From: Coriobacteriia bacterium
GTDB taxonomy: Bacteria > Actinomycetota > Coriobacteriia > Anaerosomatales > JAAXUF01
Length of the DNA: 64,000 nucleotides
Reading direction: 5' to 3'
Assembly: GCA_038249135.1 (NCBI GenBank)
Contig: JBBRWO010000001.1
Location: 24,876 to 88,875, forward strand
The position numbers and the translations under genes are program-made. The notes below the pieces were generated by a model. That model was not told where the DNA came from. It was given only the letters and a program-made list of their open reading frames with translations, and made no database searches. Shown here piece by piece: positions 1-64,000 of this stretch (positions are counted from its first letter, which is position 1; every line of letters starts with the position of its first letter).

Positions 1-1996
1 TGAGCGCACGCGTCTCGAGGCCGAGGAGGCCGAGTCGCTCAACAAGGACGAAGAGGACCGCTATCGCAAGATGGCGCAAGAAGCCGAGCAGCTCGAACGC
101 CAGAAGGTGCTCGACGAGGCCAAGGCAGCAGTCGCGGCCGCTGCGAACGAGGGCGGGCGCAAGAAGAAGAAGCACAAGAAGCCTGTCGGTGAAGAGGTGG
201 AGGCTGCGCATCATCACGAGGCTGCCACTCACACCGATCTTCCGATCGGTGGCGATTCCGTCCAAGTCACCGAGGGCATCACCGTCGCGGAGTTCGCAGA
301 CGCCCTCGACGTACCTGCCAACGATGTCATTAAGCGTCTCTTCATGCTCGGTTCGCCGCTGACGGTCAACCAGCCCATGATGCGCGACGTAATTGAGATC
401 ATCGGCGAGGACCTTGGCCGAGAAGTCATCATCGTTGCCCCTGAAGCCGAGGCGAAGATGGTGTTCGATGACAAGGATGAGGACCTCAAGCCTCGTCCGC
501 CTGTCGTCACCGTTATGGGCCACGTCGATCACGGTAAGACGTCGCTCCTAGATGCCATACGTGAGACGGGCGTTGCCGCCACGGAAGCCGGCGGCATCAC
601 GCAGCACATCGGCGCGTCAGTCGTCGTCAAGAATGACCGCCAGATCACCTTCATCGACACTCCCGGTCACGAGGCGTTCACCGCCATGCGTGCTCGCGGA
701 GCCAATGCCACCGACATCGTTGTACTGGTTGTTGCGGCAGATGACGGCGTCATGCCGCAGACCGTGGAAGCGATTCACCACGCACAGGCCGCCGGTGTGC
801 CGATCATCGTTGCGGTCAACAAGATCGATAAGGACGGCGCCAACCCTGAGACCGTTCGACAGATGCTCACCGAGTATCAGATCGTGCCGGAGGAGTGGGG
901 CGGCACCAACATCTTCGTGAACGTCTCGGCGAAGAAGCGTCTCCACATCGATGATCTGCTCGAGATGATTCTGCTTCAGGCGGACATATTGGAGCTCAAG
1001 GCCAACCCCGATGCAGGTGCGAGTGGTGTCGTCATCGAGGCCAAGCTCGATAAGGGTCGAGGTCCGATCGCGACCGTTCTCGTGCAGCGCGGTACTCTGC
1101 GTGTCGGTGACGTTCTCGTTGCCGGCACCAGCTACGGTCGAGTTCGTGCGCTCGTCAGCCCCAAGGGCGACACCGTCAAGACCGCTACCCCGGCCGATCC
1201 GGTCGAGATCCAGGGTCTGGCCAGCGTTCCCGCGGCGGGCGACGAGTTCATCGTGTTCGCCGATGAGCGTGACGCCCGTAACGTTGCCGAGGAGCGCGCG
1301 CTCAAGCAGCGCACGCTTGCCCAGCAGACCAAGAAGCATGTCTCCCTCGACGATCTCTTCGCTCGAATCAGCGAAGGTGCGTTGCGCGAGGTGAATCTTG
1401 TCGTCAAGGCTGACGTTCAGGGCTCGATCGAGGCGCTCAAGGACTCGCTCGACAAGATGGACCAGTCCGAAGTCACTATCAACGTCATCCACTCGGCTGT
1501 CGGTGCCATCAGCGAGAGCGACATCACGCTCGCCGACGCCTCCGACGCCATCGTCATCGGATTCAATGTTCGTCCGCAGCCCAAGGCCAAGGCTCTCGCC
1601 GAGGAAGAGGGTGTGGATGTTCGCCTGTACCGCGTCATCTATCAGGCGATCGAAGACATCAACGCGGCGCGTGTAGGCATGCTCGCTCCTGAGTTCCACG
1701 AGGAGGACACGGCTCGCGTCGAGGTCCGCGATCTGTTCAGAGTTCCCAAGGCTGGCGTCATCGCCGGTTGCTACGTTCTCGACGGTGAGATCACCCGTGA
1801 TGACAAGATCCGCATCGTTCGCGACGGAACGATCATCTACGACGGTACGATCCACTCGCTCCGACGCTTCAAGGACGACGTCAAGTCCGTGCGTCAGGGC
1901 TTTGAATGCGGTATCGGTATCGACAACTTCCAGGATCTCAAGGAGGGCGACATCATCGAGGGTTACAAGATCATCGAGGTCGCTCGCGAGTCCTAG
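1..1996 (+). CDS. infB: Translation initiation factor IF-2 (5' truncated by window edge)
   Basis: GHVDHGKT P-loop, DTPGH, NKID motifs and IF-2 C-terminus; frame is open back to the window start. Confidence 0.98.
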
Positions 1997-2024
1997 GATC
2001 CACTGAGAGCCGAGGCGTTTCGAA

Positions 2025-2465
2025 ATGAAGCAAACACCAAACAGCCGCAGACTGAATGAGCAGGCGCGGGAGGTGGTCGCATCGATCCTCATCGATGAGA
2101 TCTCCGACCCGCGCCTGGGTCTCATCACCGTGACCGGCGCTGAGGTTAGTCCCGACCGCTCCGTGATGATCGTTTACATCAGCACTGATCCTGGCCGCTA
2201 CGACGAGGTCCTCGAAGGCCTCGAGTCGGCCAAGGGACGCATCAGGTCGCTTGTCGGTAGGGCGATCACGTGGCGCGTAACTCCGGAGATTCGCTTCTTC
2301 ATCGACCAGTCGGTGGACTCAGGCGAGCGGATCACGCAGGCGCTCAAGGACGTTCCTCCGTCGCTTGCCTACGAGCGTGAGCACCCGGAACTTGCCCAGA
2401 ACTCCGACGACGCCACTGAGCTAGCAGTAGCCGATGAAGAGGTACCTCCGGTCGAGGAGGCGTAA
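2025..2465 (+). CDS. rbfA: 30S ribosome-binding factor A
   Basis: DPRLGLITVT...TPEIRFFIDQS; follows infB. Confidence 0.95.
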   Translation: MKQTPNSRRLNEQAREVVASILIDEISDPRLGLITVTGAEVSPDRSVMIVYISTDPGRYDEVLEGLESAKGRIRSLVGRAITWRVTPEIRFFIDQSVDSGERITQALKDVPPSLAYEREHPELAQNSDDATELAVADEEVPPVEEA

Positions 2466-2471
2466 GCGAGC

Positions 2472-3440
2472 GTGCTGCCTGAGTTTCACCACGTCGCTGT
2501 CGCGCTTAGAAGAGCGTCCTCGGTCGTGGTGTGCGCGCACGTGCGACCCGATGGCGATGCGATCGGGTCCGCGCTCGCGATGACGCTGGCGCTTCGAGAG
2601 AACGGCATCGCCGCTGTTCCTACGCTCGCCGATGATGAAGAGCCGCCGGCCACCTATGGGTTCTTGCCGGGATTCGGGCTGTACGTGCCCGCAAGCGAGT
2701 TGGCTCCTCCGGACATCTTCATCGCATTGGACACACCGGTGCTTAGTCGGCTTGGTGTAGCCGCGTCGCTTGCCGAGAGCGCCAAAACGCTGGTGGTTCT
2801 CGACCATCATCCCGACTGTTGCGACTACGGGGCCGTGACCGTCTCGGATGCAACCGCGGCCGCCACGGCGCAGATCGTCTGGCGTTTCTGCTCAACACTC
2901 GATCGCGCCCCCAGCCGGGACGTGGCGCAGTGCTGCTACGTCGGTATGATCACCGACACGGGGCGCTTCTCATACGACAACACCTCGGCGGACGCTCTGC
3001 GAGATGCCGCCGCGATGCTCGACACGGGGGTAGACGCGGCCGAAGTCAGCCGACTGGTATATCAGAGTCGTTCCGCATCATCGCTGGCTCTCGAGGCGCT
3101 GGTCGTGTCCCGCCTCGTGACGGTCAATCACGGTCGGGTCGCCTGCTCCTGGGTAACAGACGACGACTATGCGCTGACCGGTGCGCTTCGTACCGAGTCA
3201 GAGTCATTGCCTGATGCGATCCGTGTTCTCGGCGGAATCGACGCGGCGGTGCTTCTCGGACAGCGCGGTGACGTGATCCGTGTCAATCTGCGGTCAAAGA
3301 CCGGAGCCGACGTGGGCAGTGTGGCTCGCGCGTTTGGCGGGGGAGGACACCGAGCGGCATCGGGCTTCACCTGGGAAGGTACTGACCGCGACGAACTGCT
3401 CGCGAGGCTGCTCCCGCTTCTGCCCGGAGGTCAAGCGTGA
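2472..3440 (+). CDS. nrnA: DHH/DHHA1 nanoRNase/pAp phosphatase (NrnA-like)
   Basis: HVRPDGDAIGS, DHH, TDTGRF and GGGGH motifs; rbfA-DHH-truB synteny. Confidence 0.9.
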   Translation: MLPEFHHVAVALRRASSVVVCAHVRPDGDAIGSALAMTLALRENGIAAVPTLADDEEPPATYGFLPGFGLYVPASELAPPDIFIALDTPVLSRLGVAASLAESAKTLVVLDHHPDCCDYGAVTVSDATAAATAQIVWRFCSTLDRAPSRDVAQCCYVGMITDTGRFSYDNTSADALRDAAAMLDTGVDAAEVSRLVYQSRSASSLALEALVVSRLVTVNHGRVACSWVTDDDYALTGALRTESESLPDAIRVLGGIDAAVLLGQRGDVIRVNLRSKTGADVGSVARAFGGGGHRAASGFTWEGTDRDELLARLLPLLPGGQA

Positions 3441-4360
3441 GTGCTCGCCGTGGCGAGAGCGGCTTGTCGGGCATTCTCGTCGTGGATAAGCCCGCCGGCA
3501 TGACCAGTCACGACGTGGTGAACCGCGTGCGGCGCGCGACCGGCGAGCGTCGGGTCGGTCACGCCGGAACGCTGGATCCGATGGCCACCGGCATCCTGGT
3601 GGTGCTGGTGGGACCGGCGACTCGGCTCGCACCGTTCCTGACGGCCGCCGAGAAGGCCTATCGGGCAACTATCGTCTTTGGAGCGCAGACCGATACCGAC
3701 GATACGGATGGGCGTGTGGTTGCCACCGCGCCGATTCCCGATGAGGTTTGTGATCCGTTCTTCGCTGCGGGTACAGTTGCCGCACTCGTCGGTTCACACG
3801 AGCAGATACCGCCGGCCTTCTCGGCGATCAAGCGTGGGGGAGAGGTCTCATACGTCGCTGCGCGGCGCGGTGAGGTGCTTGAGATCGAGCCTCGCAGCAT
3901 TGAGATTCTCGAGTCTCGACTGGTCGGTGTTGATGGAAATCGGGCGCAGTGGGACGTCGAGCTTGCCGTTTCGAAGGGCACGTACATTCGGGCGATTGCG
4001 CGTGATATGGGACCCGCACTGGGCACCGTCGCCCATTTGGGCTCGCTGCGGCGTACGCGATCGGGTTCTTTGTGCGCTGAAGGAGCGGCGACGTTGGATG
4101 CGATTGACTCGTCTGACGACATCCGTTCGCTCTTTGCAGACCCCATCGCAGCCCTGGGATTGGATCAACTTGAGGTTTCGAGTTCGCAACTGAATGATGT
4201 GACGAATGGAAGACGCCTGGGAACTCAGTCGATGGAGCAGCCGCGTCGGTTGGTGTCCGTGGTGCACGAGCGCAGACTTCTGGCGGTCTATGAGCAGGTC
4301 GGTGGGTTCGCCAAGCCCGTAGCGGTCATTCCCGGTGGAGTGGTTGGGGGTTCGCGATGA
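3437..4360 (+). CDS. truB: tRNA pseudouridine(55) synthase
   Basis: DKPAGMTSHDVV, GHAGTLDPMATG, SKGTYIR. Confidence 0.97.
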   Translation: MSARRGESGLSGILVVDKPAGMTSHDVVNRVRRATGERRVGHAGTLDPMATGILVVLVGPATRLAPFLTAAEKAYRATIVFGAQTDTDDTDGRVVATAPIPDEVCDPFFAAGTVAALVGSHEQIPPAFSAIKRGGEVSYVAARRGEVLEIEPRSIEILESRLVGVDGNRAQWDVELAVSKGTYIRAIARDMGPALGTVAHLGSLRRTRSGSLCAEGAATLDAIDSSDDIRSLFADPIAALGLDQLEVSSSQLNDVTNGRRLGTQSMEQPRRLVSVVHERRLLAVYEQVGGFAKPVAVIPGGVVGGSR

Positions 4361-6093
4361 ACACTCGTGCGGTGGAGTGGTGTGAGGACATGCACTCCCT
4401 TGGTGCGGCTGTCGTGGCGATCGGCGTCTTTGACGGCGTTCACGTCGGTCACCAGACGCTGCTTCAGGCCACCGTTGCAGAAGCTCGGCTGCAGGGGGCG
4501 AGTGCCGTTGCCGTCACATTTGACCGGGATCCGGACCAAGTGGTCTCCCCTGAGACGGCGGCACCGCAACTGCTCAGCTTGGCTGACAAACTGCGCTTCA
4601 TCGCTGATACCGGAATCGACACCGTCCTCGTGATTCCGTTCACGCTTCAGGTGGCGTCGATGTCCCCTGAGATGTTTCTTGAGAATGTGCTGACGCTGGC
4701 GATGAGGCCGGTCGCACTACACGTCGGACGTGATTTCCGTTTTGGCGCTCGTGCGAGTGGGGACTTGCAGGCACTGGAGCGGTTCGGGATGTCCCGTGGA
4801 TTCGCCGTGACCGGACACGAGCTTGTGGAAGTCGGTGGAGAACCCATCACCTCTACGCGCATCCGCCGTTTGGTCGCCTCCGGCGATATCGTTGCCGCAT
4901 CGGCCCTGCTCGGGAGGTCGCCCAGAATCACCGGCACTGTTCGTCCGGGCAGAGGAGAGGGCGCCAAGATCGGCTTTCCGACTGCGAACATCCTTCCGGA
5001 ACCGTATGCCGCGCTGCCCGCAGACGGTGTCTATGCCGGGAGAGTCGTGTTTCCCGATGGGTCGGCGTGGGCTGCGGCGGTGTCCGTTGGCACACCGCCG
5101 ACGTTTCCCGCCGCGCGTGACTATCTCGAGGCGCATCTCATCGGCTTCGAAGGCGATCTCTACGATCAGGAGCTGACTATTGAGTTTCTTCAGCACCTGA
5201 GGGCTCAGCAGGCGTTTGCTTCGTTACCTGAGCTCACTGCGGCTATTGCGCTGGACGTCGAACGAGCGCTCGACATCGCCGGGTTCGACTTGGAAGATGC
5301 TGACCTGGCCGACGACGACGTGGCTGACGATGACGCGGCTGACGATGACCTGATCGATGACGACGTTTACATCGACAATCCCGCTGCGCTCGCTGCTGCG
5401 GAGAGAGCTGTCCGATCGGTCGATCGTGAGGCGGTGTACGGGCAGGTCGATGAGGAGTGGGTCGAGCTCCTCGGACCGGTCGTCATCTCTGGCCTCATGG
5501 GATCAGCCGGGCTGAATGGATTCCGCATCACCGCACCGCTTGAAGCGGCAGGTGTTCCCTTCGTGTGGCAACCGTATCCGCCTGAGGAGATGCCTGCATT
5601 CAGGGTCGCGTACGGCGCGGTAGACCGTCCGTTCACGCTCTTTGTTCCGGCGAGCTATCTTGAATCAGCGCGTCAGGTGCTTACCGATGACACCTCGGTT
5701 GAGGTAGATCTATACGAGGACGACATACCACAAGACGGTTCGCAAGAATCGAGTGACTCTGGAGCCGCATGGTTCATCGATGACCCGGCCCTGCTTGCCG
5801 CAGCCGAGGAGACTGTGCGCTTGCAGGCCGAGGACGAGGACGGTGACATCGATTGGGACTCGTGGATGCCGGTGCTTATCGACCAGCCTTACGATCGTCG
5901 ACGCCTTCTCGGACTGCAGTTCGCACTTCAGTCTGTCGGGATACCCGTGAAATGGGATCCGTTCTCTCCGGCCAAGACCGGGCTTCTTGATCGTGGCTTC
6001 TTCAAGCGGCCCGAGTTCACGCTCGCGGTGCCGGGGGATCGTTTCGATGAGGCGCAGAACGTCATCGAGCAAAGCGAACCACAGGCGAACTGA
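4357..6093 (+). CDS. ribF: Bifunctional riboflavin kinase/FAD synthetase with long C-terminal extension
   Basis: GVFDGVHVGHQ, ITSTRIR, GFPTAN, GVYAG, EAHL; about 265 extra C-terminal residues. Confidence 0.93.
   Translation: MNTRAVEWCEDMHSLGAAVVAIGVFDGVHVGHQTLLQATVAEARLQGASAVAVTFDRDPDQVVSPETAAPQLLSLADKLRFIADTGIDTVLVIPFTLQVASMSPEMFLENVLTLAMRPVALHVGRDFRFGARASGDLQALERFGMSRGFAVTGHELVEVGGEPITSTRIRRLVASGDIVAASALLGRSPRITGTVRPGRGEGAKIGFPTANILPEPYAALPADGVYAGRVVFPDGSAWAAAVSVGTPPTFPAARDYLEAHLIGFEGDLYDQELTIEFLQHLRAQQAFASLPELTAAIALDVERALDIAGFDLEDADLADDDVADDDAADDDLIDDDVYIDNPAALAAAERAVRSVDREAVYGQVDEEWVELLGPVVISGLMGSAGLNGFRITAPLEAAGVPFVWQPYPPEEMPAFRVAYGAVDRPFTLFVPASYLESARQVLTDDTSVEVDLYEDDIPQDGSQESSDSGAAWFIDDPALLAAAEETVRLQAEDEDGDIDWDSWMPVLIDQPYDRRRLLGLQFALQSVGIPVKWDPFSPAKTGLLDRGFFKRPEFTLAVPGDRFDEAQNVIEQSEPQAN
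5296..5370 (+). repeat. Degenerate 15-bp tandem repeat encoding an acidic linker (DADLA DDDVA DDDAA DDDLI DDDVY)
   Basis: gacgacgacgtggct / gacgatgacgcggct / gacgatgacctgatc read directly. Confidence 0.7.
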
Positions 6094-6118
6094 GGCAGGC
6101 TACTCCCGGCGGCGTGTG

Positions 6119-6222
6119 TGATATACTTCGGCGGTTGTTCGAAACTACCCCTGCCTTAGAGGTGCGATTAATACCCGCCCATCTCGGACTGGGGCGAATT
6201 CCACGTGAAAGGTGGACAAGAT
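6119..6222 (+). promoter_or_regulatory. Extended -10 promoter (TG-A-TATACT) and about 90-nt rpsO leader, possible S15 autoregulatory element
   Basis: TGATATACT at 6119-6127; rpsO leaders commonly bind S15; structure not verified. Confidence 0.5.
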
Positions 6223-6492
6223 ATGCCGCTTCCCAAGGATGTAAAGACCGGAATCATCGCTGAGTACAAGCGCGGTGACTCCGACACCGGTTCGACCGAG
6301 GTCCAGGTCGCTCTGCTCACGCAGCGCATTCGTGACCTCACCGAGCACCTCAAGATGCACAAGAAGGATCACCACACCCGTCGTGGTCTCCTGCAGATGG
6401 TCGGCCAGCGTCGTCGCCTTCTGAACTACCTCAAGAAGTCAGACATCGAGCGCTACCGTACGGTCATCGCTCAGCTCGGTATTCGCGGTTAG
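6223..6492 (+). CDS. rpsO: 30S ribosomal protein S15
   Basis: [13 protein letters not shown]...[12 protein letters not shown]; ATG at 6223 after AAAGGTGG gives 89 aa. Confidence 0.98.
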
Positions 6493-6508
6493 TCAACATC
6501 GAAGGACT

Positions 6509-6539
6509 GAGGGCGGGAGATTTCTCCCGCCCTCTTCTT
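6509..6539 (+). terminator. Intrinsic terminator after rpsO
   Basis: GAGGGCGGGAG-ATTT-CTCCCGCCCTC followed by TTCTT. Confidence 0.8.
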
Positions 6540-6598
6540 GATACAGGCCGGGAGCGCATGGGGCGCTCCGGTAGAGGACGAGGGAAGAAGAGAGATTC

Positions 6599-8791
6599 AT
6601 GGCTAAAGTAGTAGAGACATTTGAGCTTTACGGTAAAGAGTACGTTCTGGAGACCGGCGAACTGGCCAAGCAGGCCGGTGGCGCCGTTCTTGTTCGTCAG
6701 GCCGAGACCATCGTTCTTGTCACCGCGACCGCGTCGAAGTTCCCTAAGGACCTGGACTTCTTCCCGCTCACCGTCGACTTCGAAGAGCGTATGTACGCCG
6801 CGGGCAAGCTCCCAGGTGGCTTCATCAAGCGTGAGTCCCGTCCTTCCGAGAAGGCCACCCTCACCGCTCGCATGATCGACCGCCCCATCCGCTCGTCGTT
6901 CGCCGACGGGTTCCGCAACGAGGTCCAGGTCATCGCGACCGTCCTCTCGGCGGATCAGATCAACCAGCCTGACGTCATCTCGATCATGGGCGCCTCAGCT
7001 GCGCTGCTCGCCGCTGGTATCCCGTTCGAGGGTCCGCTGGCCGGCGTTCGTATCTGCCGTGACATGGAGACTGGCGAGTTCATCGTGAACCCGAGCTTCG
7101 TTCAGGCCGAGGATTCCGATCTCGACCTCGTCGTCGCCGGTTCCAAGGACGCTGTCTACATGCTCGAGGCCGGCGCTCGTGAGGTCAGCGAGGAGGACAT
7201 GCTCGCCGCTCTCATGTTCGCGCAGGAGGCCATCGGCGCGTTTTGCGAGGTGCAGGAGCGCTTCCTGGCCAAGCTCGAGATCACGCCCATGGACGTCAAG
7301 CTGCAGTCCGTCGATCCCGCTATCACCGAGCGCGTCTTCGCGGCAGGTACCGACAAGATGAACGTCGCGCTGCACAACGCCGACAAGCACGCTCGCATGG
7401 CCGGCGTTCAGGCCGTCAAGGACGAGATCCTCGCCACCTTCTCGGAGGAAGAGATCGCGGCCAGCGGCAAGGACATCAAGGCCACGCTTAAGCAGCTCGA
7501 GAAGAAGACCATGCGCACCATGGTCCTCAAGGAGGGCGAGCGCGCCGACGGCCGTAAGCTCGACGAGGTCCGCCAGATCACCACGGTCGCCGGCTACCTG
7601 CCGCGCAGCCACGGATCCGGCCTCTTCACCCGCGGTCAGACCCAGGTCCTCTCCGTCCTGACCCTCGGCATGCTTTCCGAGTGGCAGCGCATGGACACCA
7701 TCGACGTGGCCGAGGGCAAGCGCTACATCCACCACTACAACTTCCCGCCGTTCTCCACCGGTGAGACGGGCTTCATGCGTGGCCCCAAGCGTCGCGACAT
7801 CGGTCACGGTGCGCTCGCCGAGCGTGCCCTGCTCCCGGTCGTTCCCGCCGAGGAGGACTTCCCTTACACCATCCGTATCGTGTCTGAGGTGCTCGAGTCT
7901 AACGGCTCCAGCTCCATGGGCTCGGTCTGCGGCTCGAGCCTGGCGCTCATGGACGCCGGCGTGCCGATAAAGGCACCGGTTTCCGGTATCGCGATGGGCC
8001 TCATCAAGGAGGGTGACGACGTCGCCATCCTGACCGACATCCAGGGCCTCGAGGACTTCCTCGGCGACATGGACTTCAAGGTCGCGGGTACCGCTGAGGG
8101 CATCACCGCCATGCAGATGGACAACAAGGCCAAGGGCCTCTCGGTCGACATCCTGCGCGCTGCGCTCATGCAGGCCAAGGAAGGTCGCGCGTTCATCCTC
8201 GGCAAGATGCTCGAATCGATCGACGTTCCCCGCGAGGAGATGAGCCAGTACGCTCCCCGCATCATCACCATCAAGATCCCGACCGACAAGATTCGTGACG
8301 TCATCGGATCAGGCGGCAAGGTCATCCGCAGCATCCAGGCCGATACGGGCGCACAGATCGACATCCAGGAAGACGGTACGATCTTCATCGCGTCGCGCGA
8401 CCTCGGTGGCGAAGAGGCTGCGGCTCGCATCAAGGCCATCTGCAAGGAGCCGGAGATCGGCGAGGAGTACCACGGTCGCGTCGTCGCCATTCAGGCGTTC
8501 GGTGCCTTCGTCGAGCTCTTCCCGGGCAAGGACGGCCTGCTGCACATCAGCCGTGTGGCCAATGGTCGCGTCGGCAAGGTCGAAGACGTCCTCAACGTGG
8601 GCGACGAAGTCCACGTCAAGATCCTCGAGATCGACGATCGCGGCAAGGTCAGTCTCGACCGACTCGACAAGCCGGATGCCCCTGCGGGCTCCGCGTCGTC
8701 AGCGCCGAGCGGCGACCGTGGCGACCGCCCCAGCGGCGACCGCCCGCCGCGTCGTGAGGGCAGCGACCGCAAGCCGCGCCGTCAGCACTAG
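6599..8791 (+). CDS. pnp: Polyribonucleotide nucleotidyltransferase (PNPase)
   Basis: FFPLTVDF, RSHGSGLFTRGQTQ, SNGSSSM, GDMDFKVAGT, KH and S1 domains. Confidence 0.99.
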   Translation: MAKVVETFELYGKEYVLETGELAKQAGGAVLVRQAETIVLVTATASKFPKDLDFFPLTVDFEERMYAAGKLPGGFIKRESRPSEKATLTARMIDRPIRSSFADGFRNEVQVIATVLSADQINQPDVISIMGASAALLAAGIPFEGPLAGVRICRDMETGEFIVNPSFVQAEDSDLDLVVAGSKDAVYMLEAGAREVSEEDMLAALMFAQEAIGAFCEVQERFLAKLEITPMDVKLQSVDPAITERVFAAGTDKMNVALHNADKHARMAGVQAVKDEILATFSEEEIAASGKDIKATLKQLEKKTMRTMVLKEGERADGRKLDEVRQITTVAGYLPRSHGSGLFTRGQTQVLSVLTLGMLSEWQRMDTIDVAEGKRYIHHYNFPPFSTGETGFMRGPKRRDIGHGALAERALLPVVPAEEDFPYTIRIVSEVLESNGSSSMGSVCGSSLALMDAGVPIKAPVSGIAMGLIKEGDDVAILTDIQGLEDFLGDMDFKVAGTAEGITAMQMDNKAKGLSVDILRAALMQAKEGRAFILGKMLESIDVPREEMSQYAPRIITIKIPTDKIRDVIGSGGKVIRSIQADTGAQIDIQEDGTIFIASRDLGGEEAAARIKAICKEPEIGEEYHGRVVAIQAFGAFVELFPGKDGLLHISRVANGRVGKVEDVLNVGDEVHVKILEIDDRGKVSLDRLDKPDAPAGSASSAPSGDRGDRPSGDRPPRREGSDRKPRRQH

Positions 8792-8818
8792 ACAGCCTGC
8801 GCGAACCTAGCACTCAAG

Positions 8819-8856
8819 ATGAGACCCCGTTTCCCGCTAGGGAGGCGGGGCCTCAT
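8819..8856. terminator. Hairpin between convergent pnp and acyltransferase genes
   Basis: ATGAGACCCCGTTTCCC-GCTA-GGGAGGCGGGGCCTCAT imperfect inverted repeat. Confidence 0.7.
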
Positions 8857-8859
8857 TCG

Positions 8860-9999
8860 TTACAATTCCGCCGGATAGGCATCGAGTTCTGTGGTTTCGT
8901 CAGGGTTTCGAAGCGCCCGCCTAGGAGTGCCGAGCCCTACGAGCCAGGCAGTGGACGTGTGTGCAGCGAGTAGTGCAATGATCGCGAGCGACATGCCTGT
9001 GATCACAACGAGCGACAGGACGGCGAACCACGGCGAGCCCCACAATGCGGATGCGCCGAGCGCAGTAACCGCGGAACGCCAGACGAGCAGCAGTGCCGGG
9101 TGGACAAGGTAGACGCCATAGGAATACGCGGCTGCTGTCGCAACACGAGGTCGTGCTGGGTCATCGAGGCGTATACGAAACGCCAGCCCGGCGAGTCCGA
9201 GTACCAGTAGACCCATCACCACCGGGGTCACGGTGATCGCCAAGGGTGTTCGGCTAAGAGCGGGGAGGTAGCCGGTGGCTGTGGCCAAGGACAACGTCAC
9301 GCCGGCCGTCGCGAGGACAGGCCAGAGGAGTTGCAGCCACGGGAGAACGTGTTCTTTTCGACGCGCGAACCACGCACCCAATGCCATGTGACTGAGGTGA
9401 GTGATGGCGGCTGCTGCGAAGGTCACGAGCATCGGCCCGCCGACGCGGGACCCAAGTGCCGTCACCGAGCCAGTGAGTGTCAGAACGGCTACGTATGCTC
9501 CCAGTACAAACAGCTCGGGCCATCGACGCGCGAGCGGGGCAGCGAGAGGAGTGAGTACGTAGAAGAGAACGAGCACGGGCACGAAGTAGAGGTGATACCA
9601 GGAGCGCCCTGTGAGCACGAGGAGTGGTGCGTGGGCGACCCAGTATGTCCAGTCGCCCCGAATGCCCGCGATGGTCAGGTAGAGCGCCGACCACGCGAGA
9701 TAGGGTGCCGTGACAGTGATGGCACGGCGTTGAAGAAACCGTGCGTAGTGACCCGGCGAGCTTCCCTTGTAGCCGCCCCACACTAACGCGCCTGAGACGA
9801 AGAAGAAGACCGGCACAGCAAAGTGCAGGAGTTCGTCGAGAAACGATACCCTTGTAACCGGTGCGCCAGGGACGCGGTAAACCATGAGAACATGAATGCC
9901 GACAACGGCGACCATCGCCCAGACCCGCAGCAAGTCGTAACCGGTTTCGCGTTCCGTTTTTGCCACCCTGTATGATGAATCATGTGTGTCCGGGCGCAT
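8860..9999 (-). CDS. Membrane acyltransferase (Acyl_transf_3 family); start may be GTG 9966
   Basis: DLLRVWAMVAVVGIH, AVPVFFFVSG, YHLYFVPV, YSYGVYLVHP; multiple TM segments. Confidence 0.85.
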   Translation of the reverse strand: MRPDTHDSSYRVAKTERETGYDLLRVWAMVAVVGIHVLMVYRVPGAPVTRVSFLDELLHFAVPVFFFVSGALVWGGYKGSSPGHYARFLQRRAITVTAPYLAWSALYLTIAGIRGDWTYWVAHAPLLVLTGRSWYHLYFVPVLVLFYVLTPLAAPLARRWPELFVLGAYVAVLTLTGSVTALGSRVGGPMLVTFAAAAITHLSHMALGAWFARRKEHVLPWLQLLWPVLATAGVTLSLATATGYLPALSRTPLAITVTPVVMGLLVLGLAGLAFRIRLDDPARPRVATAAAYSYGVYLVHPALLLVWRSAVTALGASALWGSPWFAVLSLVVITGMSLAIIALLAAHTSTAWLVGLGTPRRALRNPDETTELDAYPAEL

Positions 10000-10041
10000 C
10001 GGCAGGTCAACCTCTCACAAGAATCTCTCAAGGGAGAATTC

Positions 10042-11295
10042 ATGTTCTATCGAAAGACCGTACTCGACAACGGTATCACCGTCATATCCGAGCCCGTGGA
10101 GTCTGTGCGTTCTGTGACTCTCGGCATCTGGTTCGCCGTCGGCAGCAGAGATGAATCGCCGGCAGAGGCCGGGATGTCCCACTTCATGGAGCACATGATG
10201 TTCAAGGGAACGCCCTCGCGAACCGCCAAAGACATCTCCGAGGAGTTCGACCGCATGGGCGCGGAGTTCAACGCCGGCACCTCCAAGGAGTACACGGTCT
10301 ACTACGCACGGTTCCTGGACCAGCATCTACCTACCGCCTTTGAGCTCTTGGGCGACATGGTGGTGAACGCCACGCTCGATGAGGAGGACTGCCTCAAGGA
10401 GCGCGAGGTTGTCATAGAAGAGATCGCGCGCATGGAGGACAACCCTGAGGATCAGGTCGGAGAGATATTCGAGAGCGCCCTGTGGCCGAGCCACCCAATC
10501 GGACTGCCGGTCATTGGATCACGCGAGACGGTGTCCACGTTCGATCACGATGCCGCCGTGCAGTTCAGGGCTAAGCACTTCCTGACCGGCAATGTCGTTG
10601 TGGCGGCGGCTGGCAACGTCGATCATGAAGCTGTCATCGCTCTGGCGGAGCGCTTCCTCTCCGACCTTCCTGTTGGGCCCCGTACGCCCCGTGTACACGC
10701 CGCGGCAGTCGAGCAGCATCCTTTGGCGGTCATCGAGAAGGATACCGAGCAGGCTCACATTCTGTTCGGGATGGTCACGATGGACTCCCGTGACGAGGAT
10801 CGTTTCGCTCTACAGATGCTCAACGACGTCGTCGGCGGAGGAATGTCCTCACGGCTGTTTCAGCAGATTCGGGAGCAGCGTGGCCTTGCCTACGCCGTGC
10901 AGAGTTTTCCGGTTCTCTATCAGGACACGGGTCAGTACACGGTCTATGTGGGAACGCGTCCTGACAATGCCAAGACCGTGATCGGCCTGATTCGTGACGA
11001 GTTCGCGAAGGTTGCGTCCGAAGGCATCAGTTTAGAGGAGCTCGCGCGTGCGCAAGAGTCGGCCGCCGGTCATTTGGTGTTGTCCACTGAGGCAACCCGC
11101 ACTCGCATGATGCGGCTCGGACGTGCTGAGGTATGCGGTAACGTCGTGCTCTCGATTGAAGACGTTATCAGTCGTATTAACGCGGTCACCCTTGACGATA
11201 TCCGCCGGGTCGCAGAGAAGCTGCTCGTCGCCAAGACCACGCTCGCGGTGATAGGTCCCTTTACCGATGCGGAGATCGCGGAACTGACCCACTAA
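10042..11295 (+). CDS. M16 family zinc peptidase
   Basis: Inverted HxxEH (HFMEH), GGGMSSRLFQQIREQRGLAY; AAGGGAG RBS before ATG 10042. Confidence 0.93.
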   Translation: MFYRKTVLDNGITVISEPVESVRSVTLGIWFAVGSRDESPAEAGMSHFMEHMMFKGTPSRTAKDISEEFDRMGAEFNAGTSKEYTVYYARFLDQHLPTAFELLGDMVVNATLDEEDCLKEREVVIEEIARMEDNPEDQVGEIFESALWPSHPIGLPVIGSRETVSTFDHDAAVQFRAKHFLTGNVVVAAAGNVDHEAVIALAERFLSDLPVGPRTPRVHAAAVEQHPLAVIEKDTEQAHILFGMVTMDSRDEDRFALQMLNDVVGGGMSSRLFQQIREQRGLAYAVQSFPVLYQDTGQYTVYVGTRPDNAKTVIGLIRDEFAKVASEGISLEELARAQESAAGHLVLSTEATRTRMMRLGRAEVCGNVVLSIEDVISRINAVTLDDIRRVAEKLLVAKTTLAVIGPFTDAEIAELTH

Positions 11296-11339
11296 AGGTC
11301 GATGCTGCGACCGGTAGCCCATTCACGAGGAGTAACGAA

Positions 11340-12131
11340 ATGGTTCGAGTACTGGTGTCAGGTGCAGGCGGCAAGATGGGCGGCGAGGTCGTCCGGGCTG
11401 TGGCCGCAGCTGAAGGCATGGAAGTTGTGGGCGCGGTTGACCCTGGTGTTTCCGGTTGTCTCATTCCCACGCGGAGCGGCGAGCACGTTGAGTGTCGAGC
11501 GAATCTCGCCGACGCGATAGCGGCGTCTAAGCCTGACGTAGTGGTCGACTTCACTCATCCGACCGTGGTCGAGGCCAACCTACGCACAATCATGGCGTCG
11601 GGCGTCGACTGTGTTTTGGGCACCACGGGCCTCTCGGAGGAGACGCTCTCGGAGCTCGCCGCACTGGCACCCGCGGGAACGGCCCTGTTCTTCGCTCCGA
11701 ACTTCGCCATCGGCGCCGTCCTCATGATGCAGTTCGCCGAGAAGGCCGCACGCTTCATGCCTCACGTTGAGGTCACTGAATTCCATCACGACAAGAAGGC
11801 TGACGCACCGTCCGGTACGGCTATTCGCACCGCGCGTATGATCGCTGCGGCGCGTCAGGAAGTCCCTGATGCCCCCGGTCGCGAGACCGAACTTCCGGGC
11901 ATGGAGGGTGCACGCGGCGCGCTCGTGGATGGCGTGAGAGTGCACTCGGTACGCCTGCCCGGCCTGGTCGCACACCAAGAGGTGCTCTTTGGCGGTCAAG
12001 GTCAGACCCTCACGATACGCCACGACTCGATCGACCGAACCAGCTTCATGCCAGGTGTCGTACTTGCCATCCGCGAGGTCGGAGCGCGCTCGGGTCTTGT
12101 GGTCGGACTTGAACGACTGATGGGGGAGTAG
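11340..12131 (+). CDS. dapB: 4-hydroxy-tetrahydrodipicolinate reductase
   Basis: GAGGKMG, GTTG, EFHHDKKADAPSGTA. Confidence 0.97.
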   Translation: MVRVLVSGAGGKMGGEVVRAVAAAEGMEVVGAVDPGVSGCLIPTRSGEHVECRANLADAIAASKPDVVVDFTHPTVVEANLRTIMASGVDCVLGTTGLSEETLSELAALAPAGTALFFAPNFAIGAVLMMQFAEKAARFMPHVEVTEFHHDKKADAPSGTAIRTARMIAAARQEVPDAPGRETELPGMEGARGALVDGVRVHSVRLPGLVAHQEVLFGGQGQTLTIRHDSIDRTSFMPGVVLAIREVGARSGLVVGLERLMGE

Positions 12132-12132
12132 T

Positions 12133-13371
12133 GTGACTGGCACTGGTTCGACACGTCCGATCGTCGTCATGAAGTTCGGGGGAACGTCGGTCGCAGACTG
12201 CGCTGGCCGCGGCGCACTCGCGTGCAGAGTTTCTGCCGCGCTCGAGCTCGACAGGGCTCCGGTGGTGGTTGTCTCAGCGATGGGCCGTTCGGGAGCCCCC
12301 TACGCGACCGACACGCTGCTTGAACTCGTCGCGGACCTGCCGGCGGATGCGCGCGAGCGTGATTTGCTCGCAAGCGTCGGAGAGTTGGTCTCGGCGGTTG
12401 TCGTAGCGCATGAACTGCGCGCCGCCGGCATCGAGGCGAGCGCATTCAGCGGCGTCGAGGCGGGGATATCAACGGACGGAATCGCCGGAAGCGCGTCGAT
12501 CACATCGGTCGACGTGTCGAGGCTTCGCAGTGCGATCGCTTCAGGAATCGTTCCCGTGGTCGCCGGATTCCAGGGTCTCTCGGCCGATGGGTCGCTCACG
12601 ACGCTCGGCCGAGGGGGGAGTGACACCACCGCATGCGCGCTCGGTGTCGCATTGGGCGCCGAGGAGGTCGAGATCTACACGGATGTGGATGGTGTCATGA
12701 GCGCGGACCCGCGTGTGTGTGACGGGTCGGGCGTCCTTGAGGTCATCGGCGCCGACGAGCTCTTCCAGATGGCACTGACCGGCAGCAGGGTCGTGCACAC
12801 GCCAGCTGCCGAACTTGCGCTCAATAGCGGGATTCCCGTGCGGGTTCGAAACACATTCAGCCAGCATGAAGGCACCCTCGTTGCGGACGTGGCTGATATT
12901 GCAGGATATCGCCCGGATCGTGTGGCAACGGCGGTCAGCCACGCTCCGGGTGTGGTCCAGTTCCGAGTCACATTGCCGGCACCCGAAGGGACGCCGGAAC
13001 ACATGCGATCGCAAACTCGCGTGTATCGAGCGATGGCAGACGCAGGTGTCTCACTCGATATGTTCACGCCGGTGGGCGACCGAATGGTTTTCACGGTCGC
13101 TGAGAGCGCGAGCGCAGACGCGTGCGACGTTCTTCTGGAGCTGGGGCTTGAACACGAGACGTTGCCCGGTCTGTCGAAGGTCACCTTGGTTGGCGCAGGC
13201 ATGCATGGGGTTCCCGGTGTGATGGCCCGTCTTGCGGAGTACCTTGCGGCCGCAGATGTCGACATCCATCAGTCCTCTGACTCACACACAACCATTTCGG
13301 TTTTGATTCCAGCAAAGGACACGGTCGCTGCCATTCGTGCTCTGCATGACGGCTTCGAGTTGGGAGACTGA
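12133..13371 (+). CDS. Aspartate kinase (DapG/LysC type)
   Basis: VMKFGGTSV, VVSAMG, TLGRGGSDTTA, IYTDVDGVMSADPR, C-terminal ACT domains. Confidence 0.93.
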   Translation: MTGTGSTRPIVVMKFGGTSVADCAGRGALACRVSAALELDRAPVVVVSAMGRSGAPYATDTLLELVADLPADARERDLLASVGELVSAVVVAHELRAAGIEASAFSGVEAGISTDGIAGSASITSVDVSRLRSAIASGIVPVVAGFQGLSADGSLTTLGRGGSDTTACALGVALGAEEVEIYTDVDGVMSADPRVCDGSGVLEVIGADELFQMALTGSRVVHTPAAELALNSGIPVRVRNTFSQHEGTLVADVADIAGYRPDRVATAVSHAPGVVQFRVTLPAPEGTPEHMRSQTRVYRAMADAGVSLDMFTPVGDRMVFTVAESASADACDVLLELGLEHETLPGLSKVTLVGAGMHGVPGVMARLAEYLAAADVDIHQSSDSHTTISVLIPAKDTVAAIRALHDGFELGD

Positions 13372-13375
13372 TCAT

Positions 13376-13906
13376 ATGCGCCGCGTTGCACTCATCCTGA
13401 CCGCATCACTCGACGGCTTCATTGCCGAGCCGGACGGCGGGATCGACTGGCTGGTGGAGCCACCCGACGAGGCGCCGGCCGACTATCTCGATCTGCTCGA
13501 CTCCATCGACTGCCTGATCATGGGCAGCGCCACGTACCTGGTCTCGCTCGAACTCGAGGGCGGCACTCAGGTGTTTGAGGGCAATGACGCCTACGTGTTC
13601 ACCTCCAGAAACGACTTGCCGCCGCGCGAAGGGGTGACCTTCGTCTCCGGACGCGCCGAGAAGTTCGTGTCGGACCTGAAGAGGCGCGACGGCGGCACAA
13701 TCTGGCTGTTCGGGGGCGGACAACTCGCCACATCATTGTCTGACGCAGGTCTGGTCGATGACTATCTGGTCGTCGTTCAGCCGATTCTCCTCGGTGACGG
13801 TATCCCGCTTTGGGTGAGCCCCCATGGATCCACCAACCTCGAGTTGGTGAACGCTCGCGCATGGAATGGCGGTATCGCAGAGCTTCGGTATCGACGACGG
13901 AGCTGA
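13376..13906 (+). CDS. Dihydrofolate reductase / RibD C-terminal family protein
   Basis: ASLDGFIA, IMGSATY, IWLFGGGQLA, LVDDY...PILLGDGIPL. Confidence 0.88.
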   Translation: MRRVALILTASLDGFIAEPDGGIDWLVEPPDEAPADYLDLLDSIDCLIMGSATYLVSLELEGGTQVFEGNDAYVFTSRNDLPPREGVTFVSGRAEKFVSDLKRRDGGTIWLFGGGQLATSLSDAGLVDDYLVVVQPILLGDGIPLWVSPHGSTNLELVNARAWNGGIAELRYRRRS

Positions 13907-14038
13907 CACCATACTGCGCAACGTGTGGGTTACGCTCGCGCGCCGCGCAGGCGCGCGTCAGAGTGGTGTGGCACAATACAGCAGGTAGCACTATTCGCCG
14001 CGCCCATCAGGGTTGCGGGTATTCGAGGGGAAACTCAC

Positions 14039-14932
14039 ATGAGCACGCCGCGCTTTGGCCGCATGATAACCGCTATGGTCACTCCGTTCACGCCTGAGCT
14101 GGAGCTCGATCTGCCACGCGCCCAAGAACTCGCTGTCAAACTCCTGGACGAAGGTAGCGACGCCCTCGTGGTGTGTGGAACCACTGGCGAGTCTCCCACC
14201 GTCTTCTACCCCCAGAAGCTGGATCTGTTCCGAGCGGTGATCGAGGCCGTGGATGGACGAGCGCCTATCATCGCCAACGCGGGAGACAACTGCACTGCCG
14301 ATTCCGTGGACTTTGCACAAGAGGTCGCGGCTCTTGGCGTCGACGCGATCATGGCGGTTGTTCCGTACTACAACAAACCACCGCAAGAGGGACTCTATCA
14401 GCACTTTTGTACCATTGCGCGGTCCGTTGATCGACCTGTCATCCTCTACAACATTCCCGGTAGAAGCGTCGTCAATATGACCGCCGAGACAACCTTGCGC
14501 CTGGCAAACGACGTGGAGAATATCGTCGCCGTCAAAGAGGCCAGCGGCGACCTAGGTCAGATTGCCGAGATATGCCACGGTGCTCCGGATGGGTTCGAGG
14601 TGCTGTCGGGCAATGACGAGGACACGCTGCCGATGATGGGCCTAGGCGCAACGGGAGTCATCTCGGTTGTGAGCCACGTTGCGGGACTCAGATTCAAGGA
14701 GATGGTTGTGGCACAGGCTGCGGGCGACCACACTCGCGCGCTTCGTATTCATCTCGAGCTGATGCCGCTCATGAAGACACTGTTTATGACGAGCAATCCG
14801 ATCTTGGTCAAGAAGGCACTTGAGCTCCAAGGATTCCCCGTGGGAGGTCTTCGTCTGCCACTGATCGAGGCAACTCCTGCCCAGACCGAGGAGCTGACGC
14901 GCGTCATGCGTGGCGTCGGGGTACTCGCATAG
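14039..14932 (+). CDS. dapA: 4-hydroxy-tetrahydrodipicolinate synthase
   Basis: TAMVTPF, GTTGES, PYYNKP, LYNIPGR, VKEASG. Confidence 0.97.
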   Translation: MSTPRFGRMITAMVTPFTPELELDLPRAQELAVKLLDEGSDALVVCGTTGESPTVFYPQKLDLFRAVIEAVDGRAPIIANAGDNCTADSVDFAQEVAALGVDAIMAVVPYYNKPPQEGLYQHFCTIARSVDRPVILYNIPGRSVVNMTAETTLRLANDVENIVAVKEASGDLGQIAEICHGAPDGFEVLSGNDEDTLPMMGLGATGVISVVSHVAGLRFKEMVVAQAAGDHTRALRIHLELMPLMKTLFMTSNPILVKKALELQGFPVGGLRLPLIEATPAQTEELTRVMRGVGVLA

Positions 14933-15048
14933 CAATTTGTATGGACGCGGAGCTCCGATGAGCTTCGCTTGTGACAACAATCGTGCGGAGACCTTCACGG
15001 TCGATCGCAAACGGGGCGCATGCCTCGAAAGGAGACGTACCCAACCAT

Positions 15049-16722
15049 ATGACACAGTCCAAGAAGACCGAACGACTGCGCGTCATACCGCTTGGCGGCC
15101 TTGACGGTATTGGCAAGAACATGACGGTCATCGAATACGGCAACGACATGATCATGGTCGATGCCGGAATCATGTTCCCGGACGACGACCATCCCGGCGT
15201 CGACCTGATTCTCCCCGACTACAGCTATGTGGTGAAGCGCAAGGATCGATTGCGAGCCATCATCATTACCCACGGCCATGAAGACCACACCGGCGCGCTT
15301 CCATATCTCTTGAAGGATCTGGGGATTCCGGTGCCGATTCTTGGCACAAAGCTGACCCTGGGTCTGATCAAGGGAAAGCTCGAAGAGCACAAGATCAAGA
15401 AGCCGAAGCTGCGTGAGATCAAGGGTTCCAGTCACGTATCCATGGGAGTCTTCGGACTGGACTTCTTCGCGGTGAACCACTCGATACCCGACGGAGTCGG
15501 TGTATTCATTCGCACCCCCGTGGGTAACGTCATGCACACCGGCGACTTCAAGTTGGATCAGACGCCTATCGATGGTCGTCTGACTGACTATGGCGCCATT
15601 TCCAAGTTCGGCAAGGCGGGGGTGACCCTGCTCTTGTCAGACTCGACTGGAGCAGAAAGTCCTGGTATCACTCGGTCCGAGGCCTCCGTCGGGCCCGCGC
15701 TGCACGACATCATCAGGCACGCGAAGCAGCGCGTCATCGTCGCATCGTTCGCTTCGCATATCCATCGCCTGCAGCAGGTGTGTGATGCGGCCGTCGCGGC
15801 GGATCGCAAGATAGTCGTCACCGGTCGCTCGATGGTGCAGAACACGAAGATCGCACGCGAGCTTGGCTATCTGAAGATTGACGACGAGAACATCGTCGAC
15901 GCTTTCGACTCTCACGGGCTTCCGCCTGAGAAGGTGGTGGTTCTCAGCACGGGTAGCCAGGGCGAGCCGCTGTCGGCTCTTGCTCGCATGGCGAATGGAG
16001 ATCACCGGACCGTTCAGGTGGAGAAGGGCGATACGGTCATCATCGCGGCCACTCCGGTACCCGGCAACGAGAAGGCCGTCAGCCGTGTCATCAACCGCCT
16101 TACCAGGGCCGGCGCCAAGGTTGTACACAAAGGCACGGCGGACGTTCACGTTTCGGGCCACGCGTCCAGCGAAGAGCTCAAGTTGATGCTCAACCTTGCT
16201 CAGCCCGAGTTCTTCATGCCCGTGCACGGCGAGACTCGCCATCTTGCTGCCCATGCTCGTCTCGCTGAAGCGGTTGGAATCCCTGAAGATGCGATCTTCA
16301 TCATGGATAACGGCGACTGTCTCGAGATCGACGAAGTCGAGGCAAGGCTTGGCGAGCGGGTTGAGAGTGGCGTCGTCTACGTGGATGGTCTCAGCGTGGG
16401 TGACCTTGGCCAAGTTGTTCTCCGTGACCGGCAGCACATGAGCCAGGACGGCATCGCGACGATTGTCATCGCAATTGACGCGCAGACCGGCAAGCAGGCC
16501 GGCGAAGTTGAGATTGTCACGCGAGGCATTGTATTCGCGGATTCCGATAAGGTGATGGAGGAAGCGCGAGCGCGTGTGACCAAGGCGCTGGCCAAGACGG
16601 GCTCAGAGGGCGTCACAGACTTCTCGGTTGTTCAGAAACGCGTCCGAGAAGTGCTGTCGCAATTCTTCTGGGAGCGCACAAAGCGCCGTCCGATGATCAT
16701 TCCAGTCGTCATGGAGGTCTAG
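15049..16722 (+). CDS. rnj: Ribonuclease J
   Basis: PLGGLDGIGKNM, THGHEDHTG, HTGDFK, GSQGEP, HVSGHA. Confidence 0.97.
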   Translation: MTQSKKTERLRVIPLGGLDGIGKNMTVIEYGNDMIMVDAGIMFPDDDHPGVDLILPDYSYVVKRKDRLRAIIITHGHEDHTGALPYLLKDLGIPVPILGTKLTLGLIKGKLEEHKIKKPKLREIKGSSHVSMGVFGLDFFAVNHSIPDGVGVFIRTPVGNVMHTGDFKLDQTPIDGRLTDYGAISKFGKAGVTLLLSDSTGAESPGITRSEASVGPALHDIIRHAKQRVIVASFASHIHRLQQVCDAAVAADRKIVVTGRSMVQNTKIARELGYLKIDDENIVDAFDSHGLPPEKVVVLSTGSQGEPLSALARMANGDHRTVQVEKGDTVIIAATPVPGNEKAVSRVINRLTRAGAKVVHKGTADVHVSGHASSEELKLMLNLAQPEFFMPVHGETRHLAAHARLAEAVGIPEDAIFIMDNGDCLEIDEVEARLGERVESGVVYVDGLSVGDLGQVVLRDRQHMSQDGIATIVIAIDAQTGKQAGEVEIVTRGIVFADSDKVMEEARARVTKALAKTGSEGVTDFSVVQKRVREVLSQFFWERTKRRPMIIPVVMEV

Positions 16723-16725
16723 CGA

Positions 16726-17544
16726 GTGACTGCATTCCAGGCGATCATTCTAGGCGTCGTCCAGGGGCTGACGGAGTTCTTGCCGATCTCCTCCGATGGA
16801 CATCTTGCAATCACCTACAAACTGCTGGGCGAGTCCCCGAATCTGTCGTTTGAGGTATTCCTGCACGGTGCGACACTTCTGGCGATGTACTGGTACTTCA
16901 GGCACGACGTCATCGAGCTGCTGGCATCGCTGCTGCCCAAGAACGCAGAGCAGAAGAGTGAGCGTCGGCTCGTGCTTTACCTAGTTCTCGCCACCGCGGT
17001 GAGTGCGGTGATCGCACTAGCGCTTGGTCCCTATCTCGAGGCCTTCTCGTCGAACATGGTCATCGTGGCCGTCGGCTTCTATGTCACCACGGTCCTGCTG
17101 GTGATTGCCGAGGCTCTCACACACGGGGAGGCGAGGATCGAATCCCCTGATCGGCTGAAGCCTCTCTCGGTTGCCGTCATCGCCGTGTTCCAGGGCATCG
17201 CCGCCTTGCCCGGGGTGTCGCGCTCCGGGTCTACGATCGCAGGATCAATGCTGTTCGGTCTCAAGAGGGATCAGGCCGCCCGGTTCTCGTTCCTACTTGG
17301 CATTCCGATCATCACGCTCGCTGCCCTCAAAGATGGCCTCGATGTCATTCGAGGGGCCAGTCATCTCCCGGGTTCCATTCCGGTCCTGGCGCTGGGATTC
17401 ATCGCAGCAGGGCTGTGTGGCTACTTCGCGATCTGGGGACTCCTCCGATTCGTTAAGAGCCATCCGCTGTACTGGTTCGCCGCGTACACCGGGATACTCG
17501 GCACGGTTATCCTCCTACTCAACATGACAGGCGGTAGGGGGTAG
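16726..17544 (+). CDS. uppP: Undecaprenyl-diphosphate phosphatase
   Basis: GVVQGLTEFLPISSDGH, PGVSRSGSTI. Confidence 0.96.
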   Translation: MTAFQAIILGVVQGLTEFLPISSDGHLAITYKLLGESPNLSFEVFLHGATLLAMYWYFRHDVIELLASLLPKNAEQKSERRLVLYLVLATAVSAVIALALGPYLEAFSSNMVIVAVGFYVTTVLLVIAEALTHGEARIESPDRLKPLSVAVIAVFQGIAALPGVSRSGSTIAGSMLFGLKRDQAARFSFLLGIPIITLAALKDGLDVIRGASHLPGSIPVLALGFIAAGLCGYFAIWGLLRFVKSHPLYWFAAYTGILGTVILLLNMTGGRG

Positions 17545-17546
17545 TC

Positions 17547-19802
17547 GTGGCGACCGCTAAAGGTAAAGGCGCCCCAAAGGGCTCAAGCGCGCCTCGCAAG
17601 ACAGGTGGCTCGAGTGCTGGTCGTGCCAACTCGAAGTCCGCAAAGCCCTCGCTCCTGGACGATCGCTCGCGCCGCGACATTATCGGCGTGACGTTGTGCG
17701 TCCTCGCCATCGGGTTGCTCATCGCGGTTATGAGTCAGTCCTCAGGGATGGCCGCCGAGGCCGGAGCGGGCGCATTGAAGTTGCTGTTCGGTGTCGGCGC
17801 CTATGTCATCCCGGTATTCCTGCTGTTGTGGGGCGTGAGCTTCTTCGTGCGAAGTGAGGTGCGTGAGGGCCGTACCGGACTCGGTCTGGGTTTGATCGTT
17901 CTGGCCGTGATTTCCATGGCCGCGCTGGCGACTCCCGGTGGTGACTTCTTCAACAAGGCGTTGCTCGTTACGCATGGCGGATACACGGGCAGCTCCGTCG
18001 CATGGGCGCTCAACCGCATGTTGGGATCCACGATTGGATACGTGTTGCTTGTAGGTATAGGGGTGGTCGGTCTGGTCGTTATCGGCCTTTCGATCTCCGC
18101 GCTGGTTGAATGGGTTGCGGATGCGACCCACCGTGACCCTGCTGATCAACCCACGACAAGGCCCAGCCGCGAGCGCGCACCTAAGACGATGCCGCTTTCG
18201 CCCGTTGCCGAAGTGAACGCGGGCGGTGCTGAGACGACCGCGTTGTCCGCACGCCGCGGCCGTGGAGACGGTCCTGATCCTGAAGCCGCTCGCAAGACCG
18301 TGCCGACACCGCGGTCCGTCTCGCCTCGGGCCATGGAAGGGTTTGTCCTCCCGCCCCTGACGCTTCTGGGCCGAACTGCTGAGTCAGCGGCAAAACACAG
18401 GACCTCCGATACCGAGCTCAAAAACACGGCCGCCGCAATCGCCGAGACCCTGGCCACGTTCGACATCCCGGCGCGCGTCGTCTCGTGGGTTGCAGGGCCG
18501 ACGGTCACGCTGTTTGAGGTGGAGATAGCCAAGGGCGTGCGGCTGTCAAAAGTGACTACCCTCGCCGACGACATCGCCCTGTCGCTTGCATCTTCGGTCG
18601 TGCGCATCCTTGCGCCGATTCCGGGCAAGGCGCTCATCGGCATCGAGGTTCCCAACATCCGTCGGACGTCCGTCACACTTGGCGACGTGATTTCACCCGC
18701 GGGTGACGGTGGCCCGCTTCTGCTCGCCATAGGCAAGGACGTTTCCGGCGCTCCCGTTCTTGCGGATCTGGCATCCATGCCTCACTTGCTGATCGGCGGA
18801 ACGACCGGCTCGGGCAAATCGGTGGCCATCAACGCGATGTTGATGTCGATTCTGATGAGAGCCACACCCGCCGAAGTGCGACTCATACTCATCGACCCCA
18901 AGCGAGTGGAGCTGTCACTCTACAACGGTCTGCCGCACCTCTACGTTCCCGTTGTGACCGAGCCCAAGCAGGCGGCAAGCGCTCTCGCGTGGTCGGTCTC
19001 GGAGATGGAACGGCGTCTCAAAGTGCTGCAGGTGGCCGGTGCCCGCAACATCGGTGCCTACAACGCCATGGTGCAGGACGGCAAAGGACCGGAAGGCGCC
19101 GCAGAACTACCGTACCTCGTTATCGTCATCGATGAGCTGGCCGACCTGATGATGGTTGCAGCCAAAGAGGTCGAGGATTCGATCGTCCGCATCGCCCAGC
19201 TCGCTCGTGCTGCAGGCATTCATTTGGTCGTCGCTACCCAGCGGCCCGAGGCAAACGTCGTCACGGGCATCATCAAGGCCAACATCACCAACCGAATCGC
19301 GTTTAACGTCGCAAGCGCAATCGACAGCCGTGTCATCTTGGATCAGCCCGGTGCCGAGAAGCTTGTCGGACTCGGTGACATGCTGTTCTCGATTCCGTCG
19401 TGGCCCAAGCCCAAGCGCATTCAGGGATGCTATGTGGCCGAGAACGAGATCGAGGCGGTCGTAGGGCATCTTAAGCAACAAGCGGAGCCGGACTACCATG
19501 AGGAGATTTTGCACCTCAGAGTCTCCGCCGTTGGAGGTGGCGTAGACTCAGGTGATGACGATGATCCTCTCCTGTGGGAAGCCGCTGATATCACGGTGAC
19601 CAGTGGGCTGGGATCAACGTCGATGCTGCAACGTCGCCTCAAGGTCGGGTATGCGCGGGCCGGACGCATCATGGATATGCTCGAGATGAAGGGCGTCGTC
19701 GGTCCGCCCGATGGAAGCAAGCCCCGAGAAGTGCTCATGGACGTCGAGGACCTCTCGGCACTGCGTGCCTTTGAACGCGAAGAGCAGGAAGAGGGAGGCT
19801 AG
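17547..19802 (+). CDS. ftsK: DNA translocase FtsK/SpoIIIE
   Basis: N-terminal TM segments, PHLLIGGTTGSGKS, IDELADLMM, ATQRP, gamma domain LQRRLKVGYARAGR. Confidence 0.97.
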   Translation: MATAKGKGAPKGSSAPRKTGGSSAGRANSKSAKPSLLDDRSRRDIIGVTLCVLAIGLLIAVMSQSSGMAAEAGAGALKLLFGVGAYVIPVFLLLWGVSFFVRSEVREGRTGLGLGLIVLAVISMAALATPGGDFFNKALLVTHGGYTGSSVAWALNRMLGSTIGYVLLVGIGVVGLVVIGLSISALVEWVADATHRDPADQPTTRPSRERAPKTMPLSPVAEVNAGGAETTALSARRGRGDGPDPEAARKTVPTPRSVSPRAMEGFVLPPLTLLGRTAESAAKHRTSDTELKNTAAAIAETLATFDIPARVVSWVAGPTVTLFEVEIAKGVRLSKVTTLADDIALSLASSVVRILAPIPGKALIGIEVPNIRRTSVTLGDVISPAGDGGPLLLAIGKDVSGAPVLADLASMPHLLIGGTTGSGKSVAINAMLMSILMRATPAEVRLILIDPKRVELSLYNGLPHLYVPVVTEPKQAASALAWSVSEMERRLKVLQVAGARNIGAYNAMVQDGKGPEGAAELPYLVIVIDELADLMMVAAKEVEDSIVRIAQLARAAGIHLVVATQRPEANVVTGIIKANITNRIAFNVASAIDSRVILDQPGAEKLVGLGDMLFSIPSWPKPKRIQGCYVAENEIEAVVGHLKQQAEPDYHEEILHLRVSAVGGGVDSGDDDDPLLWEAADITVTSGLGSTSMLQRRLKVGYARAGRIMDMLEMKGVVGPPDGSKPREVLMDVEDLSALRAFEREEQEEGG

Positions 19803-19804
19803 CA

Positions 19805-20569
19805 GTGGGACAGCTTGGAGACACACTCAGAGAACGCCGCATGGCTCTTGGAATGAGCTTGTTGCAGGCCGAGGAAGCCACGAAGATCCGCGCCAAGTTG
19901 CTCGAGTTGCTTGAGAACGGCGAGTACGTTCGCCTTCCCAATCCCGGATATGTTCGTGGCTACGTCACGAGCTACGCGTCGTTCCTGGAACTTGATTCCG
20001 CGTCCTTGCTGGCCATGTATCGTGCCGAGACGGGTGCGGGCGGTCGCTCTCGGGATATTGCCCCTGCGGCGGAGGCGGTCAAGCCGCGTGGACAACAGCA
20101 CGCCGTTCCACTCAAAGCTGCCCTGATTCTGGTGGTGATTCTGGCAGTAGTGGCGCTTGGCGTATGGCTTGTGGTGCGTGCGGTACAAGGTCCCGAGACT
20201 CCGACTCCGATTCCGACCGCCGGTTCACCGGTTGCGACATCCTCTGCACCTGCGAGCGACGCGGGAACCACTGCGCGGCCGGATAACACCGCAACTGCGC
20301 CTCCGGTTCTGGAGAACAAGCCGTTTGCCCTCAGGGTCGCGGTTGCACCTGATGGGGCCTCCTGGATTCGTGTCACGGTTGACGGGTTGAATGCCTACGA
20401 GGGTTCACTCACCAGTGGGCAGTCCAAGGAGTTCCAGGTAACGAAGTCTGCGGTAGTCAAGATAGGAAAGCCGTCGTTCGTTACCGTGTACCGCGATGGC
20501 AATAGGGTCCCGATTCCCCCTGGCGGGGGAACACCCACGGTGACACTTAAGGCCGAGCCCACGCAGTAG
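19805..20569 (+). CDS. rodZ: RodZ-like HTH / TM / DUF4115 protein
   Basis: N-terminal HTH (LRERR...YVRGYVTSYA), one TM segment, beta-rich C-terminus; ftsK-rodZ-rimO-pgsA-cinA synteny. Confidence 0.82.
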   Translation: MGQLGDTLRERRMALGMSLLQAEEATKIRAKLLELLENGEYVRLPNPGYVRGYVTSYASFLELDSASLLAMYRAETGAGGRSRDIAPAAEAVKPRGQQHAVPLKAALILVVILAVVALGVWLVVRAVQGPETPTPIPTAGSPVATSSAPASDAGTTARPDNTATAPPVLENKPFALRVAVAPDGASWIRVTVDGLNAYEGSLTSGQSKEFQVTKSAVVKIGKPSFVTVYRDGNRVPIPPGGGTPTVTLKAEPTQ

Positions 20570-20602
20570 ACGCGTGCGCTTCCGAGTTGAGGAGGATTGA
20601 CA

Positions 20603-21100
20603 ATGGCGAAGGACAGCAGCTTCGACGTGGTCTCTGAAGTCGACATGCAAGAGGTCGACAATGCGTTCCAGCAGACCACCAAGGAACTCGTACAGCGGTA
20701 TGACCTGAAGGACTCCGGTGCGACGATCGAGTTCTCCAAGGCCGACAAGACGTTCACTCTGCACGCACCGAGCGACTTCATCGCGCGTCAGGTGATCGAC
20801 GTGCTCAACACGAAACTCGTTCGCCGGCAGATCGATCTCAAGGCGGTCGAATGGGGCAACACTGAAGCGGCGAGCGGGAGCTCTGTTCGCATCATTGGCA
20901 AGATCGTCATGGGAATCGAGACCGATCTCGCCAAGAAGATCAACAAGGAGATTCGCGACGAGAAGTTCAAGGTCAAGGTGCAGATCGAGGGTGACAAGCT
21001 TCGAGTCAGTGCCGCGGTCCGAGACGAGCTCCAGCGCGTGATCGCGTTCTTGAAGGACAAGGATTACGGCATTCCACTTCAGTTCACGAACTACCGGTAG
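20603..21100 (+). CDS. yajQ: YajQ family nucleotide/c-di-GMP-binding protein
   Basis: SFDVVSEVDMQEVDNA...RYDLK...LQFTNYR. Confidence 0.95.
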   Translation: MAKDSSFDVVSEVDMQEVDNAFQQTTKELVQRYDLKDSGATIEFSKADKTFTLHAPSDFIARQVIDVLNTKLVRRQIDLKAVEWGNTEAASGSSVRIIGKIVMGIETDLAKKINKEIRDEKFKVKVQIEGDKLRVSAAVRDELQRVIAFLKDKDYGIPLQFTNYR

Positions 21101-21106
21101 CTCAGG

Positions 21107-22408
21107 GTGCCGAACGCTCCCGCTATCGCCTTCATCACTCTCGGCTGCCCAAAGAACGAGGTCGACACGGACCGCATGCGCGCGGCGGTCCTGTCTTCGG
21201 CGTATGGGCTTGTCGAGGATATCGACGAGGCCGATGTCGTCGTCGTCAACACCTGCTCGTTCATCCAAGATGCCACCGAGGAGTCTCTGGCCGCAGTGCT
21301 CGAGGTTGCCGGCCAGTGGGTTCCTGCACGTGAGGGTCGACATCTCGTCGTCGCGGGATGCATGCCGTCGCGCTACGGCGACGAGTTGGCGAGTGAGCTG
21401 CCGGAGGTCTCAGCATTCGTGCCGGTGGGGGACGAAGCGGGCCTGCTCGGCATCGTCGAGCGTCTGACGGGGGTGGCTGCCGGGCCGAGACCGCGTGTCT
21501 CGGCAACGCGCACGCTTGAGGGGTTCTCGGCCTATCTTCAGATCTCAGACGGTTGTCACAGGGACTGCGCATACTGCACGATTCCTGCGATCAGGGGCCC
21601 CTACGTGAGCCGTCCTCTGGACGCGATCGTCGCAGAAGCCGAAGAGCTCGTTGCTCTGGGTGCGCGCGAGATCGTACTCATCGGACAGGACACGAGTGCC
21701 TACGGTCGCGATCTTGAGGCGGACAGCACGCTAGCCGACGTCGTTCGTGCCGTCGCAGCTGTGCCCGATCTGCGCTGGCTGCGGCTGATGTACGTGCAGC
21801 CTGACGGGGTGACTGACGAGCTGCTGAAGGCAATCGCCGAGAACGCGAACGTGTGTCGTTACCTGGATATCCCGCTGCAGCATTCGGCGAGGCCGGTACT
21901 GAGAGCCATGAAGCGGTCAGGAGATACACAGTCGTTCTTGTTGTTGCTCGAGCGCATCCGATCCGTGCTGCCCGACGTCGTGCTTCGCACCACTATGATC
22001 GCGGGGTTCCCTGGTGAGACGACTGCGGATATGCGTGAACTGCAGCGATTCCTCGGTTTGGCTCAGTTCGATTATGTTGGTGTCTTCGTATACTCGCCAG
22101 AAGCCGATACCGCGGCCGCCGAGATGGAACTCCAGGTGCCGATTCGGACCCGGCGCGCGAGGGCGCAACGTCTCAGGGACCTGTCAGACGCGATTGGCTT
22201 TGAGCGCGCAGCCACGCGCGTGGACAGCGTCGTCCAGGTGCTGGTCGAGGGAGTGGATCCCGACGATGGCGTGGTGGTCGGTAGGTGGCGGGGGCAGGCA
22301 CCGGAGATAGACGGCTTGGTCCTGCTCGAAGGCGGAGTGCCCGGCGAGTTGGTTGCCGTACGCATCGTGGATTCACTCGGCTACGACCTCGAAGGGGAGG
22401 CCGAGTAG
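21107..22408 (+). CDS. rimO: Ribosomal protein S12 methylthiotransferase
   Basis: LGCPKNEVD, NTCSFI, CxxxCxxC (CHRDCAYC), APEIDG. Confidence 0.96.
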   Translation: MPNAPAIAFITLGCPKNEVDTDRMRAAVLSSAYGLVEDIDEADVVVVNTCSFIQDATEESLAAVLEVAGQWVPAREGRHLVVAGCMPSRYGDELASELPEVSAFVPVGDEAGLLGIVERLTGVAAGPRPRVSATRTLEGFSAYLQISDGCHRDCAYCTIPAIRGPYVSRPLDAIVAEAEELVALGAREIVLIGQDTSAYGRDLEADSTLADVVRAVAAVPDLRWLRLMYVQPDGVTDELLKAIAENANVCRYLDIPLQHSARPVLRAMKRSGDTQSFLLLLERIRSVLPDVVLRTTMIAGFPGETTADMRELQRFLGLAQFDYVGVFVYSPEADTAAAEMELQVPIRTRRARAQRLRDLSDAIGFERAATRVDSVVQVLVEGVDPDDGVVVGRWRGQAPEIDGLVLLEGGVPGELVAVRIVDSLGYDLEGEAE

Positions 22409-22409
22409 C

Positions 22410-23117
22410 GTGCCCGAGAAGAACAGGCTGGGCGTAACGCTCAATGCCGCAAACAGCGTCACGCTCGCACGCATGGTGCTCATTCCCGTGTTTTTGCTCG
22501 TGCTACTGGTTGACTGGCCGAGCTGGCTTCCCGCCTCCGAGCTTCTCTATCGATGGCGTCCCTGGATAGCCGCAGGCGTGTTCGGACTCCTTGCTGCCAC
22601 CGACGGCGTGGACGGTTACCTTGCTCGCTCTCGAAACGAGGTGACGACATTCGGGAAGTTCCTTGACCCGCTTGCCGACAAGCTGCTCGTGACGGCCGCG
22701 CTCTTGGCTCTCATCGAGACCAACGTACTGCCAGCTTGGATTGGATTCGTCATCATCTCCCGAGAGTTCATCATCTCGGGACTGCGCATGGTCGCCTCAG
22801 CTGAGGGTACGGTCATTGCAGCGTCTTGGTATGGGAAGCTCAAGACGGTGCTGCAGATTGCCGCGATCCTTCTGTTCATCGTCAAGGACTCGTTCGCGCT
22901 CCAGTCGCTTGGGCCGGATGTGTTCTCGTGGGCGCAGGCCATCTCATGGACCGTGATGGGGGCGGCGGTCATCATGACCATCGCGTCAATGGTCGACTAT
23001 TTCATCAACGCGAAGATGGTGCTGGTCGGTCCTTGGTCCGGTAACCCGACAATCGCTGCTGACGTCGAGCGAGATGCCGAACTTGACGACGATCTTGACG
23101 CCGGAGACGCCACTTAG
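22410..23117 (+). CDS. pgsA: CDP-diacylglycerol--glycerol-3-phosphate 3-phosphatidyltransferase
   Basis: TDGVDGYLAR...FGKFLDPLADKLL. Confidence 0.95.
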   Translation: MPEKNRLGVTLNAANSVTLARMVLIPVFLLVLLVDWPSWLPASELLYRWRPWIAAGVFGLLAATDGVDGYLARSRNEVTTFGKFLDPLADKLLVTAALLALIETNVLPAWIGFVIISREFIISGLRMVASAEGTVIAASWYGKLKTVLQIAAILLFIVKDSFALQSLGPDVFSWAQAISWTVMGAAVIMTIASMVDYFINAKMVLVGPWSGNPTIAADVERDAELDDDLDAGDAT

Positions 23118-23125
23118 GGGGCACT

Positions 23126-24361
23126 GTGTACGACACCCCGCGTGCAGCCGCGATAGTCACTGTTGGTTCGGAGCTGACGGAGGGTCTGCGGATAGACTCC
23201 AACACAGCTTCAGTCGCCAGAACCGTCTCCGGCCTCGGATTCAATGTCGTTGAGGCGGTAAGTGTTGGCGACGATGTTCGGCATCTGGCTGAGGTTCTGA
23301 CACGCCTTACCTCCAGGTGCGAACTCGTGATCACCACCGGAGGGCTCGGACCCACACACGACGACATCACCCGGGAAGCGGCTGCAACCGCGCTCGGGGT
23401 CGGCCTCTGCCCAGACGTCGAGATCGCTGAGTGGCTAGCGGGTATCGCCGAGCGACATGCCGATGCAGCATCGCGTAAGGCGGTGTTGACTCAGGCGCTC
23501 GTGCTCGAGGGGGCGACTATACTGGCTCCCTGCACAGGTACCGCTCCCGGCCAAGACGTTCCTACGCCCGCTGGTCGGCTCATTTTGCTGCCTGGACCAC
23601 CGCACGAGATGTCCGAGATGCTCGGGAGGGCTCTTTCAGGGTATGTGCGGAGCACTGCGAGCCCTCGCGACCTGGGCGTCACCGGTATGCCCGAGTCGGA
23701 CGTGCAGCACGCGGCGCAACGCGCACTCGCCGGCCAAGTTGGCATCACCCTGACGGTGCTCGCGAAACCTGGCGATGTCAGGGTGCTCTTGATCGACTCC
23801 GGCGCCGGGAAAGACGCGCTCGACGACATGGCCACGGCTGTCGCTCTTGAGATCGGCGCTGCGTGTTACACGACGACCGGCGAGACACTTGCGCAAGCAA
23901 CTGTAGCGGAACTGAGTAGCCGTTCGAGGACACTCTCGGTCGCTGAATCCTGTACCGGCGGCTTGGTCTCTGCTGCCCTGACAGACGTAGCCGGTGTGTC
24001 GGAGGTCTTTCTCGGCGGGGTCGTTAGTTACGCGAACTCCGTGAAGCGCGGAATCCTCCAGGTACCTGACGGGTTGCTCGCGCAGTACGGTGCAGTGAGC
24101 GAGCAGACCGCGGTGGCAATGGCCGAGGGTGTACGCGCGCTCACGGGATCGGATGTAGCTGTCTCAATCACCGGTGTCGCCGGGCCAGGGGGAGGGACGG
24201 CCGATAAGCCCGTTGGGCTCGTCTGGTTCGCGATCAGTCATCAGGGCGGCACCGACAGCGGAGAGCAGCGATATCTCGGAGGAACGCGCGATTCCGTGCG
24301 TGCACGAGCCACTGCACGGGCCTTGGACATCGTCCGCCGTCACGTTCGGGATGCCGAGTAG
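23126..24361 (+). CDS. cinA: Competence/damage-inducible protein CinA (NMN deamidase)
   Basis: GGLGPTHDDIT MoCF domain plus AESCTGG PncC domain. Confidence 0.93.
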   Translation: MYDTPRAAAIVTVGSELTEGLRIDSNTASVARTVSGLGFNVVEAVSVGDDVRHLAEVLTRLTSRCELVITTGGLGPTHDDITREAAATALGVGLCPDVEIAEWLAGIAERHADAASRKAVLTQALVLEGATILAPCTGTAPGQDVPTPAGRLILLPGPPHEMSEMLGRALSGYVRSTASPRDLGVTGMPESDVQHAAQRALAGQVGITLTVLAKPGDVRVLLIDSGAGKDALDDMATAVALEIGAACYTTTGETLAQATVAELSSRSRTLSVAESCTGGLVSAALTDVAGVSEVFLGGVVSYANSVKRGILQVPDGLLAQYGAVSEQTAVAMAEGVRALTGSDVAVSITGVAGPGGGTADKPVGLVWFAISHQGGTDSGEQRYLGGTRDSVRARATARALDIVRRHVRDAE

Positions 24362-24527
24362 CCGACTCGATCTGGTAGCGCATCAATCCGTGTCAGTGTC
24401 ATCGATTAAGGTGTTCTCGAGTTCGCTGGAACGCTTGGGACCGACCTACTTGAAAGTGGCAACAGTGCCGCTTCCGGAATCAGGTTCTAAGTGAGTCACC
24501 GAACAGGCCGAGTCGACAGAACTTTCG

Positions 24528-24556
24528 TTGACATCGAACAGGTGTTCGTATAGGGT
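24528..24556 (+). promoter_or_regulatory. recA promoter with LexA (SOS) box between -35 and -10
   Basis: TTGACA (24528) N17 TAGGGT; CGAACAGGTGTTCG at 24535-24548 matches GAAC-N4-GTTC. Confidence 0.9.
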
Positions 24557-24605
24557 GGAGCTGCCCCGAAGGCGCGCCCGGTACCCGGATTGGAGCGAGT
24601 GAGGT

Positions 24606-25661
24606 ATGGAACGCGAGAAGGAAAAGATACTCGACGTCACCAAAGAGCAGATTGAGAAGAAGTTCGGTAAGGGATCGCTGATGAAGCTTGGTGAGCACGC
24701 TGCGACGGACCAGGTTGCAGCCATTCCCACCGGATCGCTTGCCCTCGATGCTGCGTTGGGAATCGTCGGTGTCCCGCGCGGCAGAATCGTTGAGATCTAC
24801 GGTCCGGAGTCCTCCGGCAAGACGACGCTCGCATTGCAGATAGTGGCCGAGGCGCAAGCTGCAGGCGGCGTGGCTGCGTTCATCGATGCGGAGCACGCAC
24901 TGGATCCCAGTTACGCTTCACGTCTTGGCGTGGATATCGATGAGATCCTGATCTCACAACCGGACACCGGCGAGCAGGCGCTTGAGATCTGTGACATGTT
25001 GGTCCGTAGCGGTGCAATCGATGTCGTTGTTATCGACTCTGTCGCAGCACTGGTACCAAGGGCCGAGCTCGAAGGCGAGATGGGTGACACCACCGTCGGA
25101 CTTCAGGCCAGACTCATGAGCCAGGCGTTGCGTAAGCTCGCAGGATCCCTGTCACGCTCCAACACCACGTGCATCTTCATCAATCAGCTGCGTGAGAAGA
25201 TCGGTGTCATGTTCGGCAGCCCCGAGACCACGAGCGGCGGTCGTGCACTGAAGTTCTACTCGACCGTTCGCATCGATGTTCGCCGAATTGACTCGATCAA
25301 GCAGGGAACCGAGCTCGTTGGCAACCGGGTTCGCGCCAAGGTTGTAAAGAACAAGGTTGCTGCCCCGTTCCGTATCGCCGAGTTCGACTTGATGTACGGA
25401 ACCGGAATCAGTAAGGAAGGCTCCATCCTCGACCTCGGTGTTGAAGAGGGTATCGTTGCCAAGTCCGGTGCCTGGTACACCTACGGTACTGAGCGTCTCG
25501 GACAAGGCCGAGAGGCAGCCAAGGACTTCTTGCGCGAGAATCCGGCACTTCGTAATGAAATCGAAGTGAAGGTTCGTGATTCACTAGGGCTTCCCGTCAA
25601 CCAAGCCGCGGTTGTCGAGGCCCCTGCTGGTTCCGCGAAGCCCGCCGCCGCGGCCAAGTAG
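24606..25661 (+). CDS. recA: Recombinase RecA
   Basis: [25 protein letters not shown]. Confidence 0.99.
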
Positions 25662-25672
25662 CCGCAGTCACG

Positions 25673-26344
25673 ATGTGCGCGCTCATTTCCAGAATAGAGA
25701 GCGTCGGGCCTGATCTTAGGGCCCGGCGCATCTTCTTTGATAGCGACCCTGACTATCGCACCACGGCTTCCACAGTGGTTAAGCGACTTGCGTTGACCGA
25801 GGGGATTGAGGTTGACCGAGCCGTGCTTGAGACCCAGCTCGCAACTGAGGAACTTCCCCTTGCCAAAGAACGGGCGCTTAAGCTTCTCGGCTATCGGGAA
25901 CGCTCGGCCTTCGAGGTTCATCGAAAACTCAGGGACTCCGGCTTTCCCGAGTCGGTCTGCCAGTCGGTCGTCGGTCGGTTCTCGGAGATTGAGTTGATCG
26001 ACGACGAGCGGTTCGCGTCCGCATGGACGAGATCGCGCCGTGCAGGTGGGTATGGGGAGAGAAGAATCGCCCGAGAGTTAGCCGAGAAGGGTGTAGCTGC
26101 TTCCCTCATCGAGTCGGCGCTCGAGAGCGATGAACGCGAGAGCGAGACGGACCGCGCCTTTGCGTCATTGCGCGGTAAGACACCTCGCGACAAGGCCGAC
26201 GGTCACCGTCTGACCAAGAGGCTGCTCGGACGGGGGTTCTCGCTGTCGGTCGCACGCGAAGCCGTTGGCCGGGCTGGCGGTTTAGCGGACATCGACGCTG
26301 GCGGGTCTGACGATGGAGACACCGCCGATGACCTGCGCAAATAA
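25673..26344 (+). CDS. recX: Regulatory protein RecX
   Basis: ALKLLGYRERS...IDDERFA...GERRIARELAEKGV; downstream of recA. Confidence 0.9.
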   Translation: MCALISRIESVGPDLRARRIFFDSDPDYRTTASTVVKRLALTEGIEVDRAVLETQLATEELPLAKERALKLLGYRERSAFEVHRKLRDSGFPESVCQSVVGRFSEIELIDDERFASAWTRSRRAGGYGERRIARELAEKGVAASLIESALESDERESETDRAFASLRGKTPRDKADGHRLTKRLLGRGFSLSVAREAVGRAGGLADIDAGGSDDGDTADDLRK

Positions 26345-26378
26345 GCACTGAGAACTCAATTTCGGCGGGCGACACTCC

Positions 26379-26408
26379 TTGACGATTCTGCCGCCCAGAG
26401 GGTACAGT
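26379..26408 (+). promoter_or_regulatory. Sigma-70-type promoter upstream of the long rny leader
   Basis: TTGACG N18 TACAGT. Confidence 0.6.
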
Positions 26409-26415
26409 TTGCGCA

Positions 26416-26586
26416 GGCATCAAGATCACCCGTCGGGTTCTTGGGGAACAGGAATTGTCGGCGGTTCGTATGTTGCAAGCGAAGACGTTCATTTCGGACG
26501 ACCTATGGGTCGCTTCTTGCGTACTCGGGTACCTTTCGCTGGGCGCCATGTGATCCTGATGCTGAACGCACGCGTTCGGCATTCTT
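26416..26586 (+). ncRNA. Candidate structured RNA (rny leader or 6S-like RNA)
   Basis: GGCATCAAGATCAC (26416-29) pairs with GTGATCCTGATGCT (26550-63); internal AAGCGA/TCGCTT complementarity; begins about 8 nt after the -10. Confidence 0.4.
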
Positions 26587-26664
26587 GCGTCCCCCTGAGC
26601 GAGCGCCAAACGCGATGTGACCACCTACATCAGCGAACGCTCTACTATCGAAAGGAGGGCGCGC

Positions 26665-28203
26665 ATGAATTCCATGGCCGTTGTATTCATCTTCGTCGCA
26701 TTGATTGCTGGCGCTGCCCTCGGCTTTGCCGTCAACCGCTTCTTCATGAAGGACCGCACCGCTCGAGCCGCCGAAGAGGCGGACCGTACGGTCAAAGACG
26801 CGGAAAAGCAGGCCGAGACGCTCAAGAAGGAAGCCTTACTCGAGGCTAAGGACCAGATCTTCAAGTTGAAGCAGGAAGCCGAGACGGACGGCAAGGAGCG
26901 TCGCAAGGAGATTCAGTCCTTGGAGTCGCGGCTGGCGGATCGCGAGGCCTCGATTGACCGCCGAGCCGAGTCGCTCGACAAGCGCGAGCACACCCTGTCA
27001 TCTCAGTCCGGCCAGATCGCCAAGCGCGAGCAGGACCTCGAGGTTCTCATCACTGAGGAACGCGAGGCTCTTGAGCGCGTAGCCGGGATGACTGCAGACG
27101 AGGCACGTGCAGAACTGCTGAATCGAATCCAGGATGACGTCAAGCACGACGCCGCTGCATTCATTCGTGAGTCTGAGGCCCGCGCTCGCGAGGAGGCGGA
27201 CAAGAAGGCACGTAACATCGTTGGTATCGCCATCCAGCGCGTTGCCGCCGACCACACCGCCGAGTCTACCGTTTCCGTCGTCCACATTCCCAGTGACGAC
27301 ATGAAGGGCCGTATCATCGGCCGAGAAGGGCGCAACATTCGCGCCTTCGAGCAGATGACCGGCATCAACCTGATCATCGACGACACCCCCGAAGCGGTCA
27401 TCCTGTCGAGTTTCGACCCGGTGCGTCGTGAGATCGGTCGCATCACGCTTGAGACTCTGATCGCAGACGGTCGCATTCACCCTGCCCGCATCGAAGAGAT
27501 GTTCAACAAGGCAGAGCAGCTCGTCAGCCAAGCCGTTCACGAGGCCGGCGAGCAGGCGGCGTTCGACAGCGGGATTCACGGTCTGCATCCGGAACTGATC
27601 CGGACCCTGGGTCGACTCAAGTACCGCACGAGCTATGGACAGAATGTACTGAAGCATTCGCTTGAGGTTTCCTACCTTGCAGGAGTCATGGCGTCGGAGC
27701 TGGGTGTTGACGTACAGCTCGCCAAGCGCGCTGGTCTGCTTCATGACTTGGGCAAGGCGATTGATCACGAGGTCGAGGGCCCCCACGCGCTAATCGGTGC
27801 GGATCTCGCGCGTCGCATGAACGAGCCCAAGGCCATCGTTCACGCCATCGAAGCTCACCATGGTGATGTCGAGGCGGCGACGGTGGAAGCCGTTCTCGTT
27901 CAGGCCGCAGATGCGATCTCGGCTGCTCGCCCCGGTGCTCGTCGTGAGACTCTCGAGAGCTACATCAAGCGCCTTGAGAAGCTCGAAGCGATCGCCAACG
28001 CCCACAAGGGCGTTGAGAAGACCTACGCCATGCAGGCCGGACGCGAGATTCGCGTCATGGTCAAGCCCGATCAGATTTCCGACACGGATTCTGTGGTTCT
28101 TGCGCGCGATATCGCCAAGCAGATCGAGGACGAGCTGGAGTATCCCGGTCAGGTTCGCGTCATGGTGATTCGCGAAAGTCGTGCGGTGGATTACGCGAAG
28201 TAG
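26665..28203 (+). CDS. rny: Ribonuclease Y
   Basis: N-terminal TM, coiled coil, KH ([13 protein letters not shown]), HD (LLHDLGK); AAAGGAGG RBS before ATG 26665. Confidence 0.98.
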
Positions 28204-28231
28204 GTGCGGCATCGCATCGTTTGAGTGACAC

Positions 28232-28272
28232 GCAGGCGCTCCGGTCGCATCATGGCTGGGGCGCCTGCTTTT
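28232..28272 (+). terminator. Intrinsic terminator after rny
   Basis: GCAGGCGCTCCGGTC...GGCTGGGGCGCCTGC followed by TTTT. Confidence 0.8.
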
Positions 28273-28311
28273 AGAGAACCGCTACGCCCACTCGAGAAGT
28301 GATGGACCAGA

Positions 28312-29385
28312 ATGTCGAACGAGGATCTACTCGGATTTGTGACTGCAGTGTCGGGTGATGCGTTTCTGAAGGTCGAGGAGAGTCTCGGCGACGGATTTGT
28401 TCGCCTGAAGGTATCCGAGGCCGAGCGCCGTCAGGCGAAACACGATATCCGCAGCGTCGAGGACATTGTCGTCGAGTTGCTACGCAACGCCCGCGACGCT
28501 CACGCCAGCCGCATCTTCGTTGCAACCACACGCGAGGGCGACCTGCGCACGATGACCTTCGTTGACGACGGGGTAGGTATTCCCACCGCAATGCACGACA
28601 AGGTGTTCGAGCCGCGTGTCACCAGCAAGCTCGAGACCATGGTCATGGATCAGTGGGGAGTGCACGGTCGAGGAATGGCGCTGTTCTCGATTCGCAGTAA
28701 CGCTTCAGAAGCCCGAATCGCCGCGTCTGAGCAGCACAAAGGTACGGCGCTGACGATCCTCATCGATTCCGCGCAATTGACCGAGCGCGCGGATCAATCC
28801 ACGTGGCCAGTGGTCGACAGGGAGCCTACCGGGGCGTTCAAGGTGTGTCGCGGACCGCATAACATCATCCGCAGGGTTGTGGAGTTCGCTGTGGAGCATC
28901 CCGGCATCGATGTGTATATCGGCTCGCCTGCGGAGGTTGTTGGGACACTCTATTCCCTCACGCGGGATCATGTCGATGCGAGCGACCTGCTGTTCTGTGA
29001 CGATGCGTCGGCTCTAGCCGTATGGCAGCGTCCTGGTGGTGTCAGCGACGCCGGGGATCTCACCGAGGTCGCCGAGAGCCTTGCGCTTCCAATCTCTGAG
29101 CGAACCGCGCATCGTATCCTTGCTGGCGAATTGGCGGTGCTGCCGACGGTGTTTCAGAACGTCGCAGGTGCTTCCTCCGCGGCCACGGATTCAGCGCCAG
29201 ATATCTACCGGGATAGGCGCGGTCTGAAGATTCACCACACGGATCTGGCGCAGTTCCGAGGGGAGCTCGAGGCAGCGTTCGACAGCATCGCGGAGCGATA
29301 CTATCTGCATCTCAAGTGCGAACCAAAGATCATCGTTGGCAAAGATGACATACGGGTCAGGTTCGAGGTCGAGAAAGAGGACTGA
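28312..29385 (+). CDS. GHKL (HATPase_c) family ATP-binding protein of unknown function
   Basis: ELLRNARDA, DDGVGIP, TSKL, GVHGRGMALFSI, GT motifs. Confidence 0.82.
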   Translation: MSNEDLLGFVTAVSGDAFLKVEESLGDGFVRLKVSEAERRQAKHDIRSVEDIVVELLRNARDAHASRIFVATTREGDLRTMTFVDDGVGIPTAMHDKVFEPRVTSKLETMVMDQWGVHGRGMALFSIRSNASEARIAASEQHKGTALTILIDSAQLTERADQSTWPVVDREPTGAFKVCRGPHNIIRRVVEFAVEHPGIDVYIGSPAEVVGTLYSLTRDHVDASDLLFCDDASALAVWQRPGGVSDAGDLTEVAESLALPISERTAHRILAGELAVLPTVFQNVAGASSAATDSAPDIYRDRRGLKIHHTDLAQFRGELEAAFDSIAERYYLHLKCEPKIIVGKDDIRVRFEVEKED

Positions 29386-29517
29386 GCCCTTCGGCTTCAC
29401 ACGCGCTATACTCTAGGGCGGTACGCACACACAGCCTCGTCGCAGTAGTGATTCTTGTATCTGTCGCACTCGCCGTCACACGACGGCCACCACTAGGTGT
29501 TTTACCAGGGAGGGTCC

Positions 29518-29793
29518 GTGGAAGTCCTTAAGGTCTCGAGCAAGTCCAACCCCAATTCGGTTGCCGGGGCTCTCGCCGGAGTCGTTCGCGAGCAGGGCGC
29601 TGCCGAGATTCAGACGGTGGGTGCAGGCGCTCTCAATCAGGCCATCAAGGCAATCGCCATTGCTCGCGGATTCCTTGCTCCGTCCGGTATGGAGTTGACC
29701 TGTGTGCCAGCGTTCGCCGACATCGAGATCAATGGTGAAGAGCGAACGGCAATCAGGCTTCTGGTTGAGCCGCGCGATATGCATCGTCCGTAA
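29518..29793 (+). CDS. spoVS: Stage V sporulation protein S family protein
   Basis: MEVLKVSSKSNPNSVAGALAG...GAGALNQAIKAIAIARGF; GGGAGG RBS before GTG. Confidence 0.96.
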   Translation: MEVLKVSSKSNPNSVAGALAGVVREQGAAEIQTVGAGALNQAIKAIAIARGFLAPSGMELTCVPAFADIEINGEERTAIRLLVEPRDMHRP

Positions 29794-29802
29794 GGACTTC
29801 GC

Positions 29803-30630
29803 GTGCGCGCGGATCTGCACGTTCACTCCACGGCCTCGGACGGGACGCTTTCGCCTCGGGAAGTCGTTGAGCTTGCGGCGCACAACGGCGTGAGTGTGCT
29901 CGCCTTGGCTGACCACGACTCGGTCTCCGGTGTTCAGGAGGCTACCGTCGTCGCCCGTCCACTAGGGATCACGGTGATTCCCGCAGTTGAGCTTTCAGCG
30001 TCTGTCACTGAGCGCTCCGTGCACATTCTCGGATACTTCATCGACACCACCAACCCAGTTCTTCTCGCCACGCTCACTCGGCTTCGCGCAGCGCGCGTGG
30101 AACGGGCGCGGGGCATCGTCTTGGCGCTCCAGAGTGCCGGCTACGAAGTCTCGCTTGATGAGGTGATGGCGCTATCGGGTGGGGGAGCCGTTGGTCGCAC
30201 ACATATCGCGAGGACTCTCGTCACCCTTGCGTATGCTGAGAGCGTCTCAGACGCTTTTGAACGTCTGGTAGGGCGCGGTAGACCGTTCTACCGCCCGAAA
30301 GCGCACCTGAGCCATGTGGAGGCCATCCGGCTGATTGTCGGAGCCGGAGGGATTGCAGTGATCGCGCATCCTGGCGTCTCGGGCACGGAGGACCTCGTTT
30401 CGGACCTCGTCCCACTCGGGTTGCGGGGAGTCGAGGCTCACCATGTGGATCACTCCGCCGAGCAGCGCTCGCAGCTCGTGATACTGGCTCAACGGCTCGG
30501 CCTGTTGATGACGGGTGGTACGGATTATCACAGTCCGCAGGCGCCGCACCCCGATCTGGGCGAAGTCAGCATTCCTCAAGCCCATCTCCGTGCGTTCCTC
30601 GACGCGGGAATGAACGAGGACACGCGCTAG
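29803..30630 (+). CDS. PHP domain phosphoesterase (TrpH/YciV-like)
   Basis: DLHVHSTASDG, LADHD, HILGY, AHPG, GGTDYH. Confidence 0.92.
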   Translation: MRADLHVHSTASDGTLSPREVVELAAHNGVSVLALADHDSVSGVQEATVVARPLGITVIPAVELSASVTERSVHILGYFIDTTNPVLLATLTRLRAARVERARGIVLALQSAGYEVSLDEVMALSGGGAVGRTHIARTLVTLAYAESVSDAFERLVGRGRPFYRPKAHLSHVEAIRLIVGAGGIAVIAHPGVSGTEDLVSDLVPLGLRGVEAHHVDHSAEQRSQLVILAQRLGLLMTGGTDYHSPQAPHPDLGEVSIPQAHLRAFLDAGMNEDTR

Positions 30631-30688
30631 GGTGCCGGGCTCAGAATGGGCCTTCAGGTCACCCTCACGTGCTACACTGCCGAACGCT

Positions 30689-32023
30689 ATGGACACCTAC
30701 TTGATCCGCACCTTCGGGTGCCAGATGAACAAACACGACTCGGAGCGCGTGGCCGGCCTGCTGAACGAGCAGGGGCTGCGTGCGGTTCACGATGCCGAGG
30801 AAGCCGATGTCGTCGTGTTCATGACATGCTGCGTGCGTGAGAATGCCGATGAGCGTCTCCGTGGTCAGGTCAAATCACTCAAGAGCGTCAAAGCGGGTCG
30901 ACCGGGTCAGCTCATCGCTGTGGGCGGCTGCATCGGGCAGCGAGATGGCGAGCTGCTTCTTCGTCAGATCCCTCATATCGACGTGGTCTTCGGCACGCAC
31001 AACATCGGTCACCTCCCGGCGCTTCTCGAGAGCGTCCTGACTGAACGTCAGCCTCAGGTTGAGGTTCTTGCGGAAACCACCGACTTCGCGTCTGAACTGC
31101 CGACCGAGCGCGAGCACCCATGGCATGCATGGGTGCCGATCACCGTTGGCTGTGACAACTTCTGTTCGTACTGCATCGTTCCGTATGTCCGTGGTCGCGA
31201 ACGGTCTCGTCCAATGGACTCGATTGTCAGCGAAGTGACTCAGCTCAGGGCGGACGGCGTCCTTGAGGTCACGTTGCTCGGCCAGAACGTCAATAGCTAC
31301 GGGCGTGATATCTACGGATCTCCCAGATTCGCAGAGGTTTTGCGAGCAGTCTCGGACACCGGTATCGAGCGTATCCGATTCGCTACCAGTCACCCAAAGG
31401 ATCTCTCCCAGGACACTATCGCTGCCATGGCGGAGCTGCCTACGGTGATGCCGTATCTCCACTTGCCCGTTCAGTCCGGTTCGGACAAGGTGCTCCAGCA
31501 GATGAATCGGCACTACACCAATTCTGACTACCGCGATCTTGTCGGCAGGATTCGTGATGCGATTCCTGACATATCGCTGTCGACCGACATCATCGTTGGT
31601 TTTCCGGGCGAGACCGAGGAAGACTTCGCCGAAACCCTCGATTTGGTGCGTGACGTCACCTACGACCAGGCATTCACGTTCATATACTCGCCACGAGAGG
31701 GCACGCCTGCTGCGACACAGCCGGATCACGTCGCTCGTGAGGTTTCGCAGATGCGACTGGAGCGCTTGATCGAGGCTGTGCACGCGTCCGCATTCGAACG
31801 CTCGACGCACTTCGTTGGGTCGATTCAGCCGGTGCTCTTCGAGGGCACCAGCAAGCGTGACGACCGGATGCTCGCTGGGCGCGCGCCGTGCAATCGTATG
31901 GTGCACGTACGACTTCCTGACGGCGCGTCTGCCGATGACTATACGGCTCGTATCCTCGACGTATACATCGAGGAAGCGCAGACATGGTTCCTGACTGGGC
32001 GGTTGGCGGGTACAAACTCCTAA
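30689..32023 (+). CDS. miaB: tRNA-2-methylthio-N6-dimethylallyladenosine synthase
   Basis: TFGCQMNKHDSE, CDNFCSYCIVPYVRGRERSR, LLGQNVNSYG; extended -10 TGCTACACT at 30670-30678. Confidence 0.97.
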   Translation: MDTYLIRTFGCQMNKHDSERVAGLLNEQGLRAVHDAEEADVVVFMTCCVRENADERLRGQVKSLKSVKAGRPGQLIAVGGCIGQRDGELLLRQIPHIDVVFGTHNIGHLPALLESVLTERQPQVEVLAETTDFASELPTEREHPWHAWVPITVGCDNFCSYCIVPYVRGRERSRPMDSIVSEVTQLRADGVLEVTLLGQNVNSYGRDIYGSPRFAEVLRAVSDTGIERIRFATSHPKDLSQDTIAAMAELPTVMPYLHLPVQSGSDKVLQQMNRHYTNSDYRDLVGRIRDAIPDISLSTDIIVGFPGETEEDFAETLDLVRDVTYDQAFTFIYSPREGTPAATQPDHVAREVSQMRLERLIEAVHASAFERSTHFVGSIQPVLFEGTSKRDDRMLAGRAPCNRMVHVRLPDGASADDYTARILDVYIEEAQTWFLTGRLAGTNS

Positions 32024-32064
32024 CGGGTCGATCTTCTGACCCGGTTCCGACTTGGGAGGTCACC

Positions 32065-33432
32065 GTGTCTTCGCCCATTTTTGGTGTCATGGTTCCGCAT
32101 CCACCGATCTTCGTCGAGTCTGTCGGGGGAGCAGAGCGACATCGAGCTGATGCATCGCTCAGCGCCTTGGCTCTCGTCGCGAGGGCCATTGCTGCTTTCC
32201 GTCCTGACACGTTGATCGTTATGTCGCCGCACGCACCAGCGGTGTATGACACGTTCCTGGTGGACACCTCGGATGTGATGCAGGGGTCGTTGGCCGAGTT
32301 TGGAGACGTCACTCCCCTGCAGTGGCAGGTCGACACCGAACTCGCCAGGAAACTTGTGAGCGCCGTTGACCGGGCGGGGATTCCCGTCGCCCCGCGTGAC
32401 GCGGATACACGGCTTCGGCCGGGATGGCTGGATCATGCCTCCCTTGTGCCGCTCTCGTTCTTAGACCCGCAACATGCGTTCAAGATCGTGGTTCTCTCGT
32501 TGTCTTACCTGTCGTTTGCTTCTCATCACGAGATGGGTCAGGTGATCCGAGAGACGGCGGAGTCTCTTGGCCGCAAGGTGGTGTTCGTTGCCAGCGGCGA
32601 TTGCTCTCATCGGCTTACGCCCGAAGCGGGAGCTGGCTACTCGCCGCAGGGCCAAGAGTTCGATGAGGCACTGGTTGCACTGGTGAGATCCGGCGACCTC
32701 AGCGCATGTGCGGGATTGGACCCGGCCCTCATTGAAGCGGCTGGTGAGTGCGGATTGCGTTCATTCGTCACACTCAGTGGGTTCGCGGGAGATGATCCGG
32801 TTCCCACGAAACTCCTCTCGTACGAAGGGCCGTGGGGCGTCGGGTACCTCACGGCGATGGTGGGAGACGCCGCTATTGCGTCGGCTGTTCAGGACGATGA
32901 TCGCGATTCGAGGCAATCTTCGCCGGAACCGGAGAGCGAGATCGTCACACTGGCGAGGAGCACCCTCGGCGCGTACCTCAAGGACGAATCGCCGCCGGCG
33001 CCGGTTCTGACCGATCCTACGTATCCGCTACGCGCAGGAGCGTTCGTTTCGCTGCATCGGGAGGGCCGACTTCGAGGCTGTATCGGGACAATTTCACCGA
33101 CTAAACCGACGCTCGGCGAAGAAGTAGCGCACAATGTACTCGAGGCCGCTTTTGAAGACCCGCGCTTTGACGCTCTGACGGCCGAGGAATTCGGCGATCT
33201 GGAGATGAGTGTGGACGTGCTTCAGCCGGCCGAGCCAGCGACGATTGAGGATCTCGATCCCGCGCGCTTTGGCGTGATTGTGACCGCTGGTTACCGAAGA
33301 GGACTGCTGTTGCCCGATCTCGATGGTGTCGACGACACCGCGACGCAGCTCGATATCGCACTACAGAAAGCAGGCATTCGCCCCGATGAAGATTTCAGTA
33401 TCGAACGGTTCCGAGTGGACAGGTTCCACTGA
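32065..33432 (+). CDS. AmmeMemoRadiSam-type fusion: LigB/Memo-like domain plus AMMECR1 domain
   Basis: PHPP, SPHAP, DHAS, ASGDCSH, ECGLRS, YEGPWGVGY, then GAFVSL...LRGCIGT...DPRF...GLLLPDL. Confidence 0.9.
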   Translation: MSSPIFGVMVPHPPIFVESVGGAERHRADASLSALALVARAIAAFRPDTLIVMSPHAPAVYDTFLVDTSDVMQGSLAEFGDVTPLQWQVDTELARKLVSAVDRAGIPVAPRDADTRLRPGWLDHASLVPLSFLDPQHAFKIVVLSLSYLSFASHHEMGQVIRETAESLGRKVVFVASGDCSHRLTPEAGAGYSPQGQEFDEALVALVRSGDLSACAGLDPALIEAAGECGLRSFVTLSGFAGDDPVPTKLLSYEGPWGVGYLTAMVGDAAIASAVQDDDRDSRQSSPEPESEIVTLARSTLGAYLKDESPPAPVLTDPTYPLRAGAFVSLHREGRLRGCIGTISPTKPTLGEEVAHNVLEAAFEDPRFDALTAEEFGDLEMSVDVLQPAEPATIEDLDPARFGVIVTAGYRRGLLLPDLDGVDDTATQLDIALQKAGIRPDEDFSIERFRVDRFH

Positions 33433-34405
33433 CGCAGCGGCCGCTGCCGCGCCACGGAGTCGGGATGTCGCACCACCGGTCGCGTCCACACGCGTGTTGG
33501 TCGTCGTCGGTCCGACGGCTGTTGGTAAGAGTGCGCTCGCCGAAGAGTTGTGTGTTCGTCTCGGTGGTGAGATCGTCTCTGCAGACTCCATGCAGGTGTA
33601 TAGAGGAATGGATATCGGTACCGCAAAGACACCTCGGGACGTCCGACGAGTTCCCTATCACTGCATCGATGTCGTCGATCCCGGTGAATCGTTCTCTGCC
33701 GCGGTGTTTCAGGATTGCGCCCGAACCGCAATCGCGGACGTTGGCTCTCGCGGTGTGTTGCCAGTTGTGTGCGGCGGTACCGGACTGTACGTCCGCGCAG
33801 CTGTGGACTCGTTCGACTTCGCCCCGGGCGGGCAGGCGAGCAATCCTGCTCGGGCAACCTACGAGACGTTCGCAGCCGAGCACGGCGCCGAGGAAATCTA
33901 CGCGTTGCTTGAAGAACGCGACCCTGACTCCGCAGCGCTGATTCATCGCAACAACACGCGAAGAATCGTCCGTGCACTTGAAATGCTCGACGAGGGCGTC
34001 TCATACGCTGACCAGAGATCCGGTTTCGCAGTTCGCGAGAGCGTGTACGACACGCGGCTTGTCGGGTTGACGATGAATCGCGAACAGTTGTATCAGCGAA
34101 TCGATGCTCGTGTGCAGGCGATGGTCGATGGAGGGCTCCTTGGCGAAGTCGAGCGTTTGCTTGAAGAGGGTTTCCGAGATGCGCTGACCGCGTCTCAGGC
34201 GATCGGATACAAGGAACTTGTACCTGTGGTTGAGGGTGAGGCTGACCTCCATTCAGCGATAGCCGATATCGCGCAGGCTTCTCGGCGTTACGCAAAACGG
34301 CAGCTCACGTGGTTCAACGCCGATCCCAGAATCACATGGATCGATGTCACCGAACGCAACCTCTCGGAGACGGCGGATGCTGCTCTCGATGCGATAGACT
34401 GGTAG
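33323..34405 (+). CDS. miaA: tRNA dimethylallyltransferase (true start uncertain, possibly GTG 33494)
   Basis: GPTAVGKS, SADSMQVYRGMDIGTAK, GGTGLY, QAIGYKE, YAKRQLTWF. Confidence 0.96.
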   Translation: MVSTTPRRSSISHYRKQAFAPMKISVSNGSEWTGSTDAAAAAAPRSRDVAPPVASTRVLVVVGPTAVGKSALAEELCVRLGGEIVSADSMQVYRGMDIGTAKTPRDVRRVPYHCIDVVDPGESFSAAVFQDCARTAIADVGSRGVLPVVCGGTGLYVRAAVDSFDFAPGGQASNPARATYETFAAEHGAEEIYALLEERDPDSAALIHRNNTRRIVRALEMLDEGVSYADQRSGFAVRESVYDTRLVGLTMNREQLYQRIDARVQAMVDGGLLGEVERLLEEGFRDALTASQAIGYKELVPVVEGEADLHSAIADIAQASRRYAKRQLTWFNADPRITWIDVTERNLSETADAALDAIDW

Positions 34406-34453
34406 ACCAGCGGCTAAGGTGGTCGCACTTGACCTGTGAGGGGTGTCGGCACC

Positions 34454-35341
34454 GTGGATTTGGCTTTTGTGAAGATGCATGGCCTTGGCAATGACTTCGT
34501 CGTCATGGAGGACCTCGCAGAGGAACTCGATCTATCGCCTGAGGCGGTAGCTTGGTTCTGTGACCGTAACTTCGGAATCGGCGGCGACGGACTGATTTTG
34601 GTTCGACCCGCAACGACGCCGGAAGCTGACTTCTTCATGCTGTACTACAACTCGGATGGGACCACGGCCGAGATGTGTGGCAACGGAATCAGATGCTTCG
34701 CGAAGTATCTGGTCGATCACGAGCTCATTCCCGCGGATCAGAACTCGGTGCGGGTAGAGACTCTCGGCGGCGTTAAGCCGATCGAGATCACCCGCGCTTA
34801 TGACGGCACCCTGTACCTCGCGACTGTCGATATGGGCCTGCCCGGGCTGTTGCCCGAGCAGGTACCGACGCAACTCGGCTGCGAGGCTCCCGGTGATCCG
34901 GTCGTCGGCTGTGAGCTGGAGACCTCGGCTGGTACCTTCTTGGTCACCTGCATCTCGATGGGTAATCCTCACTGCATCCTGTGGGTGGATGACGTCGAGA
35001 CCGCTCCGGTGCCGGAAATCGGACCGATAATCGAGAATCACCCTGCGTTCCCCAACAAGACCAACGTGGAGTTCGCTGAGCTGATAGACGACGGCTTCGT
35101 CCGACTCCGTGTGTGGGAGCGCGGCGTGGGGGAGACCCTGGCGTGTGGAACGGGTGCCTGTGCCACTGCGGTCGCCGCCTCTTTGACGCTGCGAACAGGG
35201 AGAGAGGTCACGGTCGAACTCCCCGGTGGTGACCTCGAGATACGTTGGGCCGAGGACGGCGCCGTCTACATGACCGGACCTGCCGAGGAAGTGTTCGCGG
35301 GCTCGGTTGTCATCTCAGAGGACGACGAAGACGGCGAATAG
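34454..35341 (+). CDS. dapF: Diaminopimelate epimerase
   Basis: KMHGLGNDF, EMCGNGIRC, MGNPH, ERGVGETLACGTG. Confidence 0.97.
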   Translation: MDLAFVKMHGLGNDFVVMEDLAEELDLSPEAVAWFCDRNFGIGGDGLILVRPATTPEADFFMLYYNSDGTTAEMCGNGIRCFAKYLVDHELIPADQNSVRVETLGGVKPIEITRAYDGTLYLATVDMGLPGLLPEQVPTQLGCEAPGDPVVGCELETSAGTFLVTCISMGNPHCILWVDDVETAPVPEIGPIIENHPAFPNKTNVEFAELIDDGFVRLRVWERGVGETLACGTGACATAVAASLTLRTGREVTVELPGGDLEIRWAEDGAVYMTGPAEEVFAGSVVISEDDEDGE

Positions 35342-35491
35342 TTGTCGCTTCACATCCGCACGTTACGGTGCCGGCTCGTTCCTTCTGTAACACGATGGCA
35401 ACCTGAAGGGACGCGGCCGAGTGATACCATGTCACCCACGGCGCTCCGGTGCCGTTGTTCTGCACACTCAGACTGAAGGGGAGAGCACCCA

Positions 35492-36652
35492 GTGAGAACT
35501 GCTCAGCGCATTGACAATCTGCCTCCGTACCTGTTCGCCGAGATCGACCGCAAGAAGGCGCTCCTTACGGCGCAGGGCATCGACGTCATCTCTCTCGGCA
35601 TCGGTGATCCCGATACCCCGACGCCCGATCACATCGTCGAGGCGATGATCGAGGCGACCAGGAACCCTGCGAACCATCAGTACCCCAGCTATGTTGGTTC
35701 GCCGCGCTACCGGGCTGCTTGCAGTGAGTGGATGAAGCGTCGTTTCGACGTTGAAGTCGACTCCACCACGGAGATGCTCGCGCTCATCGGCAGCAAGGAG
35801 GGCATCGCCCACTTGTTCACCGCGTTTGTCGATCCCGGCGAGTACACGCTTGTTCCAGGTGCCGGCTACCCCGTCTACTACACGGGCGGCGTAATGGTCG
35901 GCGGAGAGACCCACTGGATGCCCATGACCGAGGAGAACGGTTTTCTCGCGGACTTCGAGTCGACCCCTCCTGAGGTGCTCGCCAAGGCGAAGATGATGTT
36001 CCTCAGCTACCCCAACAACCCGACGTCGGCCATCGCCAACGATGAGTACTTCGATCGCGCAATCGCCTTCGCTAAGAAGCACGACCTGCTTATCGTGCAT
36101 GACAACGCGTACTCCGAGATCGGCTTTGACGGCTACGTCGCCTCAAGCTTCCTCCAGCGTCCGGGTGCGATGGACGTTGCAATCGAGCTCTTCAGCTGCT
36201 CAAAGGCCTACAACATGACCGGTTGGCGTGTTGCATTCGCATGCGGCAATGCCCAGGCAATCAAGGCGCTTGGAACGGTCAAGTCGAACATCGACTCGGG
36301 CGTGTTCACGGCTGTCCAGGATGCCGCCATCGAAGCTCTCCTCGGACCGCAAGATTCCGTGGCCGAGCTCAACGCCATGTACCAGCGTCGTCGCGACTTG
36401 GTTCTCGATGCGCTTGCGAAGATCGGTATCGAGGTTCCGTTCAAGCCTGTCGCCACTATCTACGTATGGGCCAAGGTGCCCGATGGCTACACCTCCGCGA
36501 GCTTTGCGGCCAAGATCCTGGAAGAGGCGCATGTCATCGTTGCGGCCGGATCCGCTTATGGACCTTCCGGTGAAGGCTACATTCGCATTTCGCTTACGAC
36601 TCCGGATGACCGCCTCGAGGCGGCCATCGAGCGTATCAAGAACTCACTCTAA
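35492..36652 (+). CDS. dapL: LL-diaminopimelate aminotransferase
   Basis: LPPYLFAEID, SLGIGDPD, GSKEGI, YPNNPT, SKAYNMTGWR; follows dapF. Confidence 0.88.
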   Translation: MRTAQRIDNLPPYLFAEIDRKKALLTAQGIDVISLGIGDPDTPTPDHIVEAMIEATRNPANHQYPSYVGSPRYRAACSEWMKRRFDVEVDSTTEMLALIGSKEGIAHLFTAFVDPGEYTLVPGAGYPVYYTGGVMVGGETHWMPMTEENGFLADFESTPPEVLAKAKMMFLSYPNNPTSAIANDEYFDRAIAFAKKHDLLIVHDNAYSEIGFDGYVASSFLQRPGAMDVAIELFSCSKAYNMTGWRVAFACGNAQAIKALGTVKSNIDSGVFTAVQDAAIEALLGPQDSVAELNAMYQRRRDLVLDALAKIGIEVPFKPVATIYVWAKVPDGYTSASFAAKILEEAHVIVAAGSAYGPSGEGYIRISLTTPDDRLEAAIERIKNSL

Positions 36653-36667
36653 GGAGGCGCTGCGCCT

Positions 36668-37972
36668 TTGGGCGAACGCCAGTCACTCCAGGCTCGGGAA
36701 GAACTCCACGAGCACCGCGAACGTGCGGTGCTCGTTGGCATGGACAGGGGCCGCACCGACTGGCCGATAGATGAGTCGCTCGCGGAACTCGAGAGGTTGG
36801 CCGACACTGCCGGTGCCGACGTCGTAGCGACCGTGGTCCAGCGTATGGATCGACCGAGCCCGCGCACCTTCATCGGCTCAGGCAAGGCCGAGGAGGTCGC
36901 TGCACTCGTCAAGGAGCTTGACGCGTCGCTGGTCATCTTCGATGACGACCTGACTCCGTCGCAGCAGGCGAATCTCGAAAACGCGATTCCCGAAACGAAG
37001 ATAGCCGACCGTACCGGTCTCATACTCGACATCTTTGCGCTTCACGCGAGCAGCCGAGAAGGCAAGCTGCAGGTTGAGCTTGCTCAGATGGAGTACCTGC
37101 TCCCGCGTCTTCGAGGTCTGTGGAGGCATCTGGACAAGTACGCAGGCGGCGGGGTCATGACGCGCGGTCCTGGCGAGTCGCAGCTCGAGACCGATCGCAG
37201 GCTGGCGCGCAAACGGATCAGCGAACTGAAGCGGGAGCTCAAGCACGTCTCTGGCGAGCGGGAGCTGCAGCGCAAGTCGCGAGCGCGAAGCGGGGTGTTC
37301 CGCGTGGCGCTGGTGGGCTACACCAACGCCGGTAAGTCCACTCTGCTCAACGCCATCACCGGTGCAGGAGTGTTGCAAGCCGATATGCTGTTCGCCACGC
37401 TTGACTCGACCACACGGCGAATGTCGCTTCCTGAGGGCCGCGAAATCACCCTCACCGACACCGTCGGATTCATCAACAAGCTCCCTCACGGGTTGGTGGA
37501 GGCGTTCAAGTCGACACTCGCCGAGGTAAACGAAGCCGACCTGTTGTTGCAGGTAACGGATGCCGGGTCATCTCAGCGAGAACCGCAGATGCAGGCGGTC
37601 CGAGAGGTGCTCCAGGAGATCGGAGCACACGAAGGACCGAGCGTCGTGGTATTCAACAAGATCGACACCCTGACCCATGAAGAGCGCTCCACGCTCACAG
37701 GTCGTTATCCCAACGCCGTGTTGGTTTCCGGAATCAGCGGCGAGAGTCTGGATGTACTTCTCACGAGAATAGCCGAGGAGGCGTCGCGTGGGAGTGTGAC
37801 GATGAGCGTGCTTGTGCCCTACACTCGCGGCGATCTGGTCCGAATGGCCCATGAGCGCGGCCAGATACTGAGTGAGCGGCATTCCGAGGAGGGAACTCGA
37901 CTGGTCGTCAGGGTGGACGCCGAACTATCGGCGCGTTTCGCCGAGTTCGCCGTGGAGCCTGAGACCGAGTAG
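36668..37972 (+). CDS. hflX: GTPase HflX
   Basis: LILDIFA, GPGESQLETDRR, GYTNAGKS, DTVGF, NKID. Confidence 0.97.
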   Translation: MGERQSLQAREELHEHRERAVLVGMDRGRTDWPIDESLAELERLADTAGADVVATVVQRMDRPSPRTFIGSGKAEEVAALVKELDASLVIFDDDLTPSQQANLENAIPETKIADRTGLILDIFALHASSREGKLQVELAQMEYLLPRLRGLWRHLDKYAGGGVMTRGPGESQLETDRRLARKRISELKRELKHVSGERELQRKSRARSGVFRVALVGYTNAGKSTLLNAITGAGVLQADMLFATLDSTTRRMSLPEGREITLTDTVGFINKLPHGLVEAFKSTLAEVNEADLLLQVTDAGSSQREPQMQAVREVLQEIGAHEGPSVVVFNKIDTLTHEERSTLTGRYPNAVLVSGISGESLDVLLTRIAEEASRGSVTMSVLVPYTRGDLVRMAHERGQILSERHSEEGTRLVVRVDAELSARFAEFAVEPETE

Positions 37973-38012
37973 CAGGGCACACTGAGACCGCCCGTAGAGC
38001 CGCTTCCGGCTT

Positions 38013-38636
38013 CTACAGGCGCCTGAAGAGCGCGACGACTTTGCCCAGGATGCTGACATCACGGGCGTAGATCGGCTCCATTGACGAGTTCGCCGGCTGG
38101 AGTCTGATGCGGTCCGCTTCTCGGTAGAACGTCTTGACCGTGGCGGAGTCATCGAGGAGAGCTACCACGACGTCTCCGTTCTCGGCGGTCTGCTGCTGCT
38201 TGACGACCACGAAGTCGCCGTCAAGAATGCCGGCCTCGATCATGGATTCGCCCTTCACCTTGAGGATGAAGGTGGAGTCATCTGCCATCTCCGCAGGCAG
38301 CGACATCGTCTGCTCTATATTCTCGGCAGCCAGCAGCGGGACTCCGGCTGCGACGGAACCGACGATCGGGACAGCTCGGACTGACCCGTAGTCGATACCT
38401 CGGTCCGAATCTCGATAGTCGAGGACCTCGAGTGCCCGTGGTTTCGAAGGATCTCGCCTTAAGAACCCCTTGGTCTCAAGCGCAGCCAGGTGCGAGTGAA
38501 CCGTGGACGAAGACGACAGGCCGACGGCTTCGCCGATCTCTCGTACGCTTGGCGGGTAGCCGCATCGGTGTATCTCACCACGTATGAAATCGAGAATCTC
38601 CTGCTGGCGCTTAGTCAGTTCCCGCTGGTAGGCCAT
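38013..38636 (-). CDS. lexA: SOS repressor LexA
   Basis: [14 protein letters not shown] cleavage site, GESM catalytic Ser, TVK catalytic Lys; GAGGGAG RBS before ATG 38636. Confidence 0.97.
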
Positions 38637-38653
38637 GAGAGCTCCCTCTGTAT

Positions 38654-38772
38654 CGAACAGGTGTACGCGAATAAGTGTAGACGCGATGACTCGCGTAAGC
38701 AAACACCCGTTCGACTCATTGTTGCGCAGCGAACACGTGTTCGATATAGTGGGATATGCGAACACACGTTCG
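38654..38772. promoter_or_regulatory. Cluster of four LexA boxes in the divergent lexA/LysM promoter
   Basis: CGAACAGGTGTACG 38654-67; CAAACACCCGTTCG 38700-13; CGAACACGTGTTCG 38730-43; CGAACACACGTTCG 38759-72; + strand promoter TTGCGC N17 TATAGT (38722-38750). Confidence 0.9.
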
Positions 38773-38848
38773 AAGTTTCAAGTCCGAATGTCAGAGCCAA
38801 CATTTACGGTGTGCTCAGACATGTTGAGACTGCGGCAGGGGAGACACG

Positions 38849-39232
38849 ATGGCATCAACGACACACACAACCCGAGTGGCACGGTCACGACCTTCCAGGC
38901 ACGGCGCGGAGTCGGCGCGGACGGCAGTAAGTGAAATCCGAGTTATCGCCGAGGTAGCCGCACTTCTGGTGATCATCGTGCTCCTCATCGCCATACCTGT
39001 TCTTTCGCGCCATGCCAAAACCAGTAGTTCTTCAGAAACCACCAAGGTCCTGATTCAGTCCGGAGACACACTTTGGACCTTTGCGCAGTCGAACCCGCAA
39101 CCCGGCTTGAGTACTGCACAGGCCGTGGAGAACATAGCTGCCCTCAATGGCCTTCAAACCGCGCAGATACCAGTTGGTTCTGCGATTGAGATCCCCGTGA
39201 GCCCTCAAAGCGTCGAGCTCGCCTGCAAGTAG
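38849..39232 (+). CDS. Membrane-anchored LysM protein (YneA/ChiZ-like SOS division inhibitor)
   Basis: One TM segment, then IQSGDTLWTFA...IAALNGL...IPVGSAIEIP LysM; divergent from lexA. Confidence 0.82.
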   Translation: MASTTHTTRVARSRPSRHGAESARTAVSEIRVIAEVAALLVIIVLLIAIPVLSRHAKTSSSSETTKVLIQSGDTLWTFAQSNPQPGLSTAQAVENIAALNGLQTAQIPVGSAIEIPVSPQSVELACK

Positions 39233-39250
39233 GCGCCACAATGCGTTGAT

Positions 39251-39297
39251 GCCCTATATCTAGTGTGATACGGTTGCACCTAGCCTAGATGTAGGGG
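39251..39297. promoter_or_regulatory. Tandem NrdR boxes
   Basis: GCCCTATATCTAGTGT (39251-66) and AGCCTAGATGTAGGGG (39282-97), starts 31 bp apart, directly upstream of nrdR. Confidence 0.8.
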
Positions 39298-39307
39298 TGG
39301 GGATTTT

Positions 39308-39754
39308 ATGCGCTGTCCGTTTTGCGGGCACGATGAGACCAAAGTCGTCGACTCTCGTATGTCGGAGTCGCAGGATGCCATACGACGCAGACGAGAGTGT
39401 CTGAGCTGTAGCCAGCGTTTCACTACGTATGAACGGCGCGAAGAGACTCCGCTGATGGTCATGAAGAAGGATGGGACCGCGGAGCCTTTTGACCGCGGGA
39501 AGCTACTACGCGGGCTGATGGTCGCCACCACCAAGCGTAATGTGTCCGTTGAGCAGCTAGAATCCTTGATCGCTGATGTTGAGTCCGATCTGCACAACTC
39601 ATTCCGTTCCGAGGTTGGTAGCCGACAGGTCGGCGACATGGTGTTGCTGAGGCTGCGTGACCTTGACCGGGTTGCTTACGTGCGATTTGCCTCGGTCTAC
39701 AAGGAGTTTCAGGACCTCGACGAGTTCACTTCAGAGCTGAAGGCCCTTCGGTGA
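39308..39754 (+). CDS. nrdR: Transcriptional repressor NrdR
   Basis: MRCPFC...DSR...IRRRRECLSC..RFTTYE; ATP cone; AYVRFASVY. Confidence 0.98.
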   Translation: MRCPFCGHDETKVVDSRMSESQDAIRRRRECLSCSQRFTTYERREETPLMVMKKDGTAEPFDRGKLLRGLMVATTKRNVSVEQLESLIADVESDLHNSFRSEVGSRQVGDMVLLRLRDLDRVAYVRFASVYKEFQDLDEFTSELKALR

Positions 39755-40206
39755 CGGAACATGTCCCCTCTGCGATTCAGATGCAGGTGAGGAGACTCGA
39801 TCGGGATCTGGCCATGCCCACCTATGCACATGCTGGCGATGCCGGGCTGGATATTCGCTCAGCGGTGGACGTTGTGATAGCGCCAGGTGAACGCGCATTG
39901 GTGCCCACGGGAATCGCGATCGCGGTACCCGAGGGACATGCCGGCTTTGTCTTACCCCGCAGTGGGTCGGCGCTGAATCGAGGACTGGGGCTCGCAAACG
40001 CTCCAGGACTTATCGACTCCGCTTATCGAGGCGAACTCAAGGTCATTGTCATCAATCTCGATCGCATCGAGCCCATCGTGATCGCGCGCGGCGAGAAGGT
40101 CGCACAGCTGGTCATACAGCGCATCGAGCACTGTGTGCTTGTGGAAGTGGATCAGCTTGATGACACAGCTCGAGGGGAGGGCGGTTTTGGGAGCACGGGC
40201 ATCTGA
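39751..40206 (+). CDS. dut: dUTP diphosphatase
   Basis: AGLD, PRSG, GLIDSAYRGEL, AQLV, RGEGGFGSTG. Confidence 0.97.
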   Translation: MTEHVPSAIQMQVRRLDRDLAMPTYAHAGDAGLDIRSAVDVVIAPGERALVPTGIAIAVPEGHAGFVLPRSGSALNRGLGLANAPGLIDSAYRGELKVIVINLDRIEPIVIARGEKVAQLVIQRIEHCVLVEVDQLDDTARGEGGFGSTGI

Positions 40207-40648
40207 GTGGCCCCGCGTCAGAGTCGCTGCGCTTCTCCTGCGAGACGGCAAGGTCGTCGTCGTGAGGCATCGATCGGCGGGGAACGCTTATTACCTGTTG
40301 CCAGGTGGAGGCGTCGACTATAGAGAAACACTGGAAGCCGCGCTGCTGCGAGAGGTGCGCGAGGAGACCGGACTTATTGCCAAGATCGGTGAACTGCTTT
40401 ACGTCAACGACACCATCGATCCCAACGGTCCCCGTCACGTAATCAATATTACGTTTTCCGCAGAGATTGTAGGAGGCGCTTTGACCGACGCGCCGATCGA
40501 CGAAAACGTCGAAGCGGTCGAGTTGGTCACTCCCGAGAGGCTGATGAACCTCGACCTGCGTCCTCCGATGGTCGCCGAGATTCTAGAAGCGCTCTCCGGC
40601 AGCAATACCCATGGGTATCTTGGCTCGTTGTTTACGGCGGGTCGTTGA
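40187..40648 (+). CDS. NUDIX hydrolase (probable TTG start)
   Basis: Nudix box GGGVDYRETLEAALLREVREETG; GGGAGG RBS before TTG 40187. Confidence 0.88.
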   Translation: MGARASEWPRVRVAALLLRDGKVVVVRHRSAGNAYYLLPGGGVDYRETLEAALLREVREETGLIAKIGELLYVNDTIDPNGPRHVINITFSAEIVGGALTDAPIDENVEAVELVTPERLMNLDLRPPMVAEILEALSGSNTHGYLGSLFTAGR

Positions 40649-40778
40649 TTGGTCGCAAAGATACATAAGTCCGTTGGATTGGAGTCAGTGAGAGGGGCGT
40701 GAGCTCGGGAGGGCAGCTGCTGCCACAGTTGGAGATTGCCGGTTAACGTTGAGACAAACACAAGGGAAAGGACAAGGA

Positions 40779-42209
40779 ATGGAGACCTTCTTCAAGTTCA
40801 AAGAACGAGGCACGAACCTGCAAACTGAAATTCTTGCGGGCGTCACGACGTTCCTAACGATGGCCTACATCATTTTCGTGAACCCGGGAATCCTCTCGGC
40901 GGCGGGTGTCCCGTTCGAGGGCGCCGCGACTGCAACCGCATTGGGTGCGGGTCTGATGTGTCTCGCAATGGGATTCATCGCCAACCGACCCCTGGCGCTC
41001 GCTTCAGGCATGGGTCTGAATGCGGTCGTGACCTTCTCAATCATCGGTTTCCAGCAGGCCAACGTTCCCTGGCAGGTTGGTATGTCGGTTATCTTTGTTG
41101 AGGGCCTGATCATCTTCGCGTTGGTCCTGACTGGGTTGCGTGAGGCGATCATGAACGCGATACCTCTCGATCTCAAGCGCGCAATCGGCGTGGGTATCGG
41201 ACTGTTCATCACGCTCTTGGGCCTCATCGAGGGCGGCGTCATCACGCCTAACGCAGCCACCGTGGTATCCCTGGGAGACTTCACCAAGCCCTACGTGTGG
41301 GTGACGCTGATCGGTCTGTTCTCGATCATTGCGTTCATGGCCTTGAAGGTCAAAGGCGACATTCTCTGGGGCATCCTTGTCGCCACTGTCGCAGCGCTGC
41401 TCTTGAAGGTGACGCATCTGCCCACCGGCGTCGTCGCCAACCCGGACTTCTCCACCTTCATGGCGCCGTTCCAGCAGGTTGAGGGCGGCCTGGCGCTCCT
41501 CCAGATCTTCACGCCGGCACTTTTGTTCGCAGTGTTCGCAGTGATGCTGACCGACTTCTTCGACACAATGGGTACCGTACTGTCGGTCGGCGAACAGGCT
41601 GGCTTCGCGGATGCTGACGGTCAGGTCCCCGGCATCCGAAACATCCTACTTGTCGACTCTGCTGCAGCGAGCGTCGGCGGTCTCTTCGGCGCGTCGTCCA
41701 TCACCACCTACATCGAGTCGGCCGCCGGGGTCGCCGAGGGTGGTCGTACCGGGCTCACCGCAATTGTCACGGGTGTTCTATTCGCCGGAGCGGCCTTCTT
41801 CTCACCTGTTGTTCAAATGATCGGCGGGGGATTCCCGGTTCCTAATGCGGAGCGCTTCGGCTCGTTCATCGGATCCGGATTCACGGTTCCTGCAGACGTT
41901 CCGGTACCCAGCTTCACCGCGTTCCCGATCACCGCGGGCGCTCTCATCATCGTCGGCTTCCTCATGATTCGTGGAGTTGCCGAGATTCCCTGGGACAACC
42001 TCGAAGAGGCCTTCCCAGCGTACCTCACCATCGTCGGTATCCCGCTGACCTACAACATCAGCTGGGGTATTGGCCTTGGCTTCATCAGCTACGTGCTGAT
42101 CAAGCTCTTCCACCGCAAGGCTTCCGAAATTCATCCGCTCATGTGGGTGGCATCGGTCGCCTTCCTTGCGGCGTTCCTGCAAGGCCCGATTCTCGGGTTG
42201 TTCAACTAG
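40779..42209 (+). CDS. NCS2 / AzgA-like purine permease
   Basis: TEILAGVTTFLTMAYIIFVNP, GMGLNA, DFFDTMGT, YIESAAGVAEGGRTG. Confidence 0.93.
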   Translation: METFFKFKERGTNLQTEILAGVTTFLTMAYIIFVNPGILSAAGVPFEGAATATALGAGLMCLAMGFIANRPLALASGMGLNAVVTFSIIGFQQANVPWQVGMSVIFVEGLIIFALVLTGLREAIMNAIPLDLKRAIGVGIGLFITLLGLIEGGVITPNAATVVSLGDFTKPYVWVTLIGLFSIIAFMALKVKGDILWGILVATVAALLLKVTHLPTGVVANPDFSTFMAPFQQVEGGLALLQIFTPALLFAVFAVMLTDFFDTMGTVLSVGEQAGFADADGQVPGIRNILLVDSAAASVGGLFGASSITTYIESAAGVAEGGRTGLTAIVTGVLFAGAAFFSPVVQMIGGGFPVPNAERFGSFIGSGFTVPADVPVPSFTAFPITAGALIIVGFLMIRGVAEIPWDNLEEAFPAYLTIVGIPLTYNISWGIGLGFISYVLIKLFHRKASEIHPLMWVASVAFLAAFLQGPILGLFN

Positions 42210-42220
42210 TTTGACTCTCG

Positions 42221-42249
42221 GGGCCCCGGTCGACCGACCGGGGCCCTTT
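42221..42249 (+). terminator. Intrinsic terminator-like hairpin
   Basis: GGGCCCCGGTC-GACC-GACCGGGGCCC followed by TTT. Confidence 0.75.
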
Positions 42250-42272
42250 CAGCACAGACATGGAGGGGATTG

Positions 42273-43616
42273 ATGGCCGAGCGCGGAGTAATCCAGACCG
42301 ACGAGAAGCTGCCGGTATTCCAGGCGTTTCCGTTGGCACTTCAGCACCTGATGGCGATGTTTGGAGCCACGGTACTCGTACCCATTCTTACGGGTCTCGA
42401 TCCGGGTGTGGGTCTCATGACATCTGGTATCGGAACAATCATCTATCTGATCTGCACACGCAACAAGATTCCGAGCTACCTCGGTTCTTCGTTCGCATTC
42501 ATCGCTCCGTTGATCGCTGTGGGTGGCGGCGCGGCGGCCATCCAAGGTGGAACAGGCAACCTTCCGGCTGCTCTCGGCGGTCTTGTCGTCGCTGGTTTCG
42601 TGTATATGATCGTCGCTGGCTTCGTGAAGCTTTTTGGGACCGGTTGGATCAACAAGCTTCTCCCGCCGGCACTTGTGGGCGCGGTCGTCATCGTCATCGG
42701 TCTCGGCCTCTCTGCTGTGGCCGTCAAGATGTCGCTATACCCCTTTGCCGACCCCACTAAGGGAATCGACCTCAAGCTGGTTATGGTCGCATTCATCACG
42801 CTGGCAGCCGCAATCGTCTTCTCCTCGTTCTTCAAGGGCTTCATGAAGACGATCCCGGTACTGCTCGGCGTCGTGGTTGGCTACCTGGTGTCCATTCCGC
42901 TCGGCTTGGTCAGTTTCGATGCGGTCAATGCGGCCCCATGGATCGGTCTGCCCAACGTCACGTTTCCGACGTTCGAACTCGACGCGATTCTGATCATCGC
43001 TCCCGTGGCTATCGTCGTCATCGTCGAACACATCGGGCATCTCCTGGTCATCAACGAGATCACCGGCAAGGACTTCACTCCGATGATGCCGGAGTCGCTT
43101 TTCGGTGACGGTCTTGCGACGTCGATTTCGGGTCTTCTCGGCGGCACGCCTTCGACCACGTACGCCGAGAACATCGGCGTCATGGCGGTCACCAAGGTCT
43201 ACGCCACGCAGCTGTTCTGGTACGCCGGCGCGCTGGCGTTCGTCATTGGCGGTTTCGTGCCCAAGGTGAGCGCCGTCATCAGCTCGATTCCTACGCCGGT
43301 CATGGGCGGTATCTCGTTGCTGCTCTTTGGACTGATAGCCTCGAGCGGTCTGCGTCTGCTGGTCAAGAGTGGCATCGACTACAGCCACAGCCGCAACCTC
43401 ATCATGTCTTCGGTCGTTTTGACCATCGGCATCGGTATGGAGACGGGCGGATTCACGATTCCGTTTGGCAACTACTCCATTCCCGGTATGGCACTGGCGA
43501 CCTTCATCGGCATCTTCCTGAACCTGATCCTGCCCAAAGAGTCAGAAGGGCTGGCGCTGGATTCGCCATCGTTCTACGCAGAAGTGCAGGGCGAAGCGTC
43601 GGAGTCTAACGCCTAG
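42273..43616 (+). CDS. Uracil/xanthine permease (UraA/PyrP-like)
   Basis: LQHLMAMFGATVLVP, YLGSSFAFI, EHIGH, TTYAENIGV. Confidence 0.93.
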   Translation: MAERGVIQTDEKLPVFQAFPLALQHLMAMFGATVLVPILTGLDPGVGLMTSGIGTIIYLICTRNKIPSYLGSSFAFIAPLIAVGGGAAAIQGGTGNLPAALGGLVVAGFVYMIVAGFVKLFGTGWINKLLPPALVGAVVIVIGLGLSAVAVKMSLYPFADPTKGIDLKLVMVAFITLAAAIVFSSFFKGFMKTIPVLLGVVVGYLVSIPLGLVSFDAVNAAPWIGLPNVTFPTFELDAILIIAPVAIVVIVEHIGHLLVINEITGKDFTPMMPESLFGDGLATSISGLLGGTPSTTYAENIGVMAVTKVYATQLFWYAGALAFVIGGFVPKVSAVISSIPTPVMGGISLLLFGLIASSGLRLLVKSGIDYSHSRNLIMSSVVLTIGIGMETGGFTIPFGNYSIPGMALATFIGIFLNLILPKESEGLALDSPSFYAEVQGEASESNA

Positions 43617-43663
43617 CATTCTCACGTGACGACACCGTTTTGTGTGTCGAGCGGTTTTCACGA

Positions 43664-43700
43664 CGGCCCCGGGCTGCGGAAACGCAGTCCGGGGCCGCTT
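43664..43700 (+). terminator. Strong hairpin terminator
   Basis: CGGCCCCGGGCTGCG-GAAA-CGCAGTCCGGGGCCG. Confidence 0.8.
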
Positions 43701-43761
43701 CAGTAGATGTGCCGGGGTGCAGCGTTCGTGGCTCAGAGAGGGCTTACGCGAACACCCGTGA

Positions 43762-43789
43762 TACGCTGATAATGCATCTTATGTAATAT
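43762..43789. other. Putative dif site (XerC/XerD chromosome dimer resolution)
   Basis: TACGCTGATAA-TGCATC-TTATGTAATAT, 11-6-11 layout with the inner ATAA/TTAT signature; intergenic, at the gene-orientation switch. Confidence 0.8.
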
Positions 43790-43879
43790 CAGCGTGTGGT
43801 GAATCTCCCCCGTACAAGTGAACCCCGGGTGACGACGACAGGTACTGCCACCTGCCTCGGCGGGACTCAGCCGTGAGTA

Positions 43880-44209
43880 CTACTCAATACCCGTGTCGCC
43901 TGACTCGGCGCCATCCAAGTATCTGATCTCGAATTCGGATTTGGTCATCTGGTCGAGGTCATCAGAGACCTGCGACATAAGCTCCCTTGCTTCAGCGGAT
44001 GTGCCAAACGTCCCGATTCGACATACCGTCTCGGCATCGTCTAGACGGATCGCCTCGACGTGGTACAACTCGACCTCGTTCCCGAAGTCCACTTTGGGCC
44101 GTCGGTACAGGATGTCGTCGTGCCATTCGAAGTCGAGCCCGGTAGTCGTGTCCACTCGGGTGATTCTAAGACGCCAGAACTCATTCGCGTTTCCGATGAT
44201 GCGAACCAT
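43880..44209 (-). CDS. Hypothetical acidic protein (109 aa)
   Basis: ATG with GCGGGGA RBS just after the SH3 gene stop; no family recognised. Confidence 0.7.
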   Translation of the reverse strand: MVRIIGNANEFWRLRITRVDTTTGLDFEWHDDILYRRPKVDFGNEVELYHVEAIRLDDAETVCRIGTFGTSAEARELMSQVSDDLDQMTKSEFEIRYLDGAESGDTGIE

Positions 44210-44219
44210 CGCGTCCCCG

Positions 44220-44603
44220 CTACTTCTCGATACGGACGTACTGTGACTTGGCTGCGATCCAGCCGACCGTGTTCTTGGAGTCTTTGACTTGGTACCAGTC
44301 AGGCCTGGAAGCGACGACGACAAGCTTCTCGCCCTTCTTTAGTCCTCGAATCGTAACGCCCCCTGTGTCGGGTTCCTTGCGGAAGTTGAGACCCTCGATG
44401 AGCACAACCGCGGTGCCTTGAGTTGCCGCTGCACCCGTCGCGTCTTTGGAGGATACGTCGGCCGTGGATGTCGTAGGATTGCTGGAGATCTCCGACGCGG
44501 CCTGCCGGTAATCCCCCCACCAGTTCATCACCGTCATGAGAAGAATGAGGACCACCGCGAGACCCACGATGGCTTTGAGGAATCGAGTCGTCGAATTACT
44601 CAC
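44220..44603 (-). CDS. Membrane-anchored SH3b-domain protein
   Basis: N-terminal TM; LNFRKEP...LKKGEKL...DWYQV...GWI; GTGA overlap with upstream gene. Confidence 0.82.
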   Translation of the reverse strand: MSNSTTRFLKAIVGLAVVLILLMTVMNWWGDYRQAASEISSNPTTSTADVSSKDATGAAATQGTAVVLIEGLNFRKEPDTGGVTIRGLKKGEKLVVVASRPDWYQVKDSKNTVGWIAAKSQYVRIEK

Positions 44604-45145
44604 AAGTACAGGCCTCCACCATAGACGGATGCATCTTCTTCGACCGAGCACAGCTCACACTCACGTGAAATCTCAGTCCTGGCGGTGTTGAATGCCAAGG
44701 CAATTGCCGTGATATCAATGGCCGAGAGGGCCTCAAGAGCGAGATCCCCTACGTCACCATCATGTACTTTCCCAGCCTCGATGCTGACCTCATACGCGGC
44801 ATCGGCGAGACGGCTCGCGGCAGGGACAAGTCGCCAAGGCAGAGGCATAGTGTCGAGCTCGTCACTCAGGATGCGGGCACGAACCCATACCTCATGCATG
44901 GTTCGGCGCTCGAGAGCCTCGGGATCCATGGCAAAATGGTGAAGCTGCTCGTCGCTACCCTCTGCCAGACGTCGAAGAACGTCTTCGAGCGCTTGGCGAG
45001 CAGCATCGACCGCTTCTCGTCGGCTTATGAGACGCAGCAGATAGCGGCGCTCTACGGCGCGCCATGCGTACAGCGCACCGACGACAATCGCAACGCCAAC
45101 GAGGACGCTCCCCACCCCTACCGCTATCCATCCCCAAAGCGCCAC
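44600..45145 (-). CDS. Hypothetical membrane-anchored helical protein
   Basis: N-terminal hydrophobic helix, helical body; GAAAGG RBS before GTG. Confidence 0.72.
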   Translation of the reverse strand: MALWGWIAVGVGSVLVGVAIVVGALYAWRAVERRYLLRLISRREAVDAARQALEDVLRRLAEGSDEQLHHFAMDPEALERRTMHEVWVRARILSDELDTMPLPWRLVPAASRLADAAYEVSIEAGKVHDGDVGDLALEALSAIDITAIALAFNTARTEISRECELCSVEEDASVYGGGLYL

Positions 45146-45173
45146 GTGAAGGTCAGCCTTTCACAAAGACAGG

Positions 45174-45330
45174 AAATTCCAGCTAGAATCGCTCAGGAAT
45201 CATCCTGTGTGTCGAGTACTCGTTTGTTCTTGCCGGCTCTCTCTCAACGAAGCTGGATTCAACCAAGGTGATCTTGGCGGAAAGACGGAGCGCCGTTTAC
45301 ACACGAACCTGAAGCGCCCTGCTGGAATTC
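45174..45330 (-). ncRNA. Candidate 6S-like rod-shaped RNA
   Basis: Nested end-to-end pairings on the - strand around a central bubble; G-U pairs favour the - strand; TATCAT -10 at 45349-45344. Confidence 0.55.
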
Positions 45331-45382
45331 GAGCATATCAGCCATGATATCCGAAAAGAGGTCATCGGCGACTTCTGCCAAT

Positions 45383-45799
45383 TCAGATGCTGGTGATTTC
45401 CTCCTGAGTCACTAGACTGACCGAACTACCGGCGAGCATAGCGACCGCTCTGTCCACATCGGCCACATTGATGACAACATATGTGCCGATCAACGAATAG
45501 ACATACTCGATGTTGACGCCGGCGTCCGAGGCGATCTTCAGGACCCCGGCGAGTCCGCCCGGGTGATCTGGGAGGGCGATACAGATGACCGCGTTCTCCT
45601 TCACTGTGAAGCCCGCACCCGACAGAGCTGCATGTCCGGCTTCAGGATCGTCTACCACGAGTCGCACGATTCCGTAGTCTGCAGTGTCTGAGACCGAGAA
45701 TCCCCTGATGTTGACCCCTGCGGATCCCAAGACGTCTGTGACCTCACTTACGCGACCCGCCTTGTTCTCAATGGAGACGCTGAGTTGGATGACGTTCAT
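45383..45799 (-). CDS. Tandem ACT domain protein
   Basis: QLSVSIENKAGR...DHPGGL...VNIEYVY; ATGA overlap with iorB. Confidence 0.9.
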   Translation of the reverse strand: MNVIQLSVSIENKAGRVSEVTDVLGSAGVNIRGFSVSDTADYGIVRLVVDDPEAGHAALSGAGFTVKENAVICIALPDHPGGLAGVLKIASDAGVNIEYVYSLIGTYVVINVADVDRAVAMLAGSSVSLVTQEEITSI

Positions 45800-46386
45800 C
45801 GTTCGCACTCCCCTCTCTGGCACGCTTGCCTACCGAGCTCGAACGCTCTCAGGTTCGCTTCAACGGTCTTTGGTGGCACCCGCCCAGCTATAACCGTGCG
45901 CCACAATTCCTGATCGAACTCCAGGCCCACAGACAGCGCACCCATGAGCACCACGTTTGCAGACTTGGGGCTACCCGCCTCGCATGCGAGCTCATCGGCG
46001 TCTATGAAGATGGCTCCCTCCTCGGCGAGTATGGCGTTGAGCCCGGTTGGTGCGGCGAGATCGCCGGTGAGCACGGGAAGCGGTTGTATGGCGCTGGGAT
46101 TGACCATGAGTCGTCCGCCTGGACGAACATAATGGATGCGTCGCATGGCCTCTATGGACTCGAAGGCGACCAAGTGATCGACCATTCCGGGATCGGTGAC
46201 CGGTGAGTGCACCTGTGTGCCGAACTTGACCACCGTGTCCACACTGCCGCCGCGCTGTGACATTCCGTGAACCTCCGAGAGCTTCACGGCGTACCCGTGT
46301 CCCGACGCGACCTTGGCGAGAAGATCGGCGGCGAGAATGGTTCCCTGTCCGCCGACGCCACACAGCATGACCGTGGTGACCGTCAC
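45796..46386 (-). CDS. iorB: Indolepyruvate ferredoxin oxidoreductase beta subunit
   Basis: GVGGQGTILA, SEVHGMSQRGGSV. Confidence 0.93.
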   Translation of the reverse strand: MTVTTVMLCGVGGQGTILAADLLAKVASGHGYAVKLSEVHGMSQRGGSVDTVVKFGTQVHSPVTDPGMVDHLVAFESIEAMRRIHYVRPGGRLMVNPSAIQPLPVLTGDLAAPTGLNAILAEEGAIFIDADELACEAGSPKSANVVLMGALSVGLEFDQELWRTVIAGRVPPKTVEANLRAFELGRQACQRGECER

Positions 46387-48149
46387 GACAGATCAGCTCC
46401 CTTGAAGTCGCACCCAGGTCCGCTGTGAACGATTGCGTCGTATTTGCACACCTGGACACACTGTCTGCACCCGACGCAGAGGCTGACATCGATGACGGCC
46501 CGCGAGGTGAGATGATCTTTGCCGATTGCAGGGCAACCGAGTTTGATGCATGCGCCGCACTTCGTGCAGAGGTCCTCATCGACACCGTAGGGATCACCCT
46601 TGTCGCGAACGAGCAACGCACACGGAGCCCTGAAGATGATGACGGAGAGTTCCTCCGCGGCGGTCTCCTCGGCGATAGCCACACGAACAGCGGCCAGCCC
46701 GTGGGGATTTACGACTCGAACCCTTGGGACGCCAAGAGCACGCACCAGTGTCTCGAGGTCCACTTCACGGGACGAGCGCTCCTGGAGAGTGATGCCGTTG
46801 AGTGGGTTGCCCTGGTGTCCGGTCATCGCAGTGATGCGATTGTCCAGGATCAGGACGGTTCCCGTGCCACCGTTGTAGACCGTGTTCATCAGCCCGGTCA
46901 CCCCGGAATGCGCGAACGTTGAGTCGCCGATGACGGCGACGATGGGTCGCTCGGTAACGGAACCGACGAGAGAGGCGCCATGCGCCATTCCGATTGACGC
47001 TCCCATGTCGACACAGCTGTCCATCGCGGAGAGAGGCTTGAGAGCCCCCAGCGTGTAGCAGCCGATGTCACCGGTGACCACGGCATTCGCCTTGCGCAAC
47101 GCGTCGAACACGGGCCTGTGTGGACACCCCGGGCACATGAGCGGTGGTCGCGGGGGCAAGGTGGTGTCGGCCTCGCGCAACTCGGGATCAGGATATCTGA
47201 GCGCACTGCGGATGCTCCCGGGTGATATCTCGCCCGACGGGGCAAGGGGCAGAGTGTCGAGCTCAATACCCATCGACCTGATCGACCGTGCGAGATAGGC
47301 GTCTGCCTCCTCGACCACGTACAGAACGTCCACCTTTGATGCGAAATCGCGCAGCAATGTCTCCGGAAGCGGAAAGGTTAGTCCGAGTTTCAGTGTGGAG
47401 AGGTCGGGAGCTGCCTCGCGAACGTGTTCGTAGCACACGCCGGAGCACACGATTCCGATTGAGGTATCGCGATACTCCGTACGATTCAACGGAGAAGCTT
47501 CGCAAAGCGCTTGCAATGACTGGATTCTTCGGTCCAGATCCAACCGTCGGGCCTTGGCCATCGCCGGCATCATGACCCATTTGGCCGGATCAGTCTTGTA
47601 TGAACCGGGATCACGGACGGCGGAACGTTCGCCCAAGGCAACCTGCGACTTCGAGTGGCTGATCCGAACCGTGGAACGGATGAGCACGGGGATATCGTGA
47701 GCCTCAGAGAGTTCGAACGCCTGCTTCGTGAACTCGAGAGCTTCCGTGGAGTCTGACGGCTCGAACATCGGCACGCGTGCAAAAGCGGCGTAGTTGCGCG
47801 AGTCCTGTTCGTTTTGGGACGAGTGCATGCCAGGATCGTCGGCAACCAGAATCACCAGCCCACCACGAACGCCGGTATAGGCGAGCGTGAAGAACGGATC
47901 CGCCGCAACATTGAGCCCCACATGCTTCATCGTGACGAGGACGCGCCCCCCTGCCATCGAAACGCCGGCAGCAACTTCGAGCGCGACCTTCTCATTGGGT
48001 GCCCATTCCGCATACACGTCAGGCAGCTCCGAGAAATACTGAAGGGTTTCAGTCGAGGGCGTTCCCGGGTAGCCGACGCCGACAGTGGCGCCCGCCTCCC
48101 ATGCCCCGCGTGCGATGGCCTCGTTACCGGACAACAACGATGAAGTCAC
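46383..48149 (-). CDS. iorA: Indolepyruvate ferredoxin oxidoreductase alpha subunit
   Basis: GNEAIARG, YPGTPSTE, MKHVGLNVAAD, HSSQNEQD, CPGCPHR, GDIGCY, GDSTF, C-terminal 2x[4Fe-4S] Cys motifs. Confidence 0.95.
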   Translation of the reverse strand: MTSSLLSGNEAIARGAWEAGATVGVGYPGTPSTETLQYFSELPDVYAEWAPNEKVALEVAAGVSMAGGRVLVTMKHVGLNVAADPFFTLAYTGVRGGLVILVADDPGMHSSQNEQDSRNYAAFARVPMFEPSDSTEALEFTKQAFELSEAHDIPVLIRSTVRISHSKSQVALGERSAVRDPGSYKTDPAKWVMMPAMAKARRLDLDRRIQSLQALCEASPLNRTEYRDTSIGIVCSGVCYEHVREAAPDLSTLKLGLTFPLPETLLRDFASKVDVLYVVEEADAYLARSIRSMGIELDTLPLAPSGEISPGSIRSALRYPDPELREADTTLPPRPPLMCPGCPHRPVFDALRKANAVVTGDIGCYTLGALKPLSAMDSCVDMGASIGMAHGASLVGSVTERPIVAVIGDSTFAHSGVTGLMNTVYNGGTGTVLILDNRITAMTGHQGNPLNGITLQERSSREVDLETLVRALGVPRVRVVNPHGLAAVRVAIAEETAAEELSVIIFRAPCALLVRDKGDPYGVDEDLCTKCGACIKLGCPAIGKDHLTSRAVIDVSLCVGCRQCVQVCKYDAIVHSGPGCDFKGADLS

Positions 48150-48265
48150 GCAGTCACGATCCCTTCTGACATCAGCTGAAGGTAGGCGAATGATATCACA
48201 GGGTTCTGTACGGCCCGGTGCAGAAAAGCTCGCATCTATGCGTATGAATGACGGTCGGGGGCCAG

Positions 48266-49399
48266 TCAGGGGCGCGTGGCACCGACGTAGTCGCCGCGTG
48301 ATGCGATGCGCCCTGTGAGCGAGGTGATTCGGACCACGTCACCGCTCTGTGGAGCGTGTATGAACGAGCCGCCTCCGACATACATGCCGACATGATGAAT
48401 TCTCGAAGCCGACCCTTCATACCCAAAGAACACAAGGTCCCCGGGCTGGAGAAGGTCGAGGCGGTTGGGCGGGATGAACGCCCCGATACGGTACTGGCTC
48501 CGGCTGGTCCGCGGTATGTCTATGCCAATGGCCCTGTACGCGTAACTAGTGAGCCCTGAGCAATCGAAACCACTCGGCGATGTGCCTCCCCAGACATAGC
48601 GGATACCCAAGTACCTGCGGGCGATACTGACGGCGTTGGGGTGTGGTTCACCAAGAGCATTTGGATCGAAGGTGCGCGATCCCGGCTTGTTGGCGTTGTC
48701 ACGCCCGGCTGCGGCGGCACGCTCTGCTGCCTCGGCGGCACGCTTGGCAGCCAGCAGCTCCTGACGTTCACGTTCTGCCGCGACGAGCTTCTTCAACTCA
48801 TTCGTGAGGCTCGAAAGACATGCTTGTTGCGACTCGTAGGCTTCTTGAACCTCGGCCTGCTTGCTGCGCGCGCGGTTTCGCAGCGCAATCTGCTCCGACT
48901 GTCGCGTCTCGAGCGATGCACGGGCAGTCTCGACACGGCTTTTGGCTTCCTTGACTGAGGCAACAACGGACGCGTCGCTTCGTCCGATTCTTCTGAGGAG
49001 ATCCACCCGAGTGATGAAGTCATTGAAGTCAGTCGACCCTACGAATACCTCGAGGATGTCGACCTTGCCGCTGCGGTAGATGTTCGTAACGCGGCGATCG
49101 AGAATCGACTGCGTCATCGCGAGGTCCGCGTTCGCCGCCTGTAGCTCAGCTTGCGTGATAGCGATCTGTTTGCGGGTTGAAGCGACGGCATCTTCGATCT
49201 CCGCGAGGTCTTCGCCCTTGAGTTCGAGATCGGTTGCGAGTTTGTCGACTTTGTCGCGGGCGGCTTCGGCGTCCTTGCGCTTCGCTTCAATTGCGGCGTT
49301 GGAGGGTACCGCGAGTGCGGGAACAACCGCGCCCGTCATGACGCACAGAGCAACGAGGATGACTGCGACGAACGCGCAGACCGCACGCAAGCGATTCAC
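48266..49399 (-). CDS. Secreted coiled-coil NlpC/P60 peptidoglycan endopeptidase (CwlO/RipA-like)
   Basis: Signal peptide, coiled coil, YVWGG..FDCSGL, PGDLVFF, HHVGMY. Confidence 0.93.
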   Translation of the reverse strand: MNRLRAVCAFVAVILVALCVMTGAVVPALAVPSNAAIEAKRKDAEAARDKVDKLATDLELKGEDLAEIEDAVASTRKQIAITQAELQAANADLAMTQSILDRRVTNIYRSGKVDILEVFVGSTDFNDFITRVDLLRRIGRSDASVVASVKEAKSRVETARASLETRQSEQIALRNRARSKQAEVQEAYESQQACLSSLTNELKKLVAAERERQELLAAKRAAEAAERAAAAGRDNANKPGSRTFDPNALGEPHPNAVSIARRYLGIRYVWGGTSPSGFDCSGLTSYAYRAIGIDIPRTSRSQYRIGAFIPPNRLDLLQPGDLVFFGYEGSASRIHHVGMYVGGGSFIHAPQSGDVVRITSLTGRIASRGDYVGATRP

Positions 49400-49473
49400 A
49401 CCCACCTCCTGCTACTGCAATGAAAGACTACGACTGAGGTGTTTCGGTTTGTGCACGTTGGAGCCATACGCAA

Positions 49474-49482
49474 ACTATACCA
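49474..49482 (-). promoter_or_regulatory. Extended -10 promoter for the NlpC/P60 gene
   Basis: TGGTATAGT on the - strand just after the apt terminator. Confidence 0.55.
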
Positions 49483-49487
49483 CCGCC

Positions 49488-49521
49488 AAAGGACTCGGGA
49501 CCCCACAGGGGCCCCGAGTCC
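49488..49521 (-). terminator. Intrinsic terminator after apt
   Basis: GGACTCGGGGCCCC-TGT-GGGGTCCCGAGTCC followed by TTT (- strand). Confidence 0.8.
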
Positions 49522-49554
49522 AGGCGTCGTGTCTTTGAAATCAGCCGCAGTACC

Positions 49555-50073
49555 TTAGTCGACGTGGATCAGCGAGACGATCTTTGCTTCGGGATCCAGC
49601 TTCGATCGACCGCTCAGAAAGTCGAGTTCGATGAGGAATGCGAAGCCAGCCACGCGGCCACCGGATTCCTTGACGAGCGAGGCCTTGGCAGCCGCGGTTC
49701 CACCAGTCGCAAGCACGTCGTCGACGATCAGCACAACATCTTCGGCGACGAAGGCGTCCGAGTGGACTTCGAGTGAGTCGGTGCCGTACTCCAGCTCATA
49801 CTCAACAGACGAGATGTCCCATGGCAGCTTCCCCGGTTTGCGAGCTGGCACGAAGCCGGCGTTGAGACGATACGCCAGAGCTCCCGCGAAGATGAATCCG
49901 CGCGCTTCCGCACCCATCACCTTAGTGACGCCGGCATCGGCGTACGCGTCGGCCATGGCGTCGATGGTGGCGCGAAACGCGTCAGCATCTGCAAGTAGTG
50001 GGGTGATGTCCTTGAAAACGACACCGGCTTTTGGCCAGTCTGGAATATCACGAATGTAAGAAGCGAGATCCAC
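49555..50073 (-). CDS. apt: Adenine phosphoribosyltransferase
   Basis: FKDITPLL, EARGF, RKPGKLP, YELEYG, VDDVLATGGT. Confidence 0.97.
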   Translation of the reverse strand: MDLASYIRDIPDWPKAGVVFKDITPLLADADAFRATIDAMADAYADAGVTKVMGAEARGFIFAGALAYRLNAGFVPARKPGKLPWDISSVEYELEYGTDSLEVHSDAFVAEDVVLIVDDVLATGGTAAAKASLVKESGGRVAGFAFLIELDFLSGRSKLDPEAKIVSLIHVD

Positions 50074-50134
50074 GGTTCCTCCAATAGGCGCGATGTGGGC
50101 ACCACGACAGGGTACCGCTTACGCGCGTCGTAGA

Positions 50135-51130
50135 CTACAGCCGACAGGCCTGAAGCGACAGCGTTTCCACTTCTGACACCGTGCCGAGTACCACGATCTT
50201 CTCCCCTGCGTTGATGACGGTTTCGGGACCAGGGTTACCGTTCACTGTCCCGTCTTGTCGGAGCACGGCGACTACCTGCGCTCCTGTCAGCTCGCGAATC
50301 CTCGCATCGGCGAGGCTCTTCCCAGCGAAGCAGGAGTCGGGCATCAACTCGAGTTCCTGCAATCGGTAGCCGACTCCCTCGCCCGCCGACACTATGTCGA
50401 GGTAGTCCGACACCGTGGGCCGCATGACCATCGCGGCCATTCTGCGTCCGCCGATGACGTTGGGCGTTATGGTTCGATTCGCGCCGGCCTTCAGAAGTTT
50501 GGGCTCGGTCGACGCGTGGGAGGAACGCGCAACGATGAACACATCCGGATTGAGACCACGCGCCGTCACGGTGACGAAGAGATTCTCGGCGTCGCCAGAG
50601 AGGGCTGTGATGATGCTCCCAGCGCGCTCCAGTCCGGCTTCAAGCAGCGTCTCCTCCTCGGTGGCATCGCCGTGAACGCACAACCACCCGAGCTCACGCG
50701 CCTCCTCGACAGTGCCGGAATCGGCATCCACGATCACGAAACCGGCGTCTTCATCGGCGAGTGAGTGGCATGCCACACTCCCCACTCTTCCGAAACCCGC
50801 GACAATCGTATGGCCCTCAAGCGAACTGATGCGATTCTGCATGCGGCGACCTTCCAAGTAGCCGGTCACGTGACCTTCGAGCAGGAAATCGATGAACTGC
50901 GCCAGCGAGAAACCGAGTGCACCAACCCCGGCGAGGATAAGGACGATGGTGAATGCTCGTCCGGCTGTGGTAAGCGGATGCGTCTCGCCGAATCCCACGG
51001 TACCCACAGTGATTACCGTCATGTAGAGGGCATCGAAGACCGACCAACGTTCGATGAGCGTGAATCCCGCGGTACCGGCGAAGATGACCACCAGGACCGT
51101 AATCAGAGGCCATTTGAGTCGATTCAGCAT
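50135..51130 (-). CDS. Potassium channel with RCK (TrkA-N/TrkA-C) domains
   Basis: TVGTVGFGE selectivity filter, GFGRVG, GDAT, RCK_C; ATG 51130 immediately after hpt. Confidence 0.9.
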   Translation of the reverse strand: MLNRLKWPLITVLVVIFAGTAGFTLIERWSVFDALYMTVITVGTVGFGETHPLTTAGRAFTIVLILAGVGALGFSLAQFIDFLLEGHVTGYLEGRRMQNRISSLEGHTIVAGFGRVGSVACHSLADEDAGFVIVDADSGTVEEARELGWLCVHGDATEEETLLEAGLERAGSIITALSGDAENLFVTVTARGLNPDVFIVARSSHASTEPKLLKAGANRTITPNVIGGRRMAAMVMRPTVSDYLDIVSAGEGVGYRLQELELMPDSCFAGKSLADARIRELTGAQVVAVLRQDGTVNGNPGPETVINAGEKIVVLGTVSEVETLSLQACRL

Positions 51131-51131
51131 C

Positions 51132-51674
51132 TCAGAACACAACCTCATCAGGCAGAGTGGCAACATAGGGAAGGTTCCTGAATCGCCCGTTGAGATCGAG
51201 GCCATATCCGACCAGAAACTCGTCGGACATCTCCATACCTCGATAGGTGATAGGAATGTCAGCGATTCGCCGAGAAGGCTTGTCCAGAAGTGTGCATACC
51301 TCAAGCCTCGCGGGGTTTCGGGCTCTGAGGAGCTTCAGTACATAGTTCGCTGTGAGCCCGGTGTCGATCACGTCCTCTACCAAGAGGACACTCGTGCCAC
51401 CGATGTCATCGGAGAGGTCCTTTGTAAGCCGGACAAAACCGCCCGTGCCGTGAGCGTACGGCTGTACCGCGATGAAATCGATCTGGAGTGGTTGCGGGAT
51501 TGCCCTGCATAGATCAGCTAAGAACAAGAGCCCACCCTTCAACACTGTGACCAGACGCAGTTCTTCGCCGGCGTGGTCCTCGGCGACCTGAGAGCCCAGC
51601 CGAGCCACCGCATCGGCGATTCGCTCCTGGTCCGCGACAATGCGAGACCCTGAGGGCAAACCGACCAGACTCAC
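51132..51674 (-). CDS. hpt: Hypoxanthine phosphoribosyltransferase-family protein
   Basis: VLKGG, VEDVIDTGLT, LLDK, FLVGYGLD, RNLPYV. Confidence 0.88.
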   Translation of the reverse strand: MSLVGLPSGSRIVADQERIADAVARLGSQVAEDHAGEELRLVTVLKGGLLFLADLCRAIPQPLQIDFIAVQPYAHGTGGFVRLTKDLSDDIGGTSVLLVEDVIDTGLTANYVLKLLRARNPARLEVCTLLDKPSRRIADIPITYRGMEMSDEFLVGYGLDLNGRFRNLPYVATLPDEVVF

Positions 51675-52120
51675 TCTGGATCATCTCCCGGATGGCTCGC
51701 GATGAAGCCACCACCTTTCGCATGTGAAACCGCTTCTGTGGGAACGCCGAAGCGTGCGAGCAGATGTCGGAAGTCCTTCTGGTAGAAGACCTTGATGTTC
51801 ACGTCCGGATAGAGCTCCTTGAGCCGGCGAACCTTCCGATTCTTCTTTGTGACAAGCTTCTGGCTCATGGTCGTCAACTCGATATACGTGTCAAAATCCA
51901 CGAGGTAAAAGTCAGGAGTGAAATACGAGATCGGATTTCCGGCACCGTCCCACTGAATGGGAAACGACGTCGGCTCGTACTGCCACGCGATCCGGTAGTA
52001 GTTCAGAATCTGTGCGGCCATACGCTCGCTTGAGTGTGCGAAGTCCATCTGATCAAGCGGTGGGTGAGCTGCCACAACAGCGCTCCGAGCGTCGTCGGGG
52101 CTGTCGGCGTGTGCATTCAT
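51671..52120 (-). CDS. Hypothetical protein with a PD-(D/E)XK-like fold
   Basis: HSSE...WQYEP...FTPDFYL...YIELTT; coupled to hpt by GTGA overlap. Confidence 0.7.
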   Translation of the reverse strand: MNAHADSPDDARSAVVAAHPPLDQMDFAHSSERMAAQILNYYRIAWQYEPTSFPIQWDGAGNPISYFTPDFYLVDFDTYIELTTMSQKLVTKKNRKVRRLKELYPDVNIKVFYQKDFRHLLARFGVPTEAVSHAKGGGFIASHPGDDPE

Positions 52121-52122
52121 GA

Positions 52123-52830
52123 CTACGTGAGGTCCTCGAAAGCTTTGCCGAGTGCGCGGCGCAGAAGACGGCCCTTGAGCTCGTCGGTAAGAGTTCCGAG
52201 CTCCGTCAGCGTCTCAGCGAGCTTCTGCTTGGTGTCCACCGTCCGATGGCGAAACGCAGGCATGAGAATCTGAGAGAAGAGCGCAGCCTCTCGGTCTGCG
52301 AAGTTCTCGTACATGCGCAGGTGTCGCGGTTCAACGCCAAATCTGCGCATGTCCCAAGCCGCGTGAACGATCTGCACATCCCCACGGTCGAGAGCATCGG
52401 CGGAGTCCACCTTGCCGATGACCACGAGACCGAATTCCGCAAGCTCCCGGATGAAAGACACGGGGATACCGAGAGCTGTTGGAGCGGTCTCGATCAAAAA
52501 CGGCCCCTCGTCCTCCACGCTGAGTGGAAGGGGTTCGGTCATGCCCACGGGGCTTCGCTGAAGTTCGGCCGGGATGCGCCCGCGATCAAAGTCAGTGAGC
52601 TTCTCTCGAATGACCGCAAGTGGCAAGAAGTGGTCCTTTTGGAGTCTCAAAATCATCTCCACGCGTGCAACATCGGCCTGAGAAAACTTGCGGTAGCCGC
52701 CGGCCGTGCGCTCCGGTGCGACAAGCTCCTCTTCCTCGAGGAATCGTACCTTGGAGATCGAAAGGTCGGGGTATGCACTCTGTAGTCTCTGCACAACCTC
52801 GCCGATTGTCAGATAGTCGCGTCCCGACAT
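52123..52830 (-). CDS. MerR-family regulator (FtsR/Rv1828-like)
   Basis: LTIGEV...SISKVRFLEEE...PERTAGGYRKF...LPLAVIRE; FGVEPRHLR; follows the FHA gene. Confidence 0.88.
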   Translation of the reverse strand: MSGRDYLTIGEVVQRLQSAYPDLSISKVRFLEEEELVAPERTAGGYRKFSQADVARVEMILRLQKDHFLPLAVIREKLTDFDRGRIPAELQRSPVGMTEPLPLSVEDEGPFLIETAPTALGIPVSFIRELAEFGLVVIGKVDSADALDRGDVQIVHAAWDMRRFGVEPRHLRMYENFADREAALFSQILMPAFRHRTVDTKQKLAETLTELGTLTDELKGRLLRRALGKAFEDLT

Positions 52831-52832
52831 GA

Positions 52833-53279
52833 CTAACACACGCCCGATCCGAGAAAGAACACCATCTGGAACGTGCCGACCTGAAGCACATCGCCATCGG
52901 CAAGCTGAGCCGAATCCACGAGTTCACCGTTAATGTAGGTGCCGTTGAGGGAACCCGAGTCGGTCATATGGACCCCACTCGCCGAGCACTCCAACACTGC
53001 GTGAATCCGGGATACGGTCATGTCATTGAGGAAGATGTCACTCTGAGGGTCGCGTCCAACGGTGAGGCGGGCTCGATCGAGGAAGAATCGCTCACCGGGT
53101 TGGGGGCCTTTACGTACAACAAGAACGGGCCCTTCAGTTACGGTGGGAGACGGTACGGCGGTCTCGGTCACCTGTACCGGTTCGAACGACGCAGTCGCGC
53201 CCGGTACATGAAGACCGCACGAGGGGCAAACTCCGTCCTTGGAGTCCACAGGCACTCCGCACGCTGGGCACTGTGCCAC
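52833..53279 (-). CDS. Zinc-ribbon + FHA domain protein (GarA/OdhI-like)
   Basis: CPACG...CPSCG; FHA motifs GR..SDIFLNDMTVSRIHA, GSLNGTYING. Confidence 0.9.
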   Translation of the reverse strand: MAQCPACGVPVDSKDGVCPSCGLHVPGATASFEPVQVTETAVPSPTVTEGPVLVVRKGPQPGERFFLDRARLTVGRDPQSDIFLNDMTVSRIHAVLECSASGVHMTDSGSLNGTYINGELVDSAQLADGDVLQVGTFQMVFFLGSGVC

Positions 53280-53307
53280 GTTGGTCATCCCCTCTCGCAT
53301 GTTGATG

Positions 53308-53571
53308 TCAGTTTGAAAACCCGATTTCCGGGGGCTGAAATGCAGTCTGTATCTCGTGTTCGAGGGCGTCAACGACCTCAGGGTTCTCGAGAATATGCTT
53401 ACGCTTCTCGTCTGACAGACGATTCCTGACATACGGGTCATCGATGACTTCCATGAGGCGTCGTCCGTTGTTAACCTCGCGGATGACGTACTCGACAACT
53501 CGCTCTTCAACGGGATCCGACGCGAGATCCTCAAAGAACTGACGAATACGATCGTTGATGCTGCTGGCCAA
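53308..53571 (-). CDS. Hypothetical helical protein (87 aa)
   Basis: AAGGAGG RBS before TTG 53571; fills the gap between the RsiG-like and FHA genes. Confidence 0.78.
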   Translation of the reverse strand: MASSINDRIRQFFEDLASDPVEERVVEYVIREVNNGRRLMEVIDDPYVRNRLSDEKRKHILENPEVVDALEHEIQTAFQPPEIGFSN

Positions 53572-53631
53572 AGGTCCTCCTTGAGTCAGCACCGATACCC
53601 AGTGACATCGGTGGCGTTACATAGGGACGTG

Positions 53632-53943
53632 CTAATCGATGGCGTCCGGGTCATCGTCGGCTGCGACATCGTACCGAGATATCCCACGAAGGTCATTGGC
53701 GAGGATGTCGATGAGTCGATTGACGTCGCTGCCGCTGATCACGTCAGCTCCCGCTTCATGTTCACCCTTGAGTCGACGCACCAACTCAGCACGTAGAATA
53801 TCGATCTTCCCGTGCAGTACACGACGGCGATACGATGTTCTCTGCTCCTCGGCATACAGATCATCGAGGAGCTCACGCAGCTGCTCGTTGGTCTTCTTCC
53901 CAAGGTCGAGCAGTGCGTCGTCTCTATCCTCTTGGTCGAGCAT
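53632..53943 (-). CDS. RsiG-like c-di-GMP-binding anti-sigma factor (single motif)
   Basis: E33-x3-S37-x2-R40-x3-H44-x3-D48 in a coiled coil (EEQRTSYRRRVLHGKIDILRAEL). Confidence 0.78.
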   Translation of the reverse strand: MLDQEDRDDALLDLGKKTNEQLRELLDDLYAEEQRTSYRRRVLHGKIDILRAELVRRLKGEHEAGADVISGSDVNRLIDILANDLRGISRYDVAADDDPDAID

Positions 53944-53982
53944 GCTGCATACCTTCCCCTCGATTCAGGCTCCTCTAGTCGG

Positions 53983-53988
53983 ATTGTA
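53983..53988 (-). promoter_or_regulatory. Candidate -10 element (TACAAT) for the RsiG-like cassette
   Basis: GGTACAAT on the - strand, 40 nt upstream of the ATG. Confidence 0.45.
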
Positions 53989-54047
53989 CCGTAAGTGAGG
54001 GTCTCAGAACCTGTCGAGGTGAAGTACACGTTCAGGGTCGCACCTCA

Positions 54048-54836
54048 TCACACGTCGTCTTCTTCGACGCTCATGACCAGCGGTAACAGGCTCACAGCGA
54101 GCGCAATCTCTGCGGTCGTTGGGTTACCCGGCTCGAAGTTGACTCCGAGGGACGTGGAAATCCCTTCAACAACTGCGGCGGAAATACGTTCAATCGTGGG
54201 CACCGGCGTCACGAGATCGGACAGTGTGGCAGTACGTAGAGCCAGAAGTGCGGAGGCGTCCTCATTGAGCCTGAACACGCGGCTCTCCTTCACTACGTCA
54301 CGCGCCACCGTGAACGAGCCGTGTTGGAGGACCGTGTCTCCCGACCACACCTGCGCCGACCCGGAGAGCTTCCGGGCGCCAATCGAGAGATCTGCAGCGG
54401 TCGCATGCAGGTAGCAGGCCGCAGACGTGCGATCTCCACGTGCGGTTGCCGTAAGCAGGGCGTCCACGCCAAGAAGTCGATACGCCTCGGCAAGCCCTGT
54501 GCACAGCACCCGATATGACGCAGCGACGCCCCGAGGAATGCCGTCCTCGGCGCCGCAGACGAGCGAGTACGTGAGTTCGTTCGCGTGGAGCACTCCCCTG
54601 CCACCGGTGAACCGCCTCACCATGTCGATGCCATGGGATTCGCAGTAGGAGGAATCGACAGTGGAGCCCTTCTGAAACCGTCCGAGGGTCACTGTCGGTC
54701 GCACCCACTGGTAGAGCCGCAACGTCGGTGGTGACTCGCCTGAATCGCGGGAAAGTTGGATGGCCCGGTCGAGCGCCATATTCCAGGCGCCCTCGGCCGG
54801 GCCATCGTCAACGATCAGTCGCCACGCTGCGCTCAT
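54048..54836 (-). CDS. Lipoate ligase-family protein (LipM-like octanoyltransferase)
   Basis: NMALD, LRLYQW, VRRFTGGRGVLH, KLSGSAQ, LQHGS; short, with no accessory domain; follows the gcv genes. Confidence 0.85.
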   Translation of the reverse strand: MSAAWRLIVDDGPAEGAWNMALDRAIQLSRDSGESPPTLRLYQWVRPTVTLGRFQKGSTVDSSYCESHGIDMVRRFTGGRGVLHANELTYSLVCGAEDGIPRGVAASYRVLCTGLAEAYRLLGVDALLTATARGDRTSAACYLHATAADLSIGARKLSGSAQVWSGDTVLQHGSFTVARDVVKESRVFRLNEDASALLALRTATLSDLVTPVPTIERISAAVVEGISTSLGVNFEPGNPTTAEIALAVSLLPLVMSVEEDDV

Positions 54837-54846
54837 CGCCTACGTC

Positions 54847-56346
54847 TCACTCAGGAGTCGAGCGGTAGCGCAGATCGGGATTTCGTGCGGCTCCGGCCTC
54901 GTCCAGTCGGCGAACCGGAGTCGTATATGGTGCGCCCTTGACGAGCTCAGGGTTCTCGGCGGCCTCCTCGGCGATAGTGAGCATCACCTCGACGAAGGCG
55001 TCGAGCGCCTCCAGCGGCTCAGTCTCGGTAGGCTCGATCATCATGCCTTCCTCGACGAGCATCGGGAAGTAGATGGTAGGCGGATGGAAGCCGTAGTCGA
55101 GCAGGCGCTTCGCCATGTCGAGCGTGCGAACACCGAACTCGCGCTTCTGATGAGCGCCCGACATCACGAATTCATGCATACAGGTGCGACCGTACGGCAC
55201 CTCGAACGTGGACTCCAACTTGACCTTGAGGTAGTTGGCCGAGAGTACTGCTTGCTCGGCGACCTCACGCAGGCCGAAACCGCCAAGTGCGCGCACGTAG
55301 GCGTACGCCCTGACGAGGACGCCGAAGTTCCCGTAGCCGGCTCGAACTCGTCCGAGCGACTGCTCGGGCCATCCGAGGCCATATCCGCCGTCTTCGAACT
55401 CCACAGCGATCGGGCCTGGCAGGAACGGGGCCAGCTCGTCGGTCACACAGATCGGACCTGAGCCTGGTCCTCCTCCGCCATGTGGCGTGGCGAACGTCTT
55501 GTGAAGGTTGATGTGCATCGCATCAAAGCCCATGTCACCCGGCCGGGTCTTGCCCAGGATAGCGTTGAGGTTGGCGCCGTCGCAGTAGGCGAACGCCCCG
55601 ACCGCGTGGACGGCTTCCGTGATCTCAAGGATGTTTTCGTCGAACAGACCGACCGTATTGGGATTCGTGAGCATGAACGCGGCGACGTCGGTGTCAAGGA
55701 CGGCCTTGAGGGCATCCAGGTCCACCTCGCCCCGTTCGTTGCTCGGAATCGTGATCGCGTCCCAGCCACACATCGTGACCGAAGCGGGATTGGTCCCGTG
55801 GGCGGTGTCCGGGATGATGACCTTCTTGCGCGCGTCTCCGCGTGCAGTGAGAGCAGCACGGAAGACCATGAGCGCGGCGAGTTCCCCGTGCGCTCCGGCG
55901 GCCGGCTGCAGGCTCACGCCCGGAAGCCCGGTAATCTCCGCGAGGGCGTCTGACAGGCCCACCATGAGCTCCAGGGCGCCTTGGGTGGTGTCCTCGGGTT
56001 GATATGGATGAAGTCCGGCGAAGCCTTCGAGGCGGCAAGCATCCTCGTTGATGCGCGGGTTGTACTTCATCGTGCAGCTGCCGAGAGGATACATTCCTGA
56101 GTCCACGCCAAAGTTCATGGAGGCGAGGTGTGAATAATGCCGCATGATCTCAAGCTCGGTGACGTTGGGCAGGTCGAGTGCCGCGCGTCGAGTGCGACCA
56201 CCGAGCATCTCGTCCAGAGACCCCATGGGCACATCCAGTGGAGGCGCCTCGACGCAGCGAGATTCAGGTGCGCCGAGTTCGAAGATCAGGCTGCGAGGTC
56301 CGCGCGAGGGCGCGACACCCGGCGAATGCGAGAGTTGTTCGGTCAC
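54847..56346 (-). CDS. gcvPB: Glycine dehydrogenase subunit 2
   Basis: YPLGSCTMKYNP, QPAAGAHGE, HGTNPAS, NLHKTFATPHGGGGPG. Confidence 0.96.
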   Translation of the reverse strand: MTEQLSHSPGVAPSRGPRSLIFELGAPESRCVEAPPLDVPMGSLDEMLGGRTRRAALDLPNVTELEIMRHYSHLASMNFGVDSGMYPLGSCTMKYNPRINEDACRLEGFAGLHPYQPEDTTQGALELMVGLSDALAEITGLPGVSLQPAAGAHGELAALMVFRAALTARGDARKKVIIPDTAHGTNPASVTMCGWDAITIPSNERGEVDLDALKAVLDTDVAAFMLTNPNTVGLFDENILEITEAVHAVGAFAYCDGANLNAILGKTRPGDMGFDAMHINLHKTFATPHGGGGPGSGPICVTDELAPFLPGPIAVEFEDGGYGLGWPEQSLGRVRAGYGNFGVLVRAYAYVRALGGFGLREVAEQAVLSANYLKVKLESTFEVPYGRTCMHEFVMSGAHQKREFGVRTLDMAKRLLDYGFHPPTIYFPMLVEEGMMIEPTETEPLEALDAFVEVMLTIAEEAAENPELVKGAPYTTPVRRLDEAGAARNPDLRYRSTPE

Positions 56347-57743
56347 AGGGACGCCACCTCCTTGACGAACGCATCCATCTCGAGCTTCGTGCGCTTTTCT
56401 GTCACAGCGAACAGCACGAGGTGCTCGGCAAGATCGGAATCGATGCCGGTTGGCCACTCGGCCTCCACGTCAGCGACACTGACGCCTGCGAGGAAGCCTC
56501 GCTCGAGCATGGCTTCGTGCATATCCATCACATCACCGTCGTAGGCAAGAGCGAACTCGTAACCGAAGGCTGACTCCCATGGTGCGCTGAACTTGCCGCT
56601 GGCGAGCAGAGCATCGCGCAGGTAGTGCGCCTTGGCGACACACGTGCGAGCGATTCCCGCCAGACCTTCTCGGCCGACGGCGGACAGATACACGGTGGCG
56701 GCGAGCGCGTTGAGGGCATGGTTGCTGCAGATGTTGCTGGTCGCCTTCTCGCGACGGATGTGCTGCTCGCGCGTCGACAGCGTGAGCACGAACGCGCGAT
56801 TTCCGTCCACGTCGACGGTGCGCCCGACCACGCGGCCCGGCATCTGGCGGACGTGCTTCTCCCTGCAGGCGAAGAAGCCGAGTCCAGGGCCACCAAATGA
56901 CATCGTGTTCCCCAGCGGCTGTCCCTCCCCGACCACGATGTCGGCGCCGTATGAGCTGGGAGGCTCCATGATGCCGAGCAGAATCGGGTTCGTGGCGACG
57001 ACGAGGAGTGCGCCGGCTTCATGCGTGAGTCGCGCGATCTCCTCGAGATTCTCGAAGCTGCCGAAGAAGTTCGGCGTCTGGATCAGTACCGCGGCGACGT
57101 CGCCGGAAGCGAGCTCAGCGGCCAATGTATGACCACTGGTCGCCTCGTCTCTGTGGATCAGTGTAGACCCGTCCGCCATATCAACCGATGCGAACTGACC
57201 GACCTCGATACGGCCCGCCTCAGCGTAAGTGATCAGCGTGTTCTGCCACTCCGGATGAACCGTGGGTGAACAGATGACTCTCTGACGCTTCGTGACTCGT
57301 GCCGCCATCAGTGCGCCCTCGACAAGCGCCGTAGCGCCGTCGTACATACTGGCGTTCGCAACGTCCATGCCCGTCAGCGCACACACCATCGACTGATACT
57401 CGTAGATGGCCTGGAGGGTCCCCTGGCTCACCTCGGGCTGATAGGGCGTGTATGCGGTGAAGAACTCCGGCTTGGAAACCACGTGGTCGACCACGCTCGG
57501 GATGTAGTGATCATACGTCCCTGCGCCGACAAAACTCACGAGTCCGCCGGCCGGACGGTTGCGCGAGGCCAGTGACCTCATGTGTGATTCGAGTTCGATT
57601 TCCGTAAGACCGTCAGGAAGTGCGAGCTCGCGATCGAGCCGGACCGCCTCAGGAATGACCGAGAACAGCTCGTCGACCGATGAGACGCCGACAGCGCGAA
57701 GCATGGCTTCGCGCTGTTCGCACGTTACAGGTATGTATCGCAT
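56343..57743 (-). CDS. gcvPA: Glycine dehydrogenase subunit 1
   Basis: TAYTPYQPEVSQG, NASMYDG, TREQHIRREKATSNICSN. Confidence 0.96.
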   Translation of the reverse strand: MRYIPVTCEQREAMLRAVGVSSVDELFSVIPEAVRLDRELALPDGLTEIELESHMRSLASRNRPAGGLVSFVGAGTYDHYIPSVVDHVVSKPEFFTAYTPYQPEVSQGTLQAIYEYQSMVCALTGMDVANASMYDGATALVEGALMAARVTKRQRVICSPTVHPEWQNTLITYAEAGRIEVGQFASVDMADGSTLIHRDEATSGHTLAAELASGDVAAVLIQTPNFFGSFENLEEIARLTHEAGALLVVATNPILLGIMEPPSSYGADIVVGEGQPLGNTMSFGGPGLGFFACREKHVRQMPGRVVGRTVDVDGNRAFVLTLSTREQHIRREKATSNICSNHALNALAATVYLSAVGREGLAGIARTCVAKAHYLRDALLASGKFSAPWESAFGYEFALAYDGDVMDMHEAMLERGFLAGVSVADVEAEWPTGIDSDLAEHLVLFAVTEKRTKLEMDAFVKEVASL

Positions 57744-57749
57744 CGAGAG

Positions 57750-58133
57750 CTAGCCTTCGGTGATGAAGGCGTCGTAGTCCCCGGCGCTCATGAGCGCATC
57801 GAGTTCACCGGCGTCGGAAAGGGCGACCTTGACCATCCAGCCAGCCTCATGCGGGTCCGCGTTGACGGTTTCCGGGGAGTCATCGAGCGCGCTGTTGACC
57901 TCGGTGATCTCACCTGAAACGGGGGCGAACAACTCCGAAACCGACTTGACCGACTCGATCTCGCCAAAGCTGTCACCGACGGTCAATTCGTCGCCAACTG
58001 AGGGCAGGTCAACGTAGACGACCTCGCCAAGCTGGTCCTGGGCAAATGACGAGATACCGATGGTTGCGACGTCGCCGTCGACCACCACCCACTCGTGCTC
58101 CTTGGAATACACGCGATCGCTAGGATGAGCCAT
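57750..58133 (-). CDS. gcvH: Glycine cleavage system H protein
   Basis: HEW, GIS.FAQDQLG, ESVK lipoyl-lysine. Confidence 0.97.
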   Translation of the reverse strand: MAHPSDRVYSKEHEWVVVDGDVATIGISSFAQDQLGEVVYVDLPSVGDELTVGDSFGEIESVKSVSELFAPVSGEITEVNSALDDSPETVNADPHEAGWMVKVALSDAGELDALMSAGDYDAFITEG

Positions 58134-58175
58134 CTGTCTGTGCGCTCCTTTCGGGAGAACGCGCGTCGGCCCGGG

Positions 58176-59273
58176 TTAGGCCGACAGCGAAGTTGACGAC
58201 ACGAACGGGGTCTTGACCACTTTCGCGGTCAGGGTCTTCTTTCGAACCTCCACCGCAAGCTCGGTACCTTGGGCGGCGAGATCGACCGGCACATACGCCG
58301 TGGCGATACCCGTCTCAAGTGTCGGTGAGAAGCTTCCGCTCGCTACCTTACCCACGACGGTCCCGCCATGCAATACGTTCATGCCAGGCCGAGGAATCGC
58401 GCCAGCGACCACGAGCCCGACAAGTTTGGTTTTGGGACCACGAGCGCGGACCTCGGCGACCGGGCTTGCCCCGATGTAGTCCTGCTTGTCCTTGGGTACC
58501 ACCCATCCCAATCCCGCGGATATCGGGTCGATGGTGCGATCCATGTCGCTGCCGTAGAGCGGATAGCCCATTTCCAGTCGAAGCGTGTCGCGCGCGCCAA
58601 GACCTGCGGGTGTGACCTCACCAAAGGAAAGCAACGCTCTCCACAGAATCGGGGCGTCTTGTGCACGGCAGATAATCTCAACGCCGTCCTCGCCGGTGTA
58701 TCCGGTTCGAGCAACGAGAGCTGGAAGGGTATCCAGAACCGCATCGCCTATATGGAAACGGGCGGGCGCCAGCCAGTCCGCACCGGCGAGCTCGCGTACG
58801 ATTCTCAGGGCTTCGGGACCTTGAACGGCGATGAGCCCAGTCCGCTCGGACTCGTCGACCATCTCGATGTCATCCGGCGCGTGTTCGCTAAGCCACGCGA
58901 AGTCGGTCTCGGCGTTCGAGGCGTTCGCGATGATGAGGTATTCGAGGTCACCCGTGTGATAGACGATAAGGTCGTCGATGATGTGGCCGCCGGCGTCGAG
59001 CATGAGGGTGTACTGTGCCGAGCCCAGTTCCGAGATCCGCGCGAGATCGTTGGTGAGCATTCGCTGGAGGAAATCAAATGCCCCGAACCCGAAGATGCGA
59101 AACTCGGCCATATGACAGACATCAAAGATGCCGACTGAGGAGCGAACGGCCCGGTGCTCCTCGATGATGCCTGCGTACTGCACGGGCATCTCCCACCCAG
59201 CGAACGGAACCATTCTTGCACCGAGGGCAAGATGTTCATCGTAGAGTGGGGTGCGCTTCAGAGCGTCTGACAT
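58176..59273 (-). CDS. gcvT: Glycine cleavage system aminomethyltransferase
   Basis: [39 protein letters not shown]. Confidence 0.96.
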
Positions 59274-59334
59274 ATGTCGGGACCACCTTTCCATAGGGGT
59301 GAGTCGACCTCGCGGGCAGGCAAAGAGTACCGTA

Positions 59335-60594
59335 TCAGCCGAGGACGGCACGCCAGACGCGCACGATGCCGATCCATATCCTGTGCAGTGGGTTTGGTTT
59401 CCTGACATCGTACTTGGCGACGAGCGGAATGCTTGCGATCTGTCGTCCGGCCTGTGTGAACGTCACAACACCAACTGTCTGGCCTGCCTTCACCGGGGCC
59501 CTGGTTGCTGCCACGGTAACGGTCTTGGTGATTGGGCCATTGAGATCGAGAACCGGGACTGTCGCATCAATTGGAACGATCGCAGGCACGCTCACGTCGA
59601 GAAAGTCACTGACCGGAGCCTCGGCGAGGACTGACCCTGAGGTGGCGAGGCTCTGTGGGCGATAGTGAGCAAACCCCCAATCAAGCAGTTCCCGTGCATC
59701 TCTGAACCGCGCCGATTCCGTTTCGGTTCCGAGAACGACGGCGTAGAGGCCGATGTTGTTACGCTCGGCAGATCCGACGACACAGTACCCCGCATCAGAT
59801 GTGTAACCGGTTTTGATGCCCGTGACACCCTGATAGTTGTTGATGAGCACATTTGTATTGGGAAGCGTTTCCTTACGCGAGCCGGTGCCGATGGTTACTT
59901 GCTTCATTCCGACAATCGACTTGAACGCGGGTTTGGACATCGCGTACCGGGCGAGGACGGCGAGGTCGCGGGCGCTGGTCTTGTGTCCGGGTGCGTCGAG
60001 ACCATGTGCATTGCTGAAATGGGTGTCCGAAAGGCCGAGCTCGGATGCCTTCTTGTTCATCATGCCGACAAATTCGTCCGTCGAACCTGCGACGTGAATC
60101 GCAATTGCCTGCGCGGCGTCGTTGCCGGACTTCACCAGGAGCGCTTCGAGGATGTCGTGCATCGTGAGGCGATCCCCTCGCCGCAGAAATGACGTCGACT
60201 CGCCTACCCTTAGGGCCGCGGCGGTGACGTCGACCGTCTCGGTGAGTGAAGAACTCTCCAACGCGACGACAGCTGTCATGATCTTGGTGATGCTCGCCAT
60301 CGCACGGCGGCTATCGGCGCTGCGAGACCACAGTACACGGCCGTCGCCGTCCACGAGGATGCCCGCACGCATGGTCACGTCGGGCGTGGCCTTAGCGAGA
60401 GCGCCGAGCTCTGAGATGGCAACGCCGTCAATAGTGTCGCTCGGCCTGGATACAGCAGACGCAGAACTCAAGGTCGCGGGAAGGAGCACCGCACACGCCA
60501 GCAAGAAAGTGAGTGCGCGGTTCATCAAGGACGTCGCACGGGGCTTGTGACCTGCGTTGTGTATGCCGATACTGGCGCTAGAGGGCGAGCGCAT
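59335..60594 (-). CDS. D-alanyl-D-alanine carboxypeptidase (S11)
   Basis: SxxK (SITK), SGN, KTG motifs; PBP5 C-terminal domain. Confidence 0.93.
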   Translation of the reverse strand: MRSPSSASIGIHNAGHKPRATSLMNRALTFLLACAVLLPATLSSASAVSRPSDTIDGVAISELGALAKATPDVTMRAGILVDGDGRVLWSRSADSRRAMASITKIMTAVVALESSSLTETVDVTAAALRVGESTSFLRRGDRLTMHDILEALLVKSGNDAAQAIAIHVAGSTDEFVGMMNKKASELGLSDTHFSNAHGLDAPGHKTSARDLAVLARYAMSKPAFKSIVGMKQVTIGTGSRKETLPNTNVLINNYQGVTGIKTGYTSDAGYCVVGSAERNNIGLYAVVLGTETESARFRDARELLDWGFAHYRPQSLATSGSVLAEAPVSDFLDVSVPAIVPIDATVPVLDLNGPITKTVTVAATRAPVKAGQTVGVVTFTQAGRQIASIPLVAKYDVRKPNPLHRIWIGIVRVWRAVLG

Positions 60595-60753
60595 TTCGCG
60601 CCTTTCGCGAGGGGGTCTGTCTCGAATTACACGACCGACTTTTGTGCGGACCGCTCGGAGAGTGTACTACGAGAGTTGACCGTGCCCCCTCTCAGGTGGC
60701 ATCTGTAGTTAGCCGCTGTAATGATGTTTTGAATACCACGAGAGCAGGTTCCG

Positions 60754-61572
60754 ATGAAGTACTCACGATTCGAGCAGTTGATTATCGGGCTGGGCGGTCT
60801 GGCCATTCTCGGTTCCCTGGCGCTGTCGCTCCAAAGCGGTGGTCCGGGCCTGATTGAAGTCGTCGCCCAACTGCTCCTGTTCGCGGTTCTGGTGGTTGCG
60901 GTGCACTGGGGACGTCGCGCCGGCCTATACGCAGCGATCGGCGCATCGCTCGTCTATATCGCGCTGCGAGTCCCGGCTCTTTCATCATCTGAGAATCTGA
61001 CTGTTGAGGGATTGATCTTCATGGTTGCCCGAATCGCTGCGTTCGGGCTCATCGGTATCGTCGGCGGTGAGGTGTGCAGCAGGATCAAGTACGTGTTCGC
61101 TCGATTCGATGATTCCAACACGATCGATGACTGGAGCCGCGTATACAACCAGCGCCACGCGTCCCGTGCCATCGAGCAGGCGCGCGCTCGCTACACCAGA
61201 TACGGGGAACCGTTCTCGTTGGTGATTCTCACTCTCTCCCCGGCCATTACGGTCGACATGACGCCACAAAGACAGCGGTCGTTGATTCGCACCGTTGCCA
61301 ACTACCTGCGCGATGACATTCGCATGGTTGACGAGGTGGGCCGACTCGATGATGGTCGTTTCGTGGTGTTGCTTCCCCATACTCCTCGCGAAGGCGGCGA
61401 AGTGGTGACCGCAAGACTCGCCGCAGGGCTGCGTCAGACAGTCGGAGCCAAAGCGGAATCCGTCACTGCGGTCTGCATGGGGGCAGCTGAGGATACCGTC
61501 GCACTGGCATCCCTCAACGCCGAACTGCTGGGCGACGAGGATTCAGACGTTCGGGAGAACTACGGAACGTAA
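60754..61572 (+). CDS. Membrane protein with a degenerate GGDEF-like domain
   Basis: About 4 TM segments; IDDWSRVYNQR (D.LTG..NR-like); RMVD..GRLDDGRFVVLLP. Confidence 0.75.
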   Translation: MKYSRFEQLIIGLGGLAILGSLALSLQSGGPGLIEVVAQLLLFAVLVVAVHWGRRAGLYAAIGASLVYIALRVPALSSSENLTVEGLIFMVARIAAFGLIGIVGGEVCSRIKYVFARFDDSNTIDDWSRVYNQRHASRAIEQARARYTRYGEPFSLVILTLSPAITVDMTPQRQRSLIRTVANYLRDDIRMVDEVGRLDDGRFVVLLPHTPREGGEVVTARLAAGLRQTVGAKAESVTAVCMGAAEDTVALASLNAELLGDEDSDVRENYGT

Positions 61573-61985
61573 AGATCTGTAGCGTCGAGTACACGGAACC
61601 CTGCAGACTTGAGCACGTTGTCGGCGTTGAAACCGTCCACCTTGAACACATCGACCGCTGCGTCTGCACCAGGCCTGACGTAGCAGTAGGCGTATTCGAC
61701 GTTCACTCCCCCAGCCTCAAGTGCTTCCAACACATCCGCGAGACCTCCTGGCCGGTCGGGGACCTCCACGGCCGTCACTTGGGTGAGTGACACTCCGAAT
61801 CCATGTTGCTCAAGAAGCGACTGAGCGGCCTGGGGCCGATCGCTGATGATTCTGACAACGCCGAACTGCTCTGTATCGGCGACCATGAGGGCGTGCATAT
61901 CGATGCCGGCGTCTCCCAACGCACGAGTGAGCTGCGCTAGGCGGCCGGTACTGTTCTCGAGAAACACGGAGACCTGCTGAATCAT
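61560..61985 (-). CDS. Tandem ACT domain protein
   Basis: QVSVFLENSTGRL...DRPGGL...VNVEYAY; follows paaK. Confidence 0.9.
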   Translation of the reverse strand: MIQQVSVFLENSTGRLAQLTRALGDAGIDMHALMVADTEQFGVVRIISDRPQAAQSLLEQHGFGVSLTQVTAVEVPDRPGGLADVLEALEAGGVNVEYAYCYVRPGADAAVDVFKVDGFNADNVLKSAGFRVLDATDLYVP

Positions 61986-61989
61986 CGGA

Positions 61990-63297
61990 TCACGCACCCT
62001 TCTGCTCAGAGCGAAGATCGACGACACGCTTTGCTTTGCCCTCGCTGCGCGCGATTGATTTGGGCTCAACCAGTTTGACCGCGATGGAGACGGCGAGGGC
62101 GGACTCGATGGCCGTCTTGACCCGATTCTGGAGTCGTTCGAGCTCCCTCACCTCATCGAAACCGAACTCCGGGGCAACTTCGACGTGAACCTCGACATGG
62201 TCGAGCACTCCGCGCTTGGAAAGTATCACCTGGTAGTGCGGAGCAACGCCCTCGACGCCACCCAGCACCTGCTCGATCTGGCTCGGAAAGACGTTAACTC
62301 CTCTGATGATGAGCATGTCGTCCGTTCTGCCGGTGACGCGCTCGATGCGGCGGAAGGTTCTGCCACAGGCGCACTCTCCAGGGATGATGCGCGAGATGTC
62401 ACGAGTGCGATAGCGGATGACCGGAATGCCTTCCTTTGTGAGGGTGGTGAATACCACTTCCCCATACTCGCCGTCCTCGACCGGCTCAAAGGTAGCCGGA
62501 TCAACCACCTCCACCAGGAAGTGGTCCTCGAACACGTGAAGTCCGTGTTGCTCCGTGCACTCGGACGCGACTCCCGGTCCCATGACCTCCGAGAGCCCGT
62601 AGATGTCGATCGCCTTGATCCCCAGGGCGCTTTCAATCTGATCGCGCATACTCTCGCTCCAGGGCTCGGCCCCGAACACCCCGACACGAAGCGGAAGCTC
62701 CCGAGGGTCGATGCCCAGTTCAACCGCAGTTTCAGCAATCAGAAGTGCGTAGCTCGGCGTGCATGCGAGCGCGGTGACGGCAAAGTCCTTCAGAATCTGC
62801 ACCTGCCGTTTGGTGTTGCCTCCGGATACCGGAATCGTCAGGGCACCGAGCCGCTCAGAACCGTAGTGCGCGCCTAGGCCGCCGGTGAACAGACCGTACC
62901 CGTACGTGACCTGAACCACATCATCGGCAGTCAGACCCGCTGAGGCGTAGGTACGCGCCATGAGGTCGGACCAACGATCGATATCACCACGCGTGTACCC
63001 GACAACGGTGATTTGACCGGTGGTGCCTGAAGACGAGTGCACTCGTACGATGTCACGCAATGGCACAGCGAACATGCCATACGGGTACGCTGCGCGCAGA
63101 TCGTCCTTTACGGTGAATGGGACTCGCGCGAGATCTGAGAGTGAGGTCACGGAGCTCGGGTCGAATCCGGCGTCATCGAACTTCTTACGGTACAGAGGAA
63201 CCGAGTCGTAGACCCGTCGCAGAAGTATCTGAAGTCGCTGGAGCTGAAGATCTTCAAGCTCATGACGTACCATTGATTCAAGTTCCGGCTGAAACAT
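61990..63297 (-). CDS. paaK: Phenylacetate--CoA ligase
   Basis: HSSSGTTG, YGLFTGGLG, GAEPW, DIYGLSE, RYRTRD, GRTDDMLIIRGVNVFPSQIE. Confidence 0.93.
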   Translation of the reverse strand: MFQPELESMVRHELEDLQLQRLQILLRRVYDSVPLYRKKFDDAGFDPSSVTSLSDLARVPFTVKDDLRAAYPYGMFAVPLRDIVRVHSSSGTTGQITVVGYTRGDIDRWSDLMARTYASAGLTADDVVQVTYGYGLFTGGLGAHYGSERLGALTIPVSGGNTKRQVQILKDFAVTALACTPSYALLIAETAVELGIDPRELPLRVGVFGAEPWSESMRDQIESALGIKAIDIYGLSEVMGPGVASECTEQHGLHVFEDHFLVEVVDPATFEPVEDGEYGEVVFTTLTKEGIPVIRYRTRDISRIIPGECACGRTFRRIERVTGRTDDMLIIRGVNVFPSQIEQVLGGVEGVAPHYQVILSKRGVLDHVEVHVEVAPEFGFDEVRELERLQNRVKTAIESALAVSIAVKLVEPKSIARSEGKAKRVVDLRSEQKGA

Positions 63298-63346
63298 TCG
63301 TCCCCCTCACTCGGCCGTACCGGACGCCGAGCGAGATGCAGCGGCG

Positions 63347-64000
63347 CTATCTGGTGGAAGTTCCATCCTTGCTGCTGAGGGGCTTGGTCCCGACTCGAAC
63401 GATCTGTGTTTTGGGTCGATACACCGATTTGAACGAATCGGTGCGGACAATCCTACCGCTCTTGGAGACGGTTCGCGTCACAACACAACTGCGCCCCGTG
63501 ATACCACTCTCTTCGATGACCTTGATACCGGTACCGAGCGTGGGGTCTTTCGTTGTCTGGGTACCAAACGGCTTTTCGTTGGTGAACGGGCCCGTCTTAG
63601 AGTCGACCTGATAGCCGGGATCGGTGCCATAGAGAGAAATCGTGATGGAGCTACTACTGTACGCGACTGACACCATCACCCAGTTCTCGGTGTCATTCTC
63701 GAACTTGAGATCAGGGCCGCCCCACGACACGGTGGCGTCGCGACCCTTTGGATAGTGGCTGATATAGAAGGAATGGTTGTGCCTCTCCTTGACGGGCAGA
63801 CCGCTGAGGAAGATCGCGTTGAAGAGGGTTGTGCCGACCTGGCAGATTCCTCCGCCCAGCTGCGGCACCAGTTTACCGTTCACGATGGCCGCAGCCTCTT
63901 GGTATCCCTTCGCCGCAGTTCGTTCGCCAATCGCGCCGTTGAACGAGAACGTGCCGCCGGGGGCCACGAGCTTCCCGTCCAACGCGTCACCAAGCGTGTG
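63347..64000 (-). CDS. VanW family protein with C-terminal G5-like domain (5' truncated)
   Basis: FSFN, GGGICQVGTTLFNA, ERHNHS, GRDATV, DLKFEN. Confidence 0.9.
   Translation of the reverse strand, partial: HTLGDALDGKLVAPGGTFSFNGAIGERTAAKGYQEAAAIVNGKLVPQLGGGICQVGTTLFNAIFLSGLPVKERHNHSFYISHYPKGRDATVSWGGPDLKFENDTENWVMVSVAYSSSSITISLYGTDPGYQVDSKTGPFTNEKPFGTQTTKDPTLGTGIKVIEESGITGRSCVVTRTVSKSGRIVRTDSFKSVYRPKTQIVRVGTKPLSSKDGTSTR

Follow-up and report, generated by a model that had tools for sequence, protein, structure and literature searches.

A conserved gene cluster of uncultured Coriobacteriia with a single-motif RsiG, a zinc-ribbon FHA protein, FtsR and a second HPRT

In the available sections of the study of single-motif RsiG proteins, RsiG and WhiG are said to be unique among sigma/anti-sigma pairs in being controlled by c-di-GMP, and RsiG with a single c-di-GMP motif is reported from five species of Rubrobacteria and Thermoleophilia (PMC8325347). 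The variant of this motif with a His binds c-di-GMP in Conexibacter RsiG (PMC8325347). Neither the main text nor the supplement consulted mentions an FHA-FtsR neighbourhood for these proteins. WhiG drives sporulation septation, a division process, in Streptomyces (PMC8325347, PMC7005675). A second described system, the FHA-FtsR pair of Corynebacterium and Mycobacterium, works without RsiG or WhiG, according to the sections of PMC6683498 at hand.

Here we analyze a locus of a Coriobacteriia bacterium in which members of the two systems are neighbours. The window, a stretch of 64,000 nt, had been given a preliminary description in which six genes were proposed to form one new system, with a combination of proteins unfamiliar from the literature. 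In line with this, in the literature searched we found no paper covering both RsiG and FtsR. That search also returned no report of single-motif RsiG as widespread and almost always beside a zinc-ribbon FHA protein and FtsR, or of u149, a protein encoded in the same locus, as representing a large domain family that has no name and is associated with HPRT.

Gene order and candidate promoter

All operon genes lie on the minus strand. Upstream are gcvT, gcvH, gcvPA, gcvPB and a lipoate-protein ligase gene, lplA (54048..59408, minus strand). The 104-nt gap between lplA and rsiG contains a conserved TACAAT box, read in the sequence at 53988..53983 as the candidate -10 element of the operon promoter. 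The first gene, rsiG (53632..53943), encodes a single-motif RsiG of 103 residues. It is followed after 60 nt by u94 (53308..53571), which encodes an 87-residue helical protein from a TTG start at 53571 behind GGAGG. The gene for the GarA/OdhI-like zinc-ribbon FHA protein (52833..53300) may start at 53279 (GTG), 53288 or 53300; with the GTG at 53279, the gap to u94 is 28 nt. Two further nucleotides separate it from ftsR (52123..52839), a MerR-type regulator gene with a likely ATG start at 52830 and an alternative GTG at 52839, and another 2 nt separate ftsR from u149 (51671..52120), which encodes a 149-residue protein of predicted PD-(D/E)xK-like fold. The GTG start at 51674 of hpt2 (51132..51674), a second and divergent HPRT gene, overlaps the u149 stop by 4 nt. 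After 1 nt follows the gene for an RCK-type K+ channel (50135..51130; Ion_trans_2, TrkA_N and TrkA_C), a variable member of the operon, and then apt (49555..50073), encoding an adenine phosphoribosyltransferase (NF002636, 225 bits; TIGR01090, 215 bits). The coordinates and gaps are those of the six tightly packed co-directional genes behind TACAAT in the preliminary description, and profile and model results agree with all of its gene calls, including the 'nuclease-fold' and 'variant HPRT' proteins.

Among 16 aligned upstream regions, a TA[CG]AAT box is present in every one, whereas mean column identity elsewhere is 40%. More broadly, TA[CGT]AAT lies within 160 nt of the rsiG start in 75 of 81 upstream regions. 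A simple promoter and terminator scan gave no signal above shuffles. Beyond the FHA gene, the short gaps and the overlap are too tight to accommodate separate promoters. The operon is probably read from its own TACAAT promoter, and from the arrangement of its genes we infer that they are co-transcribed.

To the extent that it can be judged from 80 related loci, gathered with RsiG as the query and mostly from one order, the locus is strongly conserved: 79 are colinear and on one strand. FHA and FtsR genes are each present in 79, u94 in 71, u149 and HPRT in 64 each, apt in 59 and the K+ channel in 38, and gcvPA, gcvPB and lplA precede rsiG in most. In 43 of 61 loci u149 and hpt2 still overlap, by exactly 4 nt in 36. 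Gene order and box are conserved far more than expected by chance. We also inspected 40 loci from other families, picked for family spread and not randomly from the 150 best-scoring PF22802 matches. In 22 of these the RsiG-like gene is a single-hit one, followed in 21 by FHA and FtsR genes; in 7 of 13 loci of other families, the gene next after ftsR is apt. Twin-motif RsiG behaves differently, as 17 of 18 such loci have neither FHA nor FtsR nearby; in the remaining one, L211, it still lies directly upstream of FHA-FtsR. The core of rsiG, zinc-ribbon FHA gene and ftsR occurs also in Aquicultor, Solirubrobacterales and many unnamed Actinomycetota families, and it is kept across classes while the flanking genes differ. 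The presence of u94, u149-HPRT and the K+ channel varies between lineages. Thus the order reaches well beyond the FHA-MerR pair, to which it would have been limited if the preliminary description were wrong on this point.

The three core genes are adjacent in many families, drawn from three or more named classes. This counts against fully separate modules and, because it exceeds what is expected of unrelated neighbours, argues for some functional tie.

RsiG and its WhiG sigma factor

The rsiG product is the sole PF22802 match in the genome (66.1 bits, cut-off 27). It matches RsiG of S. venezuelae (6pfj_T, E 5e-9) and of R. radiotolerans (7lq4_D, E 8e-8) across the motif helix, to which the segment EEQRTSYRRRVLHGKID aligns in both structures. 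This segment contains the c-di-GMP motif E(X)3S(X)2R(X)3[Q/H](X)3D in the form E-x3-S-x2-R-x3-H-x3-D. The full motif is kept in 20 of 21 positional orthologues from the other families, one of which (L196) matches the crystallised R. radiotolerans RsiG with 125 bits (E 1.3e-35).

The preliminary description called for a search for a WhiG/FliA sigma factor and diguanylate cyclases, and the genome holds a WhiG sigma factor and many GGDEF/EAL genes. WhiG is encoded about 70 kb from rsiG, unlinked to it (G000:C1:6656-7435), and scores 284 bits against TIGR02479 (cut-off 189.6) and 306 bits against the WhiG of S. venezuelae. Of the contact residues listed in the Results of a preprint (10.64898/2026.01.14.699351), it retains K57, G61 and R62 and, in sigma-4, four of five (L236, Y239, E240 and L242), with Ala in place of T235. 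Profile matches to GGDEF, EAL and Ser/Thr kinase domains number 17, 4 and 4. Matches to the sigma-28 promoter consensus are no more frequent in the genome than in shuffled sequence (2, compared with 1 to 6 in five shuffles). Among one common set of 401 Actinomycetota genomes, a tally that takes in 14 to 15 unpublished and many related genomes, RsiG-like proteins are found in 274 and a WhiG/FliA sigma over the cut-off in 288. Compared row by row, 269 have both, 5 only RsiG, 19 only WhiG and 108 neither. Five genomes of the same class lack RsiG; none of them has WhiG, and two keep FHA-FtsR. The co-distribution of the two proteins and the contact residues of WhiG suggest that RsiG is most likely an ordinary c-di-GMP-armed anti-sigma factor of WhiG.

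The FHA-FtsR pair and the u149-HPRT module

GarA carries an N-terminal, ETTS-like Thr phospho-acceptor motif ahead of its FHA domain. In the protein of this locus, the FHA domain scores 66 bits, and the zinc-ribbon matches are weak. The N-terminus reads CPACG...CPSCG and then ATASF, ahead of the FHA domain. Against the OdhI model NF041660 it scores 111.3 bits, below the cut-off of 200, and the aligned part is the FHA portion, residues 56-151. Most of the zinc-ribbon relatives listed have [ST]-T followed two or three residues on by F or Y, and the FHA relatives without RsiG show STCVFR and ATSIFR. The zinc ribbon is present in 22 of 22 FHA genes that adjoin an RsiG-like gene in other families and in 0 of 2 RsiG-less ones, a comparison whose cases are not independent because the genomes are related. 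Directly upstream of the FHA gene, and always in this position, lies u94, found in 5 other-family loci in addition to the related ones. Its alignment has 10 invariant residues and its AF2 model is all-helical (pLDDT 73); Pfam and NCBIfam profiles and structure searches gave no family, fold or atlas match.

The ftsR product matches the FtsR equivalog NF050798 with 209.3 bits (cut-off 150) over profile positions 1-222 of 223, and its gene lies downstream of the FHA gene, like in the published cluster. The half-site pattern of C. glutamicum FtsR, from the 25-bp inverted repeat of the ftsZ promoter, has no match in the ftsZ locus (L269) or the window even when 3 mismatches are allowed; the site may have diverged.

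The next protein, u149, has no Pfam or NCBIfam match. Its position is that of the bifunctional nuclease PF02577 (cg1632/Rv1829), but no Pfam match to this family was found at E ≤0.01, nor any among 120 relatives listed. An alignment of 46 sequences has 43 invariant columns. The AF2 model (pLDDT 79) has its best VIA matches at Z 8.0 to 5.0 over 83 to 109 residues, nearly all to endonuclease-fold proteins, in a range described by the tool as common among models that have no clear relatives; Foldseek matches all have E > 0.01. The PD-(D/E)xK fold is an alpha-beta-beta-beta-alpha-beta core that bears acidic residues on helix 1, strand 2 and strand 3, together with a Lys. In u149, residues E32, D70 and E81 are invariant, and T83 occupies the position of the triad Lys. 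The model points to a candidate restriction-endonuclease-like, PD-(D/E)xK fold for u149.

The u149 profile collects 2118 cluster representatives. Among 20 longer relatives scanned, there are 2 GAF-u149-PRT, 1 u149-PRT, 7 cytidylate-kinase-like-u149 and 1 MerR-u149 proteins. In Dehalococcoidia, u149 and HPRT are adjacent or fused in 29 of 30 loci, often with the fusion behind a GAF domain, and none of these loci holds RsiG, FHA or FtsR. The fusion is the only HGPRTase over the cut-off in 3 of 3 Dehalococcoidia genomes. The u149-HPRT unit is a separate module. In the present genome hpt2 scores 171.3 bits against TIGR01203 (cut-off 150) and is 44% identical to the canonical hpt of the tilS-hpt-ftsH-folE locus (G000:C5:34185-34730). 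The catalytic residues are kept, with E100, D101, D104, T105, G106, D160 and R166 identical in all 45 sequences aligned, and the flexible loop is two residues shorter, as in the fused Dehalococcoidia forms.

Three modules and their relation to known systems

We consider it moderately probable that the locus is one conserved operon of three modules working largely alone, and not a single new signalling system. In the first module, an RsiG homodimer loaded with c-di-GMP would sequester the WhiG-type sigma factor, the level of c-di-GMP being set by the many GGDEF/EAL enzymes. The second, made of u94, the zinc-ribbon FHA protein and FtsR, would be a variant of the garA/odhI-ftsR pair: the FHA protein would read, and probably be switched by, Ser/Thr-kinase phosphorylation at its T-x-S-F site, and FtsR would act as a MerR-type regulator of division genes. 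The third, u149 and hpt2 followed by apt, would serve purine salvage, with u149 as a partner or regulatory subunit of the second HPRT. Every binding event in this scheme, and the roles of u94 and u149, we infer. The proposal in the preliminary description that the six genes form one system is not supported, as RsiG tracks WhiG and not the cassette, u149-HPRT occurs alone and fused in Dehalococcoidia, and some lineages but not others have u94, u149-HPRT and the K+ channel.

The modules could also be parts of one pathway, in which the c-di-GMP/RsiG-WhiG switch is coupled to a route from Ser/Thr kinase through the zinc-ribbon FHA protein to FtsR, for example if FHA binds phosphorylated RsiG or WhiG, or if the zinc ribbon docks on RsiG. 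In that case division-gene expression would be under the joint control of second-messenger and phosphorylation signals, and the purine genes would come next as reporters of nucleotide supply. We regard this coupling as unlikely. It would account for the position of rsiG directly upstream of the FHA gene and ftsR (21 of 22 single-hit other-family and 79 of 80 related loci), which twin-motif RsiG shares in L211, and for the distribution of the zinc ribbon among RsiG-adjacent and RsiG-less FHA genes. The placement of apt after ftsR, the MerR-u149 fusion and the role of Streptomyces WhiG in septation are also consistent with it. However, adjacency alone is weak evidence for binding, nearly all twin-motif RsiG genes lie apart from FHA and FtsR, and FHA-FtsR exists without RsiG/WhiG in two of the five same-class genomes as well as, in the described cases, in Corynebacterium and Mycobacterium (PMC6683498).

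Two further readings concern the first module and the operon itself. The RsiG-like protein, constantly beside FHA-FtsR and encoded far from whiG in a genome not enriched for the sigma-28 consensus, could be a small coiled-coil protein accessory to the FHA/FtsR module, sharing ancestry with RsiG without being a WhiG anti-sigma factor. This is very improbable given the full c-di-GMP motif here and in the positional orthologues, the match of one of these to the crystallised, WhiG-binding Rubrobacter RsiG, the presence of WhiG in 269 of 274 RsiG-bearing genomes, the joint loss of RsiG and WhiG where FHA-FtsR stays, and the retained c-di-GMP contacts of WhiG. The order might also be merely inherited in slowly rearranging genomes, the genes being independently transcribed housekeeping genes that share no regulation. 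The housekeeping character of hpt, apt, gcv and ftsR, the origin of most of the 80 loci in one order and the scan results fit such a history, but the tight gaps, the maintained u149-hpt2 overlap, the single conserved -10 box upstream of rsiG and a core kept across classes with different flanks make it improbable.

Single-motif RsiG, supposedly ancestral, is now found in uncultured Coriobacteriia, Aquicultor and many further Actinomycetota families, almost always directly upstream of a GarA-like FHA gene and ftsR. This adjacency provides a testable lead on questions raised in the FtsR paper, namely the nature of the signal that controls FtsR and the reason for its constant position after garA/odhI (PMC6683498, sections at hand). 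The analysis also flags u149 as a large unnamed domain family, which may regulate purine salvage since in some Dehalococcoidia the sole HPRT is fused to it. A more far-reaching proposal, offered tentatively and in our view rather doubtful, is that rsiG-ZnR-FHA-ftsR(-apt) was the ancestral home of the c-di-GMP/sigma-WhiG switch across Actinomycetota. Its neighbours would be coupled, with the zinc-ribbon GarA-like protein and/or FtsR acting on, or being acted on by, RsiG-WhiG, so that c-di-GMP, Ser/Thr phosphorylation and purine supply converge on division-gene control. Streptomyces twin-motif RsiG would be derived and would have left the locus, and L211 would represent an intermediate that has survived. 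In a separate part of the proposal, u149 would be a new partner domain of HPRT, regulatory or catalytic, that is common to Actinomycetota and Chloroflexota.

Compared with the described single-motif RsiG proteins of R. radiotolerans and Conexibacter woesei (7LQ2, 7LQ3, 7LQ4; PMC8325347, as far as available), the RsiG of this locus has the same size of about 100 residues and one E-x3-S-x2-R-x3-[Q/H]-x3-D motif. It shares the His with Conexibacter RsiG, matches PF22802 and, like these proteins, co-occurs with a WhiG-type sigma factor that keeps K57, G61 and R62. Unlike them, it comes from uncultured Coriobacteriia, and its binding of c-di-GMP and WhiG is a prediction. For u149, the predicted core fold resembles that of Vsr, VRR-NUC, the Bax1 nuclease domain, I-Bth0305I, T7 endonuclease I and Hjc. 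Like small PD-(D/E)xK nucleases, it carries an invariant Glu on its first helix, a P-D ahead of one strand and an E in the strand that follows; in contrast to them, it has no sequence-family match, and the triad Lys is replaced by Thr, followed by an invariant basic helix. hpt2 resembles the canonical tilS-hpt-ftsH HPRT in its PRPP loop EDxxDTG, in GYGxD and in the R of (Y/F)RNLP, all invariant across the 45 sequences, but differs in being a second copy with a shorter loop. Its translation is coupled to that of u149, and fusions with u149 and GAF occur elsewhere.

The closest described neighbourhood is the cluster odhI/garA-ftsR-PF02577 nuclease-MerR of Corynebacterium, Mycobacterium and other Actinobacteria, as presented in the available sections of PMC6683498. 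In both, the gene immediately upstream of an FtsR equivalog encodes an FHA protein, and gcv genes are close by. The present locus differs in that its FHA protein has an N-terminal zinc ribbon and scores under the equivalog cut-off for OdhI, the FHA gene is preceded by rsiG and u94, and ftsR is followed by u149-hpt2-(kch)-apt instead of the PF02577 nuclease and a second MerR gene.

Layout, candidate promoter and conservation of the locus

The six genes lie on the minus strand between 53943 and 51132, with the intergenic gaps that the preliminary description had assigned. The rsiG-like gene (53943-53632) comes first, followed after 60 nt by the gene for u94, an 87-aa helical protein whose most likely start is a TTG at 53571 behind GGAGG, which fits the starts of its relatives. 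The gene encoding the zinc-ribbon FHA protein ends at 52833; with a GTG start at 53279 the gap to u94 is 28 nt, and ATG codons at 53300 and 53288 are alternatives. Gaps of 2 nt separate it from ftsR, which begins at an ATG at 52830, and ftsR from the gene for the 149-aa protein u149 (52120-51671). The HPRT gene (hpt2) extends from a GTG at 51674, overlapping the u149 stop by 4 nt, to 51132. A K+ channel gene (Ion_trans_2, TrkA_N and TrkA_C domains) starts on the same strand 1 nt past the HPRT stop, and is followed by apt (50073-49555, minus strand; a clear equivalog) and a gene for an NlpC/P60 hydrolase. Upstream of rsiG, across a 104-nt gap, lies a lipoate-protein ligase gene, itself downstream of gcvPB, gcvPA, gcvH, gcvT and a D-Ala-D-Ala carboxypeptidase gene.

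The 104-nt gap contains TACAAT (53988-53983, minus strand), which had been put forward as a candidate promoter. The DNA upstream of rsiG is poorly conserved, with a mean column identity of 40% over the aligned regions; amid this divergence TA[CG]AAT is retained in all 16 of them, which favours reading the candidate promoter as a conserved -10 box. In a larger set, TA[CGT]AAT occurs within 160 nt of the rsiG start in 75 of 81 upstream regions, often preceded by TGn. A simple promoter and terminator scan returned one promoter-like and five terminator-like sites, none exceeding shuffled sequences and none at the gene junctions of interest. Some 20-30 nt upstream of the -10 box, a GAGG-rich element recurs, for example GAGGTCGAG. 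It is found at about 54010-54035 (minus strand) in the window and at the same place in loci L012-L067; an alternative form consists of runs such as TAAGG-ATAAGG-CCGAGG-TCGAGG, and the spacing is variable. The element may serve as an operator or belong to the promoter as an upstream element. The cassette is probably transcribed as a single unit.

The neighbourhood was compared across 80 loci kept from a scan of species-representative genomes with the window RsiG as query, mostly MAGs titled Coriobacteriia or Actinomycetota, together with Candidatus Aquicultor and Solirubrobacterales. Using tblastn with the window proteins, FHA and FtsR were each detected in 79 loci, the missing case being a locus whose sequence stops immediately past u94. 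The other genes were less constant: u94 was detected in 71, u149 and HPRT in 64 each, apt in 59 and the K+ channel in 38. The genes are colinear on one strand in 79/80 loci, and the sole exception is a misplaced best match for gcvPA. The full 12-gene order from gcvPA to NlpC is present in 27 loci, and in 18 more without the channel. Aquicultor-type loci retain gcvPA–gcvPB–rsiG–u94–FHA–ftsR, and in Solirubrobacterales loci a pgsA-like gene precedes rsiG–FHA–ftsR. The rsiG–FHA–ftsR core recurs in both groups. The cassette as a whole is genuine and its order is conserved. A second scan, with a Solirubrobacterales RsiG as query, returned close MAG relatives only and added little.

RsiG and its probable sigma factor

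The RsiG-like product scores 66 bits against PF22802 (cut-off 27), the only such match in the window's genome, and carries EEQRTSYRRRVLHGKID, which follows the motif E-x3-S-x2-R-x3-H-x3-D. Its motif helix aligns to the RsiG of S. venezuelae (6pfj_T, E 5e-9) and of R. radiotolerans (7lq4_D, E 8e-8). Five of the 135 RsiG homologues described in PMC8325347 are small single-motif proteins, all from Rubrobacteria and Thermoleophilia; according to the same source they form homodimers that bind c-di-GMP and their own WhiG, and the variant with His, found in Conexibacter, likewise binds c-di-GMP. The window protein has this His.

A search of the genome for a WhiG/FliA sigma and diguanylate cyclases, suggested earlier as a check, was positive on both counts: a single sigma exceeds the FliA/WhiG cut-off (G000:C1:6656-7435, in the window's own genome), and there are 17 GGDEF and four EAL matches. 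The sigma gene, about 18 kb before the window start, lies between genes for a xerC-like recombinase and a response regulator, with rpsB, tsf, pyrH and frr next and no flagellar cluster around it; in Streptomyces, whiG likewise lies near rpsB–tsf. Aligned to S. venezuelae WhiG the protein reaches 306 bits, compared with 175 bits for FliA. Residues K57, G61 and R62, the c-di-GMP contacts described as marking the RsiG-regulated WhiG2 clade (preprint 10.64898/2026.01.14.699351), are present, as are four of five sigma-4 contacts, T235 being replaced by Ala. The strict sigma-28/WhiG promoter consensus has no match genome-wide, and with one mismatch allowed there are two, against 5, 1, 5, 6 and 4 in shuffles; no WhiG regulon could be predicted. 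A 272-aa frame (60754-61569, plus strand), on the opposite strand to rsiG and some 7 kb upstream of it, matches GGDEF weakly and only in part (29 bits, over profile positions 58-109) and may encode a degenerate diguanylate-cyclase-like protein.

We then asked how RsiG and WhiG are distributed in 401 sampled Actinomycetota genomes, each at least 90% complete. PF22802 was matched in 274 of these, and in none of 29 genomes from three other families of the window's class; a FliA/WhiG sigma exceeded its cut-off in 288. Both were found in 269 genomes, only the RsiG-like protein in five, only the sigma in 19 and neither in 108; since the genomes are related, this tally is not a statistical test. The tallies by family, which include 14 to 15 genomes flagged unpublished, are almost identical, and the differences reconcile exactly with a comparison of the co-occurrence rows by hand. 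WhiG is also missing from five genomes of the window's class that lack RsiG, and two of these have FtsR with an FHA gene just upstream. RsiG thus follows WhiG, not FtsR. The simplest reading is that the window RsiG would do the same as in Rubrobacter and Conexibacter. One family, f56, has a WhiG/FliA sigma and no RsiG-like match in 9/9 sampled genomes (G089, G133, G147, G174, G224, G247, G257, G400 and G411); these sigmas may be of the flagellar WhiG1 type described in the same 2026 preprint.

The form of RsiG was analyzed in 40 loci, picked from the 150 best-scoring PF22802 matches for family spread rather than at random, and scanned with a motif search and profiles built from the 80 loci. 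A single match is present in 22 loci, and in 21 of them FHA and then FtsR follow on the same strand; the exception is a weak match within a 1027-aa frame. The complete motif is kept in 20 of the 21. The other 18 loci carry the twin-motif form, two matches in one frame, and 17 of these have neither FHA nor FtsR nearby. The number of matches per genome was not used to count the two forms, because at least two twin-motif proteins (genomes G097 and G229) show one match in the genome survey. The remaining twin-motif locus, L211 (G256:C2:233700-243900), has a frame of 174 aa with two His-type motifs (5010-5531, minus strand) still directly upstream of the zinc-ribbon FHA gene and ftsR; this locus may represent an intermediate stage in the internal duplication that PMC8325347 proposes. 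The single-motif RsiG of locus L196 matches the RsiG of R. radiotolerans whose crystal structure is known (125 bits, E 1.3e-35), and so a near relative of an experimentally validated RsiG has the same FHA–FtsR neighbours. This PDB match provides the link to Rubrobacter: neither a degenerate DNA pattern nor a protein scan with the L196 RsiG gave a confirmed relative among named Rubrobacter records. One PF22802 match, located beside FHA–FtsR, and a WhiG are also present in each of three further genomes (Solirubrobacterales, Coriobacteriaceae bacterium EMTCatB1 and Aquicultor). Across Actinomycetota, single-motif RsiG is widespread, nearly always upstream of a zinc-ribbon GarA-like gene and ftsR.

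The FHA protein, u94 and the u149–HPRT pair

FtsR is assigned by the NF050798 equivalog model (209 bits, cut-off 150). A half-site pattern from the FtsR site at C. glutamicum ftsZ has no match in this genome's ftsZ locus or in the window. The FHA protein matches FHA at 66 bits and has weak zinc-ribbon matches. The OdhI equivalog model covers only its FHA part, at 111 bits against a cut-off of 200, and we therefore do not file it as OdhI. An N-terminal CxxC...CxxC ribbon is encoded by 22/22 of the FHA genes that neighbour an RsiG-like gene among the 40 loci, and by neither FHA gene of the two RsiG-less relatives. The proteins of these relatives show STCVFR and ATSIFR, which we take to resemble the GarA phospho-acceptor. 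After the ribbon, most of the zinc-ribbon FHA proteins listed have [ST]-T and then F/Y two or three residues on; the window protein has ATASF. Together with four Hanks-type kinase matches in the genome, the ribbon and this segment point to a GarA/OdhI-like switch with an extra zinc ribbon.

The u94 gene is always directly upstream of the FHA gene, even when another gene separates it from rsiG (L209, L218). Its product has no Pfam or NCBIfam family; among PDB sequences it matches designed helical proteins only. The model is a small helical protein (pLDDT 73; 10 invariant residues in the alignment), and with atlas scores below 0.9 and a best fold Z of 5.5 there is no lead.

For u149, no Pfam or NCBIfam family and no PDB sequence was matched, and an alignment of 46 sequences has 43 invariant columns. 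The AF2 model (pLDDT 79, pTM 0.68) gave only weak Foldseek rows, all with E > 0.01. In a wide VIA search, matches had Z from 8.0 to 5.0 over 83 to 109 aligned residues, and almost all of the 26 at Z of at least 5 are restriction-endonuclease-fold proteins; they include Bax1, VRR-NUC, I-Bth0305I, Vsr, TnsA, Can2, Hjc and two mitoribosomal chains. By the tool's own warning, Z values of this size are common, and the fold is accordingly regarded as probable rather than established. Residues E32, D70 and E81 do not vary; where this fold usually has Lys, u149 has Thr, with an invariant basic helix after it. Likeness to phage endonuclease I in an atlas comparison (score 0.91, 166 shared features) is only a lead.

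The u149 profile matches 2118 cluster representatives at E ≤0.001. No Pfam domain was found in the 120 near relatives listed; those that carry a name are called hypothetical proteins or, in a few records from JGI, HPRT. One source names the stand-alone u149 relatives P0200, P0206 and P0238 'hypoxanthine phosphoribosyltransferase' though they have no PRT domain, a label probably carried over from fused u149–HPRT forms. Twenty longer relatives comprise seven with an N-terminal cytidylate-kinase-like domain (PF13189) and C-terminal u149, two GAF–u149–PRT, one u149–PRT, one MerR–u149, one with a PilO match and eight without family. The cytidylate-kinase-like and MerR fusions (P0005, P0009, P0013, P0028, P0032, P0046, P0050 and P0074) place u149 with nucleotide enzymes and with the regulator type of the classical ftsR cluster. 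The u149 domain represents a large unnamed family, likely of endonuclease fold, tied to HPRT.

The window HPRT (TIGR01203, 171 bits, cut-off 150) is the second in its genome, since a canonical tilS–hpt–ftsH–folE cluster lies on another contig (G000:C5:31564-36169). It is 44% identical to the canonical hpt and keeps the catalytic residues, with a flexible loop two residues shorter, as in the fused u149–HPRT forms. Pairwise identities (46-50% versus 44-52%) do not set HPRT2 and the Dehalococcoidia fused HPRTs off from canonical Hpt as a separate clade. In Dehalococcoidia, to which the GAF–u149–HPRT form belongs, u149 is directly before or fused to HPRT in 29/30 loci, none of which has RsiG, FHA or FtsR, and in 3/3 genomes this form is the only HGPRTase over the cut-off. 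The u149 stop and HPRT start overlap by 4 nt in 36/61 loci and by 1 nt in 7/61. Given the gene fusions and the translational coupling, u149 and HPRT are likely to form a complex, which might regulate salvage or, through a nuclease, feed it. A second nucleotide-metabolism cluster is present in the window (39308-43613, plus strand), with nrdR, dUTPase and NUDIX genes and then two xanthine/uracil-family permease genes; it lies downstream of lexA (38016-38765, minus strand).

Three proposed modules and their relation to known clusters

The preliminary description had proposed that the six genes form a single new system. This proposal is not supported, as the modules occur apart: RsiG has its probable partner WhiG elsewhere in the genome and tracks its distribution, FHA–FtsR exists without RsiG, and u149–HPRT exists without either, as in Dehalococcoidia. 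Three adjacent modules fit the evidence better than one new system. The boldest reading, a mechanistic coupling of rsiG, FHA and ftsR, is kept alive by their persistent adjacency, and we consider it unlikely.

The combination had also been called undescribed, which agrees with the literature searched: no paper there mentions both RsiG and FtsR, and the 10 matches listed, of 72, for RsiG with GarA are unrelated. Among the matches listed for single-motif RsiG, only PMC8325347 and the 2026 preprint deal with it, and FHA, MerR and Coriobacteriia are absent from the main text of PMC8325347 and from its available supplement. Nor does any paper of the literature searched combine HPRT, a GAF domain and fusion. 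Two points are thus absent from this literature: the spread of single-motif RsiG with its FHA–ftsR neighbourhood, and the u149 family tied to HPRT.

The closest known arrangement is the cluster odhI–ftsR–PF02577 nuclease–MerR, as presented in PMC6683498. The genes after ftsR differ from that cluster: the lineage of the window has u149–hpt2, in some cases with the channel gene, between ftsR and apt. In 7/13 Actinomycetota loci of other families (L196, L198, L210, L213, L225, L227 and L232), apt directly follows ftsR, indicating that a purine phosphoribosyltransferase gene after ftsR is a recurrent arrangement rather than one special to this lineage.
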